From a virus (lineage: Duplodnaviria > Heunggongvirae > Uroviricota > Caudoviricetes): a stretch of DNA of 64,000 nt. Shown piece by piece: positions 1 to 64,000 of this stretch. The notes under the pieces are model-generated. The model did not search any database and had not been told where the DNA came from. It saw nothing but the letters and a program-made list of their open reading frames with translations. The stretch lies in IMG/VR virus record IMGVR_UViG_2537561875_000003. The stretch is one strand, 5' to 3'. The translations under genes were made by a program, and so were the position numbers. The stretch's first letter is position 1. The number at the start of each line of letters is the position of its first letter.

Positions 1-1081
1 CAGACATGTGCTCCTGCGACTGTGCCTGCAGGGCATCCAGACCGTTAAGCGGGGCGTTAACGAACTCAACCGTTTCTGGCTGGGTAGGGTTGTTGTCTTT
101 AGCGAATGCGCCACGGTTATCGCGGCATCGGTTGAAGACATCAAGCCTTGCCAGAAGACTATCTGCCCCACCGCCCTGCAGAATCGTGCTCATATTTGTT
201 CCGATTACCGGAACTGAGAACGAGTGAATCATGTCGCTGACGCTGTCGCGGGTACGAAGCCAGTTATTGACGTATGGCTCGGCAATCTGCGAGAGAGACA
301 GGCCGCGGAAGTTATACGATGCTTTCAGCAGATCAGGGACCTGCCGCGAGACGAAATCAATCATCCGGCTTGCATGTACGGTCCGGCCCATGACAAACCA
401 CTGCGTCGGCTTGTAGAAATCCGGGCTCAGCGGGTTGTCGGAGTTATAAATACCCGGATAGGTCCAGATAGGCTCGATGACCCTGAACCCCTGCAGGCTG
501 CCTTTCGTGATTTTCTTGTCGCTCATGAAGAGCTTCGATTGCAGCTCGTTGTCGTCCATCCATGCGGAGATTCCCCGCGGCGAACGAACGTCGATGTAAA
601 TCTGGCCGCCGCCGAAGTAACCGTCATGCTCTGCGGCTTCTTTAAAGCGCTCGCGCACCTTAAACCGCTTCATGGCCTCTTCGAGCTGCTTCACCCGATC
701 TGCCTTGTCTTCATCGCCGACAGTTTTGAGCTTTATCCATTTGCGGGTCATTTCTTCCGCGATGGTGCCGACCATCTTGCGATATTCAGGCTTCTGCGCC
801 AGCGTGGCCAGATACGGGTAGCCGGGAAAGCTATCAAAGTCGCCGTAGCCGTAACCGCCATACGCAGCATTGAGATCATCGTAAGGCGTGGAGTCCATTG
901 CCAGAATGGCGCTTTTGATAGCCTCGGGGATCACCCCTTTCGGCGGCTCGTAGCGCTGAAACTCTCTTTTCGGTAATGCACGGACTTCGGCCACGGCCTC
1001 TGGTCTGATCCCGACCTTCGGTGCTTCCGGTTCTTTTGCCGGCTCAGGCGCGGCGACTTCTTTCTTTTTAAACCACCACAC
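1..1081 (-). CDS. Portal protein, N-terminal part only (gene runs off the left edge). GTG start at 1081.
   Basis: Manual translation of the minus strand gives an open frame from the GTG at 1081 to the window edge (VWWFKKKEVAAPEPAKEPEA...YDDLNAAYGGYGYGDF...). It lies immediately downstream of terminase large, the usual position of the portal. It is absent from the ORF track because it is incomplete. Confidence 0.5.
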   Translation of the reverse strand, partial: MWWFKKKEVAAPEPAKEPEAPKVGIRPEAVAEVRALPKREFQRYEPPKGVIPEAIKSAILAMDSTPYDDLNAAYGGYGYGDFDSFPGYPYLATLAQKPEYRKMVGTIAEEMTRKWIKLKTVGDEDKADRVKQLEEAMKRFKVRERFKEAAEHDGYFGGGQIYIDVRSPRGISAWMDDNELQSKLFMSDKKITKGSLQGFRVIEPIWTYPGIYNSDNPLSPDFYKPTQWFVMGRTVHASRMIDFVSRQVPDLLKASYNFRGLSLSQIAEPYVNNWLRTRDSVSDMIHSFSVPVIGTNMSTILQGGGADSLLARLDVFNRCRDNRGAFAKDNNPTQPETVEFVNAPLNGLDALQAQSQEHMS

Positions 1082-2758
1082 TTAAATTCTCCTGAGTTGA
1101 TTCGGGTCGATAACCATCGGCTGCGGGCCGGAAATCAGGTTGTCGTCGATTGCGTCCATCCAGGTATCAAGGATGTCGTCGTTGTCGTGACTGTCATCAG
1201 CGGAGAAAGCAGCGCATTCCGTCATCGCCGTCAGCACCCACTCCGTTGAGCCTGCGATCGTGCCGTCCTCGTAGAAGATTCTGGAAAGCTTCTGTCCGTC
1301 GTCGGTGTGCGTCGCGGGGACAAACACTTTCCCGGTTTTGATTTGAGGGATGACGTTAAGGCAGCGAACGAGCTTGTTCTGCCCGGTGCCGCGCGGGATT
1401 TCCCTCACCGGGATGGCGAGTTGCCCGGGCGTCTGGCTACGTTTTTTCAGCGTGGTGATGAGGCCCTGTCCGGCTTGCTTCTCTTCAATGGCCATATGGC
1501 GGAGCGGCATAACCCGCATGGAGCCAGACAGGCGCCATTTTTCCCAAACCTCTTCCGCTTTCTTCAGGAGGTCTTCCGGGTCCCACCGTCCGCGAACGAC
1601 GTCGATGATGTACAGGTTCCCGTCCACGCCCATGCCAGCCAGCGTAAACACGGTGTAATCCAGCCAGTCCTCTACCTTCCCGCTGTTCGTATCGACGTAC
1701 ACGGCGCGGTGCGTAAGCTTCGGCAGCGTGGTGTACGTTCTGAACCAGCTGGTGTCGATAATCCCGCCAGTCAGCGCCATCGGGTTTTGCTGGTATTGCG
1801 ACAGGAAGGTATAGCGATCCTTTTCCCACAGTTGCAGGAGGTCGTTAACGTCTTCCATCTGCGGCCAGTAGGACCAGTAGCGAACACCACCAACGACCAC
1901 AGAATCGGTATCTTTGACCGTTTCCCAGCAAAGCGAACGCCATGGCTCATCGAGCGACTGGATGTACTTCTCGTCGATCATGGCCGGTATGGCGACATGG
2001 TGAAACGGCACCCCCATTCCGCCGGCAAGCATGAATCCCGTTGCATCGTCGGTGTGCAGGCGCTGCTGAATGCTCACAAACGGAGTCGGGTGCTCTTTCG
2101 ACTTATCGCCGCGGCGTGATCGAATGGTGTTTACCAGCAGCGTATTCGCGCTTTTGCGTCGGGACTCGCTGAGCATGTCCACCGGCTTGTTGTAGTCGTC
2201 CAGCATCACCATGCCGGAGAACTCTGGTCCGTAGTAGCCACCACGACCCCCGGTGATCTGCCCGTTGCTTGAGCGCGATACTGTCTGGCCTATAGAGCGC
2301 CCTCGCTCGTCCTTTATCTCCCACTCTTCTGCCTGGTTGACACCAAACGAGCAGGGCCAGAACTCCTGATACTCACGGCTGGCGATAATGTCGCGGGTGC
2401 GCCGGCTGTTACGCTTTACCAGCGTGTCAGCAAAAGAGATATTCAGGTTGCGAAAGCGTTTAAGCCGCTTCTCCTGCACCAGGGCGTTGACATACGCCGG
2501 GAAGTGGATGGAGAAGAACTCAGTTTTCGTACCGCCTGGCGGGATGTTGATAATCAGGTTTCGCGGGACAAGGCGCCCGGCAAGCAGATCATCAATTTTC
2601 GAAGCCATCAGGCGGTGATGCCAGTTAACCAGCAGCCGATCACCCTGAATCAGCTCGAACCATATCCGGGTGAAGTTCAGGAATGACTTCGTAGACTTTG
2701 AACGGATGATCACGCGCTCCGGGAATGACAGGTCATCCCATTCGATAATTCCGCTCAT
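1082..2758 (-). CDS. Terminase large subunit
   Basis: 558 aa with ATPase and C-terminal nuclease acidic motifs (DDILDTWMDAIDDN). It is preceded by a small terminase gene. Confidence 0.85.
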   Translation of the reverse strand: MSGIIEWDDLSFPERVIIRSKSTKSFLNFTRIWFELIQGDRLLVNWHHRLMASKIDDLLAGRLVPRNLIINIPPGGTKTEFFSIHFPAYVNALVQEKRLKRFRNLNISFADTLVKRNSRRTRDIIASREYQEFWPCSFGVNQAEEWEIKDERGRSIGQTVSRSSNGQITGGRGGYYGPEFSGMVMLDDYNKPVDMLSESRRKSANTLLVNTIRSRRGDKSKEHPTPFVSIQQRLHTDDATGFMLAGGMGVPFHHVAIPAMIDEKYIQSLDEPWRSLCWETVKDTDSVVVGGVRYWSYWPQMEDVNDLLQLWEKDRYTFLSQYQQNPMALTGGIIDTSWFRTYTTLPKLTHRAVYVDTNSGKVEDWLDYTVFTLAGMGVDGNLYIIDVVRGRWDPEDLLKKAEEVWEKWRLSGSMRVMPLRHMAIEEKQAGQGLITTLKKRSQTPGQLAIPVREIPRGTGQNKLVRCLNVIPQIKTGKVFVPATHTDDGQKLSRIFYEDGTIAGSTEWVLTAMTECAAFSADDSHDNDDILDTWMDAIDDNLISGPQPMVIDPNQLRRI

Positions 2759-2759
2759 A

Positions 2760-3245
2760 TCAGTCCAGCCCTTCTAACCTTCCCTCCAGCTTCTGCTGGG
2801 CCTTCGCATAGTCTTCAGCGGTGTACGTCACCTGATTCAGCGGGCCGCCGTCTTTACCGGTCAGCTCGACCTTTTGCTTGTTGCTGTAGGCATCGCCAAC
2901 CTCTTTTGCCGCCTGCTCCAGTAGCTGAGCTGTCATGCCGAGGTTTTTCATACCTTCGGCAGTCGTAGACATTCGCTGAAGGACGCGTAGGCGATAGGCT
3001 TTGTTGGCGATCGGGATGTCGGAGATTTCGTTGAGGAATCGGTCTCGGGTGCAGTTGAAAAGGTCTACCCATTTTTGAGCCAAACCTTTCCCAGCCACCT
3101 TTGTCGGGTCATGCGATGCCACCTGCTGGCGCGTCACCTGAACCTTAAATTCTTTTTGTACGGACTCGACGATTTGGGATGGCGTATCAAAGCAAGCGAG
3201 CTCTTGAACGATAAAGGCTCTCACTTCTGGTTTTAGTGCAGCCAT
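2760..3245 (-). CDS. Terminase small subunit (DUF2280-like)
   Basis: 161 aa, immediately upstream of terL and coupled to it. N-terminal MAALKPEVRAFIVQELACFDTPSQI is typical of lambdoid terS. Confidence 0.55.
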   Translation of the reverse strand: MAALKPEVRAFIVQELACFDTPSQIVESVQKEFKVQVTRQQVASHDPTKVAGKGLAQKWVDLFNCTRDRFLNEISDIPIANKAYRLRVLQRMSTTAEGMKNLGMTAQLLEQAAKEVGDAYSNKQKVELTGKDGGPLNQVTYTAEDYAKAQQKLEGRLEGLD

Positions 3246-3275
3246 AACCCACCGTCCGTATAAAGCAGTATAAAA

Positions 3276-3935
3276 TCACGCCAGTTTCAGCATGCACGTC
3301 CCGCAAGCTCTGGCAACATCGATATGAGCAACCTCCGCCGGCCTGTTCGCCGCATCCACCATTTCCTGCACATCTTTGCTGGCGCCGTAACGCCGGACCA
3401 CTCCGACGAATTCCTCGACATCATGGCCGCGAAGTTTGAGCACCGGCATCCCGGTCTCTTTGTTGAACTTCGGCGCGCCATAGTCATCGGTAGCCTGGGC
3501 GATGTGGTAAAGCTCATGCTCTACCAGTGCGCAGAACTCCAGATCGTTACATTGCTCGCAGTAGTCAGCAGCCAGGGTGATGATGAACTTCGGTATGCGA
3601 CCGAACCATTCATGCATCTGTTGCTCCATTCGGGCTTTCTGCCAGCCGCCGGCGCGCATCATTACCTGCTCACACTGGCCAAGCACAATGCGGCCGCTTT
3701 TGGCGAATGAGCCAGAAGCCCACAAGAACGCCACATCAGCGTCGAGCAAGTGCGCATGGTCAGGGTTATGGATTCGGCCGTCTTCGGAGAGGATGTTCTG
3801 ATTTACCCATTCCCCGATTTCGGCAGCAGGGATCAGCCGGGTATACGGCAGCCAGTTTTCGCCAGTGAAGTTGACGGGAGGGTATGGTCTGCGATTGTCA
3901 TTTTCAGTCATGCAGAACAATCCTCTGGAAACCAA
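3276..3935 (-). CDS. Phage protein with an HExxH (HELYH) metallopeptidase-like motif
   Basis: 219 aa ORF between the lysis cassette and terS; carries an HELYH motif. Confidence 0.4.
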   Translation of the reverse strand: MVSRGLFCMTENDNRRPYPPVNFTGENWLPYTRLIPAAEIGEWVNQNILSEDGRIHNPDHAHLLDADVAFLWASGSFAKSGRIVLGQCEQVMMRAGGWQKARMEQQMHEWFGRIPKFIITLAADYCEQCNDLEFCALVEHELYHIAQATDDYGAPKFNKETGMPVLKLRGHDVEEFVGVVRRYGASKDVQEMVDAANRPAEVAHIDVARACGTCMLKLA

Positions 3936-4232
3936 ACATACTTGCTCGGTAATTTCGACATCAAGGCATCAACAAACTTATATAAAACTCTGTCAATGGC
4001 GCTTTTAATGCACCATTTGCAGATCTTTATAATTACGCCTGCTTGCCAATTACAGGGCCAATCCGGATGCACTTCTTAGTGAGCCAACCCCAGCGCAAAA
4101 GCACTGAAAGAATCAGCAGCGGCTTCATGTATGGGCGAAGCGTAATTTCCGCCATTAGGATTCCAGTGGTGCGCATATGGCTTACCTCGTTGTGACATTA
4201 TCGAGCCACCTCTTGAAGTGGCTCTGTAATGC

Positions 4233-4508
4233 CTATAGCAACGGACTGCACAAAGCGCCGGTGTTGCGAGGACGGCGGCCGAAAATATTAACTTGCTCGC
4301 GCACGCTTTCACTGCACATTCGCTCTACGATTCGCCAGTCAGCCTTTTCAGGCGAGGCTTTCACGGAGACTGCGGAAATGACCCGCTCCACCACCCGGCG
4401 CAACTTACTAACCGCTCGGCTCACCGAGATGTCTTCAAACGAAATGGTAGTGATAATTGCCCAGCAAGCCGAGATGAAGCGCGAACACATATGACGCAAA
4501 CTGACCAT
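4233..4508 (-). CDS. Hypothetical protein
   Basis: 91 aa. Strong RBS (CAGGAGTAAATCC-ATG) upstream of the ATG at 4508. Confidence 0.35.
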   Translation of the reverse strand: MVSLRHMCSRFISACWAIITTISFEDISVSRAVSKLRRVVERVISAVSVKASPEKADWRIVERMCSESVREQVNIFGRRPRNTGALCSPLL

Positions 4509-4543
4509 GGATTTACTCCTGTTTGTTGATTTTCAGTGCCAGG

Positions 4544-5029
4544 TTATTTAAGGCACTGCGTGGTGATGTATTCCTGCAGCGCCCTCAGGGCTGTTTGGTC
4601 GCTGAGGATTCCGGACCGGATACCGAGAACGTTTCGTCCAGCAACTGCAGAGAGTTCGACGGTGGCATCATCGCCCACGCTGGCGGCGCCGGCGGTTTGG
4701 GTTGCGGCTGACACTGGACACTTGCCTTTGACGAGCACCCGACCACCATTATCAAGCTTGCGCTGCAGAGCATCATTTTCAGCTTTTGCATCGGCTAATT
4801 CCTTCGTGTATTTAGCATCAAGCGCTGCGACGTCACGCTGTCGAGTCTGCATGTCCGCGATCGTGTCATTTGCCAGGCTGAGTTGCTCAGTCACTTTGTC
4901 CCGCTGCCTTTTGAACTCGGTGGCATTGCTGTGGTAGTGACTGGCCAGCCAGCCGAGGCTGACTATCAGGCAGATCACAATGGCGCTGATAATGGCGGTT
5001 AACCGGCTCATTTCTGCCCCCACAAACAA
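4544..5029 (-). CDS. Rz-type i-spanin
   Basis: N-terminal TM, coiled-coil body, position after the endolysin, and an embedded +1-frame lipoprotein ORF. Confidence 0.75.
4585..4791 (-). CDS. Rz1-type o-spanin (embedded)
   Basis: 68 aa; lipobox LMVVGC; proline-rich mature part; fully inside the Rz gene in another frame. Confidence 0.7.
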
Positions 5030-5517
5030 ACTTCACGCTCAATCTCGCGGCGAGTTACCAGGCCTTTCCACTGTTTGCCCTTGGCATAGGTCCAGCGGCG
5101 CAGCTGATCGCAGGCACCTTTCTGGTCGCCCTGGTTGATTTTGCGCAGCAGCGTGGAGGCCTGGAAGTTACCAGCACCGACGTTATAGGCGAATGAGTAG
5201 AGGGCCCCGCGCATTGTTACGGGGATCGGCTTCTGGATGTACGGATCAATCTGGCGGGCGACGGTGTTCAGGTCTTTATTGAGCAGCGCACGGCATTCAG
5301 CCTCGGTGTACTTCTTGCCGAGCATGATGTCTTTGCCAGTGTGGCCATAGCAGACAGTCCAGACGCCTACCACATCCTGATAAGGGTTGTATCGCACACC
5401 TTCAAGACCATCGTTACCGGTTGGGCCGGTGATGAGCGCAGAGGCAATGGCTATGGCGCCACCACCGCCGGCGATCACGCCAATCAGTTTTTTCCTCATT
5501 GATGGCGTCATGCTCAC
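5008..5517 (-). CDS. SAR endolysin (GH24 T4-type lysozyme with N-terminal signal-anchor-release domain)
   Basis: Gly/Ala-rich N-terminal TM ([20 protein letters not shown]) followed by the GH24 catalytic E/D/T region ([23 protein letters not shown]). Confidence 0.75.
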
Positions 5518-5828
5518 CCCTGTGTATCATTTGCGATCCGCTTCAAGGCCTCGGTTACCACTTCGGCTGAAGCCGGGCGGTCACTTCCTGGCTTGTCGGA
5601 GACATCAGCCAGATAACTGGCCAACAGCTGCGTGCGTTTTTTCTCTTCATCCAGTCGCTCTCGCTCTTCTTTACGCTTTGCGTAATACGTCTTGATTGTG
5701 AAGAAGGCAGAGATCAGGGCGCCAATGATGAAGACATAATCCTGCAGACTCAGGACGGAAAAGATACCAAGCAAGGCTGACCACCAGTAAGGCAGATTGT
5801 GACCATCGGTTGGGTTCATACGTTGCAT
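5514..5828 (-). CDS. Holin (class II, two TM)
   Basis: 104 aa with two hydrophobic helices and a charged C-terminus, directly upstream of and coupled to the endolysin. Confidence 0.55.
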
Positions 5829-6096
5829 CTCTCACCTCCGATAATGTTCGGGGTGCTATCTGTAGTCAGTAAAAGGTTCAGGGCCGTCGGGCTGATTTAC
5901 CAACAAAGCGTCGAGGGTGATTCCCGCGACCCTGAAAATAAAAAACCCGCTCAAGGCGGGAAGAAATACCAAGGGTAAAAGCGACGGCGGTAGCCGTAAT
6001 GGTCCCAAGGTAGAGGGATATGGTGGCCTGTTGCGTTGCGCCAACAACGCCCTGATGGATTGGATTATGAGCCCGTCATCAGGTCAGGCCATTATC

Positions 6097-6173
6097 TGGT
6101 GCACCATTCAGGACTCGAACCTGAAACCGATAGCTTAGAAGGCTATTGCTCTCTCCGGTTGAGCTAATGGCGC
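6097..6173 (-). tRNA. Phage-encoded tRNA-Arg (anticodon UCU)
   Basis: 77-nt cloverleaf by hand: acceptor GCGCCAT/ATGGTGC, anticodon stem ATAGC/GCTAT, loop CUUCUAA, T-loop GTTCGAGTC, CCA end. Confidence 0.8.
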
Positions 6174-6178
6174 TGAAT

Positions 6179-6256
6179 TGGTGCTCGCATCAGGGTTCGA
6201 ACCTGAAATCATCCGATTATGAGTCGGGTGCTTTAACCTTGTTAAGCTATGCGAAC
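6179..6256 (-). tRNA. Phage-encoded tRNA with CAU anticodon (Met or Ile2)
   Basis: Acceptor GTTCGCA/TGCGAGC, anticodon loop CUCAUAA, GGTTCGAACC T-arm, CCA end. Confidence 0.65.
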
Positions 6257-6672
6257 AATCTGGTTCAGGGCTCTTGCGCGGCGGGTTTCAACGTGTCGTG
6301 CAGCACGTCTCTACCCAAGAGCCCTGACCGGATCGCACAACCACACTCTCGCAGTGGTTCGCGCTCATGCCCTTGAGTACCTGCCGCATCATCGCCGCTT
6401 ATAACCGGTGCGCGTCTGGCATTCGCGCTGCTTTACCGGGGCTTGTGTTGTTTATGAACCCTTACCCATCACCACACAGGCTCGCAATTACGCGACTCGG
6501 GGCAGCATCACTACTGCAGCATGGCCATTAGGCCGCGGTCGACCCGTTCCTATTCACATTTCCTGCCTCCAGAAACGCAAAAGCCCCGACGTTTCCGCCA
6601 GGGCCTTTTTATTCATCATGCCGCCACTTAAAGTTAAGGCAGCATATCAAAGTAGACTCAAATATGACGCAT

Positions 6673-7362
6673 TTAATCCAGTTTTGCAAGACTTGAGTCA
6701 AAATTTGTCGCCTTTTGTTGTGAACGTGATCGCGTTACCTGCAACAGGGCATCGCTATCAAGGCGCCGCAAGGTTGTTTTCATCTCCTCCCACCGCTCCG
6801 TAAACGTTTCTGACCAGTTCTTCGGGGTCACTCCGACCAGAGCGGCAAGTTTTTGGTATTCATACGTCTCCCGCCCTGCCAGCTCGGCTTTGACATCCTG
6901 CGCGGCCAGCCAGATGAGTTGACGCAGGCGATCGACTGTTTTCTTTGCAATGCGCACGCCGGCCAGCTTTTCGTAGAATTGCTCCCATGCCCACCGGGTG
7001 ATCGTCTCCTGGTGCTCCCAGCGGATATTGTCGCTGTAGTTCCACAGCAGCCACGATTTCTGATGCTCTTCCAGCGACAGCAGAGCCCGGCGCCAACTGG
7101 CCGTCGAATACTCAACGGGCAGAACGAGAGCGATTGATGAACCCTTAGCGCGGGACTGCTGCCCGGGAATTGGTGGGCTGGATGGGTTTACCATGCGGCC
7201 GGTTACCGGATCGGCTATTTTCTTCCTTCCCCGGCTGCGCGCCGTAGCGGTGAATTGCGCGTTTTCTGCAAAAGCAACCAACTGTCCTTTCGTCGCGCCG
7301 CTCAGATCGGCGGTGGCCACTATCAGCTGCTGGCGAACATACTCAAGATACTGGGTATTCAT
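6673..7362 (-). CDS. Late-gene antiterminator Q-like
   Basis: 229 aa in the Q position (after rusA and nin-region genes, before tRNAs and lysis). N-terminal [13 protein letters not shown] resembles lambdoid Q. Confidence 0.5.
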   Translation of the reverse strand: MNTQYLEYVRQQLIVATADLSGATKGQLVAFAENAQFTATARSRGRKKIADPVTGRMVNPSSPPIPGQQSRAKGSSIALVLPVEYSTASWRRALLSLEEHQKSWLLWNYSDNIRWEHQETITRWAWEQFYEKLAGVRIAKKTVDRLRQLIWLAAQDVKAELAGRETYEYQKLAALVGVTPKNWSETFTERWEEMKTTLRRLDSDALLQVTRSRSQQKATNFDSSLAKLD

Positions 7363-7499
7363 GCTTTCTCTCCTGAAGCCTGATAGATGCGGACGAAATT
7401 CTTCAAAATTCGGTAGTCAACCAGTACGGTGCCGCGGTGCCGGCAGAGACGGAGCTTTTGCCAGCGGTCGTGGATGCGTTCGATAACTTCACGGTTCAT
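7359..7499 (-). CDS. Small nin-region protein (46 aa, YlcG-like position)
   Basis: Found by manual translation ([23 protein letters not shown]...). ATGA overlap with the Q start. Confidence 0.3.
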
Positions 7500-7858
7500 G
7501 CGGCCTCCATTTCGGTAATGGTTAGCTCAAGCCGCCCACCTTTGACGACAGGCATTCTCTTCACGCTGTAGTAGTCAACCTGCTGGTCATCGAGCCAGAA
7601 ACCCGATTTCGTCAGGGCGTCGAATGCAGCTTTTTGCAGGTTGTCCAGGTCACGGCGCCGGCGATCCGGCATGTGGCACTCAATACGGATTCTCAGTGGC
7701 GTGGAAAGGCCGATATCAAGCATCAAGTCTTTGATGATTCTGGCGACACTGTCGCGGTATGCCTGCCCTTCCGCGCTGATGTGTGTGCGCCCCCGGTTAT
7801 GCCGGTAGTAGCGGTTGTTGCTTGGTGGCCAGGGTAATGAAATTCGATATTGGTTCAT
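7496..7858 (-). CDS. rusA: RusA Holliday-junction resolvase
   Basis: [18 protein letters not shown]...[26 protein letters not shown] matches the RusA family. Start taken at the internal Met, not the longest ORF. Confidence 0.8.
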
Positions 7859-8148
7859 GCTTTTATCAGCCCCTCTTTCATCCAGATAACCTGCGTTCTG
7901 GCCATTCCCTCCAGCGCGCACTCCTTCGCATACTCCGCATCTACCAGGCGCGTGCGGCGGTCTATTTCATCGTGACAGGATGAACAGGCGATAGCGGCGA
8001 TCAGATCAGGCGGCTTAATCCCGGTCCCGCACAATCCAGCAATGCGGATATGGGCCAATACCGTGGTTTCTGAGTTGCCGTTGCAGACGCCCGGGATGCG
8101 AACCTGGCATTCACGACCGCGAGCTGCTTTACGAAGATTGGCCATGCT
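7855..8148 (-). CDS. Cys-rich nin-region protein (YbcO/DUF1364-like)
   Basis: Synteny with DLP12 (ybcO-rusA-ylcG-quuD) and conserved Cys residues. Start chosen at [10 protein letters not shown]. Confidence 0.45.
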
Positions 8149-8357
8149 CACCCCCATATACGTTGACGAAGTGATCGCGGAGTATGCTCCGGGCGAACAC
8201 AAACCGGCAGCCGGGCGCTGACCGTCCAACTCAGATAATCCGCGTTAAGGCTTTTCTCTGTGACAATGCCTCGCGCCTGATATCTGGACACTAACTGTTC
8301 GGCCTGCTCGGTTGTGCAGTCGGGATGCTGGAACCATGAGTATTTCATCGCCATCAC
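8148..8357 (-). CDS. Hypothetical nin-region protein
   Basis: 69 aa ORF coupled to its neighbours. Confidence 0.3.
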   Translation of the reverse strand: MMAMKYSWFQHPDCTTEQAEQLVSRYQARGIVTEKSLNADYLSWTVSARLPVCVRPEHTPRSLRQRIWG

Positions 8358-8950
8358 CCCGCAAAGCTCAGCAGCTGACTGGCGGCGTTTTCAGCCTCAG
8401 CCGGCGAGTGGAACTTGCGACGCAGAATGTAGTTCCAGAGCACATTCAGCACTGATTTGTAGACGCCGTTGAACTGGCTGTCGTCCATGCTGGCGAAGGA
8501 GATCGACTTTGCGACACGACGACGGCTACCGTCAGGCATCTGGTATTCGTCGTAAAAGCCAGCCTGAATGGTTGCCCACTCGCGGAAGGATTCGAAGTGT
8601 TTCAGAAGCGCCATATCGCGGGAACGAGAAATGCCGACCGAGGAGAGATACATCTCCGCGGCGTTCTGGAGTGCAGCGCGCTGATCGAGGTCGGATGAAA
8701 GGAAGTCGATAAACCCGGATATGAGGTTGCGCTCCGCGGGCTCAATGAGACCACCGGAAGGCGTCCAGTAGTGATACCCGAGAGTCAGAAGTTTGAAGAA
8801 CTTCTTGTGGAATGCGTAATTCCGGGGCTTGCGGAACTCACCGCAAAGCAGTTGCCCCACGGGGATAAGTTGCAGGTATTCGCTGGTTCCCGGCTCTGCG
8901 GGAATCAGTACGTTTTGATAACTCTTCTCAAATTGCAGTGTTTGCGCCAT
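8354..8950 (-). CDS. Nin-region phage protein (DUF1367-like)
   Basis: 198 aa; recognisable conserved lambdoid nin-region family. Confidence 0.4.
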   Translation of the reverse strand: MAQTLQFEKSYQNVLIPAEPGTSEYLQLIPVGQLLCGEFRKPRNYAFHKKFFKLLTLGYHYWTPSGGLIEPAERNLISGFIDFLSSDLDQRAALQNAAEMYLSSVGISRSRDMALLKHFESFREWATIQAGFYDEYQMPDGSRRRVAKSISFASMDDSQFNGVYKSVLNVLWNYILRRKFHSPAEAENAASQLLSFAG

Positions 8951-9106
8951 GTGTCCCCACTTGGCGCCGGATAATCGTGTCAGTTGCTCAGGCTGACGAG
9001 GTAATTATCGCCCTTCCCGGGGAGAAAAGCAAAATGAGCATATACGATAAAAACCCCTCCGGAGAGGGGTTGAGATTAGCGGATGGCTTTGCGTTCTGCG
9101 GGGGAT

Positions 9107-9298
9107 TTAGGCACCGTTTACCTCTACGCATTGAATATTATCTACGCTTGGCGAAACGTCGTCCCAGGACCTCTTATCATCTGCAACTTTCATCGCCTTA
9201 ATGGCTGCTTTGCACTGCTCCATACTCTGCATGGGAACCACCTGCATATTCGATGTATTGCTGCTGATGACGAAAATCAGGAAGAAGTACGGCATCAT
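9107..9298 (-). CDS. Small protein with a hydrophobic N-terminus
   Basis: ATGATG start overlaps the stop of the upstream gene. MMPYFFLIFVISS looks like a signal or TM segment. Confidence 0.3.
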   Translation of the reverse strand: MMPYFFLIFVISSNTSNMQVVPMQSMEQCKAAIKAMKVADDKRSWDDVSPSVDNIQCVEVNGA

Positions 9299-9888
9299 TT
9301 CACCTCCTGCGGCGCTGCTGGCAGCGGCATCCAGTGAGTTGGTGTCCATGACGCGCCGGGGATCAACCAGCCGCTACTCTGCGCATCAGGGTGTCCAGGG
9401 ATATACGTTGCCCATTTGCAACACCACCGCGGCTTCTCTCCCCACCAACACCCGACCAAAACCTCATGACGATTGGGCGGCATGCGCTCGCTTACCGGAA
9501 TCCATTTACCCGGCACGGTAGCGGGTTCACTGCCGGGTGACTGCGGGGCGGCTGCTAGCATGGAGGCTCGGCAGGCGTTCCAGCCTGCGCTAAACTCATT
9601 TTCCTGCCAATCCACCATCAATTCAGGAACTACCGGCGCTGGCGGCGCTGGCGGATAATTTGCCAGCATCCAACTAATGACGTAGTCGGCCTTGAACCGC
9701 TCAACCGGAAATCCTTCATTCCAGTCACGGAAGTGATAGATAACTTTTGCCAGCTCAGGTTGAAGCGCCACCGGCTCGCTGTCCATTGCGGCCAGCGCCA
9801 TACGGGCCAACGCTTTGCTTTCGCCATGCTTCAGGAAACCGTCTTCAGCGATTTCCTGCAGGCGATCTCTGGATAGTTTGCTGGTCAT
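9295..9888 (-). CDS. DUF551-domain phage protein
   Basis: C-terminal WIPVSERMPP...HEVLV...WMPLP pattern typical of DUF551. Confidence 0.45.
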   Translation of the reverse strand: MTSKLSRDRLQEIAEDGFLKHGESKALARMALAAMDSEPVALQPELAKVIYHFRDWNEGFPVERFKADYVISWMLANYPPAPPAPVVPELMVDWQENEFSAGWNACRASMLAAAPQSPGSEPATVPGKWIPVSERMPPNRHEVLVGCWWGEKPRWCCKWATYIPGHPDAQSSGWLIPGASWTPTHWMPLPAAPQEVK

Positions 9889-10060
9889 TGCCGTTCCACC
9901 TTAATTTTTCTCAGCGATTCAAAATGCTTACGCATGGTTTCCTGCACATCTGGATGCCGCCAGTTGGTATGGATGCCGCCGTCTTCGTCGATGGTGAATT
10001 TACCTGCGTTTTCTTTGAGAACTCGCTTCAGGCGCTGCTCAGGGCTTTCGATCATGAACA

Positions 10061-10597
10061 TCACTCAGCCTCCACCTTGATGCCAGCGTCGGTTAGCATT
10101 GCCAGCACATCATCAAACTTGAGATATTCTCCTTCATCGTCGCTGTGCACATACCAGTCATCCCAACCATCAGCGCCTGGCTGAAGTCGTTGTGGCAGCT
10201 TCACGGTGACGGTGCGGGACTCCAGCTCGGCGATGCGCTTAGCTTGCCAGTCAACTAAGTCTGCAAGGCCAACACCTTTTTCGCGTAAACCGTAGTCATC
10301 CCGAAGCATGTCGTATACATCTGCTTTGGTCTGCGCCTTCTCCAGCGCCTCTACCAGCGCGAGGACGTTGGTAGGGTTAGCCAGGGCGATAAACTCTGCA
10401 TTCGCCTTTGCTTTGCGCTGACCGTCAAAACCAGCCCACTTAATGACGTCCCCGCAACGTTTGTCATCTGGCGTATGCACTGAGAAGGTCCGAGAGTCTG
10501 TATGGGTAAATGCCACCCATTGACCGGGCGTCGCTTTCATAGCTGCCGCTTTCATAGCTGCCGCCAGTTCGGTGATATCAGTTGTCATGCTCGCCAT
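10061..10597 (-). CDS. Ead/Ea22-like early protein
   Basis: 178 aa; PGQWVAFTHTD motif; position in the early region. Confidence 0.4.
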   Translation of the reverse strand: MASMTTDITELAAAMKAAAMKATPGQWVAFTHTDSRTFSVHTPDDKRCGDVIKWAGFDGQRKAKANAEFIALANPTNVLALVEALEKAQTKADVYDMLRDDYGLREKGVGLADLVDWQAKRIAELESRTVTVKLPQRLQPGADGWDDWYVHSDDEGEYLKFDDVLAMLTDAGIKVEAE

Positions 10598-11229
10598 CCT
10601 TCGCAGCTATAATTGCTGCATCCATCAAAGTCGTATGGGTTGTATTGCCAGGTAATGCGGCCACAATGTGGGCAGTTCCAGCGAACCTTTCCACTTTTTG
10701 CCTTCTGTCTGCGATTGTATTTTTTTAGCCATTCAGGCATCACCAGTCCGGCACCTTGAACCATAGTTCGGCGGTTGAAATCATTGATATTGAACGTGCG
10801 GCGCTTTACTGCATCTGCCATATGGAAGGGCAGCCACACAACGCCTGGCTCATCCGTGTTGGCTGATACAAAAACGAATGCCTTGCTGAAATCATCGGTT
10901 GGCAACCCTCCGCTTTGTAACCAGTAAACATCGTTCCCGTTCCAGTCACCTTTTTTATACGCAACGTATGCGCTGCAACCTTGCTCAACCACGCTATCGC
11001 ATGGGATGTACTGGCAATCCACATGCCATACAGCCAGGGCATCAACAGCATCAGCGCAAATCGGCTGGTCAATCTCTCTCCCGTAGTCCCAGCATCTCTG
11101 CGCCTCTTCCTGCGTATAAACGTGCGCGCGGTCGATATTGGAGCTGTATCCGTTTCCGTTATGGCAATGAAACGAGGCGTTGCTCCCCACAGTTTCTCGC
11201 GTGCAAAGCATGTAAAAACGGTTGCTCAT
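10585..11229 (-). CDS. Cys-rich hypothetical protein with a C-terminal zinc ribbon (CPHCG...CEGW)
   Basis: 214 aa ORF overlapping its neighbours by a few codons. Confidence 0.4.
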   Translation of the reverse strand: MSNRFYMLCTRETVGSNASFHCHNGNGYSSNIDRAHVYTQEEAQRCWDYGREIDQPICADAVDALAVWHVDCQYIPCDSVVEQGCSAYVAYKKGDWNGNDVYWLQSGGLPTDDFSKAFVFVSANTDEPGVVWLPFHMADAVKRRTFNINDFNRRTMVQGAGLVMPEWLKKYNRRQKAKSGKVRWNCPHCGRITWQYNPYDFDGCSNYSCEGWRA

Positions 11230-11675
11230 TTGTCGGCCCCCTCGCGCAGCTGCTTGGCCTGCTCATTAGCAACTCGACCTGATTCGCGCCATTGCTCGGC
11301 AATCAAACTATTCGCCTCATCTTTGGCTAATTTGAAAAAAAGGTTAGCCATATCCTCCACCCCATCAGCCTTAATCCCGGCTACGATGCGATCGGTGGCG
11401 GGGGTTTTTTCCGCTGCCAAATTAGCCCGGTGGTCATTCCATCCGCGCGCATATATCGGGTTTATGGACATGCCGTCCTTCACGCAGTACGCCTGACCGC
11501 CACGATTGATAACTTCAATTTCTTCTGCAATGCCAGCCTTCAGCCCCGCATTCTCCGCAGCCAGCTGCTGGTACGCTTTCGCCAGCTTCAGGAACTTCTG
11601 CTCTCTGATCGACGGCTCGCCTGCGCTCTCAAGGGAGGCGATGAGCTCATTTACAGCCTGTAGTGTGATAGTCAT
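11226..11675 (-). CDS. Hypothetical protein
   Basis: 149 aa ORF in the operon. Confidence 0.35.
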   Translation of the reverse strand: MTITLQAVNELIASLESAGEPSIREQKFLKLAKAYQQLAAENAGLKAGIAEEIEVINRGGQAYCVKDGMSINPIYARGWNDHRANLAAEKTPATDRIVAGIKADGVEDMANLFFKLAKDEANSLIAEQWRESGRVANEQAKQLREGADK

Positions 11676-11917
11676 TTGGCGGCTCCTTCTGCGAGCATGG
11701 CGATGATTTCTTCCGGGGTCTCTTTCACGTCAATGCGTTCTCCGGAGGTCATTTTCAGAATCGTCAGACCAGCGAAATACATGCTGGCGATGTGGTCTGC
11801 AGCAACAAACACAGGCTCGTAGACTGTTTCTGGTTCCCAACCGTATGCACCCTGGTGCTGTACCACGATTTTTTGTGTTAATTTCAGAAAAATCATTTTC
11901 TTACTCCCGCCAGGCAC
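11672..11917 (-). CDS. Hypothetical protein
   Basis: 81 aa ORF, coupled. Confidence 0.3.
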   Translation of the reverse strand: MPGGSKKMIFLKLTQKIVVQHQGAYGWEPETVYEPVFVAADHIASMYFAGLTILKMTSGERIDVKETPEEIIAMLAEGAAK

Positions 11918-12195
11918 TGGTTAAACAGTTTGGTCATTGGGTTTACACCGCCAGGACGCTGGCGATACTGAACAGACGGATCGCTGTCGGTTACGGCTGT
12001 TGTGTCAATCAGGGTGTAGCGGTAGCTCCTGCACTCACCCTCACGCTTAACCTGGCCGTCACGGTGCATCTGCCACAGGGAGGAATTGACCACTGAAGAG
12101 TCAAGCCCGGTGCCGCGGCGGATATCCTGAAAGTTGCAGCCAGGATGCTGGCCGATGAAGTTAATAACGGCTTGTTTGCCAGAGTTCTTTTTCAT
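11893..12195 (-). CDS. Hypothetical protein (possible winged-helix)
   Basis: 100 aa ORF. Confidence 0.3.
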   Translation of the reverse strand: MKKNSGKQAVINFIGQHPGCNFQDIRRGTGLDSSVVNSSLWQMHRDGQVKREGECRSYRYTLIDTTAVTDSDPSVQYRQRPGGVNPMTKLFNQCLAGVRK

Positions 12196-12929
12196 GACCG
12201 CCCTCTCCCCAGTCCAAATTTCGCCCGAATTTCTGCGATTTTGTTTAACCCCTGCTCCTGACTTAATGGCCGACCGCCAAGTTTTGGAATCTGCTTAACC
12301 GGCTCTGGAATCGCTTCTCCTGCGTTTAAACGACGCACCATACGCATCAGCTCATCCTGCGCCTTACGACGCAGCTCAGCGTCACTGAGGCCGTTTGCGC
12401 GCATGTCTGCGTACAGGCCAGTAACCATCCAGTAGCAGGCTTTGTGCTTCAGCGTTACCGGTGTGACGTTGTGCTCTGGCCACGGATAGGATTCAGCATC
12501 CGGGTATTGCCCGCGGGTCCTGCAGTACTGGTAAACCATATCGACCAGCTCCACTGCATCCGGCAGTCCGGAAGATACGGCTGATTCCGATTTGCACCAG
12601 GCGACAAACTGACCCGGCGATGGCATGAATGGGCGATCCTGTTTGCGGGCAACGCGCATTCCGGCGTTGATTTGCTCCATGGAGACAATCCCGTTTTCCT
12701 TGAACGCCAGGAGCCACTGCCGGCGCATCTCGTTCATCTCCTCGGGTGTTTTGCTGGCCAGCGCCGGAAACACAGCGAGCAACTGGCGGAACAGTTCGTT
12801 GAAGATCTCCGCAGTCTTTGCCGCCTGGCGCTTTACTGCCTGCTCGTCCTGCATTTCAGGAAGCCCGGCAGCCACGCGCTGGAAATTTTCCCGATCGAAG
12901 TTGTGCATGCTTTCAGCGATTGATTTCAT
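12192..12929 (-). CDS. P: Replication protein P (lambda P-like DnaB-helicase loader)
   Basis: Near-colinear similarity to lambda P that I recognise (FDRE...VAWC..ESYPWP...GEAIPEPVKQLP...AEI.AKFGL). Confidence 0.85.
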   Translation of the reverse strand: MKSIAESMHNFDRENFQRVAAGLPEMQDEQAVKRQAAKTAEIFNELFRQLLAVFPALASKTPEEMNEMRRQWLLAFKENGIVSMEQINAGMRVARKQDRPFMPSPGQFVAWCKSESAVSSGLPDAVELVDMVYQYCRTRGQYPDAESYPWPEHNVTPVTLKHKACYWMVTGLYADMRANGLSDAELRRKAQDELMRMVRRLNAGEAIPEPVKQIPKLGGRPLSQEQGLNKIAEIRAKFGLGRGRS

Positions 12930-13954
12930 TCGAGCACCCCGTAAATCCAGTCAGTGTTGTTCAGGTCGACTTTTGGCTTCCAGGCAACCTGAATCCCTGG
13001 CGCGCTGCGCTGCATGGTCAACTTGTCCCACTGCTTGCGCAGCGCATCAGGGCTCAGGATGTTGCGATGCCAGAACGAGTCTTTGCTGGCCCAGTCGTAC
13101 ATGCCGCAGATATTCTGGTGGCTACGATTGTCGATCTGACGCATCAGTCGAACCGTGTTTGACCAAGCGGTCATGTCAGGGGTTTTGCAGGTTGGGTTGA
13201 TCATCCTGACCCTGGAGAAAATCCACTCGGCAACGCGAACGTCTTCGGCGGTTCCCCACTTGCTGCCGCTGGGTGTGTAAACCGCAGCATCAGGATGAGC
13301 AGACAAAAATTTCTTCAGGCGGGCGTCAGAGGATTCGCCAGAATTCTCGGACGAAGATCTTTTAATGTTTTTATTCTTGTTATTACCTTCTTGTTCATGT
13401 TGTGCGGTTGTTTGTGCGGCTTCATGTGCGCCATCATGTGCGGGTACCACCTTCAAACCCGCGCCATTGCTGGACTCGTCATGTGCGCAAGTATGTGCGG
13501 CTTCATGTGCGGCTTCATGTGCGGGTAAATTGTCTGTTTTTTGAGCATATTCTGCAAAATTTGTGATGGTGATCACTCTCCCTTTTTGCTTCTCGCCTTC
13601 GATAGAAATCATCCCTTCGCGCACAAAAACGGCCAGCATTCTCTCCACTGAATCGCGACTAGTAGGATTCCCTTTCCGGTCGCAAAGCTGCAGCCCTAAA
13701 TCGGCCGCTGTGACCACCAGTTGTCCGGGCAGCAGTGACCACTCATGACCTTTGAAAGTCGCTTTGAATGGCTGACGAGCAGCATTAAGCAGCAGGTTTT
13801 CCCACAGGGTTCTGAGGTACACATCTTTTGCCCAGGACTGCTTGAGAACGCTCCGGTACAACGGGATGTAGCCAGATTTCTGGTTTTCCATCCGGTTGCT
13901 CCTGAATTGCCCCGGCGCGGCGCCGGGAAACTTGAGTATTTCTGCGGTGTTCAT
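12926..13954 (-). CDS. O: Replication initiator O-like
   Basis: Upstream of and coupled to P. Contains the iteron array, translated as AHEAAHEAAHTCAHD... Confidence 0.7.
   Translation of the reverse strand: MNTAEILKFPGAAPGQFRSNRMENQKSGYIPLYRSVLKQSWAKDVYLRTLWENLLLNAARQPFKATFKGHEWSLLPGQLVVTAADLGLQLCDRKGNPTSRDSVERMLAVFVREGMISIEGEKQKGRVITITNFAEYAQKTDNLPAHEAAHEAAHTCAHDESSNGAGLKVVPAHDGAHEAAQTTAQHEQEGNNKNKNIKRSSSENSGESSDARLKKFLSAHPDAAVYTPSGSKWGTAEDVRVAEWIFSRVRMINPTCKTPDMTAWSNTVRLMRQIDNRSHQNICGMYDWASKDSFWHRNILSPDALRKQWDKLTMQRSAPGIQVAWKPKVDLNNTDWIYGVLE
13395..13527. repeat. Origin iterons (about 12-bp period, YTCATGTGCGG-like, roughly 8 copies) inside the O gene, followed by an AT-rich stretch at 13528-13570
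   Basis: Direct repeats visible at 13395-13527: ttgtgcggttgtttgtgcggcttcatgtgcgccatcatgtgcgg...catgtgcgcaagtatgtgcggcttcatgtgcggcttcatgtgcgg. Confidence 0.6.
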
Positions 13955-14748
13955 GCTTCACTCTCCCAGCCGGCCTCTTTCAGGAATTCGCGATAGTTAT
14001 CCAGGATGGCGCGCGCATCAGCTGGCAGTTCAATGTCAGCCTGATCAGCGACTATCTGGAGAAACTGGCGCGCCTTTGCTGCGCTAAACTGCGGCAGCGC
14101 CGCGCTGCGGGTTAATTTCGATTTACCTGACGCTCTGGCCTTATCCATCTGGCGAATGGCTACAGAGGCCGCCTGGGGGCCGTGCTCGCGGGATAGTGCA
14201 ACCGCGGTTGTTGGGGATACCTCGCCGGCACGCACCATGCTGATCAGCTCTTCTCCACAGGTCAGCAAATGCAGGTGATAGTCGACGTCGGACAGAGAAC
14301 GCTTAACCTTCTTCGCGATCTCGTCCGGTTCCCACCCCTGATTTCTCAAACGCTGATATGCAGCTGCGCGTTCCAGAGCAGTGAGAGGCTTGCCCTGGTT
14401 CCGGGTAACCATGAAGGCGATACGATCAGCTTCGTTCCCGACGAAGTCTTTGCACTCAAGCCGGATGATGTCAGCGCCTGCTTTCGTCGCTTCAATGGCG
14501 CCGTAATAGCGGTGGTGGCCGTCGATAACCTTCACGCCCTTCTCGGTAACCTGGACGTCCAGCGGAGGCACCGACTCGCCGGCGATAAACGCATCGCGGA
14601 ACTCAGCGACGTGATCCTGGTCGATTTCGCGGATATTCAGTCCGGGCTCGACGTACAGCTCTGACAAAGGAACGGTGTAAGTTTTGTTAACCACCGTTCC
14701 GGTGCCGTTTTTGTCTTTGTGCTTGTAAAGCTGGTAAAGTGAACTCAT
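13951..14748 (-). CDS. ParB-like nuclease-domain protein
   Basis: N-terminal ParB/Srx motif (IDGHHRY). Confidence 0.55.
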   Translation of the reverse strand: MSSLYQLYKHKDKNGTGTVVNKTYTVPLSELYVEPGLNIREIDQDHVAEFRDAFIAGESVPPLDVQVTEKGVKVIDGHHRYYGAIEATKAGADIIRLECKDFVGNEADRIAFMVTRNQGKPLTALERAAAYQRLRNQGWEPDEIAKKVKRSLSDVDYHLHLLTCGEELISMVRAGEVSPTTAVALSREHGPQAASVAIRQMDKARASGKSKLTRSAALPQFSAAKARQFLQIVADQADIELPADARAILDNYREFLKEAGWESEA

Positions 14749-14834
14749 AATTACTCCTGTGAATTGATCCAGTTAATTCGCGTAGAAAGCCGTTAGTGCT
14801 CGAACACTGCGGCTTTCGCCTTTTCTACCCTTCA

Positions 14835-15155
14835 TTAGTCCCATCCCAACGGTCCTGGTCGGCACCGCTCTGCACGTAATCCGATATCTGCCAGCGTTTC
14901 TACCGACTGCAGGTAATGCCGGGAAACCACTACCGCTTCAGGCGGCACAACCTGCAGACCAAGCACGGACAACTCTTTTGCTATGTCAGCGAAATGCCCT
15001 TCCCCCTTTCTGCGACTGACTGTTGATTCACTGATACCCAATATCTCCGCGTAAGCCTTCTGCCCAATGGATGAAAGGCGGTTGAGTAAAACCCCTTCCA
15101 GCTCAATCGGGTTGAGGATCGGCGGTTCTAAGTTGCGGGCTATTGCGCTTTGCAT
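14835..15155 (-). CDS. CII-like transcriptional activator
   Basis: HTH (QKAYAEILGISESTVSRRK) and position immediately after cro. Confidence 0.45.
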   Translation of the reverse strand: MQSAIARNLEPPILNPIELEGVLLNRLSSIGQKAYAEILGISESTVSRRKGEGHFADIAKELSVLGLQVVPPEAVVVSRHYLQSVETLADIGLRAERCRPGPLGWD

Positions 15156-15173
15156 TTGTGATATTTCCTGTTG

Positions 15174-15407
15174 TTAAGCCGCGGAACATCTCGGACGTGA
15201 AAAAACAAGGCTCTCTTTTGATACGGGTTGGTAATGGCTAAACCCTTTGGTTGCCTCTTCTATTGCCTCTGCCTTCTCAGGCGATGCCCGACGGTTTCCA
15301 TAGGCGATTTGATCCAGATAACCAACGGTTGTGTTTGCCAGTTTTGCCAACTGAGCCCACTCGCCTGTGCTGGCATCTTTTCGCCAGCGTAAAAGTTCAT
15401 TACTCAT
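15174..15407 (-). CDS. cro: Cro-like repressor (YdaS/Cro HTH)
   Basis: 77 aa; divergent from cI; RBS GGGGAGG upstream. Confidence 0.55.
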   Translation of the reverse strand: MSNELLRWRKDASTGEWAQLAKLANTTVGYLDQIAYGNRRASPEKAEAIEEATKGFSHYQPVSKESLVFSRPRCSAA

Positions 15408-15438
15408 GGGACCTCCCCGTGACTTATTTAAAATGGAG

Positions 15439-15488
15439 TTTAGCGTTATGCTAAATACTAATCAAGAAAGATTTAGCAATTTGCATAT
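15439..15488. promoter_or_regulatory. OR-type operators of prophage A: TTTAGC-N5-GCTAAA palindrome at 15439-15455 and a half-site at 15472-15488
   Basis: 17-bp palindrome tttagcgttatgctaaa lies between cro and cI. The same consensus recurs downstream of cI. Confidence 0.5.
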
Positions 15489-15522
15489 TTATCATTCTGC
15501 TAAAAATGACAAAAATGAGCAG

Positions 15523-16200
15523 ATGGAAAGTAAAGAGATTAGAAAAGCGAATCTGGAGAACTTGATCGAACAGCAGCGTGTAGATGCAGGCCTGAACAAG
15601 GCTCAATTTGCAGAGCTTATCGATACAAGCCCAGCAGCTCTGAGTCAGCTGATAGGTGATAAACCTCATAGAAACATCGGCGATAAAATGGCTCGTAAAA
15701 TTGAATCTGCACTCAATCTGCCTTTCGGCTGGATGGATACGTTACATGCCAAAGAGAACCACACGAACGTAACATTCAGATCAGTAAATACCCCTCAGGG
15801 GAGCTACCCAGTGATCAGCTGGGTTAGTGCCGGACAGTGGATGGAAGCAGTAGAGCCTTATCACCGAAGAGCGATTGACCGCTGGTATGAAACAACCGTC
15901 GAATGCTCTGACGATTCTTTCTGGTTAGATGTCCACGGCGATTCTATGACATCTCCTGTCGGCCTTAGCATTCCTGAAGGTGCAGCTATCCTGGTTGATC
16001 CTGAAGTAGAGCCTATTAATGGGAAATTGGTTGTGGCCAAGTTGGAAGGCGATAATGAAGCCACTTTCAAAAAGTTAGTAATTGATGCTGGAAGGCGCTT
16101 CCTGAAGCCCTTAAACCCACAGTATCCGATGATTGAAATTAACGGAAACTGTAGGATTGTAGGGGTTGTAGTAGATGCTAAGATATTGAATATTCCATGA
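15523..16200 (+). CDS. cI: CI repressor (XRE HTH plus S24 LexA-like peptidase)
   Basis: C-terminal S24 motifs (GDSM, K dyad region). Start at MESKEIRK because the longer ORF overlaps the operator palindrome. Confidence 0.75.
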   Translation: MESKEIRKANLENLIEQQRVDAGLNKAQFAELIDTSPAALSQLIGDKPHRNIGDKMARKIESALNLPFGWMDTLHAKENHTNVTFRSVNTPQGSYPVISWVSAGQWMEAVEPYHRRAIDRWYETTVECSDDSFWLDVHGDSMTSPVGLSIPEGAAILVDPEVEPINGKLVVAKLEGDNEATFKKLVIDAGRRFLKPLNPQYPMIEINGNCRIVGVVVDAKILNIP

Positions 16201-16296
16201 TAATACCCCTTTAACAAACCCGCTCCGGCGGGTTTTTTTATGCCTAAAAACTCCCCAATACACTTCATCCAAAAATTAAACCCTAAGCAAATCAAA

Positions 16297-16362
16297 ACGC
16301 TAAATACCACATAGCGATAATTTAGCATTTTGCTATTGCCATTTATTTAGCATCGCGCTAAA
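16297..16362. promoter_or_regulatory. OL-type operators of prophage A (TTTAGCATTTTGCTATT at 16321-16337; TTTAGCATCGCGCTAAA at 16346-16362)
   Basis: Same palindromic consensus as the OR sites, located just downstream of cI and upstream of the first pL-side gene. Confidence 0.45.
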
Positions 16363-16392
16363 TTTAAGCCATCCAAACAACACAGCGATGAG

Positions 16393-16602
16393 GTGAACGT
16401 GAAACTTTTAGCAAACATAGATGAGGGCGTAGCAATTGACCTTGAAAAGGTTGCGTGCCTTCTGCGTGAAAAAGACACAAAAAAAACATTGGTTATTTTG
16501 GTTTCTGGCAGTCGCTTTGTCATAGAGCAGCCTCTTACGGAGGTATTGAAGATGATTAGTGACTACGAAGTTATGAGCAAAGAGGAGAAGGGTCTCGGTT
16601 AA
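16393..16602 (+). CDS. Hypothetical protein, first gene of the leftward (pL-like) operon
   Basis: GTG start with GAGGTG RBS; 69 aa. It is not arginine-rich, so not an obvious N. Confidence 0.35.
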   Translation: MNVKLLANIDEGVAIDLEKVACLLREKDTKKTLVILVSGSRFVIEQPLTEVLKMISDYEVMSKEEKGLG

Positions 16603-17206
16603 AGCCTCTCCCGAGAGGCGTTACCAAAGCCAGTTTACGAGCTGGTTTTGGTATCCAAACAACAACGTTGGCGCCGGTAATAGGTAACAACGCTCCGTTA
16701 GCCGCGATAAGGCAAAGGTGAAGAGATGATCCGCGAAGAAGATAAAACTGAGTGGTTTAAGTTTCTGGCACACGCATTCGCCATCGTCGTATGCGTACTG
16801 ATAGCAAGTGCATTCTGCCTGATACCTGGTGGTTCAGCATGAGCAAACAAGGCATTCGTTCACTGATTTACTGCCTGCTGATCTGCGGCGTTATCTGGAC
16901 AGCGTTGATTATCAAAATTCTGCACGTTACGGGGGTGTTCAATGGTTAGTCATCATTACGGGACACAGACCGTTAACCGCGGCGCCGTTCTCCCAGGGAT
17001 GCTCGTTAAGCATCGGGAAAGCACCTGGACAGCATCAGCAAATAAACGCGGCCGCCTGTACCTGCATCGCGGGATTGAGCGGACTTACACAACCGACTTG
17101 CTGGTTGAAGTTTATCTGAACGGGTTGGGACAAGGTCTCAGCCGGTAATCGAAACGAAGAATTTAACTGAACTATCAGGCGGCTTTCATCGCGCCGGGAG
17201 GCACGC

Positions 17207-17731
17207 ATGCTGAATAAAGAAAGACTTGATGAGTTATTAGATTATTCGCCTGATTCAGGGTTATTTACTTGGAAGGTTAACCGCCGGGGAAAGGCTAAGT
17301 CTGGATGTATCGCAGGAAGCAAAAATGGACAAGGTTACATTCTCATAAAAATTGACGGGAAGTTTTATTTTGCTCATCGCCTCGCGTGGCTAGTTACGCA
17401 TGGAACATTCCCAGTCAACATGATAGACCACATTGATGGCAACAGAGAAAACAATAAAATCAATAACCTAAGAGAAGCCACCGCTGAACAAAATATGTGG
17501 AATAGCGCAGCCGGGAAAAATAACAAAACAGGAGTAAAGGGTGTTAGCTGGGATGGCAGAAGGAAAAGATTCCGGGCCAGCATATCCATAAAAGGGAAAA
17601 ACAAAGAAATAGGGAGTTATTTGTCACTTAAAGATGCTGAGTCGGCAATAAAGGATTATCGGCTGAAACTCCATGGCAAATTTGCAAATAACGAAGTTAT
17701 TAATAACAACCTTTTGGAGGGGAAACCATGA
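17207..17731 (+). CDS. HNH homing endonuclease with an AP2 DNA-binding domain
   Basis: HNH_3 motifs (IDHIDGNRENNKINNLR) plus an AP2-like segment (GVSWDGRRKRFRASI). The region is AT-rich. Confidence 0.65.
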   Translation: MLNKERLDELLDYSPDSGLFTWKVNRRGKAKSGCIAGSKNGQGYILIKIDGKFYFAHRLAWLVTHGTFPVNMIDHIDGNRENNKINNLREATAEQNMWNSAAGKNNKTGVKGVSWDGRRKRFRASISIKGKNKEIGSYLSLKDAESAIKDYRLKLHGKFANNEVINNNLLEGKP

Positions 17732-18699
17732 GCGAAATAATGGATTTAGTCGTCATCGAGAAAAGGAACGCGATGGCGGTTTTCACCAATAACGACCAAC
17801 TCGATCCGCTTATCGAAGCGATCGAAAAAGAGGCTCGCAGTCTGGTGCCGGACGTGACCACCAAAAAAGGCCGCGACGCCATCGCATCCATGGCTCACAA
17901 GGTGGCGCGCTCTAAAACCTACATCGACAACGCAGGTAAAGACCTGGTCGCTGAGCTGAAGGCGCTGCCAAAGCAGATTGATGAAAGCCGCCGCGTTGTC
18001 CGTGAGCGTCTCGATGCACTGAAAGATGAAGTGCGTCGCCCGTTGACCGAATGGGAGGCGGAGCAGGAACGCATTAAGGCCGAAGAAGCCATGCTCGCCC
18101 TTCACGTCGAAGCACTGGCCATGAATGAAAACTTCGATCGGCGGCTGGCAGCTCGTATTGAGTCTGACCACGAAATGGCTCTGCTGATGAATGACGCTTT
18201 CGATCGTGAGCAGGCAGATAAAGCGGCTGAGGCTGAGCGCCAGCGCATTGCCCATGAAGAAGAAATTAAGCGACTGGCAGCAGCTGCAGCAGCCCGCGAA
18301 GTTGAGCAGCGCGCACAGCGTGAACGTGAAGAAGCGGCGCATCGTGAAGCTGTGTTGAAAGCACAAGCTGAGCAGGCAGAGCGAGATCGCATTGCAGCCG
18401 AGCAGAAAGCTGAGGCTGACAAGCAGGCCGCTATCGAAGCGGAGCGCCGCAAAGCTCAGGAAGAAGCCGATCGCATCCGCCGCGAGGCAGAGCAACGCGA
18501 ACAGGCCCGCCTGGCTGAGGATAAACGCAAAGCCGATGAGCAGGCGCGACGCGAAGCCGACGTTAAGCACCGCAAGGCTGTAGGCACTGAAATCGTCAAA
18601 GCTCTTCTGGCCAATACCAGCCTTACTCGGGATCAGGCTATCGAGGTGCTCACCGCGGTTAAAGACGGCCGCATTCTTCATACCGGTATCAGTTACTGA
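17728..18699 (+). CDS. Coiled-coil phage protein (Glu/Ala/Arg-rich)
   Basis: 323 aa with a long EAERQR/AEQKAEADK-type coiled coil; coupled to its neighbours. Confidence 0.4.
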   Translation: MSEIMDLVVIEKRNAMAVFTNNDQLDPLIEAIEKEARSLVPDVTTKKGRDAIASMAHKVARSKTYIDNAGKDLVAELKALPKQIDESRRVVRERLDALKDEVRRPLTEWEAEQERIKAEEAMLALHVEALAMNENFDRRLAARIESDHEMALLMNDAFDREQADKAAEAERQRIAHEEEIKRLAAAAAAREVEQRAQREREEAAHREAVLKAQAEQAERDRIAAEQKAEADKQAAIEAERRKAQEEADRIRREAEQREQARLAEDKRKADEQARREADVKHRKAVGTEIVKALLANTSLTRDQAIEVLTAVKDGRILHTGISY

Positions 18700-18700
18700 G

Positions 18701-18904
18701 GTGCTTATGAACATCAAATGTGAATGCACAGACATGCGCACATCTGTAGGCCCACATAACACGTTAACCGTCGAGCTGGAAGACGTGGTGCTGTCGGGAA
18801 CAGTTAACAGTCGTGAAGTCCTCATGCAACTGGATTGGGACGTGGTGATCGAATGTCTGGCGGAACATGGCTACGTCATTACTCATCGGGAGAAAGCAGC
18901 ATGA
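18701..18904 (+). CDS. Hypothetical protein
   Basis: 67 aa ORF. Confidence 0.3.
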   Translation: MLMNIKCECTDMRTSVGPHNTLTVELEDVVLSGTVNSREVLMQLDWDVVIECLAEHGYVITHREKAA

Positions 18905-19055
18905 GCGCGGCGGAAAAATGGGATGACGACGAATTCATTCAGCTGATGAGCGATGCGATCGGCGAACGTGATTTCGACGATGACGAACCAGTAAACCTTT
19001 CTGCGGAACGGCAGAACCCGGTGATCAGCTGGGATGAATTCGCGGGGAATTTTCA

Positions 19056-19709
19056 ATGACGGATAAAAAAGTATACGCCGCTATCAGCGCTGTGGCCGGA
19101 GAGCTGGCAGAGAAAGGCATCAGCAAGGCCAGAAAACAGGGCAGCCAGGTCAACTACGCATTCCGTGGGATCGATGACGTTTACAACGCTCTGGCCCCTG
19201 CCCTGGTGAAGCACAAGTTACTGATCCTCCCGCGGTGTACTGAGCGGTCATGCTGTGAACGAACCAGCAAAAATGGTGGCGCGTTGTTTTATGTAACCGT
19301 CCGGGCTGAGTTCGATTTTGTCAGCACGGAGGACGGCAGCATTCATACCGTCGTCACCTACGGCGAGGCGATGGATAGCGGCGATAAAGCAACGAACAAG
19401 GCCATGTCGATTGCGTACAAATATGCAGCCTTTCAGGCGTTCTGCATCCCTACAGAAGAGACGGCTGTGGACCCTGACTATGAGGCTCACCAGGTAAGGC
19501 CAGCAGACGCAGATCAGATTCTCGCTGATTTCACTGCTTACGCAGGCTCAGAGAACGATCCGAAGGCCCTCCAGGATAACTACGGAAAAGCATGGAACAG
19601 CCTTCATGGCTTCCCTGGGCATCAGGCGAAGTGCAGGGTCGTTACCGGCATCCGCCTGAGAGAGCTGAAACAAGCCGCAAGTGGTGGCAGCCATGAAAGT
19701 AACAGCTGA
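19056..19709 (+). CDS. erf: ERF-family single-strand annealing protein
   Basis: ERF motifs (KISKARKQGSQVNYAFRGIDDVYNAL...). Confidence 0.7.
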   Translation: MTDKKVYAAISAVAGELAEKGISKARKQGSQVNYAFRGIDDVYNALAPALVKHKLLILPRCTERSCCERTSKNGGALFYVTVRAEFDFVSTEDGSIHTVVTYGEAMDSGDKATNKAMSIAYKYAAFQAFCIPTEETAVDPDYEAHQVRPADADQILADFTAYAGSENDPKALQDNYGKAWNSLHGFPGHQAKCRVVTGIRLRELKQAASGGSHESNS

Positions 19710-19983
19710 GTCAATCCTGTCCATCCTGCGCAAGGACGCGCGGAACAACATTACGGTATTTCATCGCTGGCAGACCGCAGCAGGTGCCCTCGGGCACAAC
19801 GCAGGGATAACCCTGAATTTTCATGAACCTTATTACGCCGGGTGGGCGCCAGCACTTGAGATGAAAGAAGTGTTCATCTCGGCGCCGGAACTGGAAATGG
19901 TTAAGCCATTTCTGACCGTCGAGCGCTGGGGAAACGGGACGCTTGGCGGAGAAATATACCGGTTACCACGGGAGGCACAATGA
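19693..19983 (+). CDS. Hypothetical protein
   Basis: ORF overlapping the erf end. Confidence 0.25.
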   Translation: MKVTAESILSILRKDARNNITVFHRWQTAAGALGHNAGITLNFHEPYYAGWAPALEMKEVFISAPELEMVKPFLTVERWGNGTLGGEIYRLPREAQ

Positions 19984-20285
19984 ATAAGCAGAGCATCACA
20001 CCAGAGCAATTCCGCGCCGTCGCCGGAACCATGCCTGCCTGTCGCGCAGCGGATGCGCTGGGGATTAGCCAGGCAAACTTCTACCGCCTGGCACAGAGCT
20101 ATTCCATCAGCACAGCGTTTGTCTACAAGCCCTGGAAGCCAGAAGAGAAGCAGATCGCCGCTGAAATGCGCGCTGCAGGCGAGTCGCATAAAAGCATCGC
20201 AATGAAGATGGGCCGCAGCGTTGCGTCGGTATCCAGGACTTTAAGCCGCATGAGAAAGGCAGACACGAAAAGAGGTGCGCAATGA
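19980..20285 (+). CDS. HTH DNA-binding protein
   Basis: 101 aa with a predicted HTH (ALGISQANFYRLAQS). Confidence 0.4.
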   Translation: MNKQSITPEQFRAVAGTMPACRAADALGISQANFYRLAQSYSISTAFVYKPWKPEEKQIAAEMRAAGESHKSIAMKMGRSVASVSRTLSRMRKADTKRGAQ

Positions 20286-20809
20286 CTGATTATGGCGGAT
20301 CGAAAACTCCAAAAAATGAACGTGACTACTGGCAAACGCCGATTGAAATTTTCAACGCGCTCGACCGCGAGTTTGGCTTCTGGCTGGATGCTGCAGCCTC
20401 TGAGAGTAATGCGCTATGCGCTCACTACCTCACTGAGCTGGATGACTCGCTGAACAGCGAATGGACGTCATACGGGGCGATATGGTGTAACCCTCCCTAT
20501 TCCGATATCGGCCCGTGGGTAGAAAAAGCTGCTGAGCAATCCCGGGCGCAGTCTCAGGCTGTAGTGATGTTGTTACCGGCTGACATTTCTACCGGCTGGT
20601 TTATTTCAGCCATGCAATCAGCTGATGAACTCAGACTCATAACCGGCGGCCGTGTTCAGTTTGTTCCGGCATCCGTTACAGGAAAGCGCAAGAGCAACCC
20701 CAAAGGCTCGCTCCTGTTTATCTGGCGCCCGTACATCACCCCGCGACACATCATCACGACCGTATCGCTGGCTGAGTTAAAGCGGATCGGAAATCTGGAG
20801 GCAGCATGA
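20282..20809 (+). CDS. Phage N6-adenine DNA methyltransferase (Dam-like)
   Basis: NPPY catalytic motif (CNPPYSD) and the PF05869-like layout. Confidence 0.8.
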   Translation: MTDYGGSKTPKNERDYWQTPIEIFNALDREFGFWLDAAASESNALCAHYLTELDDSLNSEWTSYGAIWCNPPYSDIGPWVEKAAEQSRAQSQAVVMLLPADISTGWFISAMQSADELRLITGGRVQFVPASVTGKRKSNPKGSLLFIWRPYITPRHIITTVSLAELKRIGNLEAA

Positions 20810-21723
20810 CGCCAGAAGAACAGGAAAACGCTCTCCGCGCCCAGGCTCGTCGCTGCGCAGAAGAGATAACCAAAGCGATGAGCGTAAAGCCTAAACCGAA
20901 GTGGAACGCTGTATGCCCCCCCTATCCTTCGCAAGCACTACGAGAAGGTAAAGCCGATGGGTGTCAGCCTGGTGAAATTTGTCAGTGTTATTGGCCGCAT
21001 GAATGGGCGGTATGGAGTGGAATCATGAAAGAACGCGGAATGATTTTTAACGGGGAGATGGTGCGGGCCATTCTCGACGGACGGAAGACGCAGACCCGGC
21101 GCCCTATCAAATGGAAACAGACGCGATTCACTGAAATTGGTGAGCGTGAAGATGGTAGCCGCTGGCCTTGGAGTGAAGACGCAGAGCATGCTTGCGATTT
21201 CTGGCACCCATGCCCATTCGGCGCAGTCGGCGACCGCATCTGGGTGAGAGAGACCTTTTGCCCGGTAGATGACACTCAATATGGCGGGGAGAAGTGGGTG
21301 GATTACCGAGCAACTCCTAAGTTTGAAGCAAGCCACCCGGCAGGCTGGGACTGCGCGCCTAATGATGCTGAAGCCCTCAAATGGCGCCCATCTATCCACA
21401 TGCCGCGCTGGGCCAGCCGCATTCTGCTGGAAATCACCGACGTGCGCGTGGAGCGGCTGAACGCTATCAGCGAAGAGGACGCACAAAGCGAGGGCGTTCA
21501 TACCGAGGTATGGGACCAGACTGTAGTCGCAAGGAATTACGCGGCAATTGATGAGTTTTTCCAGTTTTGGTCCGATGACATGCCCCACTACGTAGAAATG
21601 AATCAACTATATCGGTCCTCATTCAGAAGCCTGTGGGACTCCATCTACGGCGAGGAAAGCTGGAAGGCCAACGGTTGGGTTTGGGTCATTTCGTTCAAAC
21701 GCGTTGAAGGCGGTGCAGCATGA
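20806..21723 (+). CDS. ASCH/PUA-like domain protein
   Basis: MVRAILDGRKTQTRRP matches the ASCH signature (ILxGxKTxTxR). ATGA coupling to the methylase. Confidence 0.45.
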   Translation: MTPEEQENALRAQARRCAEEITKAMSVKPKPKWNAVCPPYPSQALREGKADGCQPGEICQCYWPHEWAVWSGIMKERGMIFNGEMVRAILDGRKTQTRRPIKWKQTRFTEIGEREDGSRWPWSEDAEHACDFWHPCPFGAVGDRIWVRETFCPVDDTQYGGEKWVDYRATPKFEASHPAGWDCAPNDAEALKWRPSIHMPRWASRILLEITDVRVERLNAISEEDAQSEGVHTEVWDQTVVARNYAAIDEFFQFWSDDMPHYVEMNQLYRSSFRSLWDSIYGEESWKANGWVWVISFKRVEGGAA

Positions 21724-22424
21724 GATTCTTTGAAATCGACTCCAGATTTTTGATCGATACAGCATTTCACCGCCTGGAAATCATTCGTGATGATGGCTTG
21801 TATCGCCACCTGCGCATGCAGCAGCCTGGAACATCCTGCTACTACTACGACGTTATCACCTGGCCTGGTTACTTAACCGTAACCGGCGACATGGGAACGT
21901 GGACATTCAGTCGCATCGCGGACATGTTCGACTTTTTTGGCGCCTGGGAAGGTGGAATCAATACCCATTACTGGGCTGAAAAACTGGAGGCTGGCGCGGG
22001 ATGTTCGGCACGCGAAATGCTGGCGAAAGAGTATGACCACGACGCGTTCTGCAAAAGCCTGAAAGAGTCTATGAGTGATTACCTGGAGGACGACGAAAGC
22101 GAGGAGCCAGAAGAAGATGACGACTGGGACGACGATGACGAAACTCCGGATAGCGAAAAGGCTAAGGTGCGCGAAATCGTCCGTGAGTTGTGTCTGGCTG
22201 AGTTTAACAACGATTTTGAAGCCTATAACGCTGTTTATGATGCCGACTGGCCCGAAAGGTTTAGCGCCTGGGATATCTGCGACGGGCTGACCTTTAAGAC
22301 GTATACCAGCCATTTCCGGTGGATTTTATTCGCTATCACCTGGGCAATCAGCAAATACCACAATGCGAAGATTGTTGATAAAGCGATGGCTACGTTTCTG
22401 GCCGTGAAAGGAGTCGAAGCATGA
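21720..22424 (+). CDS. Hypothetical acidic protein
   Basis: 234 aa with a DDESEEPEEDDDWDDDDE stretch. Confidence 0.35.
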   Translation: MRFFEIDSRFLIDTAFHRLEIIRDDGLYRHLRMQQPGTSCYYYDVITWPGYLTVTGDMGTWTFSRIADMFDFFGAWEGGINTHYWAEKLEAGAGCSAREMLAKEYDHDAFCKSLKESMSDYLEDDESEEPEEDDDWDDDDETPDSEKAKVREIVRELCLAEFNNDFEAYNAVYDADWPERFSAWDICDGLTFKTYTSHFRWILFAITWAISKYHNAKIVDKAMATFLAVKGVEA

Positions 22425-22642
22425 GCGCAGAACTCATCGATCAGGCCAACGAGCTGGCAGAGCGCCGGCTGGAAATGACCATCCAGAACATGCGCATCAA
22501 CCATGCGGCGGTATCGGCTACTCACTGCCGCGACTGCGGGGAAGAGATACCAGAACCGCGCTGGGAAGCTGTGGCGGGCTGTCAGCGCTGCGCTGACTGT
22601 CAGGAAGATGAGGAATTACGCGGTAAACACCGGAGGCCGTGA
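22421..22642 (+). CDS. TraR/DksA-family C4 zinc-finger protein
   Basis: CRDCGEEIPEPRW...CQRCADC. Confidence 0.6.
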   Translation: MSAELIDQANELAERRLEMTIQNMRINHAAVSATHCRDCGEEIPEPRWEAVAGCQRCADCQEDEELRGKHRRP

Positions 22643-22881
22643 TGTTCAAACTAATTCAGAGAGGTCAGCTCTTTGCCGATTGCCACGGATGGCCGGTAAT
22701 TATCGCCAGCAGCGACGAAAAGACGGTTCGCTACTGGCGCCAGGGGCGGATCAACACCGCAAGCATAGACCGCTTTAACAATGACTTCGAGCCGCTCTCT
22801 CACGAAGAGTCCCAGCAGATAAAGGCAGAGCTGGAGCAGAGCGAACACATTAAGAAACTGCGCGCCCAGCAGGCGGCGTAA
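22639..22881 (+). CDS. Hypothetical protein
   Basis: 80 aa ORF. Confidence 0.3.
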   Translation: MMFKLIQRGQLFADCHGWPVIIASSDEKTVRYWRQGRINTASIDRFNNDFEPLSHEESQQIKAELEQSEHIKKLRAQQAA

Positions 22882-22893
22882 CCGGGAGGAAAT

Positions 22894-23229
22894 ATGGCGT
22901 CTGACAAACCGATAACAGCACAGCAGGCCGCCGATTTGCTCATCGTGTCGGCGCGGGTGATCTATCGTCTCATTGAATCTGGTGAGCTCGCCGGCCGCAA
23001 GGTCGGCAACAAGTACAGAACGACCGAGGCGGCTTGTATTGCATATTTGAAAACCCCGCGCGATCCTGTCATCGCGAACGCGGGTGAACATAAAGGAGAA
23101 GTTTTATGTCAATCACCCTCAGGGGCGGCGTGTGGCACTGTCATTTCTTTACGCCGTCAGGAAAAAGAGTTAGGCGATCTCTTGGCACGGGGGACAAAAA
23201 GCAGGCTCAGGAGCTCCACGACAAGCTGA
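22894..23229 (+). CDS. xis: Excisionase (Xis-like HTH)
   Basis: N-terminal [32 protein letters not shown] is excisionase-like. The ORF overlaps the int start by about 124 nt. Confidence 0.5.
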
Positions 23230-24269
23230 AGGCGGAAGCGTGGCGGGTTGACCAGATCGGAGACCTTCCCGTCAGAACCTTCGAAGAATGCTGCATCAGG
23301 TGGCTGCGGGAAAAAGACCATAAGCGATCGCTGGATGATGACAAAACCAAAATTGAGTTTTGGCTGCAGCATTTTTCCGGCCGTGATGTCTCGAAGATAA
23401 CGGCGGAGGAAGTTCACGAAGCCGTTAACGGGATGATCAACCGTAAGCACCTGCAGGTATGGGAGAGTAAACGCGATGCCGCGGTGAGGAAGGGTAAGCC
23501 GGTTCCTGAGTACAAACCACGGCAGGTTTCTCAGGCGACGAAGGCGCAGCACCTTTCCTTCATTCGGTCCCTTCTCAGGGCCGCCGCGAATGACTGGGGC
23601 TGGATAAAAACAGCCCCTGTTATCAAAACCCGCAAGCCTATCAGTAAGCGGATACGGTGGCTGACCAGAGAAGAAGCTGAGCGGTTGATCGAGTGCATGC
23701 CGGAGAGCATTAAGCCAGTGGTGATATTTGCACTGGCAACCGGCCTGCGCCGCTCAAACATCATCGGGCTTGAGTGGCAGCAGGTCGATATGCAGAGAAA
23801 GGTTGCATGGGTAAATCCGGAGAACGCAAAAGCGGGCAAGGCGATTGGCGTAGCTCTGAATGATACCGCATGCAGGGTATTAAGGGATCAGATAGGGAAG
23901 CACTCCCGGTGGGTATTCGTTCATACCACGGCAAAACATCGCTCTGACGGAACGCTGACGCCCGCGGTGAGAAAAATGCGGGTGGATGACAATAACGCCT
24001 GGCGCGCCGGGCTGAAAAAAGCGGGGATAGAGGATTTCCGTTTTCACGACCTCCGGCACACCTGGGCGAGCTGGCTGATTCAGTCCGGCGTCCCGCTTTC
24101 TGTTTTGCAGGAAATGGGCGGATGGGAGAGCATCGAGATGGTGCGTCGGTATGCTCACCTGGCGCCGAACCATTTGACCGAACACGCACGGAAAATTGAC
24201 GCCATTTTTGGCGCTAGCGACACAAATACGACACAAGGAGGAAATCAGGCTGGTTTAAAACTGGCGTAA
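23106..24269 (+). CDS. int: Tyrosine integrase, DLP12 IntD-like (argU-specific family)
   Basis: 387 aa, highly similar along its length to IntD as I recall it (...[44 protein letters not shown]). It converges on the tRNA 3'-end copy. Confidence 0.9.
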
Positions 24270-24280
24270 GTTACTGTTTC

Positions 24281-24330
24281 TTAATGGTACGCCCTACAGG
24301 GTTCGAACCTGTGACCTACGGCTTAGAAGG
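24281..24330. repeat. att core copy: 50 bp identical to the 3' end of tRNA-Arg(UCU). It is the junction between prophages A and B.
   Basis: ttaatggtacgccctacagggttcgaacctgtgacctacggcttagaagg is identical to 62714-62763. Confidence 0.85.
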
Positions 24331-24474
24331 GCGAAAATCTTTGATTCCTTTCAATTACCATCGATTTCATTAAATTTCACTTCATTGTTTTTAAAAGAGT
24401 TTATAGTGTTGAATGATTTCATACAGTCTCTTATCATTTCATCACAACTTGACCCGTAACCTGACCTTAAAACT

Positions 24475-25695
24475 ATGGCTAGCACTCTTTTAACAGACAG
24501 CAAAATCAGGGGCCTGAAGCCTAAAAATTCAGCCTATTATACCTGGCAAGCAGCCGCAACCCGCGGCACTGGCAGACTCGGTGTAAAGACTTACCCATCA
24601 GGAAGAAAAACATTCGTCTATCGGTATTTCATCAGCGGAAAAGAGAAGTTTATCGGTCTGGGCGACTTCCCTACCCTTACTCTTTCCGATGCAACCGAGA
24701 AAGCCAGAGCCGCTGCGGCCAGCATATCCGATCCCGCTAAGGCCCAGGTAGAACATGCATCACTTAAAAAGCTGTTTGATGATTATATTGCAGACCAAAA
24801 GGCCAGAGGCAAGCGATCTTACGACAAAACACAAAACCGAATTAATCAGGTTCTGGCAAGCCCGCATATCACCCCAGAGATGCCAGCAAAAGATGTAACC
24901 CCGGACCATATCAAACGCATACTTTCAGAATTTATTGCGAGGGATGCGCGCGCCGGCGCAAACAAAGTACGTTCGAATCTGCATGCCATTTTTAACTTTG
25001 GCCTGTTTGCAGATAACGACCCTGCGAATATCGATAAGAAAACAGTTTATGGTCTGGATCGCAACCCGGTGGCCGCGGTCCCATCGCAGCGCGGAGCAGA
25101 TAAAGCCCTTGACCGATTTTTATCATGGGATGAATTATCTGCGCTGCTGGCAGTCCTTTCCCGCCCAGCAGAAGCAATCCCAATGCATCCCGATTTCGTT
25201 CAGCTGCTGTTGTGTTGTTTACACACAGCAGGGCAGCGCCCGTGGGAGCTAATGACAAACACAAAAGATAACTGGGATAAGAAAGAAAAAACGTTGACGG
25301 TGCCGCCGCACATATCTAAAACGGGTGATTATCATGTCATTCCGTTGAGTGATTCAGCGACGCAGATCCTGCATGTGATGGAAAAACGCTATCCCAAATC
25401 CGATTTTCTTTTCCCCGCGGATACGGCTGAAGGGCATCTTCTTTCAGCTGAGTTCGGGAAGCAGGTAAGAAAATTTTGTGAACGGGAGCCATTTAATAAA
25501 TTCACGCCGAGGGACGTTCGGCGCACATTTAAAACGCTCGCCGGCGCGATGGGTGTAAGCACCGAAATGCGCGACAGATTGCAGAACCATAAAAGAGCCG
25601 GCGTATCAGCCAAGCACTATGACCGATACGACTACATTAAGGAAAAACGCGAAATTATATCGCAATGGGAAGAAAAGTTACTTTCACTCTGTTGA
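24475..25695 (+). CDS. int: Tyrosine integrase, P4-like (DUF4102 arm-binding N-terminus)
   Basis: 406 aa with an N-terminal LTDSKIRGLKPK arm-binding domain and a C-terminal catalytic R...H..R..Y region. Confidence 0.85.
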   Translation: MASTLLTDSKIRGLKPKNSAYYTWQAAATRGTGRLGVKTYPSGRKTFVYRYFISGKEKFIGLGDFPTLTLSDATEKARAAAASISDPAKAQVEHASLKKLFDDYIADQKARGKRSYDKTQNRINQVLASPHITPEMPAKDVTPDHIKRILSEFIARDARAGANKVRSNLHAIFNFGLFADNDPANIDKKTVYGLDRNPVAAVPSQRGADKALDRFLSWDELSALLAVLSRPAEAIPMHPDFVQLLLCCLHTAGQRPWELMTNTKDNWDKKEKTLTVPPHISKTGDYHVIPLSDSATQILHVMEKRYPKSDFLFPADTAEGHLLSAEFGKQVRKFCEREPFNKFTPRDVRRTFKTLAGAMGVSTEMRDRLQNHKRAGVSAKHYDRYDYIKEKREIISQWEEKLLSLC

Positions 25696-25776
25696 TCGGA
25701 TGTCGGGCCCAGCAGTGCAGTCGGGGAAGCCTGCTGGGTCCTTCCAGAAGGTGCCTCTATGCTGGAGTACTGACGC

Positions 25777-26100
25777 TCAAATTGGGCATTTATCTTCATC
25801 CTTCCCTATCCGGTTGATAACGAATGTCACTATTCCTAACACTACGACGTCGTCCAATGCCTCGCCTTCCAGCGCCTCACCATCACGAGTAATAAACGCC
25901 TTCCCAAAAACTTTCGCAAAATCTGTACCGCCGGAGTACTGGATCAATACCGTGTCCTGCTGCTTTGGTTTAACGGAGAAATCAACTACGGCATAACCAG
26001 TTTCTGTTTGCACGATCCGAGTATTGGGGCCGGTACCACAGAGTTTATCGACGGTCAGACGCCCTTCTACATAGTCTGCTGCTGGCGATGGAAAGCCCAC
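25777..26100 (-). CDS. Hypothetical protein, second gene of a 2-gene moron operon
   Basis: GTG start with GGAGGG RBS, coupled to the upstream ORF. Confidence 0.35.
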   Translation of the reverse strand: MGFPSPAADYVEGRLTVDKLCGTGPNTRIVQTETGYAVVDFSVKPKQQDTVLIQYSGGTDFAKVFGKAFITRDGEALEGEALDDVVVLGIVTFVINRIGKDEDKCPI

Positions 26101-26102
26101 GA

Positions 26103-26342
26103 TTACAGCCCTCCATTCGGGTTGTAAAGCTGGAAAGTGCGATCGTCACCTTCCTGAGTTGAGACGTCGCGGAATGTTGTCACGTAGTGCTCTATCCACT
26201 GGTTAGCCTGGCGCGGTGACCAGTGCCAGTTATATCTCTCCAGTTCCTGCAGAAATCGCCTGGTGGTGAGGATGCGCTTTCCGTTAGACAGGATATCTAT
26301 TGCGTTCCGGCACGCCGTCTCGATTTCGTATAAACGCGGCAT
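26103..26342 (-). CDS. Hypothetical protein, first gene of a 2-gene moron operon
   Basis: Start at the internal Met with a GGGGGAAG RBS. Confidence 0.35.
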   Translation of the reverse strand: MPRLYEIETACRNAIDILSNGKRILTTRRFLQELERYNWHWSPRQANQWIEHYVTTFRDVSTQEGDDRTFQLYNPNGGL

Positions 26343-26636
26343 ACTTCCCCCTATCAAACATACTGTATATAAATACAGTAAATGCATGTGTGCAGCAGAT
26401 CAATATTGGCAGTGGCTATCAATGATCGGCGCTGACGTAACGCATTGATGCCTCAATTCGACTGGCAACATTGAGCAGGGAAATATTTATAAATCGTCTT
26501 CACCCCCCCTCATATTACATCGGCTACCGACCCAATGTTTTAACTGCTCAGACCAGAAATATCTGGAAGCTTTAGGCATCTTCTTGGAAGATAGATGAGC
26601 GCAAAGACGCACACAGCAATAATTTATTCATCGCTT

Positions 26637-26669
26637 TCCCCCCGGCGTCCCTCCGGGGGGATTTTTTCT
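26637..26669 (+). terminator. Intrinsic terminator on the plus strand (ccccccggcgtccctccgggggg plus T-run)
   Basis: Perfect 8-bp GC stem followed by TTTTTTCT. No plus-strand ORF upstream. Confidence 0.45.
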
Positions 26670-26704
26670 CTACGTGCCCGTCAGGTAATCAGTAACGTAA
26701 ATAT

Positions 26705-27505
26705 TTAACCTAAATCGGTGATTCCCCATGCTGCACTGAGGTAGGCACTTACACTATCGAGGACTGATGCAACCTGAGCCTGAGTCAGCGCTGTTTCGAA
26801 AATAAGCTCCATCCCCATCGTTATGGCTGCGCCTGCAGGGTATGCAGCTGGCGCATGGTGTGAACCGATCCGGATCGTGCGGTCGGTATAAGCGGTTCGG
26901 TTGACCAGCGCTTTCGAGTTCTGCCAGTTAAGCGGCCCTCCCTGCCGGGCAGCAATCCTGGCGATCCCATTATCACCATCAACCAGCTCCACAAAAGCGG
27001 CCCACTTCGTTGTGTCGTATGCCGCGCTGTAGTAGTTGATCATGTTCGTTGGCGTTACGTTGTTGTCCTCTACAAAGGCCCCGTAAAGACTTTGCCCGGA
27101 AAACAGAAAAGCGAGTCCGTCGCCGCGATACACCGCCGGTGAGCCGGAATAGCTGTAGTTACCCATCATGAAGGCCTGCTGGGTTTCGGTAGCTGCCGTT
27201 GGTTTTACCGGCTTACAGATCACGATATGGGTCTGGTTTTTGGTAGAAACTTTTCCGGTATCAAAACAGTTACCGAAACTACAGACCGCCCCGAAATCAG
27301 CCTGGATCGATGGCGAACCGACTTTGGTCAGTGGAGCATTGTTGTCGGCACGGTTTCTCATGCTCAGCTCTAAGGTTCCGCCGTGGATGTACATCGCTTT
27401 CAACCCTGCGATAACAGGTAAATCCGGCTGCATGAAATGCCCTTTTTTCGGATGAGTTCCCGGAATAACGACGTCACCGAGTTTTGGGATATAGATATTG
27501 TTCAT
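26705..27505 (-). CDS. Tail-fibre-associated protein (distal receptor-binding or fibre-assembly candidate)
   Basis: 266 aa, immediately downstream of the tail fibre gene. Confidence 0.35.
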   Translation of the reverse strand: MNNIYIPKLGDVVIPGTHPKKGHFMQPDLPVIAGLKAMYIHGGTLELSMRNRADNNAPLTKVGSPSIQADFGAVCSFGNCFDTGKVSTKNQTHIVICKPVKPTAATETQQAFMMGNYSYSGSPAVYRGDGLAFLFSGQSLYGAFVEDNNVTPTNMINYYSAAYDTTKWAAFVELVDGDNGIARIAARQGGPLNWQNSKALVNRTAYTDRTIRIGSHHAPAAYPAGAAITMGMELIFETALTQAQVASVLDSVSAYLSAAWGITDLG

Positions 27506-27511
27506 AAGAAA

Positions 27512-29458
27512 TTAACCTTTAATCAGTGCATTGTAGAGTGACGTTGCGACCAGATTGCTGCCCGTAGCATTCGGGTGCAGGTTATCGAGAAAGCAGCCGA
27601 GGCTGTTCATTTCAGCCCAGGAGTCGAAAAGGTCATAGATGCTGAAAAACTCGACATTCAGCGTCTGTGACAGGTCGTACATGACGTCACGGAAATCAAC
27701 GATGGGCGTTATCGCTGTTCCGTTCGTGCGGGGTGGTGCCATCAGAATAAATCCCACGTCAGGGAGCACAGCACGACAGGCGGCCATGTACGTTTGCAGA
27801 GCAGTACGGAATGTGGCTGTCGATTCAGAAATCCTGTAATCGTTATTCCCGATGACAATCGCAATCACGTCAGGCTGCATTGTGCTCAGGTACTCCGCGA
27901 TTTTGTCGGAGAACAGCAGGAACTGATCGGCAAGAATCCCGGAATTCCCCGCCTTGCTCATCACACACCCCGCCACGCCACTGCGCCACAGATAAAACCC
28001 GTGGATAGCGACACGCCCCGTGTTGCCATCGGTTTTGATGTATATGGTTCTGACCTCGTCAGCCATGCCTGTCAGCAACACCGATTTTGTCGTGCCGGTA
28101 TTCCCGCAGACAACCTCTGTCCACTGAGTGATCCCGCCAGCGTCGTAGCCGTACTGGAAACGCCCGTTCAAATCCTGGTAGTAAATACGGCAGTCCGTGC
28201 AGCGGACATTCGTCACCCTGAAATAGTCGGTCGCCATGGTCGTATTGACTGACTGACCATCAATTCCGCAGCCGTACAGCGGCGCACCACTTGTCGGCGA
28301 TGAGTCATACAGATTCCACCCTGCAGAGCGGTTGATATTCGAGCCATCGCGTGCCGCTCCGTAGTTAACCGTGCGCCAGCCAAGACCGGCATCACCATAA
28401 TCATCATGCAGCAGCCCGGCGATAGCGGTCGCCAGTTCGTTATTCTGCGTCCAGCTGTCGCCCGTCAGCATGAAGTGTGGCCGGGTTGCAAGGCCAGCTT
28501 TGAGCTGCGCTTTCTTTGCTTTCCAGCGCCACAGGGTTCGCCCGTCGGTATGCAGAGGAATGTTATAAGCGGCGGTGTACATACGCCGCTGATACCATCT
28601 TGCGAAAATTCCCCTGATGTTTGGTCCGATACCCGTCGCATCAAGCTCGCCATCCTGGAACCAGAACGGGACATTTCCGGCGGCATCCATCATCCCTGGT
28701 ACAAAACCAGGGGAAACCAGAGGGACATTCTGGTTAAGCGCGCTGGCGATGATACCGTTGATATAAGCCCATATTTTTTCCAGCAGCCCCGTCGCAATTG
28801 CCGACGCATCCAGCCCACCATTCCAGTACACCGGTACATTGCCGGCGCTGTCCATGAATAACGGGAAAAACAGAGGGGAAACCCCCGTTACCTGCACATT
28901 CAACGCATCCCCCAGCCGCGCATGAACATCCTCATAGATCATCTGATACAACGATGTGGCAATCCGGGAAACCGCAAAACCGTTATCCCAGTACACAGGC
29001 ACGTTCCCGGCCCCATCGACAAAGAAAGGGAAGAAGTCACCACTGACAGCCCCGCTGGCAATAAACTCATCGATAAACTGGATAACTGCGTCGACAGAAC
29101 TCTGTGATGGCATCCTGCGCCCGGTTGCCGTCAGCGTCCCGGCGACATTTCGGTATTCGATCGCCAGAGCGGAATCATCCGGACTGCGTACGTAGGTGGT
29201 GGCACCTACTGGAATACTGGCAATATCAGCCTGAGCCTCTTCCACACTCTGGTATTGCTTGCCAAGTGGGATCAGGTTCTGGCGCGTTTCATCCACAAGT
29301 GCGGCGTTGTCTTCCTGCATTTTCCGCCAGGAGTCCAGCGGTTCACCGGCGCGATCGGGAACAGTAGCCGCAGGCCCGTTCGCCAGCTCATCGATTCGCT
29401 TTGCATTATCGAGCAGCACCTCCGGAGAAGTGCTCCCCAACGGCGGATTAAAGGCCAT
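27512..29458 (-). CDS. Tail fibre with a C-terminal SGNH/GDSL esterase domain
   Basis: Conserved fibre N-terminus (MAFNPPLGSTSPEVLLDNAKRIDELANG), three internal approx. 40-aa repeats (FFPFFVDGAGNVPVYW...), and SGNH blocks (LTGDSWTQN; GNNDY; DNLHPN). Confidence 0.7.
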   Translation of the reverse strand: MAFNPPLGSTSPEVLLDNAKRIDELANGPAATVPDRAGEPLDSWRKMQEDNAALVDETRQNLIPLGKQYQSVEEAQADIASIPVGATTYVRSPDDSALAIEYRNVAGTLTATGRRMPSQSSVDAVIQFIDEFIASGAVSGDFFPFFVDGAGNVPVYWDNGFAVSRIATSLYQMIYEDVHARLGDALNVQVTGVSPLFFPLFMDSAGNVPVYWNGGLDASAIATGLLEKIWAYINGIIASALNQNVPLVSPGFVPGMMDAAGNVPFWFQDGELDATGIGPNIRGIFARWYQRRMYTAAYNIPLHTDGRTLWRWKAKKAQLKAGLATRPHFMLTGDSWTQNNELATAIAGLLHDDYGDAGLGWRTVNYGAARDGSNINRSAGWNLYDSSPTSGAPLYGCGIDGQSVNTTMATDYFRVTNVRCTDCRIYYQDLNGRFQYGYDAGGITQWTEVVCGNTGTTKSVLLTGMADEVRTIYIKTDGNTGRVAIHGFYLWRSGVAGCVMSKAGNSGILADQFLLFSDKIAEYLSTMQPDVIAIVIGNNDYRISESTATFRTALQTYMAACRAVLPDVGFILMAPPRTNGTAITPIVDFRDVMYDLSQTLNVEFFSIYDLFDSWAEMNSLGCFLDNLHPNATGSNLVATSLYNALIKG

Positions 29459-29534
29459 AGTTTTTGCTCCAAAAAAGAGGTTTCGCCCAAACGAGGGTTT
29501 GAGCGAAAAGAGTTAATTAGGGGAATTTGTGGTT

Positions 29535-32500
29535 TTAGGCGACGTCGCCGGGGTATGTGGCGTCGTCGTACTGGTAGAAAATTTCTTTATATTCAGGTGC
29601 AGTAATCTGACAGTTGCTGTCACCCGATGGGGCAACCTCCTGGACTATCCCATGCCGCGCACCCTTTTCACTGTCGCAGAACAATAACTTCGGCAGATCA
29701 ATATCTGGGTCGTCCATAATCCAGTCGCCGGGATACAGGTCGTCGTTGTACGGCACCGTCAGCGTGAAATCATCTACCCGTTGCGGCGTTAGCATTCGCG
29801 ATGATGGTCGACCGTCCTGAAACTGTATCCAGCAGCGAGGATTCGCGTAGCTCCAGTCCAGTGGCTCCGTGACGTGCAGCGTGATTTCCTGGAAGTCGTA
29901 AATCATCGCGTCAATCAGGCAACTTTGGGTTTTCCCGGTTGGAATATCGTCGGACAAAATGATGTGATCACCGAAGTCATGACACCATCCCAGCATCGAC
30001 GTCGTAGCCGTATAGGTTCGGCGTTGGTGGAGATATTTCATTAACCGACGCATCCCGATACGCCAGGCGCGATCTGCAGTCATGGCAACATCAATGGTGT
30101 ATGCCTCCGTTTTGCGCGGAAAAGGATTTTCCGGCGTCCGGCACTGTACGGTTTCCTCCGCCCAGGTCACAGGGTTGATATATTTCACATCCACGCCATC
30201 AAAATCATCCTCCGACGGGACCCTGAATGACGTCTGCATTTCCTCGACGGTATCCTGAGGAGTAATGATCCCTGTCCAGCTTTTGACGCCCTCTCTCCCG
30301 ACAGAAAGCAACCCGTCAGACAGCAGAAAATACCCCATGCCAGCCTCGGCTATTTTGTCGAAAATATCCTTTGCTGACGTGCTGTCACTGCTTGCCTGGT
30401 GATCAAAATATTCGCCCCTTGGCGTCCAGTAGGTAGCCTCCAGCGTACTGAGCGCCGCAATGTCGATCTGGTCGTCGCGATATCCCAGACTGCGGGCAAG
30501 ATGCAGGAACGCACCGCTGATTGTCCTGTCACCACCGCCATCATAATTTCGTGTGGCGACAACACTCACACGCTTGTCTGACTGGGCCGCCAGCTGGCCG
30601 CCGGTTTCAACCGTGATCCCTATTGTTGATATCCCTGCGTAGGAGGTCGGACGGGAAAGCAAACGACCTCTGAGCGCCTGCCAGAACATGCTGTCTCTCG
30701 CGTTGTTGCTCCCCTGCTCGTTACGGCGGCGGCATCGAACCTCCACCAGCCCGGGAGAGGACAGATCAAAACGCTCTGTAAACCCGAGACCATTAATGTT
30801 TTTAAGCGCGTAAACCCCTGGCTTACTCGTCCACCCTGATCCGGAACCATAAACGCGATACTGGATTTCATACTCGACATGGCGGACCCGCTTATTCCCG
30901 TTGTTCTGGAACCCGCAAATTCCGTTTGGGAAAGCAAAGTTGACCTCGAAGGCGTCCACAACTTCATTTTGCGGGCAGGCCAGAAAGGGGCCGAGCCAGG
31001 TTTCATTATCGTTAATACCAGACGCGGCAAAATCCACGACGGTACGGGTCATAAAGCCTGACCAGGTGCTGTCAACGACACCGTTAACCACACGCTGTAC
31101 GGTCGCAGAGGGACCATCAGTAGACGCTATCTGGTATTCGTTGCCACGGTGCGCCAGGGAAATCCGCTGAGTGCCTTCCGGCAATCCGGAAAAGGCAGTG
31201 CCAGAATCGTATGCCAGCGTCACGCTGGCTGTTACCGCAGGGATTCCGCCGCTGGAGGCTGTACCAGCTGTAAATACCGGGCTGTCGCCAAATACTGACG
31301 CAGGCAGGAATGATGACGTAATGGAGCCGCCACGCCAGGGGCTGGAGATCTCGACGATACGTATCACGCCGCCATCATCCTGAGCAATGAGCCCAGAACC
31401 ATTCAACCCGCCGTTAATCGCTGCGAGCAAGCCAGACATTGTGCCGTAGTTGGCGACCAGAGATATGGTATAGGTGATACCCTGCCAGGTCAGAGCAAAG
31501 GTCTGGCTGGTTGTCGTAAAGTCATACGTTGACGGCGAGGCACTGGCGCGTAATACCGCAGTCGCTCCCCCTGTTCCCGGAACGGCGTCCTGGTGAGGGG
31601 TATACGTGGCGATCTGCAGGTCATAGTCAGTACCGTTAAACGTTAGGGTGACAGGCATTCCGCTGAATGGCGCAATCTCTGACACGACGTCGCCTGTCAG
31701 CACGTTAAAACCGCCCTCGATGGATACCTGATAATTCACTGGCGCTTTCAGGGTGACAATTGCACCGGCGATCCAGCCAGGAGGAAGTTTGTTCTCATCC
31801 TCGTCTTCATCATTATCATCATCGACATCGAGGCCAGAAAACGAGACAGAGGCACCGCTGACGCTCATGGCATCAGCAACGATATCACTGGCTTCAGGGG
31901 CAGTCTGAGCCATATCGAGGCCGCTGCCGCTCGAAGTTCCACCAACTTCCGTTGAGTTGAACCATATCTCACTGCGACGATCCCCGGCCACATTATCGCC
32001 GGGCCCATAGCTGGTATATGAAAAGCCCTCGCCTAAGGTCAACGCCGGAGTTTCCCCTACCCGAAAATCTCCACCGGTATAGGAGAAACGTCCATATCCA
32101 AGGCAGACAAACATTTCTACCGTCATTCTGGTGGGATCAGCGGGGTCGAATCGCGTTACCGGCTGCACCAGGTAATCCGGGTAAATCCGGTTTCGCCCAA
32201 ACGCCTCCCTAACGGGATCACCGAGTTTTGCGGTGTTTGCCCGCGCCGGGTTCAGATCCAGCGATGAAGCGTTACTGGATGAAAAACCGCCCAGCTCTGG
32301 TTTTGGGGCAAAGAATAATGCATAGGCCGTAGACGCAATGGATACGGCCACCGAAACCCACGCGGCAATTTCAAGACCCGTGCCATACGGAATGGGATAT
32401 ATCCGCACGTCACTGTCTGGCCGCAACAAACATAACGGCCATTCCGCCGGGGGGACTGCCTGGCCGTTCAGCTCGATCACGACAGGATGAGTTTTATCCT

Positions 32501-32612
32501 GTGAATAGCTCGGGACATTTCTGCTCATCCACTCATGCAGCGTCAGCACACCATGCTCGTGCGTTTCAAGGGGTTCACCCGGTAGCCGGGACGGGTAAAA
32601 CTTTATCGTCAT
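29535..32612 (-). CDS. Host-specificity protein J-like with an N-terminal gpI-like region (I-J fusion)
   Basis: 1025 aa after the K-like gene. The N-terminal approx. 100 aa resemble lambda tail-assembly protein I (hydrophobic anchor AAWVSVAVSIASTAYALF). Confidence 0.75.
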   Translation of the reverse strand: MTIKFYPSRLPGEPLETHEHGVLTLHEWMSRNVPSYSQDKTHPVVIELNGQAVPPAEWPLCLLRPDSDVRIYPIPYGTGLEIAAWVSVAVSIASTAYALFFAPKPELGGFSSSNASSLDLNPARANTAKLGDPVREAFGRNRIYPDYLVQPVTRFDPADPTRMTVEMFVCLGYGRFSYTGGDFRVGETPALTLGEGFSYTSYGPGDNVAGDRRSEIWFNSTEVGGTSSGSGLDMAQTAPEASDIVADAMSVSGASVSFSGLDVDDDNDEDEDENKLPPGWIAGAIVTLKAPVNYQVSIEGGFNVLTGDVVSEIAPFSGMPVTLTFNGTDYDLQIATYTPHQDAVPGTGGATAVLRASASPSTYDFTTTSQTFALTWQGITYTISLVANYGTMSGLLAAINGGLNGSGLIAQDDGGVIRIVEISSPWRGGSITSSFLPASVFGDSPVFTAGTASSGGIPAVTASVTLAYDSGTAFSGLPEGTQRISLAHRGNEYQIASTDGPSATVQRVVNGVVDSTWSGFMTRTVVDFAASGINDNETWLGPFLACPQNEVVDAFEVNFAFPNGICGFQNNGNKRVRHVEYEIQYRVYGSGSGWTSKPGVYALKNINGLGFTERFDLSSPGLVEVRCRRRNEQGSNNARDSMFWQALRGRLLSRPTSYAGISTIGITVETGGQLAAQSDKRVSVVATRNYDGGGDRTISGAFLHLARSLGYRDDQIDIAALSTLEATYWTPRGEYFDHQASSDSTSAKDIFDKIAEAGMGYFLLSDGLLSVGREGVKSWTGIITPQDTVEEMQTSFRVPSEDDFDGVDVKYINPVTWAEETVQCRTPENPFPRKTEAYTIDVAMTADRAWRIGMRRLMKYLHQRRTYTATTSMLGWCHDFGDHIILSDDIPTGKTQSCLIDAMIYDFQEITLHVTEPLDWSYANPRCWIQFQDGRPSSRMLTPQRVDDFTLTVPYNDDLYPGDWIMDDPDIDLPKLLFCDSEKGARHGIVQEVAPSGDSNCQITAPEYKEIFYQYDDATYPGDVA

Positions 32613-32989
32613 TGCCAGAACTCCACGCGGTTAAAGCGACGGATGAATCGCGCCAGTGGCAGAAACGTAACCCCCGAGCCTGGATTACATTCCGCGACCT
32701 GCAGCTGGTTATCGAGCATCACAACAATCCCAACATGGGAAACCGTTGAACCCGAATAGCAAGCAACTCCGGCGCCTTCACACGGGGCACAACGTTTCAG
32801 CGAAAGCATCAGCTTTCTCGCTTCCCGGTCGAGGCCCCCGCCGTCTTTGGTCACACCTGCAAAATCCGGCCATTCAGGTAGCCCAAGGTCGCGACGTATC
32901 TCATTTACAATGCCGAAGCAGTCGAGTAGCGGGTAGGCTCTACCGCCCTTCTGCCATTTAACAGAACGGTATTTATCAGGATTAAACAT
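32609..32989 (-). CDS. Tail assembly protein K-like (NlpC/P60 / C40 peptidase fold)
   Basis: Conserved Cys/His region (DCFGIV...HVGIV). Confidence 0.7.
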   Translation of the reverse strand: MFNPDKYRSVKWQKGGRAYPLLDCFGIVNEIRRDLGLPEWPDFAGVTKDGGGLDREARKLMLSLKRCAPCEGAGVACYSGSTVSHVGIVVMLDNQLQVAECNPGSGVTFLPLARFIRRFNRVEFWQ

Positions 32990-33001
32990 ATTTGCCTCAG
33001 G

Positions 33002-33478
33002 TTAGTAACGTAAGCCCGGATGTTCGGCGAGGTTGTAACGTTTACGGGGCCAGGCTGTTTTGAGGACATTCATATAGCCTGCCGTGACCTGAACTGCTGT
33101 CGGGGTCCAGGAGCCGGATTTGATATCGAGCGTATACGGTGATGATGCCGGAGCAGACAGATCGGATGAAATGTACCGCCGGAATGTCAGCGTGGCTGAT
33201 TTCATTTCATCCAGAATTTTATCGATCGCCTCAGAAACCCGTCCGTCAATATTGCTGATAGCAAACTTTAAATCCTGTGTCCCGTCGGCGTTCCTGGCTG
33301 GTAAGGCGATATCTATCGCGCTGGCCTCAAACGTCACCGGCTGACCATTTTCCAGCGTCACTGGAACGTCATCCCAGCCACTGGTTAGCCAGTAGTTATC
33401 ATCGCCTGCTGATATCTGCAGCGTATCGTGAATAACCTCCGATCCACTGCTGGCATATAGTCGCTCAAGAATTGTCAT
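33002..33478 (-). CDS. Minor tail protein (L-like position)
   Basis: 158 aa in the lambda M-L-K-I-J order. Confidence 0.45.
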   Translation of the reverse strand: MTILERLYASSGSEVIHDTLQISAGDDNYWLTSGWDDVPVTLENGQPVTFEASAIDIALPARNADGTQDLKFAISNIDGRVSEAIDKILDEMKSATLTFRRYISSDLSAPASSPYTLDIKSGSWTPTAVQVTAGYMNVLKTAWPRKRYNLAEHPGLRY

Positions 33479-33938
33479 GCTTCGGCCACTCTCTGTTTAG
33501 CGCGATATCCAGTAACGACTGGCCCGCCAGCCATTCCGGGTAATTTCCCCAGCCTGAAGGCGGTAACGGGCGTTCCCATAATTCCAGCGTTGCGCTGTAC
33601 TGCCAGTATTTTGGCGCGACCAGCGTCGGCCCTTCGTAAATATCCACGAACCTGGCTTTATAGGGCTTTACCCCGATGGGAGTCTGAAGTTTCAGATAGA
33701 ACCAGGACTGGCCATCTTTAAGCGCATCCCTGAAAAACGCCTCAAACACCTGCGCCAGAGCATCAGTTTTAAAAATCCATTTAACCGATGCCTGGGTGGG
33801 TGTTGAGGTATATCGCCTTCGTTGTTGAGCGCGACCGGACGTCATCTCCGTTCGCAGTAAAGGTGATATGGGCTTAAACCCGTACCCGTCCATAAGCGGC
33901 ATGGGCAGGTATTCATCCGGGTAGAAAATATCTGCCAT
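33465..33938 (-). CDS. Minor tail protein (M-like position)
   Basis: Immediately after the tape-measure gene. Confidence 0.45.
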   Translation of the reverse strand: MADIFYPDEYLPMPLMDGYGFKPISPLLRTEMTSGRAQQRRRYTSTPTQASVKWIFKTDALAQVFEAFFRDALKDGQSWFYLKLQTPIGVKPYKARFVDIYEGPTLVAPKYWQYSATLELWERPLPPSGWGNYPEWLAGQSLLDIALNREWPKHDNS

Positions 33939-33959
33939 GAATATTCCCTCCGGGCAGGT

Positions 33960-36900
33960 CTATCTTGGTTTTTTGGATTGGAGATTTGAATAAATAGCCC
34001 GACCGAATTTCTTCTGTGGGTTATCTATCTCGGCGGTTAGAGAGTTAATAATCCGCTGTTCAAGAGCATTATTTCTTCGCTCAACGGCCTGCATCGTTAT
34101 GTCATCCGGTTTGCCGGTGAACGTGCTTCGTGCGTCCACGCTAACAGCTATCCGTGGCTGCGCCTGAATCTGACTTGCTGCGTTCTGTACCGCAGGGGAC
34201 TCACGACCTACAGCACGAACCCCCAGCGAACCATCAGCACCACGGGTAAGCGGCATGATGGCTTCCGGCCCGGCCTCGCCGAATACACCCGCACCTTTCG
34301 CAAACGCAAAATATTGGGGAGTGCTGTAAACACCATTGCTGTAGGCAGAAAGTGACGGAGAATCGTAAACGCCTCCGAGAGCGTTAAATGAAAAATTAGC
34401 TCCCGCGCTTTGAATAGCGGTACCACTACTTGCCGCACCGCTGGCACCGCCAAAAAGACTACCGAACAACCCACCCGCTCCGCCGCCAAATGACGCCATA
34501 ATCGCTTTAGTGATCAACGCCTGTGTTGCCATCTGGATCAGCGTCTTAATCACCGTTTCGCCCAGGGAAGAAAAAATATTCGACATCCCATCTTTAAACG
34601 AAGCAGCGCCTGTCAGGACGTTTGTCAGGTTGTTGGAGATAGAGTTAGTGGTGGCATCCAGAATCTCGCTGGTTGCAGTGGCAGCCATTGAGCTCAGATC
34701 AGAAGCCTGATTGGCATAATTCATCAGGGAATCGCTGATCCCCGTGCGCCAGTCTGACTGCTGTTCATCGGTCTTTTTGTAGTAGTCCTCCTGAATCGCT
34801 AACCGTTCAGCAAGCGCCGCCTGCAGCGCTTCCGTTTGCTGTTTGTACTGGTCTTCAGAAATTTGCTTCTTGTTAAAGTCACGCTGAAGCTCATCCTGCT
34901 GCTTACGGAAGTCAGTGCGAATATCCGCCATTTCCTTCATGCGGTCGCGGGCTTTATCTCCCATCCCGGCGCCAAGAAAATCTATATTCCCCCGGTCACG
35001 CGCAGCGGCATTACTGTCAGCCAGCCCATCACGGAACGTTTGCAACTGTTCAGCAATGTTTTTCTGATCGATTAGTGCAGCATTTTGCAGGATTATTTCT
35101 TTTTTGGCTTGCTCAAGAGAGGCTAGCTCCCCCTGCGTCACCTGATATTTCATTTTAGCCAGTTCGGTATTCTGGCTTCCCAGGGCAATTTGTTCCTGCT
35201 GCTGTTTAATAAGGCGCTTGTAAACGTCTTCTGTCTTTTCAGCCGCTTTAACCTCTTCGCTTTTTGGCGCTTTCCGGGTGGGTTTATTGGATTCATCATT
35301 TCGCCATTTCGCCAACCCCTGATTAATATACAGATCGCGGTTAGTTTTAAACTGAGGTTCATCCTTGAGCCCTAATTCGTCAGCGGCATAACCTAACCGG
35401 GCTCTCTCCCTTGCTTCTCCTTTAAGCTTTGATAGTTCAAGGTCCTGACGGCTTTTTTCCAGAGCATTGGCTTGCTGTGATGTTAAATCAGCCTGAGGCA
35501 TTCGCATTGGCACGTTAACCAGCCCTTGCCTTTCCATTAAAAGCTGATTCCCCAATCCAAGTAAACGGTTAACTTCGGAATACTTACCAGTCATCATTAC
35601 AAGGTTCTGGTATTCAGAATTTTGCCGCCATGCTCTTTCTTTTATAAGATCGTTTCTTCTTCTTTCTTGTTCCTCCTGTGCCTTTAGTATATCACTTGCC
35701 TTTTCTCGCATCTGCCGTAGTTTGTCTTCTTCTACGACAACCTGTTCGGTAAGAATTGCGATAGCCTTTGTAATATTCAATTCATTTTCTTGAGTAATAC
35801 CTGGCTTGCTTCTACTTTCATTTAAATCCTTTATTTGTCCGTTAAGACTTTTAACGCTCCTTTCTTGTTCTTCGATTAGGCGCTTTTGTTCCTGCATCGC
35901 CTCAACCGATAATCTGCGATTACTATCGACCTCAGGCAGGGTCATTGAGGAGGTTTTTTCTCTGATTTGATCTATTTGGCTGGCATACTCCTGAGCTGAT
36001 TTTCTTGCTTGTTCCTGGCTTTGATACATAGCGTACCATGCGCCAGCACCCAGCATAACTAACCCGGGTATACCGCCGACCAGCCCAAGAGCCCCGCTCA
36101 TTAACCGGGTGCCGACAGAGGTAACGCTGTTAAGGTTATTTTGAGCAGAAATCCTGCCTGAAATATTACGGTTAAGCGCCGCTTGTGCTGCGGCAAGTTT
36201 TCTTTCTGCAATAGCCTGTGCATCGGCATTTTTTGCAGCTACAAGCCCCGCCTGAGCCCGCTCCAGAGCTGTTCGTGCTCGTACTTTTTCTGTAGCTGTT
36301 CCGGTGGAGAGAGCTGTGGTCAATCGACCTTGCGCAGCAGTAACCTTAGCTTCTGCGGCCGCAACCCTCTCCTGTTGTGCAGCCTGAACATCTGCACTTT
36401 TAGCACTCTGAAGGGCTTGCTGGGCGCGGTAAACGGCGGCGCGGGAAGCGGCAACAGAAGATTGCGCGGCTTTTTCCTGAGCGACTGCAAGAGCTACCTC
36501 AGATTTTGCCGCTGAGATAAGTGCGCCAGTAGCACTGCTTGCGCTGGTAACAATCCCGCCAAGATACCGTGCTAATCCAATCCCAACCAGACCACCTGCA
36601 GCGGTGGTAACCAGTGACATATTATCTGCTACGTCACTGAGGGCCCCGCTGACAGCAGAAGATGTAAGTGAATCCAGCGTACCTGCCAGCCCATCAAGAC
36701 CGCCAGAAAGTGCGTCTGTTGCACCAGTCGCCTGGTTTACCCCACCGACCCATGCCATAAACGAGTTAGTGACTTTTTGCATTGAGCCGGACACTGTCGG
36801 CGGTAACGAGGAAAACTCCCCCTGTAACACACCTAACTGGCTGATTAATGCTGGTACGACTTTATCAATCGTGAGTTGCCCCTGGTCAGCCATCGCTTTA

Positions 36901-37538
36901 AGATCTTTTCGGGCAACCCCCATACCAGCAGCCAGGGCACGGATGACACGATCCCCAGCTTCGTTAACCGCGTTAAACTCTTCGCCACGCAAAACACCCT
37001 GAGCAAGCGCCTGGCTAAACTGGGTAATAACAGAACCGGCTTCTTCTGTACTTGCACCAGATAGCTTTAGTCCTGTTGATACCGCTTCGGTGATTTTGAG
37101 TACTTCATCTGAGCTGTAACCAAATTCACGCATTGATGCTGCGGCGCGTGAAAATAAATTAGCGTTATCAGTAAAAGCAGTGCCCGTACTCTGGCTGATC
37201 GCCATTAATCGGGTCTGAGATAAAGTAAAATCATTCGTAGACACTGAGGCTTGTTTAAGCCGTGCATTTACTGAGTTCCATTGATCTGCAATCTGAACCA
37301 GTTTTCCTGTTGCAAATGCTGCAGCTGCAGCTGTGGCAGCCCGACCCGCTGAAGCAAATCCATCCGTTAAATCGGAAAGAGCTTTTTGGCTTTCTTTCGC
37401 AGCGGCAGCAGCCTGGCGCCCACCATTCTGCATGGTTTTATAATAGTCTTGCCCCATGCGTGAAGCTCGGGCGATCTCAGTCTGGAATGATTGAGAGTTT
37501 GCTGAAACCTTTATGATAAGCTCACGTAGGGTTGCCAT
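33960..37538 (-). CDS. Tail tape measure protein
   Basis: About 1190 aa, Ala/Gln-rich helical, with a Gly-rich C-terminal region. Start at ATG 37538 with GAGGA RBS. Confidence 0.85.
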   Translation of the reverse strand: MATLRELIIKVSANSQSFQTEIARASRMGQDYYKTMQNGGRQAAAAAKESQKALSDLTDGFASAGRAATAAAAAFATGKLVQIADQWNSVNARLKQASVSTNDFTLSQTRLMAISQSTGTAFTDNANLFSRAAASMREFGYSSDEVLKITEAVSTGLKLSGASTEEAGSVITQFSQALAQGVLRGEEFNAVNEAGDRVIRALAAGMGVARKDLKAMADQGQLTIDKVVPALISQLGVLQGEFSSLPPTVSGSMQKVTNSFMAWVGGVNQATGATDALSGGLDGLAGTLDSLTSSAVSGALSDVADNMSLVTTAAGGLVGIGLARYLGGIVTSASSATGALISAAKSEVALAVAQEKAAQSSVAASRAAVYRAQQALQSAKSADVQAAQQERVAAAEAKVTAAQGRLTTALSTGTATEKVRARTALERAQAGLVAAKNADAQAIAERKLAAAQAALNRNISGRISAQNNLNSVTSVGTRLMSGALGLVGGIPGLVMLGAGAWYAMYQSQEQARKSAQEYASQIDQIREKTSSMTLPEVDSNRRLSVEAMQEQKRLIEEQERSVKSLNGQIKDLNESRSKPGITQENELNITKAIAILTEQVVVEEDKLRQMREKASDILKAQEEQERRRNDLIKERAWRQNSEYQNLVMMTGKYSEVNRLLGLGNQLLMERQGLVNVPMRMPQADLTSQQANALEKSRQDLELSKLKGEARERARLGYAADELGLKDEPQFKTNRDLYINQGLAKWRNDESNKPTRKAPKSEEVKAAEKTEDVYKRLIKQQQEQIALGSQNTELAKMKYQVTQGELASLEQAKKEIILQNAALIDQKNIAEQLQTFRDGLADSNAAARDRGNIDFLGAGMGDKARDRMKEMADIRTDFRKQQDELQRDFNKKQISEDQYKQQTEALQAALAERLAIQEDYYKKTDEQQSDWRTGISDSLMNYANQASDLSSMAATATSEILDATTNSISNNLTNVLTGAASFKDGMSNIFSSLGETVIKTLIQMATQALITKAIMASFGGGAGGLFGSLFGGASGAASSGTAIQSAGANFSFNALGGVYDSPSLSAYSNGVYSTPQYFAFAKGAGVFGEAGPEAIMPLTRGADGSLGVRAVGRESPAVQNAASQIQAQPRIAVSVDARSTFTGKPDDITMQAVERRNNALEQRIINSLTAEIDNPQKKFGRAIYSNLQSKKPR

Positions 37539-37552
37539 TTGTATCCTCACAG

Positions 37553-37577
37553 GTATAAAAAAAACCGCCTAAGCGGT
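37553..37577 (-). terminator. Intrinsic terminator on the minus strand (aaccgcttaggcggtt plus U8) between the moron and the tape-measure gene. The hairpin is symmetric, so bidirectional.
   Basis: Hairpin flanked by an A-run on one side and a T-run on the other. Confidence 0.5.
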
Positions 37578-37600
37578 TTTCTTTAATTAGCAAGAATGTA

Positions 37601-38122
37601 TCAACTACAAATCTCGCCCCATAGTTTAGAAAATTCAGTTCCACCATCATCAATAATGGTTATTCCACTTTTACTTACATACCTTTTAAACCCAGCATAT
37701 GCACCAAAGCTGTTTTTAGCATTTACTTGTCCGCATACATATCCGTCACGACCAATGATCTGGTTTTTGAAGGTTGCAGATTCGGGGTCTTTTAATTCAG
37801 CCTTAACACTAGGGTTGCTTGCTGATATAACATTCATGTTGTTGTATCTTTTCTGCCTATCGTTCTCGCTAATTCTCATTAGCTCCTCATGGTTCTCATA
37901 CCTCTCCCCCCACAAAGGGACCATTGAGTTAACAAAAAACAAGACAAAAACAGAACCGAGAATTATCAAAAGAGAAGCAATTTCCCCGCCAATCTTATCT
38001 ATATATTTTAAAGGAATAACCAAAACAGCAAAAAGAAACACAATTGATATTGGTTGCCTTAACGCAATAATAAATGCTATAGCAAAAACTACTAAAGATA
38101 AAACGCCCAATATTTTTTTCAT
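37601..38122 (-). CDS. Moron: membrane protein (3 predicted TM helices plus an approx. 100-aa C-terminal soluble domain)
   Basis: The gene region (37560-38190) is clearly lower in GC than both flanks. It is inserted between the GT chaperone genes and the tape-measure gene and has its own downstream terminator. Confidence 0.6.
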   Translation of the reverse strand: MKKILGVLSLVVFAIAFIIALRQPISIVFLFAVLVIPLKYIDKIGGEIASLLIILGSVFVLFFVNSMVPLWGERYENHEELMRISENDRQKRYNNMNVISASNPSVKAELKDPESATFKNQIIGRDGYVCGQVNAKNSFGAYAGFKRYVSKSGITIIDDGGTEFSKLWGEICS

Positions 38123-38196
38123 TTTTTATCCCAATAGGTAGAAAAGAACTAAAATCCTACCATTGGATAAGTAAAACTTCAGCTATCATTGTTTGT

Positions 38197-38502
38197 TCAA
38201 GCTGATGCTGCGAGCAAAGCGGCCTCCAAGCCTGCAAAGGGATCGCCGCCGTCGTTTACCTCAATCTCTTCTGTGCTCCACTGAAGCTGAGCATCTTCAA
38301 TGGTGACTTTAACGCCCTGCGCTCCGTAAACCGCAGATACCAGCTGAGCATTGAGGATATCGCCGCGAATATCGCCGATTGGGCTGATACGGTCGTACTC
38401 AGCCCACATCCTGAATTCGCCGACCGTCATGGTTTGTCGCAGTTCGCCCAGCGTGCGGCCCATCCGGAGCGCCAGCGCCATCAGGAACTGCATGCCAGGC
38501 AT
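38197..38502 (-). CDS. T segment of the tail assembly chaperone G-T (expressed by -1 frameshift)
   Basis: Open in the -1 frame relative to G from 4 codons before the G stop. Candidate A_AAG slip site. Confidence 0.5.
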   Translation of the reverse strand: MPGMQFLMALALRMGRTLGELRQTMTVGEFRMWAEYDRISPIGDIRGDILNAQLVSAVYGAQGVKVTIEDAQLQWSTEEIEVNDGGDPFAGLEAALLAASA

Positions 38503-38504
38503 TT

Positions 38505-38909
38505 TTACTTTGCATTAGCATCATCCGCGTCACGAATGAGATCAAGTGCCTGCTTCAACAGCCGGGAATGCACGGGGCCATAGATCGCTTCAACCTGTTC
38601 GGTGTCATCGACAGTAAAGACGGGCTGCAGGTCGGTATCCAGCAAAATATCGATGAAAAGCGTGACGTCGGCCCGCATCGTGCGGAAGGCTCGTTCTGAA
38701 GGGGTCAGTTCTGGTGCCTCTGGTGCTTCCTGCCCTTCCGGTGGTTTGGGTTGTTCCGGGCTGGCGATCCCCTGCCAGCGAATCCAGGCTTCTGCTGAAG
38801 GCTCACGAATGATGACTTTGGCGTTATCCCACTCCGGAACGGAGACTTCTTTTTTACGAAAGCCCGCCATCGGTGCCAGTGCCAGTGCTTTAAGACTCGG
38901 TTTTGACAT
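38505..38909 (-). CDS. Tail assembly chaperone G-like
   Basis: 134 aa acidic protein between the major tail gene and the tape-measure gene. Confidence 0.6.
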   Translation of the reverse strand: MSKPSLKALALAPMAGFRKKEVSVPEWDNAKVIIREPSAEAWIRWQGIASPEQPKPPEGQEAPEAPELTPSERAFRTMRADVTLFIDILLDTDLQPVFTVDDTEQVEAIYGPVHSRLLKQALDLIRDADDANAK

Positions 38910-38939
38910 TAATTTTATCGCCGGTCTCCCGGCGCTCCG

Positions 38940-39656
38940 TTAATTGATGGTGACGGTGCAATCAGAAGAAGTGATCACAGTGCCATCGGCATCAGTAACC
39001 ACGCAGGAATAAACCCCGGCATCACCGGATACAGCGCTGGCTTTCGTAAACGTTGCGCTGGTCTGGCCGCTGACCGTCGAGGTGCCCTTTTTCCAGACGT
39101 AGGTATAAGGTGCCGTACCGCCCTGGACGACTACGCCCATAGTCAGGGCGCTTCCTGCCGCGACCGTTTGAGACGCCGGAAGGTCAGTAGCAAACGACAG
39201 AACTCCTGGGGCGTTAATATTGGTGGGTTTACCTTTCAGACGCAGCGAGAACGTTGCAGCAACAACACCGTTGGTTTGAGAATCCCAGGTGTGCTGACGT
39301 ACCTCAGCGCGCATCAGGAATCCATTACCAGACGGGAAAATAACCTTAAACCCATAAACCCCGTCGTTATCATATGCTTCACGAAGTGCATCCTGCGCCG
39401 GGTTGCGGTAGAAGTTACCGGAAAGTGACATTTCAGACGGAGCAGGAAGGCCGTTGATATTTTCCGTTTCATCCGAACAGAGCGTTGTCACGTCAATATC
39501 GTTTTTCTGACCAGCGGTAAAGCTTGCCTGTTTGATAGTGCAACTCAGGTTTAACCAGGTTGCGGTATCCAGCTCTGCCGCAGTGACCGGCACAGAGGTA
39601 ATCATTACTACCGTTTTTTGGGCACGTTCAAATAGTGCTGACATCGCAGCCTCCAT
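38940..39656 (-). CDS. Major tail protein with a C-terminal Ig-like (Big_2) domain
   Basis: V-like N-terminal region plus a C-terminal Big_2-like segment (...YTYVWKKG...GVYSCVVTDADG). Confidence 0.7.
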   Translation of the reverse strand: MEAAMSALFERAQKTVVMITSVPVTAAELDTATWLNLSCTIKQASFTAGQKNDIDVTTLCSDETENINGLPAPSEMSLSGNFYRNPAQDALREAYDNDGVYGFKVIFPSGNGFLMRAEVRQHTWDSQTNGVVAATFSLRLKGKPTNINAPGVLSFATDLPASQTVAAGSALTMGVVVQGGTAPYTYVWKKGTSTVSGQTSATFTKASAVSGDAGVYSCVVTDADGTVITSSDCTVTIN

Positions 39657-39700
39657 AAATGAAAAAACCGCCAGCGGCGGTCGGATTGGATTGGTTTTTG

Positions 39701-40048
39701 TCAGGCAATAACCGTTATTTCGAGAGTTGCCCGATGAAGATGGGTTGTCGTGTCGTAGCCAGGAATTTTTGTCACCTCGACAGGTGAAAGAACCTGCAGG
39801 CGAGCCAGGGCGTCCAGGCGTAACGCTCTGGCTTCGTCATTCGTTTCAGCCCATACATCAACCTGAATGCGCAGTGTCGACTCTGCCTGGCCGCAGAAAA
39901 CATCCCCGGATACTTCAGTCGGTATCGAGAAGATGATGTAAGGCGCGGGGACATCGGGAAGCCCGTCACTACCCAGCGATACCACATACGGATAAACCCG
40001 CCCGTCTGCCAGCGGCGACAGCAGGTCATAGAGATCATCCTCTGTCAT
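39701..40048 (-). CDS. Tail terminator / tail completion protein
   Basis: 115 aa between the gp10-like gene and the major tail gene. Confidence 0.45.
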   Translation of the reverse strand: MTEDDLYDLLSPLADGRVYPYVVSLGSDGLPDVPAPYIIFSIPTEVSGDVFCGQAESTLRIQVDVWAETNDEARALRLDALARLQVLSPVEVTKIPGYDTTTHLHRATLEITVIA

Positions 40049-40494
40049 TTTGATAACACCTCATCAATAGCCTGATTCATCCGCTGCATCGCCACCTGCG
40101 CAGCCTCTTCCATGCGGGTATCAAAGGCCGGACGAACAAACGGATGTGCTGGCGCCGTAGCTGTCCCCAGCTCCACGAAGCGCCAGTAAAACGCATTCCG
40201 CTTGTTGCTGGCCTTCATGGTGATGTCGCTGTTCCCCGTTTGCGGATTAACACCGCGAATATGCACCCCTGAAGCGATTTCACCGCGACGGCGGCTTTTC
40301 TGAGTGACGACAACAACGTTTTTCTTCAGCTTGCCGGTTTGCTCGGGAGCACGATCAATCACCTCCTGCCGGAGAACTTCAGCCCCGGCACGAGTGGAAT
40401 CACGAAGGACTTTATTGTTTTCGGCTTTGCTGAGGGTTTGCAGATCTCGGGCGATATCCTGCAGCCCGGAAAAATCCAGATTCACATCAATCAT
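40045..40494 (-). CDS. HK97 gp10-family neck protein
   Basis: 149 aa resembling the HK97 gp10 family (MIDVNLDFSGLQDIARDLQ...). Confidence 0.55.
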   Translation of the reverse strand: MIDVNLDFSGLQDIARDLQTLSKAENNKVLRDSTRAGAEVLRQEVIDRAPEQTGKLKKNVVVVTQKSRRRGEIASGVHIRGVNPQTGNSDITMKASNKRNAFYWRFVELGTATAPAHPFVRPAFDTRMEEAAQVAMQRMNQAIDEVLSK

Positions 40495-40829
40495 TTTTCG
40501 GCCCCCTGTTTGCAGAGAATTTCCAGCCGGGTACCTTTTATATCCGGAACCGGAGGCCCGGTAACGTTAAGAACTGCGCCTTTAAACGGACCAGTACGGA
40601 CCTTCAATCGGGATGAGGCTGAAATATCCCTGCGAAAACGCACCCAGACTCGGATTGTCGCATCGGCATGCTCTGCGCCAGCGGCTAAGAGCTCCCGACC
40701 GCTTATCCCCTTAACCTCGGCCCAGATGGTTTTCCCATCTTCCCAATTTTCAACTGGCTGGCCTGAAGGCGTTCTGGTGGTGGTGAAATTTTGGATGGTG
40801 ACCCGGTGCCGTAATCGTCCTGCCTGCAT
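40491..40829 (-). CDS. Head-tail adaptor / head closure protein
   Basis: 112 aa; position and size. Confidence 0.55.
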   Translation of the reverse strand: MQAGRLRHRVTIQNFTTTRTPSGQPVENWEDGKTIWAEVKGISGRELLAAGAEHADATIRVWVRFRRDISASSRLKVRTGPFKGAVLNVTGPPVPDIKGTRLEILCKQGAEK

Positions 40830-40840
40830 AATTCCCCCGC

Positions 40841-41167
40841 TTAAATACCATAAATTTTGTAAGGCTGGAGAAGTGACTCGACAGTAAACGGAATATCTGT
40901 AGCAGCCTGACCGACAGAGACCGTTTCACGGTTTTCGTACCAGTGACCGATAAGCAGAAGCATCGCTGCTTTCACATCATCGCCAGGGAGAATTGAATCA
41001 GGATCATCTGCATACCCCTCGCTGGTTTCGGACTCATACATTTTGCGACGAGTCCATGTTTCGACATAACGAGAAGCAGCTCCGATGTAGAGGGTCAATA
41101 GTGAGTCGTCATCGGTAAAGTCAGGCTCAATGCGACAGTGCTTTTTAACCACTTCAAGTTCTAACAT
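40841..41167 (-). CDS. Head-tail connector (gp6-like)
   Basis: 108 aa; gp6-like N-terminus. Confidence 0.55.
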   Translation of the reverse strand: MLELEVVKKHCRIEPDFTDDDSLLTLYIGAASRYVETWTRRKMYESETSEGYADDPDSILPGDDVKAAMLLLIGHWYENRETVSVGQAATDIPFTVESLLQPYKIYGI

Positions 41168-41463
41168 TATTTTTTAGCCTTCTTCTCTGGCACAGTTTCC
41201 GGCTGTTCCGGCTGTTCCGGCTGTTCCGGCTGTTCCGGCTGTTCCGGCTGTTCCGGCTGTTCCGGCTGTTCCGGCTGTTCCGGCTGTTCCGGCTGTTCCG
41301 GCTGTTCCGGCTGTTCCGGCTGCGCAGAATTATCAACATCTACCAGCCGTGCATAACCTTTTTGAACCAACTCACGGCCATGCTGTTCCAGCGTCTCCAG
41401 TGACTCGCCTTCAGTCACCACTACCCCACCAAAATAAACTGGTTTCACCGCGATAAGTTTCAT
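41167..41463 (-). CDS. Small head-region protein with a (PEQ)n repeat of about 13 units
   Basis: 98 aa between the major capsid gene and the connector gene; contains the tandem repeat. Confidence 0.5.
   Translation of the reverse strand: MKLIAVKPVYFGGVVVTEGESLETLEQHGRELVQKGYARLVDVDNSAQPEQPEQPEQPEQPEQPEQPEQPEQPEQPEQPEQPEQPEQPETVPEKKAKK
41195..41330. repeat. Perfect tandem repeat of a 9-bp unit (ccggctgtt), roughly 13-15 copies
   Basis: Directly visible at 41195-41330. The frame-shifted ORF giving SRNSRNS is an artefact of the same repeat. Confidence 0.9.
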
Positions 41464-41505
41464 CGTGTTACTCCGAAAATAGCGGCCCGGAGGCCGCCAG
41501 AAAAA

Positions 41506-42723
41506 TTACTGGCCGCCGGAAGCCGGCACAGTAAAGGAGCCATAAATAAATGCTTCAGGGCGTTTTACTGCTAACGCCAGACGCTCTTCACAGCGAATAG
41601 AGATCATGTTTTTCTCGAAGTCATCGCTGTTCTCCGTCGAGATCACAACGTTTGCGTCTTCGCGGTCGAAAAGCTGTGCCGCAGCATTAAATGCACCTGT
41701 CAGGAACTTGCCCTGGAAAGCTGCTGCTTCAGTGGCGACAACCGGAAGCCCCCACAGCGTCGGCCCCGTCAACGCAGCCGGGTTCGCCAGGATATAGCGC
41801 CCCAGGGTGTCTTTAGTCAGTTCGATTTTCGCCCAGTCCATGAAGTGCAGGACGTGACCGGATGCAGGGAATCGGGCAAGTTGAGCCTGAAGCATTGCCA
41901 GGCGCAGATCGTCAATACCGTTCTGCTGTTCAACGGCAAATGCCGCGCTGTAAGCCGTGGCCTGCGGCACGATGCCATGGAGGTGAGCGCCAGTGCCATC
42001 ACCAAACAGAATCTCCTGCTCTTCGACGTACTTAAGGCCGTAACGCATTTCCGCATCAATCATGGACTGCAACTGGGCGAAGTCGTCCAGAATCTGCTTG
42101 GATGCCTTGAACATGTGCGCGATGGTTGTCACTGGAGTGATTTTCGGCGTGAACTCAATATTGCTGTACGGCTTGGTTGTGTTCTCCGGTACCACTGCCG
42201 CAGCATTGGTAAAGCCGGTCTGCTGCACCCAGAAAATGGCCGGTGAACCCGTACGGCCTGGCGCGATAAGATCGCGAATAAATAACCGCTGCTTTGGCGC
42301 TACATCAATACCCGGCAGTCGTTGTGGTTCAACAACCCCCTCAGGAACGTCACTGGAAATCAGCGCAGCTTTTACAGGAACAGAAATACGCTTGTTCCCT
42401 TCGATGCTGGACGACAGAACTTTAATGGCTTCAGCAGAGATAACCTGCTGGCCGACAGTTTCAATAACCTGTTTTGCGTTTGCCAGCGGCATCTGTGCAA
42501 CATGCTGCTCCAGTTCGCCCAGCGCAGCCTTCAGAGTCTTTTCGGCTTCTTTCAGCGCATTAAACTCAGTCGCCATTTTGTCCACGGTTTCTTTGGTTTC
42601 CGCCGACAATTTGCCGTTCTTTTTCGCTTCAGTCAGCGCTTCTTCCGCTTTGGCGTTAAATTTGCCGGTTGCTTCTTCAATGGAAGCGGTGACTTTTTTC
42701 AGAATCTCGTTTACATCAGACAT
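41506..42723 (-). CDS. Major capsid protein (HK97 fold)
   Basis: 405 aa; N-terminal delta-domain-like coiled coil then HK97-fold body; follows the protease. Confidence 0.85.
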   Translation of the reverse strand: MSDVNEILKKVTASIEEATGKFNAKAEEALTEAKKNGKLSAETKETVDKMATEFNALKEAEKTLKAALGELEQHVAQMPLANAKQVIETVGQQVISAEAIKVLSSSIEGNKRISVPVKAALISSDVPEGVVEPQRLPGIDVAPKQRLFIRDLIAPGRTGSPAIFWVQQTGFTNAAAVVPENTTKPYSNIEFTPKITPVTTIAHMFKASKQILDDFAQLQSMIDAEMRYGLKYVEEQEILFGDGTGAHLHGIVPQATAYSAAFAVEQQNGIDDLRLAMLQAQLARFPASGHVLHFMDWAKIELTKDTLGRYILANPAALTGPTLWGLPVVATEAAAFQGKFLTGAFNAAAQLFDREDANVVISTENSDDFEKNMISIRCEERLALAVKRPEAFIYGSFTVPASGGQ

Positions 42724-42732
42724 AAATGGTCC

Positions 42733-43581
42733 TTATTTGACTAACGCCGCAAGAGCGCTTTCAAGTGAATTGAGGGTTTCAGGTTTGATATCTTCGGCAG
42801 CGCCCGGCTTACCATCGGGATCGGTAACAGCGCCCGGCGTGTTACCTGTTAATGCTTTGATTAATTTCCGGCGCTCGGACCGGGGGGTATTTGTTTTCGC
42901 CAGCAGTGCATCAAGTTTGCGAAGCGCAGCTGCAGGTGATTCGTCGCCGTCGCTGACCGCATCAGCAGAAAGCAGGCTGTCTGCCAGTCCCTTCGCCACA
43001 GCATCGCTGCCACCGATATAACTTTCGGCGTCCATTAGTTTCTGAACGGCGGCAAAATCAAGGCCGGATCGCGCCGCGTAAATATCAGCCATTGCGGTAT
43101 CGAATGGCTCCAGTGACTGCGCCAGTTCAGCGAAGTCATGGCGGTTTCCCATCGCGTACAACCAGCAGTTATGGATCATCAGAAAGGCACCGCGGCCAAT
43201 CTGAATATCATCCCCGGCCATCGCAATTATTGAGGCGGCACTGGCGGCAATGCCCAGCACCTTCACCGTTACATGGCCTTCGTATTCGCGGAGAAGGTTA
43301 TAAATAGCCAGACCTTCGAACATGTCGCCACCCGGCGAGTTGATATTCACCGTAACATCTGCGCCGTTCATCGCCCGAAGCGCACCGGCAATACGTTTAG
43401 CTGTTATCCCTTCACCCCAGTAGTCCTGCCCTATAACATCAAAAACAGAAATAGTGTTATCGTCAGTAGTCGCCGCCTTGATCCCACCGTCCCAGCGGTC
43501 CAGTGCGGACGGTAATGTTTCACAGGTAACGCGCGCGCAGGGGCGACCCGCCGGCGCCACCGGAAGTTGTTTTTTGCTCAT
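42733..43581 (-). CDS. Prohead protease (ClpP/S49-like)
   Basis: 282 aa with a ClpP-like Ser/His region, between portal and major capsid. Confidence 0.8.
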   Translation of the reverse strand: MSKKQLPVAPAGRPCARVTCETLPSALDRWDGGIKAATTDDNTISVFDVIGQDYWGEGITAKRIAGALRAMNGADVTVNINSPGGDMFEGLAIYNLLREYEGHVTVKVLGIAASAASIIAMAGDDIQIGRGAFLMIHNCWLYAMGNRHDFAELAQSLEPFDTAMADIYAARSGLDFAAVQKLMDAESYIGGSDAVAKGLADSLLSADAVSDGDESPAAALRKLDALLAKTNTPRSERRKLIKALTGNTPGAVTDPDGKPGAAEDIKPETLNSLESALAALVK

Positions 43582-43594
43582 CAGGAAAGTGCTC

Positions 43595-44902
43595 CTAAGC
43601 GGCCTGTTTCAGCGGAGATTGTTCAAAGGAAATGTCGGGGAATACGTGGTTATGCAGCTCTCGCAAAGCCAGCGCCTGAACGGCAGGGTTGCTGCTTTCG
43701 AGATTTTTCAGTTGCGTCAGGTTGAGCTGAACGGTGTAAATATCGCCCCCTTCTATCGGCGGCATGTTCTCAAGACGGCGAACGTCATTGCGAGACATCC
43801 AGCCATTCTGCAGTGCGCTGGTATAGTAAGCAGCACGACCAGCGCTATCGGCGCGCAGAAGCCCTTCAACGGAGAACTCAGCAAACAAGTCCTCATCACT
43901 GTTCAGAAGACAACGCGATATTTCCTGCTCAATATTGACCAGGAGAGGACGCAGGGTATGAGTCAGGAACAGCATGTTCATCCCTTCAAGACTCGAAGCC
44001 CAGCTGGATTGTTTTGTCGTATGGCCGACCATAAATGGCGGTACGCGAAACCAGCGACAAATTTCCTCAATACTGAATGAACGGCTTTCAAGGAGTTGCG
44101 CGGCCTCCGGGTTCATAGTGACATTCTGGTAAGTCAGTTCATTTTCCAGAACCATCAGTTTCCCGGCGTTTTTAGAACCAATAAAAGACTGAAGGTTTTG
44201 ACGCAATCTTTCTCGCTGTTCCTTATTAAGCGCCGTTTTTGAAGACAGGAAACCGGTACTTTGCAGGCCATTTTCGAAGATTTTTGCCGCGGCTTCATCA
44301 ACCGACATAGCAGCGCCGAAAACGTCAACCCCGGCCATTGTCGGCATCATCCCGCACACACCATCAAGACCAAATCCGCGGATATGCATCATCCGGTCTA
44401 CTGGAATGATCCGCTTAACGCTATTTTCCGTGTATGTATACTGTAACTTCCCGCTATCGAGTCGCTTTACAACCATATTCTGCGGAAGTAACGGCACCAG
44501 CGAAACCAATTTGCTGCCGATATATAGCTTCTCGACAAATGCATTACCACGCAGGCAAATACTGGCCACAATCATCAACATGAAACGGGAAGGGGTCATT
44601 TCCGGGTTAGGACGCCTGCATAATATCTGGTAGGCGGGATTGTTCTGGGCCAGCTTTCGCGATCCATCAGCCTGCCGCTCGTAAATTTTAAGCGGAAGCG
44701 TGGAAACTGACTCACTTAAGAGTCTTACGCACGCCCAGACAGCAGAAAGCCGGATAACTTTGTCAGCGGTAACCACTTTTCCGCTACTGCTGGTTCCGTA
44801 CCACTCCCGCCAGAATTCACCGGTCGTCAGGCTTATGGGAACACCAAGCCAGTTTAAAAGAGCGCTCTTAACGCGCCCTGGTTGCTGTTTATTCTTAGCC
44901 AT
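43595..44902 (-). CDS. Portal protein (HK97 family)
   Basis: 435 aa after terL. Confidence 0.85.
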   Translation of the reverse strand: MAKNKQQPGRVKSALLNWLGVPISLTTGEFWREWYGTSSSGKVVTADKVIRLSAVWACVRLLSESVSTLPLKIYERQADGSRKLAQNNPAYQILCRRPNPEMTPSRFMLMIVASICLRGNAFVEKLYIGSKLVSLVPLLPQNMVVKRLDSGKLQYTYTENSVKRIIPVDRMMHIRGFGLDGVCGMMPTMAGVDVFGAAMSVDEAAAKIFENGLQSTGFLSSKTALNKEQRERLRQNLQSFIGSKNAGKLMVLENELTYQNVTMNPEAAQLLESRSFSIEEICRWFRVPPFMVGHTTKQSSWASSLEGMNMLFLTHTLRPLLVNIEQEISRCLLNSDEDLFAEFSVEGLLRADSAGRAAYYTSALQNGWMSRNDVRRLENMPPIEGGDIYTVQLNLTQLKNLESSNPAVQALALRELHNHVFPDISFEQSPLKQAA

Positions 44903-46644
44903 CAGATACCCACTATGATCGGATCGTCAAAAAAGCCCTCTATATCGCCATCATCAGGCTCATAACCTTCTGCAGCACCAATTGCCATCGCCGACGCAAC
45001 CACACCATCTATTCGACCAGTACTCTTTTTCTTGGCGAATATGCGGTTTTCTTTTTGGTCGGCTTCGGTTACGGCGGAAGCAGCGTTCCATCGGAGGCAG
45101 GGGTTTGTTTTAATAATGATTACGCCATCATCGAGCATCTGTTCAAAAAGTTCGATGGAATGAGGCATCCACAGTCCGGAATCCTGCGCCTTGTAGTATC
45201 CCTGCCCGTGAGGTATCAGCGGTACTGATACAGAAGCGCTCTCTAATTCCGGCTCAAGATATTTTATGCGGTACTGGTCGAAGGCGATCGCCTTGATATC
45301 GAACAACATGGAAAGATCAGCAATGCGCTCAGCAACAAAGCCATATTTCACCGCCTTTCCGGGAGTGGTATGAATATGGCCTCCCCGTTCCCATGCGTCG
45401 TAAGGTACGCGGTCTGTTTTCGCTCTATCCAGCAAAGTATCTTTTGGTGTCCAGAACTCCACCAGCAGCTTTCTTTTTTTAGGGAAAAAGAGCGCCAGAG
45501 ACGTAAGGTCGCGAGTTCCTGAAAGGTCCAGGCCGCCATAACATTCTTCTCCCTGCAGCTCCTGCAGGTCAAAGTCCTCTTCGCACCCCATCCACACATC
45601 GCTACTCATCCATGGGTTATCGGCATCCACCCACTGACAGAAGTTTAACCGCCGAACAATGCTTTCCTTCGACGGCATCCCCCGAGCCTGAGTAACCTGC
45701 TCACGCAGGTAGCGATCGGTAAAAGTATGACCGAGAGAGGGGTTTGCTTTTTTCCAGCAGGACTCGTCCTTGAATGGGTCTTCTCCTTCGTCCAGGGAGC
45801 AAATGAAAGAAAAGAAACTGTCATCCTCAATCGAGCCTTCGGCAACTTTACGCCCATACTCGTGATAGTCGTAGCAGACGCTGGTTTTGTCGTGGCCGCT
45901 GTTAGTGATCATGAAAATCAACGCCTGGCGACGACCTTTCGTCCCGGCGCGCATCATTTCCACAACCTGGTTGTTTTTGTGCTCGTGAATTTCGTCAATC
46001 AGTGCACAGTGTGGGCGTGGCCCTGACTGCCCATCATCCGAACTGATAGGCCGGAAAAATGAGCCGGTCTGAAGAAATGCAAGGTTCCACTCTTTCCCGG
46101 CACCGCCTGATTTATTTATTCGCTGTGCTAACGCAGGGGACTGATCCACCATCGCGACAGCATCACGAAAAAGGATCATGGCCTGGTCTTTTTTCGTTGC
46201 TGCTGCATATATCTCGGCACGAGGCTCCTTATCTGCTGTTAGACAGTAAAGCCCCACTCCGCCAGCCAGTGGTGATTTGCCGGAACCCTTACCAGATTCA
46301 ACGTACACCATGCGAAATCTACGATAACCATCCGAGTTCTTCCAGCCGAATATCGACCCTACAATAAAGCACTGCCACGGTAGCAGGTTGAAGGGTTTAC
46401 CTTCATGCTCACCACCGTTGAGCTTCAGTACCTTGGCAAAAAAGTCGATGGCGCGCTGCGCCGCTGCAACATCCCATACCAACCCGCGAGCATGGCAGGA
46501 TTCCAAATCTTTGAGATGTCGCTTACAGGCATTCCTGATGTCAGGCCCGGCAATTTCTTTGCCGGAGTCTACATCCCGCGCATATTGCGTGGCGGGATCA
46601 ACCGAAGAACTGGTTGAGCGGGTCTTCTTCTTTTTCTCCACCAT
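44902..46644 (-). CDS. Terminase large subunit
   Basis: 580 aa with Walker A (VESGKGSGKS) and a C-terminal RNaseH-like nuclease domain. Confidence 0.9.
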   Translation of the reverse strand: MVEKKKKTRSTSSSVDPATQYARDVDSGKEIAGPDIRNACKRHLKDLESCHARGLVWDVAAAQRAIDFFAKVLKLNGGEHEGKPFNLLPWQCFIVGSIFGWKNSDGYRRFRMVYVESGKGSGKSPLAGGVGLYCLTADKEPRAEIYAAATKKDQAMILFRDAVAMVDQSPALAQRINKSGGAGKEWNLAFLQTGSFFRPISSDDGQSGPRPHCALIDEIHEHKNNQVVEMMRAGTKGRRQALIFMITNSGHDKTSVCYDYHEYGRKVAEGSIEDDSFFSFICSLDEGEDPFKDESCWKKANPSLGHTFTDRYLREQVTQARGMPSKESIVRRLNFCQWVDADNPWMSSDVWMGCEEDFDLQELQGEECYGGLDLSGTRDLTSLALFFPKKRKLLVEFWTPKDTLLDRAKTDRVPYDAWERGGHIHTTPGKAVKYGFVAERIADLSMLFDIKAIAFDQYRIKYLEPELESASVSVPLIPHGQGYYKAQDSGLWMPHSIELFEQMLDDGVIIIKTNPCLRWNAASAVTEADQKENRIFAKKKSTGRIDGVVASAMAIGAAEGYEPDDGDIEGFFDDPIIVGI

Positions 46645-47062
46645 CCACTTTCACCTTCGTTCTGGCGGCCGGAGTCAGACCGAATTCAACCAGGTAACTT
46701 TTAAAACGTCGATCAGCATCCGCCAACATTGCTACTGCCGGGTTAGCCTTAATCAAAAAACCGCCCTCGGTCTGCACGGTGTAAGTTCGCCCCTCGTCAG
46801 CAATAGTCAGGCGAAGCTGCAGAATGTCGGCGTAAATATCGCAGAGTCGTTCGAGCGCCAGCGTATCGGCAATGGTTAAAATGCCCATGCCATCCAGCAG
46901 CACGGTCAGCTTCCCCCACGCCACCTTTCCCCAGTCAGTGAGGTGCTCTGGAGGGCTTGGTATTTCTCGCGCTGGCGATGGTTCTTTGTCATTAAGTTTG
47001 CGTTTGCCCGGGTTGCCGGTAACCACTTTGAGGTGGGTCGGTTTCGGGCGTCGTCCTGCCAT
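46598..47062 (-). CDS. Terminase small subunit (P27 family)
   Basis: 154 aa overlapping the terL start. Confidence 0.7.
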   Translation of the reverse strand: MAGRRPKPTHLKVVTGNPGKRKLNDKEPSPAREIPSPPEHLTDWGKVAWGKLTVLLDGMGILTIADTLALERLCDIYADILQLRLTIADEGRTYTVQTEGGFLIKANPAVAMLADADRRFKSYLVEFGLTPAARTKVKVDGGEKEEDPLNQFFG

Positions 47063-47164
47063 CGGAACCTCCCGGAAAAAAACTTTTCATTTCGCGGTTG
47101 TGCACAAAAAGGACTGGCGGCGGTCATTTGGGTTCGAGGTTCTGAACTTTTGACCCGCCCCTCC

Positions 47165-47255
47165 CCCTCAGATGAGAATTGATATCATTTGATTCAAAAT
47201 GATTTCATTTGCAATCATTCCCCCGCAAAAAATGAGATTAAATATCATTTAAACC
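47165..47255. promoter_or_regulatory. Candidate cos/terminase-binding region with two 21-bp direct repeats (atgagaWtRatatcatttRa) and ATCATTT repeats
   Basis: atgagaattgatatcatttga and atgagattaaatatcatttaa lie between HNH and terS. Confidence 0.4.
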
Positions 47256-47586
47256 AATGTGAGTTAGGATCCAGGGGCATTCCGCTCTCATCACAACCGA
47301 TGACGGTGCCACGCTTCTCCATTCGCTGCTTCGTTGAGTCGTGGTGCTGCTTACACAACCCTTGCCAGTTCTTCCGGCTCCAGAAAAGCTTTTGCGCCTT
47401 CGCTATTTCCTGGCTGTCACCAGAGCGCAGAGCCTCTTTCAGTTTGTGCGGGATGATGTGGTCAACCACCGTTGCCGCTGTCACCCTGCCTTGCTCCTGG
47501 CACATGACGCACAAGGGGTGCGCACGTAGGAAGATAAGACGCTCTCGGTCCCACTTGCTGCCATAGATACGGGGCTCTTTGTTCAC
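47245..47586 (-). CDS. HNH endonuclease (packaging-associated)
   Basis: Cys4/His motif (HPLCVMC...VDHIIPH...CKQHHD). Typical HNH-terS-terL arrangement. Confidence 0.75.
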   Translation of the reverse strand: MNKEPRIYGSKWDRERLIFLRAHPLCVMCQEQGRVTAATVVDHIIPHKLKEALRSGDSQEIAKAQKLFWSRKNWQGLCKQHHDSTKQRMEKRGTVIGCDESGMPLDPNSHWFK

Positions 47587-47641
47587 GTAATCGCTCCTTG
47601 AGCATTATCACAGGCACTCAGCGAGTGCCTGCTGTAATGCC

Positions 47642-47887
47642 TTAGCTCGCCTGTTCTGCGATGGTATCAAACAGCGCCAGCGCCTCGGTCGACTCCTGAA
47701 CTGCTTTGATGGTCCGCGCCACCACTTCGGATTCAGTTGTCACGCGACTGTACTGCTGGATGAACAGCTGATATTTGAGCTGGCTATCCTGGACGAACTC
47801 AATCGCCTTAGCAGCGGCCGCGGTGTCGTAGTTCAGGGTGGAAAGCAGATTCAGTCGAATCTGTTCTGCCGGTGTGATCTCTGCCAT
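47642..47887 (-). CDS. Hypothetical protein
   Basis: 81 aa. Confidence 0.35.
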   Translation of the reverse strand: MAEITPAEQIRLNLLSTLNYDTAAAAKAIEFVQDSQLKYQLFIQQYSRVTTESEVVARTIKAVQESTEALALFDTIAEQAS

Positions 47888-48179
47888 GTTTTACCTCTGT
47901 GCGATGTGGGGAGCTTATCGAAGCCACTCGGCAGAATGGCTCCTGTAATGCTTTAGCTGCGGTGCTCCATTATTAGGAATGCCCCGCTACGCTTGTTATA
48001 TCCGAAATGTTACCTAAACTAACTTATGACTTTGCTCTGCCATGACAAAGTCTGCCGTTCTACCCGTGAGCTTATGGATGAGCCACTCTCAAGCCTTCCT
48101 GGCTCTCAGTTTTATTCTCAACCAGTAGAAAATAAACCAACTTCGTGGCTACAATCAGTCATTGGCTGGCTGTACAGCA

Positions 48180-48217
48180 CCCCGTAGCTTTGGGATTTCC
48201 TCCACGGGGTTTTTTAT
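48180..48217 (+). terminator. Intrinsic terminator on the plus strand (ccccgt...acgggg plus T6) in a noncoding stretch
   Basis: Stem at 48180-48185 / 48204-48209 followed by TTTTTTAT. Confidence 0.4.
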
Positions 48218-48284
48218 AACACTTAAGGCAGATGCTTCGGTTTAGCATTATCGAAGCCCCTTAGCTCAGGAGCTTCTGTAATGC

Positions 48285-48485
48285 CTACTGCTGGGCCCTG
48301 TGTTCGTAACGGGAAATGGTCTTGCCGTTTGCGTTCATCACATAGGCCACCTCCCCCTGCTTCAGGAACACGTTCTGGTCCATTCCAGACACTGAGATAC
48401 TCTGCTGATTGGGGTTGAAACCAACGCTCAGGCCGCTATGGATTTCTTCGCCGCCGCCAGGCGACATCACTTTTACTGTCAACAT
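48285..48485 (-). CDS. Small hypothetical protein (66 aa)
   Basis: AGGAGAAGAAGC-ATG RBS at the internal Met. Confidence 0.4.
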   Translation of the reverse strand: MLTVKVMSPGGGEEIHSGLSVGFNPNQQSISVSGMDQNVFLKQGEVAYVMNANGKTISRYEHRAQQ

Positions 48486-48611
48486 GCTTCTTCTCCTACT
48501 TCTGGTAATAAAAATGCCGCACGGTGGCGGCACTGATCGAATATCAGGATGTTGCAAAAAGTAACGCTCGCTTATCTTTGAGTTTTCACACAAAAAGTAA
48601 GGAGCGTTTTA

Positions 48612-48863
48612 ATGTCCGTTGATAATCAGAAACTTTTACAGAAAATCGTCGAGGAGCTGGAGTCACTCAAAGGTGAGACCGAGATCTTATCTATCGCTGT
48701 ATCCTGCCTCTTCAGCGAGTTGCCAACAGATAGCGCCAGTAACGTGAGGGCTAAATTCACAAAATCCGTGAATGAACTAAAAACAGCGGCAGCAGCTAGT
48801 CGGAGGAGGTCGCGTCGCGACGTATATTCAAAAGCTCTGTCAATGATGACCAAGCCTGAGTAA
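48612..48863 (+). CDS. Hypothetical helical protein
   Basis: AAGGAG RBS; 83 aa. Confidence 0.45.
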   Translation: MSVDNQKLLQKIVEELESLKGETEILSIAVSCLFSELPTDSASNVRAKFTKSVNELKTAAAASRRRSRRDVYSKALSMMTKPE

Positions 48864-49068
48864 TTTCGGCATCAAGGTTGCTAAGGAATACGCTTCTGGC
48901 ATCCTGCGTGTTCCTTTCCTCTTCCGGCTTTAATGCTGCCGGCACTGCAACAGAGATGTTGATCGGCAGGTTAAGGCTTCTCAGTTCATCCTTGAGCAGG
49001 CGCACCTTTTCGATGACTGAATCAATGGCGTTGTCATCAATTTCAATTACGAGTTTTCGTTCTTTCAT
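48796..49068 (-). CDS. Hypothetical protein
   Basis: GGAG RBS at the internal Met; converges on and overlaps the 48612-48863 gene. Confidence 0.4.
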   Translation of the reverse strand: MKERKLVIEIDDNAIDSVIEKVRLLKDELRSLNLPINISVAVPAALKPEEERNTQDARSVFLSNLDAEITQAWSSLTELLNIRRDATSSD

Positions 49069-49200
49069 AGATACTCCGTTCCGGGCATAAAAAGTCCCGC
49101 TATTGCCAGTCATCACGATTGAAAGTTGCCACAGAGTAGCGGGCAATATTTCTCCGCTATACTGTTAAATCGCCGAGCTCAACAGAACAGGAATGAAAAT

Positions 49201-49485
49201 ATGATCGATCATTACTATGTAACTCATGCTCAACTCCTGGCGCTGAGAAACGTTGTTGCTTTTATTGTGCAAACGATGCCTGAAGAACAAAAAGAGAGTG
49301 TCCTTCAGGTTTTGAAAAAATTTGCTGAAATAGAATTAATGGATGGTATCGACGCGCCGCCTACGAGTGATATCACCCCGAAAACAGTTGAGAAGTTAAA
49401 TAAAGCCTACAAGGCAATCTTCACTGACATTATCGATCTTTCAACGCCTGGCAGGAAATCTGCTTCAGCAAGCTACCTGCAATAG
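49201..49485 (+). CDS. Hypothetical protein
   Basis: Start at MIDHYY with AGGAATGA RBS. Divergent from 48796-49068. A weak terminator hairpin follows at 49508-49537. Confidence 0.4.
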   Translation: MIDHYYVTHAQLLALRNVVAFIVQTMPEEQKESVLQVLKKFAEIELMDGIDAPPTSDITPKTVEKLNKAYKAIFTDIIDLSTPGRKSASASYLQ

Positions 49486-49575
49486 CTCTCGACCTTATCT
49501 CCATGATGGCCAGAACGTTCTCGTCTGGCCCTTTCTCAAGTTTGCTCAGTCGAAATTCAATATTCTTTGCCTTGG

Positions 49576-49806
49576 TCATCGCGTAACCCTGCCGGTTAGT
49601 TGCGGGCAGTTAGCCTGCACTGATTTGTTTTGCGCCAGGATGTCACGCTTGGTCTGCTTATCCAGCACGTCGATATCGTGGTCGGTCAGGTAGATGACCC
49701 TCACCCAGCTGCAGGCCGTATCAACGACTACCGGGGCGGGTAAATCTTTCGCGCAGCTCGCGATCAACATCGTCATCGCCCATACGCTTAACGTCTTCCT
49801 GTACAT
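49576..49806 (-). CDS. o-spanin (Rz1-like lipoprotein), overlapping the i-spanin
   Basis: Lipobox LIASC; 76 aa. Confidence 0.6.
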   Translation of the reverse strand: MYRKTLSVWAMTMLIASCAKDLPAPVVVDTACSWVRVIYLTDHDIDVLDKQTKRDILAQNKSVQANCPQLTGRVTR

Positions 49807-49996
49807 CGCTTGCCTCTTTCACAACTTCCGCCTTACGTTCTGCCGCGGCGACGGTGGCGGCGGCGTTCTCTTCGGTACGCTGCTGATCGGCTTTGGCTTC
49901 TGCCTTACTGGTCCCGCGTGAATGACCAATGCCGAACGCACCAGCGATAGCACCCAGGATGACAACCACCAGCCCAGCAATAATTTCAAAGCTCAT
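49721..49996 (-). CDS. i-spanin (Rz-like)
   Basis: N-terminal TM plus a charged coiled coil. Confidence 0.6.
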   Translation of the reverse strand: MSFEIIAGLVVVILGAIAGAFGIGHSRGTSKAEAKADQQRTEENAAATVAAAERKAEVVKEASDVQEDVKRMGDDDVDRELRERFTRPGSR

Positions 49997-50340
49997 TGCT
50001 GCGGATCCTTCAGTTCGTCGGCCTTCTCTTTCAATGCTGGCTGGCGCACGTATTGCGATAGCACGGCCAGCACCACCAGCGCCGGGCTAATCAGTGCAAC
50101 GATGTTTGGCGGCAGGATATTTTTGATATCCGGCGGCAGCATCGCCCAGGCGTGCAGCGCAGCATCCGGGAACGACTGCGCCCATACACCAACCAGCGCG
50201 CCGATAGCTCCCAGCTTTACAGACCACGTTTTCAGCAGCAAGCTGGCATGCCCTACGAACTCCAGCCGGGTATATTTGCGAAGAAGTAACAGAACGAGCA
50301 CAGCCACCAGCACAAGCAAAGCGAAAATAATCATCTTCAC
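49993..50340 (-). CDS. Membrane lysis-accessory protein (LysB/antiholin-like)
   Basis: 115 aa with multiple TM segments, between endolysin and spanins. Confidence 0.4.
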   Translation of the reverse strand: MKMIIFALLVLVAVLVLLLLRKYTRLEFVGHASLLLKTWSVKLGAIGALVGVWAQSFPDAALHAWAMLPPDIKNILPPNIVALISPALVVLAVLSQYVRQPALKEKADELKDPQQ

Positions 50341-50876
50341 ATGACACGCTCCTTAACCCAGCCGTAGAGAAAATCCTCGTTGGCTTCGCGGCCCTCCGCC
50401 AGTTCGAGGTATCTGGCACCCTGGCTGCAGTTCAGCGCACGCAACAGAACCTGTTCACCCTCTTTCCCGCGGGCTGAAAGGTATCCCTTAAGCGCGGTGA
50501 TGGTTCGGGGGCCAATGGCGCCATCCGGGATCAGATCGGGGTATAGCTTCCCGCGCATGTTCAGAGCAGTGAGCCAGCGCTGGAAAAACTTACTGGCGAC
50601 GCTGGGCCCCATGTTCACGCCAGTGTCGCAAAGCTCATCCGCCAGTAACGTAGACAAACTCGCTACCTGGTCGAACCGGGGGCCGGTCCAGTAATCGCTC
50701 AGCAGGATTTGCTTTGCTGTTTCCCTTGGCAGGTTTCGCATATCACCGGTGTAGCCATGCGCACGGGCGGTGGTTTGCGTGATGCCCCAGCGGGTTGGCC
50801 CGCCTTTATCAGAGGGGTGATCGACATAACCACCCTCTTTGCCGAGGATCCCCTCGATAATCTGGTCTGCTGTCAT
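50337..50876 (-). CDS. Endolysin (GH108 N-terminal domain plus peptidoglycan-binding domain)
   Basis: GH108 motifs (EGGYVDHPSDKGGPTRWGIT). Confidence 0.75.
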   Translation of the reverse strand: MTADQIIEGILGKEGGYVDHPSDKGGPTRWGITQTTARAHGYTGDMRNLPRETAKQILLSDYWTGPRFDQVASLSTLLADELCDTGVNMGPSVASKFFQRWLTALNMRGKLYPDLIPDGAIGPRTITALKGYLSARGKEGEQVLLRALNCSQGARYLELAEGREANEDFLYGWVKERVM

Positions 50877-51184
50877 GGCGCCTTGACTCCGGTAATGCGC
50901 TCCCAGAAATAGGTCAAAGCAACAGAACCCATTGCCCCGCTAATCCCGGAAGTGGCCAGTATCATGTAAATGCTCAGTCCGCTTTCAATGCTCACCAGGC
51001 CAGCAATAACGCCGGTAAACCCTGAAACCACCATTTGGGCAAGAGCATTGATCAAGCTCCATGTTGCCTTGCTCTGCTTCACATCTATCAGGTAGCGGAC
51101 AAGTCCACCCCAGCAAGCAATAATCAGCAGAACCAGCCAGGACATCCCGGCAATGCTCTCTTTGTCTTGCATACGTTTAGCCAT
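50873..51184 (-). CDS. Holin
   Basis: 103 aa, about 3 TM, upstream of and coupled to the endolysin. Confidence 0.6.
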   Translation of the reverse strand: MAKRMQDKESIAGMSWLVLLIIACWGGLVRYLIDVKQSKATWSLINALAQMVVSGFTGVIAGLVSIESGLSIYMILATSGISGAMGSVALTYFWERITGVKAP

Positions 51185-51349
51185 AGTTACCGCCTCCGAT
51201 GAAAGATCGGGAAGCTGAGTGAATAAATGTGCGGGCTCTGCGCAAGCGCCCTGCGATTGGGTTATGAACCGTCGCAGGTGAGCCCTGTATGGGGAAAGGC
51301 CGCCAGATGGATTTACGACAAAGCACAGAGTGAGTGACGTTCTGGCGGC

Positions 51350-51385
51350 ACAAATAAAAAAGGCCGCGCTAATGCGCAGCCTGTT
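51350..51385 (-). terminator. Intrinsic terminator on the minus strand upstream of the lysis cassette (ggctgcgcattagcgcggcc plus U-run)
   Basis: Hairpin followed by TTTTTTATTTG on the minus strand. Confidence 0.4.
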
Positions 51386-51457
51386 ATTGTCGTGGGTAAT
51401 ATTTTTACGTCACTTAAGGAAAGCTACTACCGAAATAGCCAGTATGTAGGTGCCAGA

Positions 51458-51703
51458 TTACTTACCAAGTGCTTTTTTTACCTCTTCTGGCATGGAATCC
51501 CGAAGTTTCGTCGCTTCCAAAAAATATGATGTCAGCATTTTCATTACATCCAATTCCAGCATGCTTTCTTCACCGCCACGTCGAACCCTGGCAATAATCT
51601 CCTTTACCTGGGCCACAGGGGGAGCCACCGGAGCCATATGTTTAACCATTGCTTCTGCTACTATCTTTGCCTTTTGATTCGGATCTAATGGTTTATTTTC
51701 CAT
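51458..51703 (-). CDS. Hypothetical protein
   Basis: 81 aa. Confidence 0.3.
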   Translation of the reverse strand: MENKPLDPNQKAKIVAEAMVKHMAPVAPPVAQVKEIIARVRRGGEESMLELDVMKMLTSYFLEATKLRDSMPEEVKKALGK

Positions 51704-51899
51704 AACTGATATCTCCTGATCTGGGAGAGTTTGTTATAGCGCGTAATCTTCCCCCAGAAAAGCAAAAACCCCGCCGGTTGGCAGGGTTCAGAATCAGTTT
51801 CATTTGGATGTACGTATCCATGATTAGAAGCATACAGGACACTTTTATGCAAAGTCAACATTAACGTGCAAAAAAATGTCGCCATTTGCTCCGATCACA

Positions 51900-52682
51900 T
51901 TAGTAAGTCGTTGCCTTCTCGAATTCTACAGCCGCTTGTCGCTCACCCTTACGCAGCATGTCCACCAGCCCCTCATAGAACGGTTTCCAGTTGCGTGACC
52001 ACGAAGACTGATGGAGATCAGGGAGACGCTTCAGAATGGCGCGGTGAACCGTCGCTGAGGGTACAACAGAGAAGCCATTTCCAGAGCAGCGCTCACATGT
52101 TTTGAAAACCGGTGCGCCAAGTTCTTTGGTCGCTTTGCGATCTAACACCTCCCCTTTACCACCACACCTGCATCGCGCATGGATCACTTTCTTTCCTCCA
52201 CACACTCCACAGACCCTTTTCACCAGTTCATTTTTAATCTTTGGGGCCTTCACCTCGACACCGTCTGCATCGAAAATACCAGGGTGCTTAATTACATCTT
52301 CATGGCGGGAAATAAAGCCGGTACCGCTGCAGTTGTGACACGTTGCGCTGGTGGCCGCCGAACGTGAGTATTCCGCAAAGGCAAATTGCGCCAGCGTAAA
52401 CATGCAGCCTCCGAGCTCGTCACCAGCGGCTTTGCGGACATTTTTAGGAGCGTTTTTGATGGCAAACTGCGCCAGCGCTTGAACTGCGAGCTGTTCATCC
52501 GTTTTGCTGATACCAGCCTTTCCGAAGAAAGCGGCCAAGCCGAAGCGTGCCCTGCTGCTGGTCACACCGATCCCGGTCATAATGTCTGTGCCATTCAGGC
52601 GATTCGGCGATGTGCTTTTCACGTCGTCGCTGATATGCATCCCCTGCGGGCTAAAGTGTTTGAGGGAGGCTTCCAGTTTCAT
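51900..52682 (-). CDS. Putative late regulator in the Q position, with four CxxCxGxG (DnaJ-type) zinc-finger repeats
   Basis: CHNCSGTG, CGVCGGKK, CRCGGKG, CERCSGNG. Upstream of a candidate late promoter/terminator pair and the lysis genes. Confidence 0.4.
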   Translation of the reverse strand: MKLEASLKHFSPQGMHISDDVKSTSPNRLNGTDIMTGIGVTSSRARFGLAAFFGKAGISKTDEQLAVQALAQFAIKNAPKNVRKAAGDELGGCMFTLAQFAFAEYSRSAATSATCHNCSGTGFISRHEDVIKHPGIFDADGVEVKAPKIKNELVKRVCGVCGGKKVIHARCRCGGKGEVLDRKATKELGAPVFKTCERCSGNGFSVVPSATVHRAILKRLPDLHQSSWSRNWKPFYEGLVDMLRKGERQAAVEFEKATTY

Positions 52683-53155
52683 TCTTCGCACTCCCCGACC
52701 AGGTTCAAAATAATGCAATCAAACAGCGAATCCCGTTCCTCAAAATAGTCACATGCCAGTAACCACTTGCAGACTGTTAATGCTTCAGCCCGGGTAACAG
52801 GTTTCATGACGCACAAAAGGTCAGTGAGCCACCCACGCCGATCCCAGATAATCTGGACGTAGCCATCGCCATTTTGTGTTTTATACCTGTGACGAAGTAC
52901 AGATTCCCAATAATCCCATTCAATGGTTACATCGCTTAATGTCCAGGGAGAGAGGAGGATGTTTTTAAAACCTTTTATTTCTCTTACGCGAAGTTCTTCT
53001 GCCTCACGACTTAAGTTTTTTTCATCGGCCCAGTTTGCATAAATATGACTGAAGCACTCCATAACAAGACGCTCAGCATCAGTAATTTTCTCAGGCGAAA
53101 AGTCCTGTTCGATGGTGAAGAATTGGTTATGTTGCAGATTGTTATTGTTCATCAT
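52679..53155 (-). CDS. Hypothetical protein
   Basis: 158 aa, coupled. Confidence 0.35.
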   Translation of the reverse strand: MMNNNNLQHNQFFTIEQDFSPEKITDAERLVMECFSHIYANWADEKNLSREAEELRVREIKGFKNILLSPWTLSDVTIEWDYWESVLRHRYKTQNGDGYVQIIWDRRGWLTDLLCVMKPVTRAEALTVCKWLLACDYFEERDSLFDCIILNLVGECEE

Positions 53156-54114
53156 ACTGCCACCTTTTTATAGAAAACTTGTTCACGAACCTGATCGCCG
53201 TTCATAAGCATATCATTGAAATCTCCGTTATCCGGCCAGCGTATGCTGACTTTCACCAGGTCGTTTTTCGCCAGCAGGTTTGCGTGGGCGCACTCGAACG
53301 CCGCGGCATGTCCAGTTGCAGAGTGCTTGTCCATGTCGGCAAAAATAATCAGATGCTTCACACCCGCCGGTACCCGGAATTTCTTCATAAACCCGCTGTT
53401 GATTACCGCCCAGGTATTGACGCCATAAACCTGATTACAGGAGAGTGCTGTTTCGATACCTTCGGCGATGCCGATCGTCGTTGATACCGGAAACATGCGA
53501 ATGGCCACAGAGCGGGCGTGATCCAGATAGCTGTCCTCTTGAAGCGACTTAAGACGTTTGGCGCTATCAATATCTGCCTTCCTGTCGCCGTCCAGCAGCG
53601 TCTGGTGCAGGTAACAAAGCTCAGCTTTGTCATCGGTAGCCAGGGCATACAGAGCTTGATAAACGCGCCCCGCATGGCGTTGGCGGTCACAAAAACGGAT
53701 GCCTTCTGCCGGCAGGCGGCTTATCCCACGTTGCAGAAGGTAACCAGCCGCGCTAGTTCCCCTTAAATCGAGCAACTTTGAAAACTTACTAATGACTCGC
53801 TGGCGCTGCCGCGCCGCCGAACTGTTAGCAGGCACGTTGATGCGCTGATAGTTATTCCCGATGAGCTGGTCCACTTCTGCGCAGATGGCGGAAAAGCTTT
53901 TTGACTGGGTAAGGGTCAGCAGCTTCATACCGTCGCCGCTACCGCATACGCAAATCCATGTGCCCTGACCATCACGGTCATCTACGCGGAACTTCCCCCT
54001 CGCCTTACATACCGGACACTCACCTTTGTAATGGTGTTTCCCGGTGAAAGGAGGTAAGCCGTAATATTCAAAGATTTCAGCCCACCGGCCTTTTGCAGCT
54101 TCTGCTGTTTTCAT
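53152..54114 (-). CDS. DNA primase (zinc-ribbon plus TOPRIM)
   Basis: CPVCKARGKF...WICVCG zinc ribbon; TOPRIM acidic motifs (IIFADMD). Confidence 0.7.
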   Translation of the reverse strand: MKTAEAAKGRWAEIFEYYGLPPFTGKHHYKGECPVCKARGKFRVDDRDGQGTWICVCGSGDGMKLLTLTQSKSFSAICAEVDQLIGNNYQRINVPANSSAARQRQRVISKFSKLLDLRGTSAAGYLLQRGISRLPAEGIRFCDRQRHAGRVYQALYALATDDKAELCYLHQTLLDGDRKADIDSAKRLKSLQEDSYLDHARSVAIRMFPVSTTIGIAEGIETALSCNQVYGVNTWAVINSGFMKKFRVPAGVKHLIIFADMDKHSATGHAAAFECAHANLLAKNDLVKVSIRWPDNGDFNDMLMNGDQVREQVFYKKVAV

Positions 54115-54115
54115 A

Positions 54116-55774
54116 TCACTGACTCACTCTGTTTACGTTTTCCTGAAACTTTCGTTTTGCTTCGATAATTAATTGCCCATCGCTACCCTCAGGAGGCTCA
54201 TATTTGATACTGGCGCTCGGAGGTGGAAATAGATCCTGGTCAGGTTTCTTCCCCATCTGCTGCAGGCGTTCGCGGCGTTTAGCAAATTTGATAAGTTTGT
54301 GTTTGATGTGATTGCTGACCTCCGGTGTGATCTCCATTGGAAAGTCGCTTAAGCCGTTGGGCCATTCGCCGAATTTCTCCTGAAAGGTATGAGCACACCA
54401 GCCATCGCTGACAGGTTTCCCCTGCGCCGCACGATGACGCTGGTAAAACTTGATCTGACTCCACCAGGACTGCTTGTCGCTTTTGGTATAAACCGTTTCG
54501 TGCTTGCTCATTTTTTTGATGTTGCGGGTGCCGTCAGTCTCGACGTCCTGACCAACGAGCGGTTTAAATCCGCACTTTGGGCAGACGTAAACGCCGGATG
54601 GCTTCATGAAATGACATTCGGGGCATTCTTTCGGAAGTTTTTCTTCGCGTTCCTTAGTTGCGCCGGCAGCGGCCGCTTTCATGCCGTCGTTTTTGGATGG
54701 CAGATCGTCGTATTCGATGGAGTCAGGGAAGCCGAGGCGATGCACAGTGCCACTGTGATCAAAAATCAGGCAGGCATCTTTCCCGGGTGCAGTTCGCAGT
54801 CCGCGGCCAAGCGCCTGCAACCAGCGGATTTCACTCTTTGTCGGCCGGGCGTAGATAATGCAGCGAACATCGCTATCAAAACCGGCTACCAAAACACCAA
54901 CACTGACGATTATTTTTGTGGCGCCAGTCTCGAAGCGATGAATCATCACCTGCCGTTCTTCGTGGGGTGTTTCTGCGACCATGACCTCAGCATTAATACC
55001 CGCCTTGTTAAACTGCATGGTTACAAAGTTTGCGTGAGCCTTGTTAACGCAGAACGCCACCGTAGGAAGGTCACGACCATGACGAAGCCAGTTATCGACG
55101 ATATCGCCCACCAGGTCAGAACCGCACATGATTTCCGCCAGCTGGGACTCGTCGTAATCAGTACCGAACTCTATAGATGGCTTTGTTTCTACCCCGCTAA
55201 GATCTGGTTTTGTTGGGGCGAAAAATTCGTACTTACTGAGGTCACCACGCTGGATCAATTCGCCAATCGTCGTTGGCTTAATCAGGTGTTGATAGTAATG
55301 GCCCAGGAACGGCGCAAAAGGGGTACCAGATAAACCGATAACCTTCGCTTTTTTCTCCGCTGTGATCCGTTCGATTTCTTTCAGGATACGGCGTTTACGC
55401 AGGTGCGCCTCATCGACAATAAGCAGATCGATGTTTTTGGGAAATTCACGCCTAATGAGCGTGTCAGCACTCGCAATCTGGATCAGCAGATTAGGGTCGT
55501 AGTTCGGGTGATCACGCCAAATAAAACTAATCTGGTCTTCCGGCAACCCGTATTCTGTAAAGCGCTGGGCGGTCTGGTTAATCAGGATCGTATACGGGGC
55601 GACAAACAGAACACGCATACCACGACTGACCAGGCCGGAAGCGATAAACGCAGCCAGGCCTGTTTTTCCGCTTCCGGTCGGTGCGTAGACCATGAAGGAA
55701 TCGTGCGCCTTCCAGGTGCGCCGCAGCATGTTAAGCCCGCGTTCCTGTGCAAAGTTCGGTGTGATGTTAAGCAT
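54116..55774 (-). CDS. SF2 DEAD/DEAH-box helicase
   Basis: Walker A (APTGSGKT), DEAH box (LLIVDEAH), and a C-terminal zinc ribbon (CPECHFMKPSGVYVCPKCG). Confidence 0.8.
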   Translation of the reverse strand: MLNITPNFAQERGLNMLRRTWKAHDSFMVYAPTGSGKTGLAAFIASGLVSRGMRVLFVAPYTILINQTAQRFTEYGLPEDQISFIWRDHPNYDPNLLIQIASADTLIRREFPKNIDLLIVDEAHLRKRRILKEIERITAEKKAKVIGLSGTPFAPFLGHYYQHLIKPTTIGELIQRGDLSKYEFFAPTKPDLSGVETKPSIEFGTDYDESQLAEIMCGSDLVGDIVDNWLRHGRDLPTVAFCVNKAHANFVTMQFNKAGINAEVMVAETPHEERQVMIHRFETGATKIIVSVGVLVAGFDSDVRCIIYARPTKSEIRWLQALGRGLRTAPGKDACLIFDHSGTVHRLGFPDSIEYDDLPSKNDGMKAAAAGATKEREEKLPKECPECHFMKPSGVYVCPKCGFKPLVGQDVETDGTRNIKKMSKHETVYTKSDKQSWWSQIKFYQRHRAAQGKPVSDGWCAHTFQEKFGEWPNGLSDFPMEITPEVSNHIKHKLIKFAKRRERLQQMGKKPDQDLFPPPSASIKYEPPEGSDGQLIIEAKRKFQENVNRVSQ

Positions 55775-55940
55775 TGTCAGCCCTTTTTGAGTTCTACTTT
55801 TCCAGGAAGAAACCTTCCCTACCTCTTATCGGGATCCCGCGTACCAGTTTGCTAGTGCACCGCTCTTTTATGGCTCTGCCTTCAAGATCGGTACCTACTT
55901 AACCCATGTACCTGTCTATTGGAAAAGGACGCTATTCCTG

Positions 55941-55990
55941 CCCTAACTCCCAACTCCCCCCAAACCCCCCTCTTCCCTCTTCCCCATCCC
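55941..55990. repeat. Strongly strand-biased poly-C tract (G-rich on the minus strand; G-quadruplex candidate)
   Basis: ccctaactcccaactccccccaaacccccctcttccctcttccccatccc inside a 300-bp noncoding region. Confidence 0.6.
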
Positions 55991-56083
55991 ATGTACTCGC
56001 AATCTGGTACGCAGAACAAAAAACAGTCAAGGTGGTTACCCTGCTATCACCCGGCACCTTTAAGCCCGGTGACAATCGGATCG

Positions 56084-56368
56084 TTACCGTGATCCGGCCA
56101 GGGGTGGCTGGGTCGTATACCCCTGCAGTGCGCGTCCGTGCGCATCCACGAATCTGCGAAGCCTCACATTGGCTTCATGCCGAGCTCGGTTCTCCTGTCG
56201 GAATGAAACGGGCTCGGCGTTAAACTCAATTTCGTAAACCTCTGAATACTTCAGAGCTATTTTCCGGCGCAGTGATGAAGGCAATCTCAACAACTGCTCC
56301 TGTATCCACTGAGCATCCGCATGGCAGTAAAGCGCTGGCATTTCAACCCTGACGAAATCCTGTTGCAT
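56084..56368 (-). CDS. Hypothetical early protein
   Basis: 94 aa. Confidence 0.35.
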   Translation of the reverse strand: MQQDFVRVEMPALYCHADAQWIQEQLLRLPSSLRRKIALKYSEVYEIEFNAEPVSFRQENRARHEANVRLRRFVDAHGRALQGYTTQPPLAGSR

Positions 56369-56492
56369 TGCTTACTCTGCCCGCTTCGCAATGAGGTAAA
56401 AAATCCCGCTTATTGGGTCATACCTGATGCTGCGTGGCAGCAACTTCAGGAAGTAGCGCGGATCAGGCATAGCGGTTGACTGTTGTGACATG

Positions 56493-56726
56493 TCACACCT
56501 CTGCAATTCGTGGCATCCCATCAAGCTCGCTTGGATACAAGTCAGGGCGAACCTGATGAGGGGTAATGGCCCAGCCGACAAATTCGCAAAGTTTCAATAC
56601 AAAGCGAGCAGGGATTACAGACTTAGCAAACCACTGATTCACTGCCTGGGGAGTTACTCCCAAGCCTTGAGCAATCGCTCTTTGGGAAGTAATGGCACAC
56701 AATTTCACCCGAATCTCTTCGTTCAT
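56493..56726 (-). CDS. cro: Cro-like repressor (YdaS/Cro HTH)
   Basis: HTH (RAIAQGLGVTPQAVNQW); divergent from cI. Confidence 0.55.
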   Translation of the reverse strand: MNEEIRVKLCAITSQRAIAQGLGVTPQAVNQWFAKSVIPARFVLKLCEFVGWAITPHQVRPDLYPSELDGMPRIAEV

Positions 56727-56745
56727 AAATCACCATCAAGTTAAA

Positions 56746-56831
56746 CTTTATTTGAATGAGTCTATATCAAGATTTAATTAACATGCAAGAAGTAAAACCA
56801 TGCGTTAAACTTGAGATCAAGCATTGCTTTA
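56746..56831. promoter_or_regulatory. OR-type operators of prophage B (variants of TCAAGTTTAACTTGA)
   Basis: tcaagttaaacttta and gttaaacttgagatcaag lie between cro and cI. Confidence 0.45.
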
Positions 56832-56866
56832 GATAATGGCTTTAATGAAACTTTTGGAGAGATACA

Positions 56867-57541
56867 GTGGCCATGGCAAACATGATTCAAGAACTTCTGA
56901 AGGAAAAAGGGTGGAGTAAAGCCGAGCTGGCTCGTCAGTTAGGGGTTAGCACGCAGACGGTTGTCTACTGGACGAAGGGAGACACTGTCCCAAGGGGTAA
57001 GAGATTAGCCCAGCTTTCTGAAATCAGTGGATACCCACAATCCTGGTTTCTGGGTGAGGGACAACCCGCCACCTTCCCTGCGTCCGCTCAAAAAGGAGAT
57101 ACTGATAGCGTTAAATTCAAAGTATTAGATATTGAATTCAGTTGTGGTGATGGAGTTAGCGTGAAAAGTGACTTCATTGATGTGGTCCGCTCCATAGAGT
57201 TAGACCCCGAGTACGCCCGTCAAGTTGTAGGCAACAGACCCTTCAAGAACATTGAGATTGGCAATGCCAGGGGTGATAGCATGTCGCCAACAATAGCACC
57301 GGGTGATTTATTATTTCTAGATAAAACAATAACATACTTCGATGGTGACGGGATTTATGCTTTTTGTTTTGAAGGTGAATGTTATGTAAAGAGGCTGCAA
57401 AAAATAGGCAGCAAAATTGTAGTATTATCTGACAACTCGAATTACCAATCTTGGAGCATCGAGAAGGATGCCTTGGATATGCTCTACATCCAGTCAAAAG
57501 TTATCTCATCAGTTCCTTTCAACATTAACAGATTCGGTTAA
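56867..57541 (+). CDS. cI: CI repressor (HTH plus S24 peptidase)
   Basis: XRE HTH (WSKAELARQLGVSTQTVVYW) and S24 motifs (GDSMSPTI). Confidence 0.8.
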   Translation: MAMANMIQELLKEKGWSKAELARQLGVSTQTVVYWTKGDTVPRGKRLAQLSEISGYPQSWFLGEGQPATFPASAQKGDTDSVKFKVLDIEFSCGDGVSVKSDFIDVVRSIELDPEYARQVVGNRPFKNIEIGNARGDSMSPTIAPGDLLFLDKTITYFDGDGIYAFCFEGECYVKRLQKIGSKIVVLSDNSNYQSWSIEKDALDMLYIQSKVISSVPFNINRFG

Positions 57542-57552
57542 TTATTGATAGA

Positions 57553-57583
57553 CAACGGGCTTTTGCCCGTTCCTCCCTTTTAA
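57553..57583 (+). terminator. Terminator after cI (aacgggcttttgcccgtt)
   Basis: Hairpin followed by a T-rich stretch. Confidence 0.4.
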
Positions 57584-57606
57584 ATCTACCTATACCAAAA
57601 AAACAA

Positions 57607-57668
57607 TCAAGTTTAACTTGACTGCATAAAATCATAAAGCTAACCTCTCACTATCAAGTTTAACTTGA
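57607..57668. promoter_or_regulatory. OL-type operators of prophage B: two perfect 15-bp palindromes TCAAGTTTAACTTGA (57607-57621 and 57654-57668)
   Basis: Perfect palindromes spaced 47 bp apart, upstream of the first pL-side gene. Confidence 0.55.
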
Positions 57669-57703
57669 TTTAGTAAGCGCTCAATACTTGTGTGAGGTGA
57701 ACA

Positions 57704-58117
57704 ATGAAAACTCCAATCCAAATGCTTGAAGTGTTTGTATCAGACATAATAGAAAACACTGTTCTTCTGGAGGAGATCTATAAAAAAAGTAACGAGAATT
57801 ACGAAACAGATTGTTCTATAAACAGCCTAATTCGTTCAATGCAAAAGACCGTAGATAACATGAACGGATATATTAAGAGTCATATTAATTCAGTCAAACC
57901 CTGCATACCTGTAGCGGCCAGAAACGATCTGGCTGATGATATATTCGATGTGATTCTTACTGCTAAAAAACTTGAAGCACTCGCACAAACTTATAGTGAG
58001 TCTTTTTTTACTGACGAGGACAATGACAACCCCGCGTGCCATATGTCAGCTGTGATATTTGACTATGCTCGTGAACTTTGCACTGATCTTAAGGCTATCG
58101 AGAATAAAATAGGCTAA
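57704..58117 (+). CDS. AT-rich acidic hypothetical protein (first gene after OL)
   Basis: 137 aa; clearly AT-rich relative to its surroundings. Confidence 0.4.
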   Translation: MKTPIQMLEVFVSDIIENTVLLEEIYKKSNENYETDCSINSLIRSMQKTVDNMNGYIKSHINSVKPCIPVAARNDLADDIFDVILTAKKLEALAQTYSESFFTDEDNDNPACHMSAVIFDYARELCTDLKAIENKIG

Positions 58118-58299
58118 TTACGAAACCAGTTTAGAACGGCCTTGGGGTGCCGGGGGTTCTTGCCCCCTAAATATTGCGAGGTATTTGTTATGAGTTTCAT
58201 TATTGACCGCAACGCATATAAAACCGCCCTGCTTTATGCAGCTAACGGGCACGAAATAATAGCAGGCCTTTATCTGCGTAAAGCCTACGGGAGGTAATT

Positions 58300-58524
58300 A
58301 TGGGTATGCAGCGCCGCCAAGATATTCAGTGCGTCACCATTAAGGCTGAGCAACTTAACTTCCTTATGCAGACAATTTTCACACATCATAAGGACTTTGA
58401 CTGCCATCAACTTGATGGGGTTTTAGGTCTTGCATATGACCTTGCTGGCGAGGTCTATTCATGGATGGAAAAAGAGGAAAAGATTGTACAGCAAAATGAA
58501 GAACACAAAAGAAGGGGTAATTAG
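58300..58524 (+). CDS. Hypothetical protein
   Basis: 74 aa. Confidence 0.3.
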   Translation: MGMQRRQDIQCVTIKAEQLNFLMQTIFTHHKDFDCHQLDGVLGLAYDLAGEVYSWMEKEEKIVQQNEEHKRRGN

Positions 58525-58890
58525 ATGAGTAACTTAATTACTACCTATCGCCGCCGAATTTTAAAAGCAGCCTTGTTACGCCACCAGCGAAAGACTGGGA
58601 GTAGCTTACTTGTCATTAAGCTTAACAAGGGTGGGATTAGTACTATCGAATTAACTGAGATTCTTCTTGATGGATTGTTGCGGAAATTCGAGCGACTGGC
58701 GCTCGGTGAATACGGAAATGTGGAAGGTGTGAAAGTTCTTAAGGGAATTTACAGCAACTCTGTTGATGTTAATGGCAGCGGCGAATTCCTCACAGAAAGC
58801 GGGAAAGAGTTAATCGACGAGCTTATTTCTGAACTGGTGGAGTTCGTCAAAAAGCAGAAACCAGTTACTGCGGAGTCCGGCAATGAATAA
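58525..58890 (+). CDS. Hypothetical protein
   Basis: 121 aa. Confidence 0.35.
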   Translation: MSNLITTYRRRILKAALLRHQRKTGSSLLVIKLNKGGISTIELTEILLDGLLRKFERLALGEYGNVEGVKVLKGIYSNSVDVNGSGEFLTESGKELIDELISELVEFVKKQKPVTAESGNE

Positions 58891-59137
58891 CCAGCAAACA
58901 ATGCTCTATCAGGGTGTGCTGATCCCCCGCCCCGTGTTGAACGTGGATCTGCATGTCCTCCCTGATTTTACCGGGCGGGTAGTCGTGCACATCGAGAACG
59001 GGAGGGTGATATGCGACCGCCAGCTGTTCGACGACGAGCACATTTGCACACTGGCCACGTTTATCGAAATGGCGCGAGAAATGGAGCTGAGATTTGAGGA
59101 GGTAGCTGGTGGCACTGACAGCGATACGAATTCCTGA
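58883..59137 (+). CDS. Hypothetical protein
   Basis: 84 aa. Confidence 0.3.
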   Translation: MNNQQTMLYQGVLIPRPVLNVDLHVLPDFTGRVVVHIENGRVICDRQLFDDEHICTLATFIEMAREMELRFEEVAGGTDSDTNS

Positions 59138-59323
59138 GAGGGTTCACCTGCAGGCGCTGCAGGTCCTGCTGCGGTATCGGCGCCGGAGGATATTCCCGCG
59201 GCGAATGCGCCGCACCGGCTACCTCAGCCTGAAGGTTAACCCACGCTGGCGCCTGTTATCGAAAGACGATGGCCGGAACTGGGAAGTTATGAGTCATGAA
59301 ACCTATAACCGGGAGAAAGACAA

Positions 59324-59749
59324 ATGATCGACAACCGCACTGCCAGCGCTATTGATCTGGCATTACAGAAGCACCACACGCCAGTCGGCGACCTGTACGC
59401 CGCTATTCGTCACGGCCGCATGAAGCGTTGCTTTAGCCGGGATACCGCAATTCGTTACCTGGCGTTCTTCATGACCTCCCGAGCTTTTGGGCGTTCTGGT
59501 TTCAAGCAGCGTTATCCGGACGTGCAGGTAATTCATCCACTGAATCCAGAACTGAGTAGCTGGCAACGTGGCGCCGTGACCACTGAGTATTTCAACGCCC
59601 ACCAGCGCACCGTTCGCCGGCTGCGTCGCATCCTCGCCCGCAAAAGAGAAATGCAAAAGTGGTGCAAAAAGTGGGATGCCATGCACGACCGCTACGTGAA
59701 AGAGCGCGAAGAACTACAGGCCTGTAAGCCTGGAGGGCTGAGTCGATGA
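59324..59749 (+). CDS. Hypothetical basic protein
   Basis: 141 aa. Confidence 0.35.
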   Translation: MIDNRTASAIDLALQKHHTPVGDLYAAIRHGRMKRCFSRDTAIRYLAFFMTSRAFGRSGFKQRYPDVQVIHPLNPELSSWQRGAVTTEYFNAHQRTVRRLRRILARKREMQKWCKKWDAMHDRYVKEREELQACKPGGLSR

Positions 59750-59940
59750 TTGCTTACTTACGCGTTGTTCTATCGGTGGTGATTGTCGCCAGCGTTTATG
59801 GGCTGTTCGTTCCGATCCTCATTTCGATGAAGGACACGACAGCAGTTATATCCGGTTTTGCCCTGGCGATTCTGACCCCGCCGTGCATCTACGCCATTTG
59901 TAAGGGTCTTGCACTTACCGTAACGAAGGAAAAGAAATGA
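59746..59940 (+). CDS. Small 2-TM membrane protein coupled to the SPFH gene
   Basis: GGAGGG RBS; 64 aa with two hydrophobic helices; ATGA overlap with the next gene. Confidence 0.45.
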   Translation: MIAYLRVVLSVVIVASVYGLFVPILISMKDTTAVISGFALAILTPPCIYAICKGLALTVTKEKK

Positions 59941-60872
59941 AAAATGCAATTATGGCTTCAATTATCGCACTCTCTGCCATCGGCCTTGTTGGTTGCGATC
60001 GAGTTGAGCCCGGCAACGTGGGTATCAAGGTGAATAAGTTGGGTGACGATAAAGGCGTTGGTGAAGTCGTCGGAGTCGGCCGCTACTGGACCGGCTGGAA
60101 TACCGAGGTTTATATCTTTCCGACCTTCAAGCAGATGAAAACGTATGATGACGCTTTCAACTTCCAGATGAGCGATGGCACCACCATCGGCTACCACATC
60201 GGGGTCGCGTACAAGGTTGATCCGACCAAAGTTACAACTGTTTTTCAGACCTACCGTAAAGGCGTGGACGACATCACCGACACCGATCTGCGGCAGAAAA
60301 TTGCTGACGCCCTTAATCGTCTCGCAAGCCGGATGAGCACCGATAAATTCATTGACGGCGGGAAAGCTGAGCTGCTTGAAAACGCACTGAAAGAGATCCA
60401 GTCCGATATGGGGCCGGTTGGTATCCAGGTGATCAGCCTTTCTTACGTCGGCCGTCCGGAATACCCGCCGACAGTGATCGAAAGCATCAACGCCAAAGTT
60501 ACGGCAAATCAGAAAACGCTGCAGCGTGAACAGGAAGTTAAACAACGTGAAGCTGAAGCCAACATGTTGCGAGCCGAAGCCGATGGACAGGCGGATGCAA
60601 AGCTGAAACTGGCTGAAGCAGAAGCAAAGTCTATCCAGATCCGTGGGCAAGCCATGCGTGAGAATCCTGAAGTACTGCAACTGGAGGCCATCAACAAATG
60701 GAATGGCACCCTGCCCCAGTACATGACCAGCGGAACAAACACCCCGTTTATCCAGGTTAAATGCTCCACCAGCCCGGCGACAAGCCGGGCACATATGAGA
60801 GGTTCGCAATGCTTCAGAATATGCTTAACCCGGAACCAACCTCAACAGGGATCCGGTCTGGAAACCGGGTGA
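59937..60872 (+). CDS. SPFH/band-7 (flotillin/HflK-like) lipoprotein
   Basis: Lipobox LVGC and an SPFH core (GNVGIKVNKLGD...YHIGVAYKV) followed by a coiled-coil Ala/Glu-rich region. Confidence 0.65.
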   Translation: MKNAIMASIIALSAIGLVGCDRVEPGNVGIKVNKLGDDKGVGEVVGVGRYWTGWNTEVYIFPTFKQMKTYDDAFNFQMSDGTTIGYHIGVAYKVDPTKVTTVFQTYRKGVDDITDTDLRQKIADALNRLASRMSTDKFIDGGKAELLENALKEIQSDMGPVGIQVISLSYVGRPEYPPTVIESINAKVTANQKTLQREQEVKQREAEANMLRAEADGQADAKLKLAEAEAKSIQIRGQAMRENPEVLQLEAINKWNGTLPQYMTSGTNTPFIQVKCSTSPATSRAHMRGSQCFRICLTRNQPQQGSGLETG

Positions 60873-61387
60873 TAGGCTACTCCGCTGCTATTCGCCTGCT
60901 GGATAACGGTCGCTATGACAAACACCTCGCCGAAGGAATGGAAATTCTGGCCTGCATCATGGAAGCGGTAGAAAGCTGCTGGATCACGCTTAACATCGAG
61001 AAGCAAATCATCGTCTGGCGCTGGTTGCTTGCCGCAGTATTCATTACTGAGGAACTGGAGAAAAACGGAACTGTCGACGTTCCGAATGATACTGGCGGTG
61101 TTGATACTGCTGTTATCTATTCCAGCAAGCATGGCGCCATTAGCGTTTACCCAGGGCCGGAACGCTTTGCGCTCGCAAACCACATTGAGGCCGGCGCCAT
61201 TGAGAAGTACGGACCTGATGTTGGCCCGCAGCTGGCGCTGCGGATGTATCAGGACATGGTTGTTGCTGATGAAGAACACGGCTTCAGGTTGTCGGCTATG
61301 GGCCGGGAAGGTTTCAACCTTCTGCATGACGGCTTTATAGAACAAATCCAGACCGAAGGTGTGCCAGAAGCACCGATTATGCATTGA
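60809..61387 (+). CDS. Hypothetical protein
   Basis: About 192 aa. Confidence 0.35.
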   Translation: MLQNMLNPEPTSTGIRSGNRVIGYSAAIRLLDNGRYDKHLAEGMEILACIMEAVESCWITLNIEKQIIVWRWLLAAVFITEELEKNGTVDVPNDTGGVDTAVIYSSKHGAISVYPGPERFALANHIEAGAIEKYGPDVGPQLALRMYQDMVVADEEHGFRLSAMGREGFNLLHDGFIEQIQTEGVPEAPIMH

Positions 61388-62118
61388 GGGGAATGATGAT
61401 GAATAACTTGATCACCAACAAACCATCCATGACCAGCCTTGAGATCGCCGAGCTGGTAGAGAAACGCCACGACAACGTGAAACGTACCATTGTGACACTG
61501 GCTTCAAAGGACGTTATCCGGTCTCCTCAAATTGAGGTTCTCGAAAGAATCAATAACTTAGGATTTGCCGTCAATGATGAGGTTTACAAATTCGCAGGTG
61601 AAGAAGGAAAACGCGACAGCATCATTGTGGTCGCGCAACTTAGCCCCGAGTTTACCGCCAGACTGGTAGATCGCTGGAAGGAACTGGAAGAAGAACGAAC
61701 CCGGCCAAAATCACAGGCAGAGCTTATTGCGGAAATGGCCCTGCTGAATGTTGAGCAGGAGCGCCGCCTGTATCAGGTAGAAGAACAGGTCGAGGCTGTA
61801 GCTGAAACGGTTGAGAACATTAAGCGTGGCAATATGCGGGCCGGGTATGTCGGTTATCGCCAGGTGGTCGCAAAAAGCGGTATGACCGATGCCAAGTGCC
61901 GAAACCTTGTTAACGCATACCGTATTCCGACCGATACACACGAGTTCATGACCCCTGACGGCCTGCTCTCCCGCAGGGCTATTGTGGAACTTGAGCCGTT
62001 CATGAAGGCATTCCGCCAGATGATGGCAGAAGCCGAGCCCCGCGGCACCCGCTGGTACCACCCGAAGATGGGACTATTTCAGGCAATCGGATGGGAGGAA
62101 AAACATTGTGAAGATTGA
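61384..62118 (+). CDS. Rha-family phage regulatory protein
   Basis: N-terminal pRha motif (MTSLEIAELVEKRHDNVKRTI). Confidence 0.6.
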   Translation: MRGMMMNNLITNKPSMTSLEIAELVEKRHDNVKRTIVTLASKDVIRSPQIEVLERINNLGFAVNDEVYKFAGEEGKRDSIIVVAQLSPEFTARLVDRWKELEEERTRPKSQAELIAEMALLNVEQERRLYQVEEQVEAVAETVENIKRGNMRAGYVGYRQVVAKSGMTDAKCRNLVNAYRIPTDTHEFMTPDGLLSRRAIVELEPFMKAFRQMMAEAEPRGTRWYHPKMGLFQAIGWEEKHCED

Positions 62119-62329
62119 GTTTCACGATCAAGGGGCGGTTTCGGCCATCACGGTCACCAGCACCGTATTTGAGTTCCGCCGGCACAATCGGGCGATTGAT
62201 GTCGCACTGTTCCTGACGCCCGAGATGACCAGCCAGAGCAGCGGCTTTTTCATTATGAAGACGATTTTAAGTGGCAAGACACATCACGCGCTGCGTGCCT
62301 ACAAACATCTAATCCGTGAGGCGAAGTGA
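62108..62329 (+). CDS. Hypothetical protein
   Basis: 73 aa. Confidence 0.3.
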   Translation: MKIEFHDQGAVSAITVTSTVFEFRRHNRAIDVALFLTPEMTSQSSGFFIMKTILSGKTHHALRAYKHLIREAK

Positions 62330-62462
62330 TGGACTGGCCAACAGCGTTTTGCACCGTCGGTTGTGCGTTTGCCATTGCCTGGTGCTTAAGGATCTAATCG
62401 ATGAATAGTGAATTTGAATTGTGGCGCCACTGTCGTGGCCTGAAAGTGGTGTGAGGTTGAAA

Positions 62463-62645
62463 ATGGCGACTCGATATATTGGCATTAAAGAAATGTGCAC
62501 GCTGACCGGAAAGAGTAAGCCGACCTTGTGGAGGATGTACGCGAAGAGGAAGGAATTTCCGGCACCAGAGAGAACGCCCAGCGGAATTTTTCTCGGATGG
62601 CCCGAAACGGTTTACGAAGCCTGGGTAAACAAAGCAAAAACCTAA
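62463..62645 (+). CDS. AlpA-family excisionase-like regulator
   Basis: YIGIKEMCTLTGKSKPTLWRM...FPAP...LGW matches the AlpA family. GAGG RBS. Confidence 0.65.
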   Translation: MATRYIGIKEMCTLTGKSKPTLWRMYAKRKEFPAPERTPSGIFLGWPETVYEAWVNKAKT

Positions 62646-62713
62646 TACTTGACCCGTTACCTGACCTGCTCATGTAGCGGGTTTTCTTATTATAATAGTT
62701 AACTTATTGATTA

Positions 62714-62763
62714 TTAATGGTACGCCCTACAGGGTTCGAACCTGTGACCTACGGCTTAGAAGG
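62714..62763. repeat. att core copy (attR-like) inside the 3' end of the intact tRNA-Arg
   Basis: Identical to 24281-24330. Confidence 0.85.
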
Positions 62764-62794
62764 CCGTTGCTCTATCCAGCTGAGCTAAGGGCGC
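62718..62794 (-). tRNA. argU: tRNA-Arg (anticodon UCU), argU-like chromosomal integration target
   Basis: 77-nt cloverleaf: GCGCCCT acceptor, D-loop AGCTGGATAGAGC, anticodon stem-loop ACGGC-CUUCUAA-GCCGU, T-arm ACAGGTTCGAACCCTGT, ACCA end. Close to E. coli argU. Confidence 0.9.
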
Positions 62795-63133
62795 CCTGAG
62801 AAGCGAGTGCTTCGCGGAGTGAAACGCGTGGAATTATACGGTCCACGTCGGTCGAGTCAATCCATTTTGCCAGGAAACTGCGGAGCTTATACGACGCTGG
62901 CGAAATATCCCCCACCAACTGTACAAGAAGCATACCGCCGGGGCTAATGCGCGCGTAAATCGACTCAGTGGCCAGGCGCAACGCACCTATAACCATGTAA
63001 TAACCATGGTCATAACAGGCTAAATTAGCCTCAGACAGGATAAAACAGCAAACGAGGACTGACAGCGAGGCCCGCTTCTGACAAAATATCCTCATCCCCC
63101 TTTCGTAAAGATACAGATGGAATCCTCTCTCTG

Positions 63134-64000
63134 ATGGCAGCAAAAATTATTGACGGTAAAACGATTGCGCAGCAGGTACGCTCTGAGGTTGCGGAAAAAG
63201 TGAAGGCTCGCGTTGCGGCCGGAAAACGCGCCCCTGGGCTGGCCGTCGTGCTGGTCGGCAGCAACCCGGCCTCGCAGATTTATGTCGGCAGCAAGCGCAA
63301 AGCATGTGAAGAAGTGGGCTTCGTCTCCCGCTCTTACGATCTCCCGGAAACCACCAGCGAAGCCGAGCTGCTGGAGCTTATCGACACTCTGAATGCCGAT
63401 AAGACCATCGACGGTATTCTGGTTCAGCTGCCCCTGCCGGCAGGGATCGATAACGTCAAAGTTCTCGAGCGCATCGCGCCGGATAAAGACGTCGACGGCT
63501 TCCATCCTTACAACGTTGGCCGCCTGTGCCAGCGCGCGCCGCGCCTGCGTCCGTGCACTCCGCGCGGTATCGTGACCTTGCTGGAACGCTACAATATCGA
63601 CACCTACGGCCTCAATGCGGTGGTCATTGGCGCTTCCAATATCGTCGGTCGCCCGATGAGCATGGAGCTGCTGCTGGCCGGCTGCACCACCACCGTCACC
63701 CACCGCTTTACAAAAAACCTGCGCCATCATGTCGAAAACGCCGACCTGCTGATCGTCGCGGTGGGCAAACCGGGCTTTATTCCTGGCGAGTGGATTAAAG
63801 AAGGGGCGATTGTGGTCGATGTCGGCATCAACCGTCTGGAAAGCGGCAAAGTGGTCGGCGACGTGGTGTATGAAGATGCCGCCGAACGCGCGTCCTACAT
63901 CACCCCGGTTCCCGGCGGCGTTGGCCCGATGACCGTCGCCACCCTGATCCAGAACACGCTGCAGGCGTGCGAAGAGTATCACGACGTTGAGGAGGCCTGA
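63134..64000 (+). CDS. folD: Bifunctional methylenetetrahydrofolate dehydrogenase/cyclohydrolase FolD (complete, 288 aa)
   Basis: Near-identical to enterobacterial FolD along its full length ([19 protein letters not shown]...[15 protein letters not shown]). Confidence 0.9.

What the first reader, a model, noticed from the sequence alone, without database searches (positions are those of the whole stretch)
24281..24330. Tandem (polylysogenic) integration of two different prophages at tRNA-Arg(UCU), marked by identical 50-bp tRNA 3'-end repeats
The 50 bp at 24281-24330 are identical to 62714-62763, which form the 3' end of the intact tRNA-Arg. The left element ends with an IntD-type integrase converging on the repeat, as DLP12 does at argU. 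The right element lies between the repeat and the intact tRNA, so it is the more recent insertion. A third copy is expected left of the window. Tandem arrays at one tRNA predict recombinational instability and hybrid excision products.
Basis: seen in the sequence. Interest (0 to 1): 0.5.

Follow-up and report, generated by a model that had tools for sequence, protein, structure and literature searches.

The report
Two prophages stacked at tRNA-Arg
Two unrelated but complete-looking Klebsiella pneumoniae prophages sit head-to-tail in the tRNA-Arg(UCU) gene next to folD, each with its own integrase; this is a real but ordinary and already described arrangement.

Summary
Bases 24281-24330 equal 62714-62763 exactly, with none expected by chance. 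The second copy is the anticodon-loop-to-CCA part of an intact tRNA-Arg(UCU) plus 4 nt. The window is Klebsiella pneumoniae.

- **Left element (A, 1-24280):** ends with an excisionase and an integrase 64% identical to E. coli IntD. The integrase sits in the same convergent position, 15 nt from the tRNA end, as DLP12 at argU.
- **Right element (B, 24331-62713):** a complete-looking HK97-like prophage. It has a P4-type integrase at the far end and an AlpA-like excisionase next to the tRNA. Joining its two ends across the repeat rebuilds the attP of an isolated phage, Providencia PSTCR3.
- **Independence:** other K. pneumoniae genomes show the empty site, A alone, B alone, and the same A|B tandem. 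So these are two separate elements.

Two points need correcting. The order of insertion is plausible but not proven. The third copy lies about 21 kb outside the window. In relatives it is the native tRNA variant, which differs from the 50-mer at two core bases and by one base in the TTAA tail.

Tandem arrays at tRNA genes are well documented, so interest is low.

The parts
1..24280 (.). Right-hand 24.3 kb of prophage A, cut by the window edge. It runs from the portal fragment and terminase through lysis genes, Q, two phage tRNAs, nin genes, O/P replication genes, cII/cro/cI and an ERF recombinase to Dam, Xis and Int.
   Evidence: Matches Klebsiella temperate phages (ST15-VIM1phi2.1 positions 23872-46342, about 96%). 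Pfam labels come from identical genes in L003, L013 and L175. It is 99.98% identical over 12.7 kb to an A-only lysogen scaffold.
22894..23229 (+). Excisionase of prophage A; it overlaps the start of intA.
   Evidence: Pfam HTH_17, E=2.9e-8. PHROG 2907 excisionase, E=1.6e-37.
23106..24269 (+). Integrase A, an IntD/DLP12-type tyrosine recombinase. Its stop codon lies 11 nt before the repeat and 15 nt before the tRNA-equivalent 3' end.
   Evidence: Pfam Phage_integrase, E=1e-41. 64% identical to E. coli K-12 IntD over all 387 aa with no gaps. Same geometry as argU/intD.
24281..24330 (-). Middle att copy: a displaced tRNA-Arg 3' fragment. It forms the hybrid junction between the intA arm of A on its left and the intB arm of B on its right.
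   Evidence: Exact 50-bp repeat. The left flank is identical to the intA arm beside the intact tRNA in A-only lysogens. The right flank is identical to the B arm in B-only lysogens.
24331..62713 (.). Prophage B, 38.4 kb and complete-looking. It is an HK97-like siphovirus with a P4-type integrase, UmuD-like genes, tail fibres, gpJ, tape measure, major tail protein, capsid, ClpP protease, portal, TerL/TerS, lysis genes, Q, primase, helicase, cro/cI, Band_7, Rha and an AlpA-like gene.
   Evidence: Pfam and PHROG hits. Mosaic matches to Klebsiella phages ST13-OXA48phi12.2 and ST16-OXA48phi5.3.
24447..24466 (+). First of two copies of a 20-bp motif, ACTTGACCCGTAACCTGACC, 9 bp upstream of intB. It is a candidate IntB arm-type binding site.
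   Evidence: The motif occurs only twice in the window, against 0 expected. It is conserved at the same position in the attP of Providencia phage PSTCR3. The binding function is inferred.
24475..25695 (+). Integrase B (P4/CP4-57 type). It starts 144 nt after the middle repeat and reads away from it.
   Evidence: Pfam Arm-DNA-bind_3, Phage_int_M and Phage_integrase. The N-terminal domain matches the CP4-like integrase structure 3jtz. 71% identical to the PSTCR3 integrase. Unrelated to IntA.
62463..62645 (+). AlpA/Xis-like small DNA-binding protein of B, the last gene before the tRNA. It is the candidate excisionase.
   Evidence: PHROG 66, 'excisionase and transcriptional regulator', E=6.6e-6. 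73% identical to the ORF just upstream of attP in phage PSTCR3.
62647..62666 (+). Second copy of the 20-bp motif, ACTTGACCCGTTACCTGACC, 48 bp before the tRNA-proximal core.
62714..62763 (-). tRNA-proximal att copy: the phage-supplied 3' part of the intact tRNA plus TTAA.
   Evidence: It carries the 'T..G' variant, not the native K. pneumoniae 'C..A' variant.
62718..62794 (-). Intact tRNA-Arg(UCU), the argU equivalent. It is a hybrid of a host 5' part and a phage-derived 3' part.
   Evidence: ARAGORN. 99% identical flank to the empty site of K. pneumoniae ATCC 13883.
63134..64000 (+). folD, the host gene on the right of the integration site.
   Evidence: 83.7% identical to E. coli folD. Pfam THF_DHG_CYH on the same gene in L174.

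Best explanation
This is a tandem array of two independent temperate prophages in the single tRNA-Arg(UCU) gene of Klebsiella pneumoniae, next to folD.

**How the repeats arise.** Each phage carries in its attP a copy of the tRNA from the anticodon loop to the 3' end. Its tyrosine integrase recombines this copy with the host gene. The tRNA is rebuilt with a phage-supplied 3' part, and the previous 3' part is left as a fragment at the far end of the prophage.

**Prophage A** has lambdoid early genes and E217-like myovirus late genes. It uses an IntD/DLP12-type integrase plus Xis that read towards the att core.

**Prophage B** is an HK97-like siphovirus. It uses a P4-type integrase that reads away from the core. 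An AlpA-like excisionase lies on the other side of attP, so integration places int and xis at opposite ends of the prophage.

**The layout** is [host flank]-core3 (outside the window)-A-core2 (24281-24330)-B-core1 (62714-63, inside the tRNA)-folD. Core2 is a hybrid site shared by both elements.

**Shown versus inferred.** Shown: the repeat, both integration modules, the empty site, A-only and B-only lysogens, and the attP homologues. Inferred:
- strand exchange occurs on the anticodon side of tRNA position 60;
- core3 exists in this genome;
- both elements can still excise;
- B arrived after A.
For: - **Repeat and tRNA:**
- **Species and source:** Klebsiella phage matches. The window is 100% identical over 21.2 kb to K. 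pneumoniae GCA_000300935.1 scaffold JH930422.1.
- **Empty site:** ATCC 13883 has tRNA-Arg directly between folD and the hiuH-side flank.
- **A alone:** contigs with an identical IntA show the intA arm, then the intact tRNA, then folD (L174, L176, L177). This accounts for 22 of the 24 contigs read.
- **B alone:** contigs with an identical IntB show the native flank, a tRNA fragment, the B arm and intB (L007, L008, L010).
- **Same A|B tandem elsewhere:** seen beside several different A variants (L002-L006, L009; IMG/VR loci L317, L369).
- **attP of A-type phages:** in KpnBHU6 the order is intA, core, then a P' arm beginning AAAGTAGAGCG. The same core plus P' arm starts the prophage record MK448228.
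- **attP of the B type:** the window's right arm, the core and the window's left arm are collinear with the attP region of the isolated circular phage PSTCR3. That region includes alpA-like (73%) and int (71%) genes and the 20-bp arm motif.
- **Far-end copy of A-type prophages:** 91 IMG/VR contigs hold the core plus the A P' arm. In 47 of them the left flank is the native K. pneumoniae flank and the core is the native variant.
- **Both ends on one contig:** 13 single contigs carry both ends with the native left flank, and three more carry both ends with a different left flank. Two have native 'C..A' at the far end and phage 'T..G' in the tRNA. One IntA-identical contig carries the far-end copy together with an A|B junction.
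- **Gene content:** both elements look complete.
Against: - The far end of A, and therefore core3, lies outside the window. I could not fetch it for this genome, so the three-copy layout here rests on relatives.
- No excision, induction or circular-junction data exist. Either prophage could carry inactivating point mutations that ORF-level inspection does not reveal.
- In IntB the first His of the HxxR box reads Arg (FTPRDVRRT, read by eye). The PSTCR3 integrase shares this, so it is probably tolerated, but activity is untested.
Confidence: 0.9

Rival explanations
1. The order of arrival was the reverse of the first reader's. B integrated first into the tRNA, and A later integrated into the displaced fragment at B's far end. 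That gives the same map.
For: - Both paths give L-core-A-core-B-core-tRNA; this is my reasoning from the attP maps.
- PMC7192596 states that a second element may enter either regenerated core, and that integrases differ in preference for recombinant att sites.
- B-only lysogens exist and could serve as a starting point.
- The two core polymorphisms cannot tell the paths apart, because the 3' part of core2 is A-derived in either case.
Against: - The displaced fragment lacks the tRNA 5' half of the anticodon stem. It reads GGCGA instead of GCCGT to the right of the loop. It is therefore an imperfect attB for an integrase that exchanges strands in the anticodon loop, while the intact tRNA is a full attB (inference).
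- Every tandem I saw has A distal and B proximal. None of the 91 junctions with an A P' arm has B's alpA arm on the left. The numbers are small and B is rarer than A.
Confidence: 0.25
2. The 62-kb region is one composite element, or a prophage with an internal tRNA pseudogene, and not two independently integrated phages.
For: Only the bare fact that the two blocks are contiguous, and that prophage predictors sometimes merge them. For example, the IMG/VR contig behind L317 spans intA, the core and intB.
Against: - A and B occur separately at the same site with exact junctions.
- Each has its own integrase, excisionase, repressor, replication, packaging, head, tail and lysis genes.
- Each half reconstitutes a separate attP known from phage genomes.
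Confidence: 0.02
3. One or both elements are defective, cryptic remnants like DLP12, and the repeats are fossil scars that no longer act as att sites.
For: - The model for A's integration module, DLP12, is cryptic in E. coli K-12.
- The native K. pneumoniae locus already carries a roughly 160-bp IntD-like remnant, showing that decay happens at this site.
- B lacks the invertase and second tail-fibre pair present in relatives.
Against: - Both integrases and both excisionase candidates are full-length ORFs. All expected modules are present without obvious truncation in the window.
- Near-identical copies occur in many genomes with different neighbours, which suggests recent mobility.
- The att cores are intact and identical.
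Confidence: 0.15

Closest known systems
Tandem arrays of integrative genetic elements at tRNA/tmRNA genes, as catalogued by Islander and TIGER (Hudson et al. 2015, PMC4383910; Mageeney et al. 2020, PMC7192596)
   Same: - An intact tDNA lies at one end.
- A co-oriented 3' tDNA fragment and an integrase gene go with each member.
- The identity block is the anticodon-centred type.
- Islander counted 125 arrays of two or more among 3919 islands.
- The mechanism is described in the same terms in the literature.
   Different: Nothing in kind. Here the two members use integrases of unrelated subfamilies on the same core, and the fragment for the distal member lies outside the window.
Cryptic prophage DLP12 at argU of E. 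coli K-12 (intD/xisD)
   Same: - Target is tRNA-Arg(UCU).
- The integrase is 64% identical to IntD (85% for the variant in L009).
- int is on the opposite strand, converging on the tRNA 3' end with a 15-nt gap.
- xis overlaps the start of int.
   Different: Prophage A looks complete in the window, with lambdoid early genes and E217-like myovirus late genes. DLP12 is a decayed, IS-ridden remnant. The host is Klebsiella, where argU lies next to folD.
Providencia phage PSTCR3 (MW057855), an isolated temperate phage with an alpA-like gene, attP and int module
   Same: The attP region is collinear with B's two ends joined across the core. Shared features are the integrase (71%), the AlpA-like ORF (73%), the tRNA-Arg core and the 20-bp arm motif on both sides.
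   Different: The host genus differs, and the rest of the genome is not shown to be related. The PSTCR3 core carries a T/A combination at the two variable positions, where B has T/G.
Klebsiella pneumoniae prophages at tRNA-Arg (Kpn49R in BAA-2146, PMC4048246; ST15-VIM1phi2.1 and others, PMC7371120)
   Same: Same species and the same hotspot. tRNA-Arg was the most common tRNA beside prophages in 16 clinical strains. ST15-VIM1phi2.1 is syntenic with A and is bounded on its left by the same core.
   Different: In the passages I read, those reports describe single occupants at tRNA-Arg. 'Tandem' has 0 occurrences in PMC7371120, and the one tandem pair in PMC4048246 is at tRNA-Leu.

Membership tests
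Tandem array of integrative elements at a tDNA (Islander definition) | An intact tRNA gene at one end of the array | tested here: met
   tRNA-Arg(tct) at 62718-62794 on the minus strand.
Tandem array of integrative elements at a tDNA (Islander definition) | A co-oriented 3' tDNA fragment for the tRNA-proximal member (B) | tested here: met
   24281-24330 is an exact copy, in the same orientation, of the tRNA 3' 46 nt plus 4 nt.
Tandem array of integrative elements at a tDNA (Islander definition) | A co-oriented 3' tDNA fragment for the distal member (A) | not testable with these tools
   It lies about 21 kb left of the window, and the same genome could not be fetched. In relatives the feature is present. 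47 of 91 IMG/VR junctions show the native flank, the native core and the A P' arm. 13 contigs carry both ends with the native left flank, and three more carry both ends with another left flank.
Tandem array of integrative elements at a tDNA (Islander definition) | Each member has its own integrase gene | tested here: met
   IntA at 23106-24269 and IntB at 24475-25695, which are unrelated to each other.
Tandem array of integrative elements at a tDNA (Islander definition) | Members are separately mobile: the site is found empty or singly occupied in the same species | tested here: met
   Empty in ATCC 13883. A alone. B alone.
IntD/DLP12-type integration module | Full-length homology of the integrase to E. 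coli IntD | tested here: met
   246 of 387 residues identical (64%), with no gaps.
IntD/DLP12-type integration module | Target is tRNA-Arg(UCU), with int converging on the tRNA 3' end | tested here: met
   There is a 15-nt gap between the int stop codon and the tRNA(-equivalent) 3' end, both here and in K-12. In A-only lysogens the same arm abuts the intact tRNA.
P4/CP4-57-type tyrosine integrase with AlpA-type directionality factor | N-terminal Arm-DNA-bind_3 domain plus a C-terminal tyrosine recombinase domain | tested here: met
   Pfam PF13356 (E=4.8e-13), PF22022 and PF00589. PDB 3jtz, a CP4-like integrase N-terminal domain, E=2.6e-6.
P4/CP4-57-type tyrosine integrase with AlpA-type directionality factor | A small AlpA/Xis-like HTH protein adjacent to attP | tested here: inconclusive
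   The 60-aa ORF at 62463-62645 hits PHROG 66 only weakly (E=6.6e-6). It is, however, 73% identical to the ORF at the same place in PSTCR3. Its function is not tested.
P4/CP4-57-type tyrosine integrase with AlpA-type directionality factor | Canonical catalytic residues (R, K, HxxR, H/W, Y) | tested here: inconclusive
   By eye, R (GQRPWE), K (SKTGDYH), RDVRR in place of HxxR, H (QNH) and Y (HYDRY) are present. The H-to-R change is shared with the PSTCR3 integrase.
Anticodon-loop class of tRNA att sites (Williams sublocation A) | Identity block runs from the anticodon loop to the tRNA 3' end (about 45 nt) | tested here: met
   Both attP types share the tRNA from CCTTCT (anticodon loop) to CCA.
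Anticodon-loop class of tRNA att sites (Williams sublocation A) | Strand exchange occurs within the anticodon loop | tested here: inconclusive
   The two polymorphic positions (73 and 60) travel with the int-side arm, while the native variant stays with the host flank. This places the crossover on the anticodon side of position 60, but not more precisely.

The most novel reading that the evidence does not exclude
The array may have a built-in direction. In every A|B tandem I saw, the IntD-type phage is distal and the P4-type phage is next to the tRNA, beside at least four different A variants. This could mean that IntB needs the complete tRNA while IntA-type phages tolerate, or are excluded from, recombinant sites. 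If so, the order in the array would record integrase site preference and not only arrival time. A linked point is that lysogens express a tRNA-Arg(UCU) whose discriminator base and T-loop base are phage-specified (G73A, U60C).
Probability: 0.15. Interest if true: 0.3.

Novelty: already known. Interest (0 to 1): 0.15.

Why it matters
This matters mainly for annotation. The 62 kb should be called as two prophages with a shared hybrid att site, not one oversized prophage and not a prophage with a tRNA pseudogene.

It also gives a clean natural set for testing which att sites each integrase can use in an array, and whether the hybrid products proposed for tandem arrays arise. The set comprises the empty site, A alone, B alone and the A|B tandem, with two marker polymorphisms inside the core.

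It does not open a new biological question.

Tried and rejected
1. **Reaching the far end of A in the same genome.**
   - A look-up of the window's terminase gave a 99.98%-identical proxy (L013) that reaches only 8.9 kb left of the window.
   - Walking on through IMG/VR with two proteins found many syntenic proviruses, but none closer than about 96.5% to this A. Their ends were trimmed before the att site.
   - Only cluster representatives can be looked up, so the chance of staying on the same scaffold was low.

2. **B-side look-ups.**
   - The 244-aa Rha ORF returned nothing because the ORF start was wrong. The 240-aa form worked.
   - The 60-aa AlpA-like protein gave only three short contigs.

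3. **The second tRNA-Arg(tct) as an att copy.** I rejected the tRNA at 6097-6173. It is a complete, diverged, phage-borne gene beside a tRNA with anticodon CAT.

4. **A reverse-order (B distal) array.** IMG/VR locus L237 looked like a candidate. I rejected it because its left flank has no alpA-like gene, no intB and no arm motif.

5. **Using the two core polymorphisms to date the insertions.** I rejected this because both orders predict the same pattern.

6. **A window protein to reach A's left end.** B's UmuD-like gene is only 59% identical to the one at the left end of MK448228, so an exact-match look-up was not possible.

Full report
**Observation.** Bases 24281-24330 and 62714-62763 are the same 50 bases. 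No other match exists in the window at up to 3 mismatches, and none appeared in 100 shuffles. A scan at up to 6 mismatches also found only these two. ARAGORN finds an intact tRNA-Arg(tct) at 62718-62794 on the minus strand. The repeat is therefore the tRNA from position 31 of the anticodon stem, through the anticodon loop, to the CCA end (46 nt), plus 4 nt (TTAA) beyond it. Identity ends abruptly on both sides. Another tRNA-Arg(tct) at 6097-6173, beside a tRNA with anticodon CAT, is a diverged phage-borne gene and not an att copy.

**Where the window comes from.**
- The right flank is folD, only 83.7% identical to E. coli.
- All close phage matches are Klebsiella.
- A 21.2-kb stretch of K. pneumoniae GCA_000300935.1 scaffold JH930422.1 is 100% identical to window 14475-35695.
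- In K. pneumoniae ATCC 13883 the site is empty. folD and the tRNA (99% identical to the window's right end) are followed directly by host DNA leading to a transthyretin-like gene.

**Left element (A).**
- The last two genes before the repeat are an excisionase (22894-23229) and a tyrosine integrase (23106-24269).
- The integrase is 64% identical to E. coli K-12 IntD over all 387 residues without a gap.
- It converges on the tRNA-equivalent 3' end with a 15-nt gap, exactly as intD does at argU. 'IntD-type, as DLP12 at argU' is therefore correct.
- The rest of A in the window has the usual lambdoid order: terminase, lysis, Q, nin, O/P, cII/cro/cI, recombination, Dam.
- It is syntenic with Klebsiella prophage ST15-VIM1phi2.1.
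- Its late genes, seen in a 99.98%-identical proxy, are of the E217-like myovirus type.

**Right element (B).** Between the repeat and the tRNA lies a 38.4-kb prophage with a full gene set.
- Integration and accessory genes: a P4-type integrase (24475-25695; Arm-DNA-bind_3, Phage_int_M, Phage_integrase) and UmuD-like genes.
- Virion genes: tail fibres, gpJ, tape measure, major tail protein, HK97-type capsid, ClpP protease, portal and TerL/TerS.
- Lysis, regulation and replication genes: endolysin, Q, primase, helicase, cro/cI and Rha.
- The last gene before the tRNA is a 60-aa AlpA/Xis-like protein (62463-62645).
- IntB is unrelated to IntA. It starts 144 nt after the middle repeat and reads away from it, so int and the excisionase candidate end up at opposite ends of the prophage.

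This layout is genuine. In the isolated, circular Providencia phage PSTCR3 the same parts are contiguous: an alpA-like ORF (73% identical), an arm, the tRNA-Arg core, an arm, then int (71% identical). The window's right arm, core and left arm align collinearly with it. A 20-bp motif, ACTTGACCCGTWACCTGACC, occurs only twice in the window. One copy lies in each B arm (24447-24466 and 62647-62666), at the positions where PSTCR3 also has it. I take these as candidate arm-type IntB sites; that is an inference.

**Independence of the two elements.**
- Contigs encoding exactly IntA mostly show A alone: the intA arm, the intact tRNA, then folD. This is L174, L176 and L177, which stand for 22 of the 24 contigs read.
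- L174 lies on the same scaffold as L013, whose A is 99.98% identical to the window's over 12.7 kb.
- Some contigs encoding exactly IntB show B alone: host flank, tRNA fragment, B arm, intB (L007, L008, L010).
- Most IntB contigs show the same A|B tandem beside several different A variants, with ERF, RecT or Rad52 recombinases and IntA proteins of 385-387 aa.
- Two further A|B junctions appear among IMG/VR proviruses.

So 24281-24330 is a hybrid site. Its left flank equals the intA arm seen next to the tRNA in A-only strains. Its right flank equals the B arm seen in B-only strains.

**A marker inside the core.**
- The native K. pneumoniae tRNA reads TGGCACGCCCTACAGGATTCG on the window's plus strand. 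This is the 'C..A' variant, with G73 and U60 in the tRNA.
- Both window copies read TGGTACGCCCTACAGGGTTCG. This is the 'T..G' variant, with A73 and C60.
- In A-only lysogens with this IntA, the intact tRNA carries T..G next to the intA arm.
- In B-only lysogens, the displaced fragment next to the host flank carries the native C..A.
- Two IMG/VR contigs hold a whole A-type prophage with native C..A at the far end and T..G in the tRNA.

This is what integration by exchange on the anticodon side of position 60 predicts. The phage supplies the new 3' part, and the host's old 3' part stays with the host flank. It also explains why the two copies in the window are identical: both are phage-derived.

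**The third copy.**
- It lies outside the window. From synteny, the junction should be about 21-22 kb to the left. I could not fetch that stretch of the same genome.
- A-type attP is visible in phage KpnBHU6: intA, the core, then a P' arm starting AAAGTAGAGCG. The same core plus arm begins prophage record MK448228.
- 91 IMG/VR contigs contain the core plus this arm. In 47 the left side is the native K. pneumoniae flank and the core is the native variant.
- 13 contigs carry both ends of an A-type prophage with the native left flank, and three more carry both ends with a different left flank. One has an IntA identical to the window's, with the far-end copy and an A|B junction on the same contig.
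- I therefore expect a third copy (about 0.85). It should be the native variant, differing from the 50-mer at two core positions and by one base in the 4-nt tail (TAAA in place of TTAA).

**Order of insertion.** A first and then B at the tRNA gives the same map as B first and then A at B's displaced fragment. The core polymorphisms cannot separate the two, because the 3' part of the middle copy is A-derived either way. The TIGER paper says a second element may integrate into either regenerated core, and that integrases differ in preference for recombinant sites (PMC7192596).

Two points favour B arriving last.
- Only the intact tRNA keeps both halves of the anticodon stem around the likely exchange site. 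The fragment reads GGCGA where the tRNA reads GCCGT.
- Every tandem I saw has A distal and B proximal, with no reverse case among the 91 A-arm junctions.

I rate 'B last' at roughly 0.7. It is not established.

**Instability and hybrid excision.** The two integrases are unrelated, and B's arm motif is absent from A's arms. Site-specific co-excision of A+B would therefore need mismatched arms. RecA-dependent exchange between 46-50-bp repeats is possible but would be rare; that is an inference.

**What is known.** Tandem arrays at tRNA genes are a recognised class. Islander counts 125 arrays of two or more among 3919 islands and defines them exactly as seen here (PMC4383910). tRNA-Arg is the most frequent tRNA beside K. 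pneumoniae prophages (PMC7371120). A 49-kb tRNA-Arg prophage is listed for strain BAA-2146 (PMC4048246). The finding is therefore correct and tidy, but already known in kind. The same A|B array is present in many deposited genomes.

**Verdict.** Observation confirmed and main interpretation supported, with corrections on insertion order and on the expected sequence of the third copy. Interest is low.

Noticed in passing
window 6097-6173 (-) and 6179-6256 (-): Prophage A carries its own tRNA-Arg(tct) and a tRNA with anticodon CAT (Met or Ile2-like), between the Q antiterminator and the holin. So a phage that integrates into the host tRNA-Arg(UCU) also brings a diverged copy of the same isoacceptor.
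   Followed up: partly
L016 (ATCC 13883) about 8850-9020; L007 9637-9797: The unoccupied K. pneumoniae site keeps a roughly 160-bp 3' remnant of an IntD-like integrase gene (...[23 protein letters not shown]...) directly after tRNA-Arg. This is a scar of an older DLP12-like occupant that has become part of the 'native' flank.
   Followed up: partly
window 62718-62763 compared with L016 8804-8849: Lysogens carry a hybrid tRNA-Arg(UCU) whose phage-supplied 3' part differs from the native gene at the discriminator base (G73 to A73) and at T-loop position 60 (U to C). Among IMG/VR A-type lysogens the tRNA is C..A in 37, T..G in 10 and a mixed T..A in 4.
   Followed up: partly
window 26574-29512; L002 12155-18982: B's tail-fibre pair (648-aa GDSL-domain fibre plus a 266-aa partner) is inverted relative to relatives. 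Those relatives also carry a 192-aa Resolvase-type invertase and a second fibre pair (629 + 269 aa). This looks like an invertible host-range cassette that is fixed, without the invertase, in the window.
   Followed up: partly
window 24447-24466 and 62647-62666; also 24343-24438: A 20-bp motif occurs once in each arm of B and is conserved in the PSTCR3 attP. Three GATTTCAT-type repeats also lie in the int-proximal arm. These are candidate arm-type and accessory binding sites.
   Followed up: partly
L179-L183 (contigs with the same Rha protein as window 61396-62118): B's early/Rha module is joined to at least three other integration modules in other contigs: Arm-DNA-bind_2 integrases with their own Xis, and a reversed P4-type integrase. 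This shows swapping of integration cassettes among these phages.
   Followed up: no
L012 (MK448228) 836-2323: The relative of prophage A carries a retron-type reverse transcriptase and UmuD-like genes just inside its left att site. The equivalent left-end cargo of the window's A lies outside the window and is unknown.
   Followed up: no
L254 11343-13391 and 12 other IMG/VR loci (left flank ...aagagaagtgagt): In 13 A-type junctions the DNA left of the far-end core is neither the ATCC 13883 flank nor an A-type int arm. In L254, about 2 kb of other sequence separates the core from the hiuH-side host gene. This could be another remnant or a lineage-specific flank.
   Followed up: no

What the first reader, a model, noticed from the sequence alone, without database searches (positions are those of the whole stretch)
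24331..24474. Integrase and AlpA/excisionase of prophage B sit at opposite prophage ends; shared 19-bp arm-type repeat flanks both junctions
CTTGACCCGTAACCTGACC (24448-24466, 9 bp upstream of the P4-type int start) recurs as CTTGACCCGTTACCTGACC at 62648-62666, between the alpA stop and the att core. ATTTCAT-type repeats fill 24340-24440. This fits a circular phage in which attP lies between alpA and int (alpA - arm site - core - arm site - int). Integration then separates the directionality factor from the integrase. The 19-mers are candidate integrase arm sites or AlpA sites.
Basis: partly seen in the sequence, partly recalled or inferred. Interest (0 to 1): 0.5.

Follow-up and report, generated by a model that had tools for sequence, protein, structure and literature searches.

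The report
P4-type attP arm sites, Klebsiella prophage
The repeated 19-mer is real and is most likely the pair of integrase "arm" binding sites found on each side of a phage attachment site, laid out as in the well-studied phage P4 and the E. coli KplE1 prophage, so it is a clear but ordinary example of a known design.

Summary
CTTGACCCGTAACCTGACC (24448-24466) recurs with one mismatch at 62648-62666, same strand, and none is expected by chance. One copy ends 8 nt (not 9) before the int ATG. The other starts 2 nt after the alpA-like stop.

The window holds a complete 38.4-kb Klebsiella pneumoniae prophage. It is bounded by a 50-bp direct repeat of the 3' part of tRNA-Arg(UCU), with a lambdoid prophage in tandem on its left.

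Joining the two ends gives an attP that aligns colinearly with the intact attP of the free Providencia phage PSTCR3.

Each 19-mer is two 8-nt half-sites (ACYTGACC) 12 nt apart. Relatives keep this tandem pair at both positions, and where the sequence changes, both arms of the same element change together.

P4 (annotated "attP arm sequence repeats") and KplE1 have the same layout: a contiguous 12-nt pair on each arm, and the int-side pair just after a -10 box.

The 19-mers are therefore most likely Int arm-type sites that also act as an operator for int. The RTTTCAY repeats, 10-nt phased in two blocks, are most likely the sites of the AlpA/Vis-like excision factor. Binding was not tested.

This is a new member of a known kind; interest is low to moderate.

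The parts
24281..24330 (-). Left att core copy. This is a displaced 3' fragment of tRNA-Arg(UCU) (tRNA bases 24285-24330) and is identical to 62714-62763.
   Evidence: exact repeat with 0 expected by chance. It lies between prophage A int (stop at 24269) and the prophage B P' arm.
24343..24380 (+). RTTTCAY repeat block 1 of the P' arm. It has four units at a 10-nt period: GATTCC and ATTACC (degenerate), then GATTTCAT and ATTTCAC. These are candidate binding sites for the AlpA/Vis-like RDF.
   Evidence: The TTTC cores are conserved columns in 14 related P' arms. The position and two-block layout parallel the TorI sites of KplE1.
24409..24437 (+). Predicted int promoter: TTGAAT, 17 nt, TATCAT.
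   Evidence: The -35 TTG and the TATCAT -10 are conserved across relatives. P4 has TATCAT directly before its P' arm pair.
24415..24442 (+). RTTTCAY repeat block 2. It has three units at a 10-nt period (GATTTCAT, GTCTCT degenerate, ATTTCAT) and overlaps the promoter spacer and the -10 box.
24447..24467 (+). P' arm tandem pair: ACTTGACC (24447-24454) and ACCTGACC (24459-24466), 12 nt start to start. This is the candidate Int arm-type site pair and int operator. It lies between the -10 box and the ATG.
24475..25695 (+). int: a 406-aa P4/SXT-type tyrosine integrase with an N-terminal arm-type DNA-binding domain.
   Evidence: Arm-DNA-bind_3, Phage_int_M, Phage_integrase. (PDB 3JTZ and 3JU0 arm-binding domains). 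(23% identity to IntS, 22% to P4 Int). (catalytic motifs).
62463..62645 (+). alpA-like gene: a 60-aa winged-helix protein and candidate recombination directionality factor. It is the last gene of a rightward operon.
   Evidence: PHROG 66, 6.6e-6. (P4 Vis, 27% identity, E 7e-6). (model pLDDT 83; best fold match is the GIsul2 excisionase, TM 0.71-0.74). (NCBI name 'AlpA family phage regulatory protein').
62647..62667 (+). P arm tandem pair: ACTTGACC (62647-62654) and ACCTGACC (62659-62666).
62651..62692 (+). Hairpin (stem 62651-62660 paired with 62674-62683) followed by a T-rich run. This is the likely intrinsic terminator of the alpA operon. Its 5' arm overlaps the arm sites.
   Evidence: -18.3 kcal/mol, z = -4.46.. 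A stem is kept with different sequences in relatives.
62700..62712 (-). IHF-like site AATCAATAAGTTA on the minus strand, lying between the P arm pair and the core.
   Evidence: My reading against the IHF consensus WATCAANNNNTTR (from established knowledge). The TAAC...TTGATT columns are conserved in 14 P arms, including the T2 type.
62714..62794 (-). Right att core copy (62714-62763) within the intact tRNA-Arg(UCU) gene (62718-62794).

Best explanation
The two 19-mers are the P and P' arm-type binding sites of the prophage's P4-type integrase. Each is a pair of 8-nt half-sites (ACYTGACC) 12 nt apart.

In the circular phage the order is: alpA, P pair, terminator hairpin, IHF-like site, 50-bp core (antisense 3' half of tRNA-Arg UCU), RTTTCAY block 1, int promoter overlapped by RTTTCAY block 2, P' pair, int.

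The N-terminal arm-binding domain of Int binds the pairs while its catalytic domain binds the core, so bent DNA is bridged into an intasome. Because the P' pair lies between the -10 box and the int ATG, Int bound there should also repress its own promoter.

The RTTTCAY repeats, phased one helical turn apart on the int-side arm only, are most likely where the AlpA/Vis-like excision factor polymerises. That would bend the arm for excision and also shut down int.

Integration splits attP, so int and the excision factor end up at opposite prophage ends under separate control.

Shown here: the sequence layout, its conservation, the concerted change of both arms, the domain content of the proteins, and the match to free-phage attP.

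Inferred: which protein binds which repeat, the repression of int, and the roles of IHF and the terminator.
For: - The motif is non-random and strand-matched.
- An intact attP with the same order exists in the free phage PSTCR3.
- A tandem 12-nt pair abuts the int start and the alpA stop in relatives with 65-100% Int identity.
- The motif occurs as one int-side and one alpA/tRNA-side copy per genome in Proteus, Providencia and Xenorhabdus.
- The 3-4 nt between the half-sites vary while the half-sites are near-invariant.
- Contig IMGVR_UViG_2869557129_000002 has ACGACACCCGTAAGAGCACC before int and ACGACACCCGTTAGAACACC after alpA. Both arms have changed together.
- Integrases only 30-40% identical still have 12-nt tandem repeats before int. 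Some keep the same TGACC motif and others have different sequences.
- Int has an Arm-DNA-bind_3 domain that matches solved arm-binding domains.
- The P4 GenBank record annotates contiguous 12-nt 'attP arm sequence repeats' on both sides of the core. The int-side pair comes just after TATCAT and 15 nt before the int ATG.
- KplE1 has the GGGTAAAA motif as a 12-nt tandem pair at the torI stop and up to the intS ATG (my reading); the paper maps the int-side (P') copies as IntS arm-type sites. TorI sites lie in two blocks between the core and the promoter, and both proteins repress intS.
- In Pectobacterium the int-P' arm-core cassette is inverted next to alpA. The motif stays with int, and alpA is followed by a plain terminator.
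- In a Pseudidiomarina genome and a related MAG the same motif flanks a different tRNA, and the gene next to the P arm is not alpA-like.
- The Int N-domain of the changed-motif clade is less conserved than the rest of the protein. In same-motif relatives the reverse holds.
Against: - No binding data exist for this family.
- The AlpA-like protein also carries substitutions specific to the changed-motif clade in its predicted recognition helix (KSKPT to KSHPT).
- The N-domain residue correlation is weak once distant relatives are included.
- The RTTTCAY repeats are more widely conserved than the tandem motif. One could read this as the conserved Int N-domain recognising them instead.
- The assignment of P4 and KplE1 sites rests on a database annotation, one open paper, and my reading of their sequences. 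The primary P4 papers were not available.
- The int start has no clear Shine-Dalgarno sequence, and the transcription start is only predicted.
Confidence: 0.75

Rival explanations
1. The tandem 19-mers are binding sites of the AlpA-like excision factor (an operator or RDF site on both arms). The RTTTCAY repeats would then be the Int arm-type sites.
For: - AlpA of the changed-motif clade has changes in its predicted recognition helix that track the motif.
- One copy directly follows the alpA gene in most elements.
- RTTTCAY repeats persist across integrases as low as 32% identical, and the Int N-domain is the most conserved part of the protein at long range.
- wHTH RDFs can bind direct repeats as multimers (PMC11963761).
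Against: - RDF sites characterised elsewhere are direct repeats about one helical turn apart (PMC7498355). In KplE1 they sit on the int-side arm in two blocks. That is the RTTTCAY pattern, not the 12-nt pair found on both arms.
- Heterobivalent integrases need arm sites on both arms (λ paradigm, from established knowledge), and RTTTCAY is absent from the P arm.
- P4 and KplE1 both place the 12-nt pairs at these same positions. The P4 record annotates them as attP arm repeats, and the KplE1 paper maps the int-side copies as IntS arm-type sites.
- The motif stays with int, not alpA, in Pectobacterium.
- It occurs without an adjacent alpA gene in Pseudidiomarina.
Confidence: 0.15
2. The repeat is a transcription signal and not a recombination site. 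TTGACC would be a -35 box on the int side, and the alpA-side copy would be conserved only as part of the alpA terminator stem.
For: - The motif contains TTGACC.
- The P-arm copy overlaps a strong hairpin.
Against: - No -10 box lies at a usable distance, and the int ATG is 8 nt away.
- A better, conserved promoter lies upstream.
- The int-side copy has no hairpin partner.
- The hairpin sequence varies between relatives while the half-sites stay fixed.
- This reading does not explain the concerted change of both arms.
Confidence: 0.03
3. The 19-mers bind another factor, such as the phage repressor or a host protein. This would couple recombination to the lysis-lysogeny state.
For: Nothing specific. 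It is not excluded because no binding data exist.
Against: - The motif occurs nowhere else in the prophage, for example not at early promoters.
- The motif varies between close relatives living in similar hosts, which argues against a host factor.
Confidence: 0.05

Closest known systems
Satellite phage P4 attP/int/vis (Pierson & Kahn 1987 arm repeats as annotated in NC_001609; Vis excisionase)
   Same: - A P4-type integrase with an arm-binding N-domain.
- The core lies in the 3' end of a tRNA.
- Each arm has two contiguous 12-nt direct repeats in the same orientation.
- The int-side pair directly follows a TATCAT -10 box and precedes the int ATG by a few nt.
- Int represses its own promoter (cited in PMC2951348, and PMC7286903).
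- The AlpA-like protein is a detectable homologue of Vis.
   Different: - Int is only 22% identical.
- The arm motif is ACYTGACC here and TGGGGGCA in P4.
- The tRNA target is Arg(UCU) here and Leu in P4 (PMC7286903).
- P4 has extra inverted copies over the int start; none is seen here.
- In P4, vis is about 4.7 kb from attP. Here it is the gene abutting the P arm.
- This element is a 38-kb tailed phage, not a satellite.
KplE1 (CPS-53)/HK620/Sf6 recombination module: IntS, TorI, argW (Panis et al. 2007, 2010)
   Same: - The RDF gene and int flank attP and end up at opposite prophage ends.
- A 12-nt tandem pair of the arm-type motif sits at the RDF stop codon, and the same motif runs up to the int ATG.
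- The int promoter is embedded in the int-side arm.
- Short repeats phased at 10 nt, in two blocks between the core and the promoter, are the RDF sites.
- int is repressed by both proteins.
   Different: - Int is 23% identical to IntS, and there is no sequence similarity to TorI.
- The site sequences differ.
- The target is tRNA-Arg(UCU), not argW(CCU).
- The core is in the opposite orientation relative to the genes. Here int lies beside the displaced tRNA fragment and the RDF beside the intact tRNA. In KplE1 it is the other way round.
Providencia phage PSTCR3 (MW057855)
   Same: It is the only isolated phage with a close relative of this module. Int is 71% identical, and attP is intact and colinear with the same motif on both arms.
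   Different: - It has a different host genus.
- Its half-sites are both ACTTGACCCG.
- Its leader before int is longer.
- The one paper found that mentions the phage concerns phage treatment of biofilms; it was not read, and the GenBank record annotates no att feature in the stretch examined.

Membership tests
P4/SXT-type heterobivalent tyrosine integrase with attP arm repeats | N-terminal arm-type DNA-binding domain (DUF4102 / Arm-DNA-bind_3), plus core-binding and catalytic domains | tested here: met
   PF13356 at 4.8e-13, PF22022, PF00589. PDB 3JTZ/3RMP at 2.6e-6 and 3JU0.
P4/SXT-type heterobivalent tyrosine integrase with attP arm repeats | Catalytic residues R-K-H-R-H-Y | tested here: inconclusive
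   Arg I (GQRP), Lys (SKTG), Arg II, His (NH) and Tyr (KHY) align with P4 Int and IntS. The His of the HxxR box is Arg (RDVRR) throughout this clade. The element is evidently active in nature, since precise att duplications and a free phage relative exist.
P4/SXT-type heterobivalent tyrosine integrase with attP arm repeats | The core is identical to the 3' part of a tRNA gene, so the tRNA is rebuilt on integration | tested here: met
   a 50-bp exact repeat, with an intact tRNA-Arg(UCU) at the right junction.
P4/SXT-type heterobivalent tyrosine integrase with attP arm repeats | The same short repeat lies on both arms in direct orientation, as contiguous 12-nt units | tested here: met
   P4 reference. 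Conservation and concerted change.
P4/SXT-type heterobivalent tyrosine integrase with attP arm repeats | The Int N-domain binds the repeats | not testable with these tools
   This needs EMSA or footprinting, or a protein-DNA structure prediction.
KplE1-type recombination module (sensu Panis et al.) | int and the RDF gene flank attP, and the int promoter overlaps the int-side att arm | tested here: met
   The promoter is predicted and conserved, but it has not been mapped.
KplE1-type recombination module (sensu Panis et al.) | A highly conserved IntS/TorI module inserted at argW | tested here: not met
   (23% identity to IntS). (no similarity to TorI). (the target is tRNA-Arg UCU). The core orientation is inverted. 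The element works like this module but is not a member of it.
AlpA/Vis family of winged-helix RDF/regulators | Match to Pfam Phage_AlpA (PF05930) or an NCBIfam model above the cut-off | tested here: not met
   only HTH_17 at E 0.0014 (19.3 bits against a cut-off of 27). The PSTCR3 homologue hits PF05930 at 0.052; no NCBIfam hit.
AlpA/Vis family of winged-helix RDF/regulators | Detectable homology to a characterised member, and an excisionase-type winged-helix fold | tested here: met
   P4 Vis at 27% identity over 52 aa, E 7e-6 in a pairwise comparison. PHROG 66 at 6.6e-6; pLDDT 83; GIsul2 excisionase at TM 0.71/0.74 and RdfS at TM 0.72. The Foldseek E-values are only about 0.1 because the protein is small.
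AlpA/Vis family of winged-helix RDF/regulators | The protein is required for excision and binds att DNA | not testable with these tools
   This needs genetics and biochemistry.

The most novel reading that the evidence does not exclude
Across the integrase clade sampled here (30-100% identical to this Int), and also in P4 and KplE1, the arm sites keep a fixed geometry. There are two contiguous 12-nt units on each arm, and the int-side pair sits between the -10 box and the ATG. The 8-nt recognition sequence, however, drifts (TGACC, aCACC, GTCACC, TGTCAC, CGACAC, CAGCCCC, TAAGCAG, TGGGGGCA, GGGTAAAA). If the few N-domain strand residues that change with it (for example R12/R51/F53 to K/K/H) form a readable code, arm specificity could be predicted and reprogrammed. 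The same sites would also serve three roles at once: intasome scaffold, int operator and part of the alpA terminator. That would couple transcription of the excision factor to intasome assembly.
Probability: 0.25. Interest if true: 0.45.

Novelty: new member of a known kind. Interest (0 to 1): 0.25.

Why it matters
It gives a complete, testable map of the attachment site of a widespread but unstudied prophage family of Klebsiella, Proteus, Providencia, Xenorhabdus and relatives. These prophages insert at tRNA-Arg(UCU), often in tandem with a lambdoid prophage.

The map predicts the exact excision junction, the operator of int, and where the excision factor should bind. That is useful for prophage annotation, for curing or induction experiments, and for anyone wishing to use this integrase as a tool.

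It does not change what is known about how such systems work.

Tried and rejected
1. Covariation between motif type and protein residues, to decide between Int and AlpA. Both proteins carry clade-specific changes, so the test is suggestive for Int at best.

2. Finding the second arm of the most divergent close relative (L038, ACTTAAGCAG x2). The exact pattern matched once. The loosened pattern gave 54 mostly unrelated hits and no second copy in that contig.

3. Looking for either repeat family elsewhere in the prophage, such as at regulatory targets of AlpA. None was found.

4. Searching E. coli genomes for the region. No match.

5. Searching deposited phages with Int. Only PSTCR3 is close.

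6. Reading Szwagierczak et al. 2009 on arm-binding domain structures. The paper is not held. The primary P4 papers (Pierson & Kahn 1987, Calì 2004, Piazzolla 2006) were reachable only through citing papers and the GenBank annotation.

7. TTGACC as a -35 box. Rejected because there is no -10 box and no room before the ATG.

8. The tRNA-Arg at 6097-6173 as a third att copy. Rejected: it is a different tRNA-Arg(UCU) gene (61% identity) carried by lambdoid prophage A downstream of its Q gene. The other end of prophage A lies outside the window.

Full report
**The observation**

The 19-mer CTTGACCCGTAACCTGACC lies at 24448-24466 on the + strand. CTTGACCCGTTACCTGACC lies at 62648-62666 on the same strand. 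These are the only matches in the window at up to three mismatches on either strand, and none is expected in shuffled sequence. The similarity extends to 21 nt (24447-24467 and 62647-62667).

The integrase ORF starts at 24475, so the gap is 8 nt, not 9. The alpA-like ORF is 62463-62645, and the second copy starts two bases after its stop codon.

**The setting**

- A tRNA-Arg(UCU) gene lies at 62718-62794 on the minus strand.
- Its 3' 46 nt plus four more bases are repeated exactly at 24281-24330. This is a 50-bp identity block with 0 expected by chance.
- Between the two copies lie genes for terminase, portal, major head protein, tape measure, tail and tail-fibre proteins, primase, helicase and an anti-repressor. 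The region 24331-62713 is therefore a complete siphovirus-type prophage of about 38.4 kb.
- To its left lies a lambdoid prophage. It has Q, an O replication gene with iterons, a CI-like repressor and an adjacent xis-int pair whose int stops at 24269. It runs off the left end of the window.
- The exact Int and AlpA-like proteins are on record from Klebsiella pneumoniae.

**The reconstructed attP is real**

Providencia phage PSTCR3 is a deposited circular phage genome with an integrase 71% identical to this one. It carries, on one molecule and in this order:

1. an alpA-like gene;
2. AACTTGACCCGTTACTTGACCCG;
3. a hairpin with a T-run;
4. the tRNA-Arg 3' sequence;
5. ATTTCAT-type repeats;
6. TTGCAT-17-TATCAT;
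7. TACTTGACCCGTTACTTGACCCG;
8. int.

Both window junctions align colinearly with it. This includes the bases GCG that follow GAAGG on the phage side, where the tRNA has CCG.

**Anatomy of the 19-mer**

It is two 8-nt half-sites, ACTTGACC and ACCTGACC, 12 nt apart start to start.

In 14 related int-side arms and 14 alpA-side arms the half-sites are almost invariant, while the three or four bases between them vary. That is what two separately recognised sites should look like. It argues against conservation for coding or RNA-structure reasons.

Among 53 stretches in the genome collection that contain the motif, those from Proteus (seven species), Providencia, Xenorhabdus, Arsenophonus, Mixta and Pantoea all lie either just before an int homologue or just after an alpA homologue followed by tRNA-Arg. 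Where both ends of an element were recovered (six Proteus species, Providencia and Xenorhabdus hominickii), there is one of each per genome. By my estimate about 17 chance hits are expected in 596 Gb. These account for the hits inside ORFs of unrelated phyla.

**Concerted change**

In a sub-clade with integrases 67-73% identical, the int-side pair reads ACGACACCCGTAAGAGCACC. In contig IMGVR_UViG_2869557129_000002 the alpA-side pair of the same element reads ACGACACCCGTTAGAACACC. It is followed by the same tRNA core. Pantoea stewartii shows the same alpA-side variant.

Both arms have thus changed in the same way. This is expected if one protein reads both. In these elements the ATTTCAT-type repeats are unchanged, so the two repeat families evolve independently.

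**The wider family**

Integrases only 30-40% identical still have 12-nt tandem repeats just before int, after a -10-like box.

- Same TGACC motif, in two to four copies: a clade about 40% identical, plus Vibrio and Pseudidiomarina.
- Different motifs: ACGTCACC/ACATCACC, ACTGTCAC x2, AACGACAC x3, ACAGCCCCC x3, ACTTAAGCAG x2.

In a Pseudidiomarina genome the same motif flanks a different tRNA. There, and in a related MAG, the gene next to the P arm is not alpA-like.

In Pectobacterium the int-arm-core cassette is inverted and lies convergent with alpA. There alpA is followed by a plain terminator with no tandem motif, and the motif remains in front of int. The motif therefore belongs to the int/att unit, not to the alpA gene.

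**Other elements of the arms**

Int side:
- A sigma-70-type promoter is predicted at 24409-24437 (TTGAAT-17-TATCAT). Its TTG and TATCAT are conserved, which places the tandem pair between the -10 box and the ATG.
- RTTTCAY units form two blocks with an exact 10-nt period. Block 1 is 24343-24380. Block 2 is 24415-24442 and overlaps the promoter spacer and the -10 box. This is the only such cluster in the window.

alpA side:
- A hairpin follows the pair (-18.3 kcal/mol, z = -4.5) and is followed by a T-rich run. A stem is kept with different sequences in relatives.
- Next comes a conserved TAACNNNTTGATT, whose complement fits the IHF consensus. This is my reading.
- Then comes the core.

**The proteins**

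Int has Arm-DNA-bind_3, Phage_int_M and Phage_integrase domains. Its N-domain matches the solved arm-type binding domains of the HPI and HAI7 integrases.

The 60-aa alpA-like protein fails the Pfam and NCBIfam cut-offs. However:
- it matches PHROG 66, 'excisionase and transcriptional regulator';
- it matches P4 Vis in a pairwise comparison (27% identity, E 7e-6);
- its predicted structure (pLDDT 83) is a winged helix whose best matches are the GIsul2 excisionase and RdfS.

**Comparison with known systems**

P4. The GenBank record annotates 12-nt 'attP arm sequence repeats'.
- A contiguous pair (ATTGGGGGCATA ATTGGGGGCATC) lies immediately after TATCAT and 15 nt before the int ATG.
- A second contiguous pair (CAGTGGGGGCAC AAAAGGGGGCAT) lies on the other side of the core.

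KplE1.
- The motif GGGTAAAA forms a 12-nt tandem pair overlapping the torI stop, and further copies run up to the intS ATG (my reading).
- The published work maps the int-side (P') copies as IntS arm-type sites, with P'1 overlapping the -10 box. It places the five TorI sites in two blocks between the core and the promoter, and shows that both proteins repress intS.
- The same paper states that P4 Int represses its own gene by binding DNA at similar positions.
- Other sources state that P4 Vis binds attP DNA and that RDF sites are direct repeats one helical turn apart (abstract of PMC7498355).

From memory, not verified here: Calì et al. 2004 place two Vis boxes between the core and int, and Piazzolla et al. 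2006 find the Int N-terminal part sufficient for autorepression.

**Conclusion on mechanism**

By position, geometry, presence on both arms, concerted change and linkage to int, the 19-mers are best read as Int arm-type sites. The int-side pair doubles as an operator for int.

The RTTTCAY blocks are best read as the binding sites of the AlpA/Vis-like directionality factor.

I put this at about 0.75. The main rival swaps the two assignments, and I put it at about 0.15. It survives because AlpA also shows clade-specific changes in its recognition helix, and because the N-domain residue correlation is weak at long range.

**Differences from the reference systems**

- The proteins are distant: 22-23% identity to P4 Int and IntS, and no similarity to TorI.
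- The site sequences are different.
- The core is oriented antisense to int and alpA. As a result int lies beside the displaced tRNA fragment and alpA beside the intact tRNA, which is the opposite of KplE1.

None of these changes the logic.

**Verdict**

The finding is a correct observation with a largely correct interpretation. What it describes is a new member of a long-known kind of attachment site.

Noticed in passing
window 25507-25521 (Int residues 345-349); relatives shown: The whole integrase clade (30-100% identical) has R-D-[VIL]-R-R where P4 Int and IntS have the H-x-x-R box. An Arg replaces the conserved catalytic His. The other catalytic residues align normally.
   Followed up: partly
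L232-L234 (Pectobacterium): The int-P' arm-core cassette is inverted and lies convergent with alpA, 30 nt after it. alpA is followed by a plain terminator with no tandem motif, and the arm motif stays in front of int.
   Followed up: partly
window 23106-24330; also L002-L006, L013-L025 and others: A lambdoid prophage with an adjacent xis-int pair sits directly left of the shared att core. The C-terminus of the same kind of integrase precedes the core in most related loci. Tandem double occupancy of tRNA-Arg(UCU) by these two phage types is therefore recurrent.
   Followed up: partly
window 6097-6256: tRNA-Arg(UCU) and tRNA-Met genes are carried by the lambdoid prophage just downstream of its Q antiterminator gene (6673-7362). 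The Arg tRNA is the same isoacceptor as the tRNA used as the attachment site, but has a different sequence (61% identity).
   Followed up: no
window 41170-41358: About 15 tandem copies of the 9-nt unit TTCCGGCTG, which encode (Gln-Pro-Glu)n on the minus strand. They lie next to the major head protein gene (41506-42723) of prophage B.
   Followed up: no
window 13401-13539: TGTGCGG-type repeats at about 12-nt spacing lie inside the replication O-like gene (12926-13954) of the lambdoid prophage. They are probably origin iterons.
   Followed up: no
L181, L191 (Pseudidiomarina woesei); L215 (MAG): The same ACTTGACCCGTTACTTGACC arm motif (three units before int) occurs with an integrase only 36% identical and a different tRNA target. 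The gene beside the P arm is a 61-aa protein that looks AbrB/MazE-like by eye (L215), or a 377-aa ORF (L181), and not alpA.
   Followed up: partly
L044-L064, L071 (integrases about 40% identical): Two to four direct TTACCTGACCC(A/G) units are followed by one inverted unit (GGGTCAGGTAA) before int. This recalls the inverted arm repeat over the P4 int start.
   Followed up: no
window 24267-24284 and 62700-62717: The 18 nt next to the tRNA 3' end are similar (14/18) between the int-proximal arm of prophage A and the P arm of prophage B. In B and its relatives this stretch fits the IHF consensus. The two unrelated integrase types may share a host-factor site.
   Followed up: no
L220 (MAG labelled Bacteroidia): Three tandem units of the same motif lie beside a 589-aa ORF in an unrelated lineage. 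No int or alpA homologue was detected in the 8-kb stretch held. This may be chance, contamination or another element.
   Followed up: no

What the first reader, a model, noticed from the sequence alone, without database searches (positions are those of the whole stretch)
27512..29458. Tail fibre with three tandem approx. 40-aa internal repeats and a C-terminal SGNH esterase; putative receptor-modifying (deacetylating) enzyme
After a conserved anchor N-terminus come three repeats (FFPFFVDGAGNVPVYWDNGF... / LFFPLFMDSAGNVPVYWNGGL... / GFVPGMMDAAGNVPFWFQDGEL...). The C-terminus carries SGNH blocks I, III and V (GDSWT, GNNDY, DxxH). Phage SGNH fibres typically deacetylate O-antigen or capsule sugars as the receptor-recognition step. 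The downstream 266-aa ORF (26705-27505) may be a second receptor-binding module or a chaperone. The pair probably defines host range or serotype specificity and could modify the lysogen surface.
Basis: partly seen in the sequence, partly recalled or inferred. Interest (0 to 1): 0.55.

Follow-up and report, generated by a model that had tools for sequence, protein, structure and literature searches.

The report
Phage esterase tail fibre plus partner
This is the side tail fibre of a Klebsiella prophage, ending in a sugar-deacetylating (SGNH) esterase, a kind of phage receptor-binding protein already described in 2025-2026; it is always encoded together with a small lectin-like partner protein that has not been studied.

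Summary
ORF 27512-29458 (-) encodes a 648-aa fibre directly after the TipJ gene of a complete-looking lambdoid Klebsiella prophage. It has four parts:
- a swappable N-terminal anchor (aa 1-135);
- three tandem repeats of 55 aa, not about 40;
- an SGNH esterase (aa ~325-648);
- a ~140-aa carbohydrate-binding-type beta-sandwich inserted in the esterase between blocks I and II.

In a 139-sequence family alignment the only invariant columns are S335, G504, N539 and H628. The model's best structural matches are the peptidoglycan O-acetylesterases Ape1, covering both domains.

The interpretation as a virion-borne, receptor-modifying O-acetylesterase is well supported by homology. Activity and substrate are untested, and modification of the lysogen surface is not supported.

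The kind is known. The exact protein is in NCBI as "SGNH/GDSL hydrolase family protein". SGNH fibres were reported in 2026 as the commonest enzymatic domain of Klebsiella prophage receptor-binding proteins, with two shown to be esterases.

The addition here concerns the 266-aa downstream ORF. It is a ConA/LamG-like jelly-roll protein that follows this fibre type in 76 of 76 informative viral loci. It co-diverges with the esterase and moves with it as a 3-kb cassette between siphovirus-type, myovirus-type and lytic T1-like phages, and between Klebsiella and E. coli.

The parts
27512..29458 (-). Tail fibre / receptor-binding protein gene, 648 aa (stop codon included)
   Evidence: ORF list. phrog_14987 matches the full length, and N-terminal hits are to tail fibre PHROGs. 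The exact protein is in NCBI as SGNH/GDSL hydrolase family protein [K. pneumoniae].
29054..29458 (-). N-terminal anchor (aa 1-135), the conserved adaptor that docks the fibre on the tail tip; recombination breakpoint at its end
   Evidence: 52-66% identical to fibres with unrelated C-termini. 65% identical to 164_08-KL2 over aa 3-135 only. Identity to prophage L004 (93%) stops at window 29091. No relative among solved structures by sequence.
28874..29038 (-). Stalk repeat 1 (aa 141-195): beta-hairpin plus helix unit
28709..28873 (-). Stalk repeat 2 (aa 196-250)
   Evidence: 49% identical to repeat 1, z = 26. Repeat HMM E = 2e-27.
28544..28708 (-). Stalk repeat 3 (aa 251-305), divergent; the unit that adjoins the esterase
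   Evidence: z = 6-9 against shuffles. Repeat HMM E = 4e-20.
28385..28486 (-). SGNH esterase, first segment (aa 325-358) with block I GDSWT; nucleophile Ser335 at 28454-28456
   Evidence: S335 is invariant in 139 sequences. It aligns with the GDS motif of Ape1 4k3u. pLDDT above 90.
27971..28384 (-). Inserted beta-sandwich (aa ~359-496), carbohydrate-binding-module-like
   Evidence: All-beta segment in the model, mostly pLDDT above 90. The Ape1 matches (TM-score normalised to the target, TMt, 0.72-0.78) cover both domains, and separate hits are to CBM32, CBM61, CBM6 and CBM4. W381, D385, D400, G401, G432 and N479 are at least 90% conserved.
27515..27970 (-). SGNH esterase, second segment (aa 497-648): block II G504 (27947-27949), block III N539 (27842-27844), block V D625 (27584-27586) and H628 (27575-27577)
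   Evidence: Pfam PF13472 40.2 bits (cut-off 32.9) and PF00657 32.4 bits (cut-off 23.6). G504, N539 and H628 are invariant and D625 is at least 90% conserved. Aligned to the corresponding motifs of Ape1. Coordinates checked.
26705..27505 (-). Companion gene, 266 aa: ConA/LamG-like jelly-roll protein, starting 6 nt after the fibre stop codon
   Evidence: phrog_4390, unknown function. No Pfam or NCBIfam family. AF2 pTM 0.80, with Foldseek hits to ConA-like lectin domains. Found downstream of this fibre type in 76 of 76 informative loci; 74 are homologous. Divergence tracks that of the esterase.
29481..29508 (-). 12-bp hairpin followed by a T-run between the TipJ stop and the fibre ribosome-binding site; lies near the left edge of the exchangeable cassette
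   Evidence: Terminator-like site. Free energy -17.9 kcal/mol, z = -3.8. Nearly identical in prophages with other fibres. The 94% block shared with E. coli runs 29570-26555.
29535..32612 (-). TipJ-family tail tip / central fibre gene (context; the fibre is expected to attach near its product)
   Evidence: PF24801 and PF13550. NF040662 TipJ-related, 465 bits. 96% identical to many Klebsiella prophages.

Best explanation
The gene encodes the side tail fibre (receptor-binding protein) of a lambdoid Klebsiella siphovirus prophage.

Proposed parts and roles:
- aa 1-135 dock the fibre on the tail tip.
- Three 55-aa hairpin-plus-helix repeats form a stalk. That the stalk is trimeric is inferred.
- The distal head is an Ape1-type SGNH O-acetylesterase. 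A carbohydrate-binding beta-sandwich is inserted between catalytic blocks I and II.

Proposed mechanism:
1. The head binds an O-acetylated surface polysaccharide of the host. Capsule is most likely; O-antigen or another shared glycan is possible.
2. Ser335, activated by His628 and Asp625, with the oxyanion hole formed by Gly504 and Asn539, removes the acetyl ester.
3. This gives reversible binding that destroys its own receptor, letting the virion work down to the cell surface. There TipJ makes the irreversible contact.

The 266-aa ConA-like protein made from the next cistron is an obligate partner of this head. It is either a lectin subunit that stays on the fibre or a dedicated assembly factor.

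Shown here: gene position, domain architecture, conservation of the catalytic residues, fold similarity, and linkage and co-divergence of the partner.

Inferred: trimeric state, enzyme activity, acetyl specificity, identity of the glycan, and the role of the partner.
For: Context:
- The prophage looks complete, with terminase, portal, capsid, tape measure and Q-like genes.
- The fibre gene directly follows TipJ.
- The tail genes are 93-96% identical to those of K. pneumoniae prophages.

Enzyme:
- S335, G504, N539 and H628 are the only invariant columns in 139 sequences, and D625 is at least 90% conserved.
- The model has pLDDT above 90 over most of aa 300-648.
- The best PDB matches are the peptidoglycan O-acetylesterases Ape1 (8gkd, 4k3u): E = 1e-21, TMt 0.72-0.78 over about 370 columns, covering the insertion as well.
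- The family profile hits 4k3u at E = 8e-16 with the GDS, G, N and DxxH motifs aligned.

Family size: 190 clusters (50% identity) at E < 1e-30 carry the whole module. In the 150 listed it lies at the C-terminus of proteins that are mostly 500-1600 aa long.

Literature:
- SGNH fibres are the most prevalent enzymatic domain in Klebsiella prophage receptor-binding proteins, and two are active pNP-acetate esterases (PMC13123978).
- G7C gp63.1 deacetylates O-antigen as the adsorption step (cited in the same paper).
- Ape1-like similarity was noted for other K. pneumoniae prophage spikes (PMC12115436).

Partner.
Against: - No assay exists for this subfamily. The two tested Klebsiella fibres are not shown to carry this esterase subfamily. 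164_08-KL2 shares only the anchor with this protein and has a GQS-type motif in place of GDS. The C-terminus of 174_38-KL55 was cut off in the held supplement and could not be compared.
- Ape1, the closest solved relative, acts on peptidoglycan, not on capsule.
- The same fibre at over 90% identity occurs in K. pneumoniae, K. variicola, K. quasipneumoniae, K. michiganensis, K. grimontii and E. coli. This argues against a narrowly serotype-specific receptor.
- The stalk has low model confidence (pLDDT 46-77) in the monomer prediction.
Confidence: 0.8

Rival explanations
1. The 266-aa partner is only an assembly chaperone for the fibre, like lambda Tfa, P2 G or T4 gp38, and is not part of the receptor-binding apparatus.
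For: It lies immediately downstream and appears translationally coupled, the classical place for fibre assembly proteins. It is strictly co-inherited and co-diverges with the fibre head. Its first 23 residues are modelled as disordered yet include conserved positions, as expected for a docking peptide.
Against: The fold is a ConA/LamG-type lectin jelly roll. Matches include toxin receptor-binding domains, the trans-sialidase lectin domain and a cyanophage tailspike chain, and a relative gives a weak Laminin_G_3 hit. From my own knowledge, this differs from known Tfa-type chaperones. The same Ape1-like head in Staphylococcus phage Sebago has no such gene after it, so the esterase fold does not in general need it. 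The partner diverges faster than the esterase (30% against 44%, and 26% against 35%), as receptor-contacting proteins often do.
Confidence: 0.4
2. The SGNH head is a lipase or acyl-esterase acting on a non-carbohydrate ester (lipid A, lipoprotein or outer-membrane lipid) to help penetration, rather than a polysaccharide deacetylase.
For: Pfam names the matching models GDSL-like lipase/acylhydrolase. One PHROG hit is annotated lipase. SGNH enzymes are chemically versatile.
Against: The best structural and profile matches are glycan O-acetylesterases and carbohydrate esterases (Ape1, CE2, acetyl xylan esterases). The inserted domain resembles carbohydrate-binding modules. A position at the distal end of a side fibre fits a surface glycan.
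Confidence: 0.07
3. The head has lost catalysis in practice and serves only as a binding domain.
For: No assay has been done. Some phage enzymatic receptor-binding proteins are binding-only.
Against: All four signature residues are invariant and the Asp is at least 90% conserved across 139 diverged sequences. This indicates selection for catalysis.
Confidence: 0.05
4. It is a peptidoglycan O-acetylesterase like Ape1, used for cell-wall penetration, or a lysogenic-conversion enzyme that modifies the lysogen surface.
For: Ape1 is the closest solved structure.
Against: There is no signal-peptide-like segment: the highest 12-aa hydropathy in the first 50 aa is 0.39. The module sits at the tip of a side fibre, not on the tape measure or tail-tip lysin. 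It is a late-operon structural gene. From my own knowledge, Klebsiella and E. coli are not known to O-acetylate peptidoglycan.
Confidence: 0.03

Closest known systems
Ape1 peptidoglycan O-acetylesterase (N. meningitidis 4K3U/4K7J; C. jejuni 8GKD)
   Same: SGNH catalytic domain with a beta-sandwich inserted between block I and block II. Foldseek E = 1e-21, TMt 0.72-0.78 across both domains. Family profile E = 8e-16 with the GDS, G, N and DxxH motifs aligned.
   Different: Only 12-16% identity. From my own knowledge, Ape1 is a periplasmic bacterial enzyme acting on O-acetyl-MurNAc. The window protein is the C-terminal head of a phage fibre, without a signal peptide, and presumably acts on capsule or O-antigen.
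Klebsiella prophage SGNH-domain tail fibres (Otwinowska et al., PLoS Biol 2026, PMC13123978), e.g. 164_08-KL2 and 174_38-KL55
   Same: Same biological kind: a prophage receptor-binding protein with an SGNH head, proposed to deacetylate capsule. The anchor (aa 3-135) is 65% identical to 164_08-KL2.
   Different: No similarity to 164_08 beyond the anchor. That protein has a GQS-type motif in place of GDS in a different esterase region. The C-terminus of 174_38 was truncated in the held supplement and could not be compared. Neither paper mentions the ConA-like partner.
E. coli phage G7C tailspike gp63.1 (SGNH O-antigen deacetylase)
   Same: Working model: a virion-borne SGNH esterase that removes an O-acetyl group from the receptor polysaccharide as the adsorption step (as cited in PMC13123978).
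   Different: Not detected by sequence or profile search of the PDB, and not among the 50 best Foldseek matches. It is a podovirus spike with a different SGNH subfamily and anchor.
Klebsiella phage Sin4 (Webervirus) gp48 tail fibre plus gp47
   Same: Same two-gene module in a lytic T1-like phage. The fibre is 28% identical over aa 74-647 and is the best BFVD match, E = 6e-53. It is followed 2 nt later by a 249-aa homologue of the partner.
   Different: Different anchor (T1 gp26-like), a lytic phage, and a locus separate from the J gene. gp47 is annotated as hypothetical.
Haemagglutinin-esterases of influenza C virus and coronaviruses (analogy recalled from memory, not tested here)
   Same: A receptor-destroying serine esterase with a lectin domain inserted into the esterase, used for reversible attachment to O-acetylated glycans.
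   Different: No homology was tested or claimed. These proteins were not among the 50 best Foldseek matches.

Membership tests
SGNH/GDSL hydrolase superfamily | Block I GDS(x) with the nucleophile Ser | tested here: met
   G333-D334-S335. S335 is invariant in 139 sequences and aligned to the GDS motif of Ape1.
SGNH/GDSL hydrolase superfamily | Block II Gly and block III Asn (oxyanion hole) | tested here: met
   G504 and N539 are invariant. They align with the corresponding motifs of Ape1 (MGINGAQ and GTNEA).
SGNH/GDSL hydrolase superfamily | Block V DxxH (catalytic Asp and His) | tested here: met
   D625 is at least 90% conserved and H628 is invariant.
SGNH/GDSL hydrolase superfamily | Scores above the curated Pfam thresholds and has the alpha/beta/alpha fold | tested here: met
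   PF13472 40.2 bits against a cut-off of 32.9; PF00657 32.4 against 23.6. AF2 pLDDT above 90, with matches to many SGNH structures.
SGNH/GDSL hydrolase superfamily | Catalytic triad geometry and esterase activity | not testable with these tools
Ape1-type O-acetylesterases (SGNH with inserted CBM-like domain) | Beta-sandwich inserted between blocks I and II, with similarity across both domains | tested here: met
   Insertion at aa ~359-496. TMt 0.72-0.78 over about 370 columns. Profile E = 8e-16 in two stretches flanking the insertion.
Ape1-type O-acetylesterases (SGNH with inserted CBM-like domain) | Exported periplasmic enzyme acting on O-acetylated peptidoglycan | tested here: not met
   No signal-peptide-like segment. 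The module is fused to a phage fibre anchor and stalk. The substrate was not tested. It is therefore filed as an Ape1-like fold, not as an Ape1 orthologue.
G7C gp63.1-like esterase tailspikes | Detectable homology to gp63.1 | tested here: not met
   Absent from PDB sequence and profile hits and from the 50 best Foldseek matches. The resemblance is functional only.
Klebsiella prophage SGNH tail fibres (PMC13123978) | Prophage-encoded receptor-binding protein in the tail module carrying an SGNH domain | tested here: met
Klebsiella prophage SGNH tail fibres (PMC13123978) | Association with a particular K-locus; pNP-acetate esterase activity | not testable with these tools
   The K-type of the carrier genomes is unknown here. 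The held supplements contain no matching sequence.
ConA-like lectin / LamG jelly-roll (partner protein) | Jelly-roll fold similar to ConA-like lectin domains | tested here: inconclusive
   AF2 pTM 0.80, pLDDT 76. Foldseek probability 1.0 but E only about 1e-6 to 1e-5 and TM 0.42-0.56 to ConA-like domains. A positional equivalent (L059) hits Laminin_G_3 at E = 6e-4, below the cut-off. There is no Pfam hit for the window protein and no PDB sequence hit.
Tail fibre assembly proteins (Tfa-type chaperones) | Homology to known Tfa families | tested here: not met
   No Pfam, NCBIfam or functionally annotated PHROG hit. Only the gene position fits.

The most novel reading that the evidence does not exclude
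The fibre and its ConA-like partner form a two-component 'lectin plus receptor-destroying esterase' receptor-binding unit. In this reading the fast-evolving partner stays on the fibre head and supplies glycan specificity, while the Ape1-like esterase provides release. The 3-kb cassette (hairpin, fibre, partner) would then be the unit of host-range exchange across siphovirus-type, myovirus-type and T1-like phages, and across Klebsiella and E. coli.
Probability: 0.3. Interest if true: 0.55.

Novelty: new member of a known kind. Interest (0 to 1): 0.3.

Why it matters
SGNH fibres are now thought to be the commonest enzymatic receptor-binding proteins of temperate Klebsiella phages. Their substrates are unknown, and K-locus typing does not capture acetylation.

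This locus is a clean example of one large subfamily, the Ape1-like type, with 190 clusters at E < 1e-30. It shows that this subfamily never travels alone in enterobacterial phages: a lectin-fold partner gene is always attached. Host-range prediction, fibre swapping and recombinant expression of these fibres should therefore probably treat the two genes as one unit.

Otherwise the finding is ordinary. The protein is already in the databases and is named correctly.

Tried and rejected
- Self-BLAST of the fibre returned only the identity hit. The repeats were instead shown by in-register comparison and shuffling.
- PDB sequence searches found nothing credible for the anchor, the repeat stalk or the partner profile.
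- NCBIfam has no model for the fibre or the partner. Pfam has none for the partner.
- The supplements of PMC13123978 contain no sequence matching this subfamily, and the tested proteins are truncated there. Relatedness of the heads to 174_38-KL55 could therefore not be checked.
- A genome-contig scan with the partner alignment returned only one locus. A viral-contig scan with the 139-sequence alignment failed for lack of a conserved stretch and was repeated with 12 sequences.
- Rejected: modification of the lysogen surface and export (no signal peptide).
- Rejected: membership of the G7C gp63.1 family.
- Rejected: recent duplication, slippage or a variable cassette as the origin of the repeats, since DNA identity between them is only 37-53%.
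Full report
**1. What is at the coordinates**

ORF 27512..29458 on the minus strand encodes 648 aa. It starts at an ATG with GGAG 9 nt upstream. It lies 76 nt downstream of a 1025-aa TipJ-family tail tip gene at 29535-32612 (PF24801 and PF13550; NF040662 at 465 bits).

Upstream on the same strand are a tape measure, major capsid, portal, large terminase, a Q-like antiterminator, primase and helicase. The gene therefore sits at the distal end of the late operon of a complete-looking lambdoid siphovirus prophage.

The TipJ region is 96-97% identical to many K. pneumoniae prophages. The flanking folD is only 84% identical to E. coli. The exact fibre protein is on record from K. pneumoniae. The host is therefore Klebsiella or a close relative.

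**2. Check of the observation**

(a) The three tandem repeats are real, but the unit is 55 aa: aa 141-195, 196-250 and 251-305.
- Repeats 1 and 2 are 49% identical (z = 26 against shuffles).
- Repeat 3 is 20-27% identical to the others (z = 6-9).
- At DNA level they are only 37-53% identical, so the duplication is old.
- In the AF2 model each unit is a beta-hairpin followed by a ~20-residue helix, with modest confidence (pLDDT 46-77), as expected for a monomer model of an oligomeric stalk.
- An HMM of the unit finds 1-4 copies in 93 of 150 family representatives, directly N-terminal of the esterase in the examples inspected. The repeat is thus a family feature whose copy number varies. For example, the 586-aa sister fibres have two units.

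(b) The SGNH domain is split.
- Block I (GDSWT, Ser335) is separated from block II (Gly504), block III (GNND, Asn539) and block V (Asp625-x-x-His628) by an all-beta insertion at aa ~359-496.
- This explains why the Pfam GDSL models match only aa 511-638.

**3. Evidence for catalytic competence**

A search of 1.84 billion cluster representatives with aa 300-648 gave 190 clusters at E < 1e-30. In the 150 listed, the whole ~345-aa module matches at the C-terminal end of proteins that are mostly 500-1600 aa long.

In an alignment of 139 members, 24-89% identical to the window protein, the only invariant columns are S335, G504, N539 and H628. These are the four residues that name the SGNH family. 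D625, G333, D334 and D540 are conserved in at least 90% of sequences.

The AF2 model has pLDDT above 90 over most of aa 300-648.

**4. Fold and closest relatives**

Foldseek against the PDB puts the peptidoglycan O-acetylesterases Ape1 first, from C. jejuni (8gkd, 8gld) and N. meningitidis (4k3u). E-values are 1e-21 to 2e-20 and TMt is 0.72-0.78 over about 370 columns, so the esterase and the inserted sandwich are both covered. These are followed by CE2 and other carbohydrate acetylesterases. Separately, CBM32, CBM61, CBM6 and CBM4 modules match the insertion.

The family profile hits 4k3u at E = 8e-16 in two stretches, with the GDS, G, N and DxxH motifs aligned.

G7C gp63.1 was not found by sequence or profile search and is not among the 50 best structural matches.

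Among viral models the best matches are the tail fibre of lytic Klebsiella phage Sin4, a protein of Proteus phage Mydo and actinophage minor tail proteins. Staphylococcus phage fibres also carry the module.

**5. Modularity**

The first 135 aa are 52-66% identical to Klebsiella and E. coli phage fibres whose remainder is unrelated. They are 65% identical to the first 132 aa of 164_08-KL2, one of the two prophage fibres shown experimentally to be pNP-acetate esterases, with nothing in common after that.

Against prophage L004, which carries a 586-aa fibre, DNA identity is 93% from the tape measure gene through TipJ. It stops at window 29091, about aa 122 of the fibre.

Against E. coli WP2-S18-ESBL-08 the pattern is the opposite. 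TipJ is only about 66% identical, but window 29570-26555 is 94% identical. That block comprises the last 36 nt of TipJ, the intergenic hairpin, the fibre, the partner gene and the downstream GC-rich hairpin.

In an E. coli myovirus-type prophage with a Baseplate_J gene, the same repeats and head (77% identical) sit behind a different N-terminus.

The unit of exchange is therefore either the head-plus-partner or the whole 3-kb cassette.

**6. The downstream ORF**

ORF 26705-27505 (266 aa) starts 6 nt after the fibre stop codon. It has no Pfam or NCBIfam family and belongs to phrog_4390, of unknown function.

*Linkage.* 78 IMG/VR loci encode this fibre type at 26-96% identity. In every one of the 76 with enough downstream sequence, an ORF of 236-269 aa begins within about 20 nt of the fibre stop (one is cut off by the contig end).
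- 68 are recognised by an HMM of the partner.
- 74 are recognised after iteration.
- One of the two remaining gives a weak Laminin_G_3 (ConA-like) Pfam hit.

The set includes Sin4 gp48 and gp47.

*Co-divergence.* The partner's divergence tracks that of the esterase (r = 0.99 overall; r = 0.80 among pairs below 50% identity), and it diverges faster.

*Fold.* The AF2 model (pTM 0.80) is a jelly roll with a C-terminal helix. It matches ConA-like lectin domains: the clostridial neurotoxin receptor-binding region, the trans-sialidase lectin domain, GH54, the collagen IX NC4 domain and a cyanophage Pan3 tailspike chain. Scores are moderate (E about 1e-6 to 1e-5, TM 0.42-0.56).

*Exception.* Staphylococcus phage Sebago has the Ape1-like head but no such gene after it.

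I conclude that the partner is an obligate, lineage-specific companion of the enterobacterial branch. Whether it is a retained lectin subunit or an assembly factor cannot be decided here.

**7. Mechanism**

The most likely mechanism (confidence about 0.8) has three steps.
1. The anchor fixes the fibre on the tail tip and the repeats form the stalk.
2. The distal head binds an O-acetylated surface polysaccharide through the inserted sandwich, and perhaps through the partner.
3. Ser335, with His628 and Asp625, cleaves the acetyl ester. This gives reversible attachment that destroys its own receptor, ahead of irreversible binding by TipJ.

This follows the precedent of G7C gp63.1 and the 2026 proposal for temperate Klebsiella phages (PMC13123978; bioRxiv 10.64898/2026.05.12.724579).

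The substrate is not known. The over-90% cluster spans five Klebsiella species and E. coli. This fits the published remark that SGNH receptor-binding proteins are less K-locus-specific than depolymerases, and it leaves O-antigen or a shared glycan open.

Modification of the lysogen surface is not supported. There is no signal-peptide-like segment and the gene is a late structural gene.

**8. Novelty**

The exact protein is public and annotated as an SGNH/GDSL hydrolase. The kind has been described (PMC13123978), and Ape1-like similarity of K. pneumoniae prophage spikes has been noted (PMC12115436). This is a new member of a known kind.

What I did not find in those papers is the invariant ConA-like partner and the cassette behaviour (and no relevant hits). 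That is a modest but testable addition.

Noticed in passing
window 29481-29508 (-): A 12-bp hairpin followed by CCUCUUUUUU sits between the TipJ stop codon and the fibre ribosome-binding site (free energy -17.9 kcal/mol, z = -3.8). It is nearly identical in prophages that carry a different fibre, and it lies near the left edge of the 94%-identical cassette shared with an E. coli prophage whose TipJ is only 66% identical. It could be an attenuator that sets the fibre-to-TipJ ratio, or a homology anchor for cassette exchange.
   Followed up: partly
L007 (E. coli WP2-S18-ESBL-08) 11031-15026; window 26453-26524: In the E. coli prophage the fibre and partner pair is followed by a convergent 1113-aa gene. 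Its 5' end repeats the hairpin and anchor in inverted orientation (67% identity). A serine recombinase gene comes next, which suggests an invertible or second-fibre region. The window retains only a match to the last ~70 nt of that recombinase gene plus the next small ORF (91% identity).
   Followed up: partly
window 23106-24269 (+) and 24475-25695 (+); 1-23000; 6097-6256; 62718-62794: Two tyrosine integrase genes lie back to back. The left part of the window looks like a second, adjacent phage-derived region, with a terminase-sized ORF at 1082-2758 and tRNA-Arg(tct) plus tRNA-Met at 6097-6256. Another tRNA-Arg(tct) lies next to folD at the right end, probably the attachment site. Together these suggest tandem prophages.
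   Followed up: no
window 25777-26387 (-): Between the partner gene and the integrase lie a short UmuD-like ORF (107 aa, phrog_3469) and a 94-aa ORF of unknown function (phrog_3893). These look like moron-type cargo at the prophage end.
   Followed up: no
window 26637-26661: A GC-rich 9-bp hairpin (8 G-C pairs) lies just downstream of the partner gene, with the T-run on the plus strand. It falls inside the 94% block shared with the E. coli prophage, near that block's right edge.
   Followed up: no
L005 9297-10784 and L006 10620-11761: Sister Klebsiella prophages with the 586-aa SGNH fibre carry a 495-aa reverse transcriptase (RVT_1) gene and a DUF6236 gene a few kb downstream of the fibre and partner pair. 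Neither is present in the window.
   Followed up: no
partial sequence of 164_08-KL2 (PMC13123978 supplement): The experimentally active 164_08-KL2 fibre also has a duplicated short motif after the shared anchor (DVSGFVFRDSVGFV and DISGFVFRDSVGFV). This suggests that hairpin-type stalk repeats are common in these fibres even when the esterase differs.
   Followed up: no
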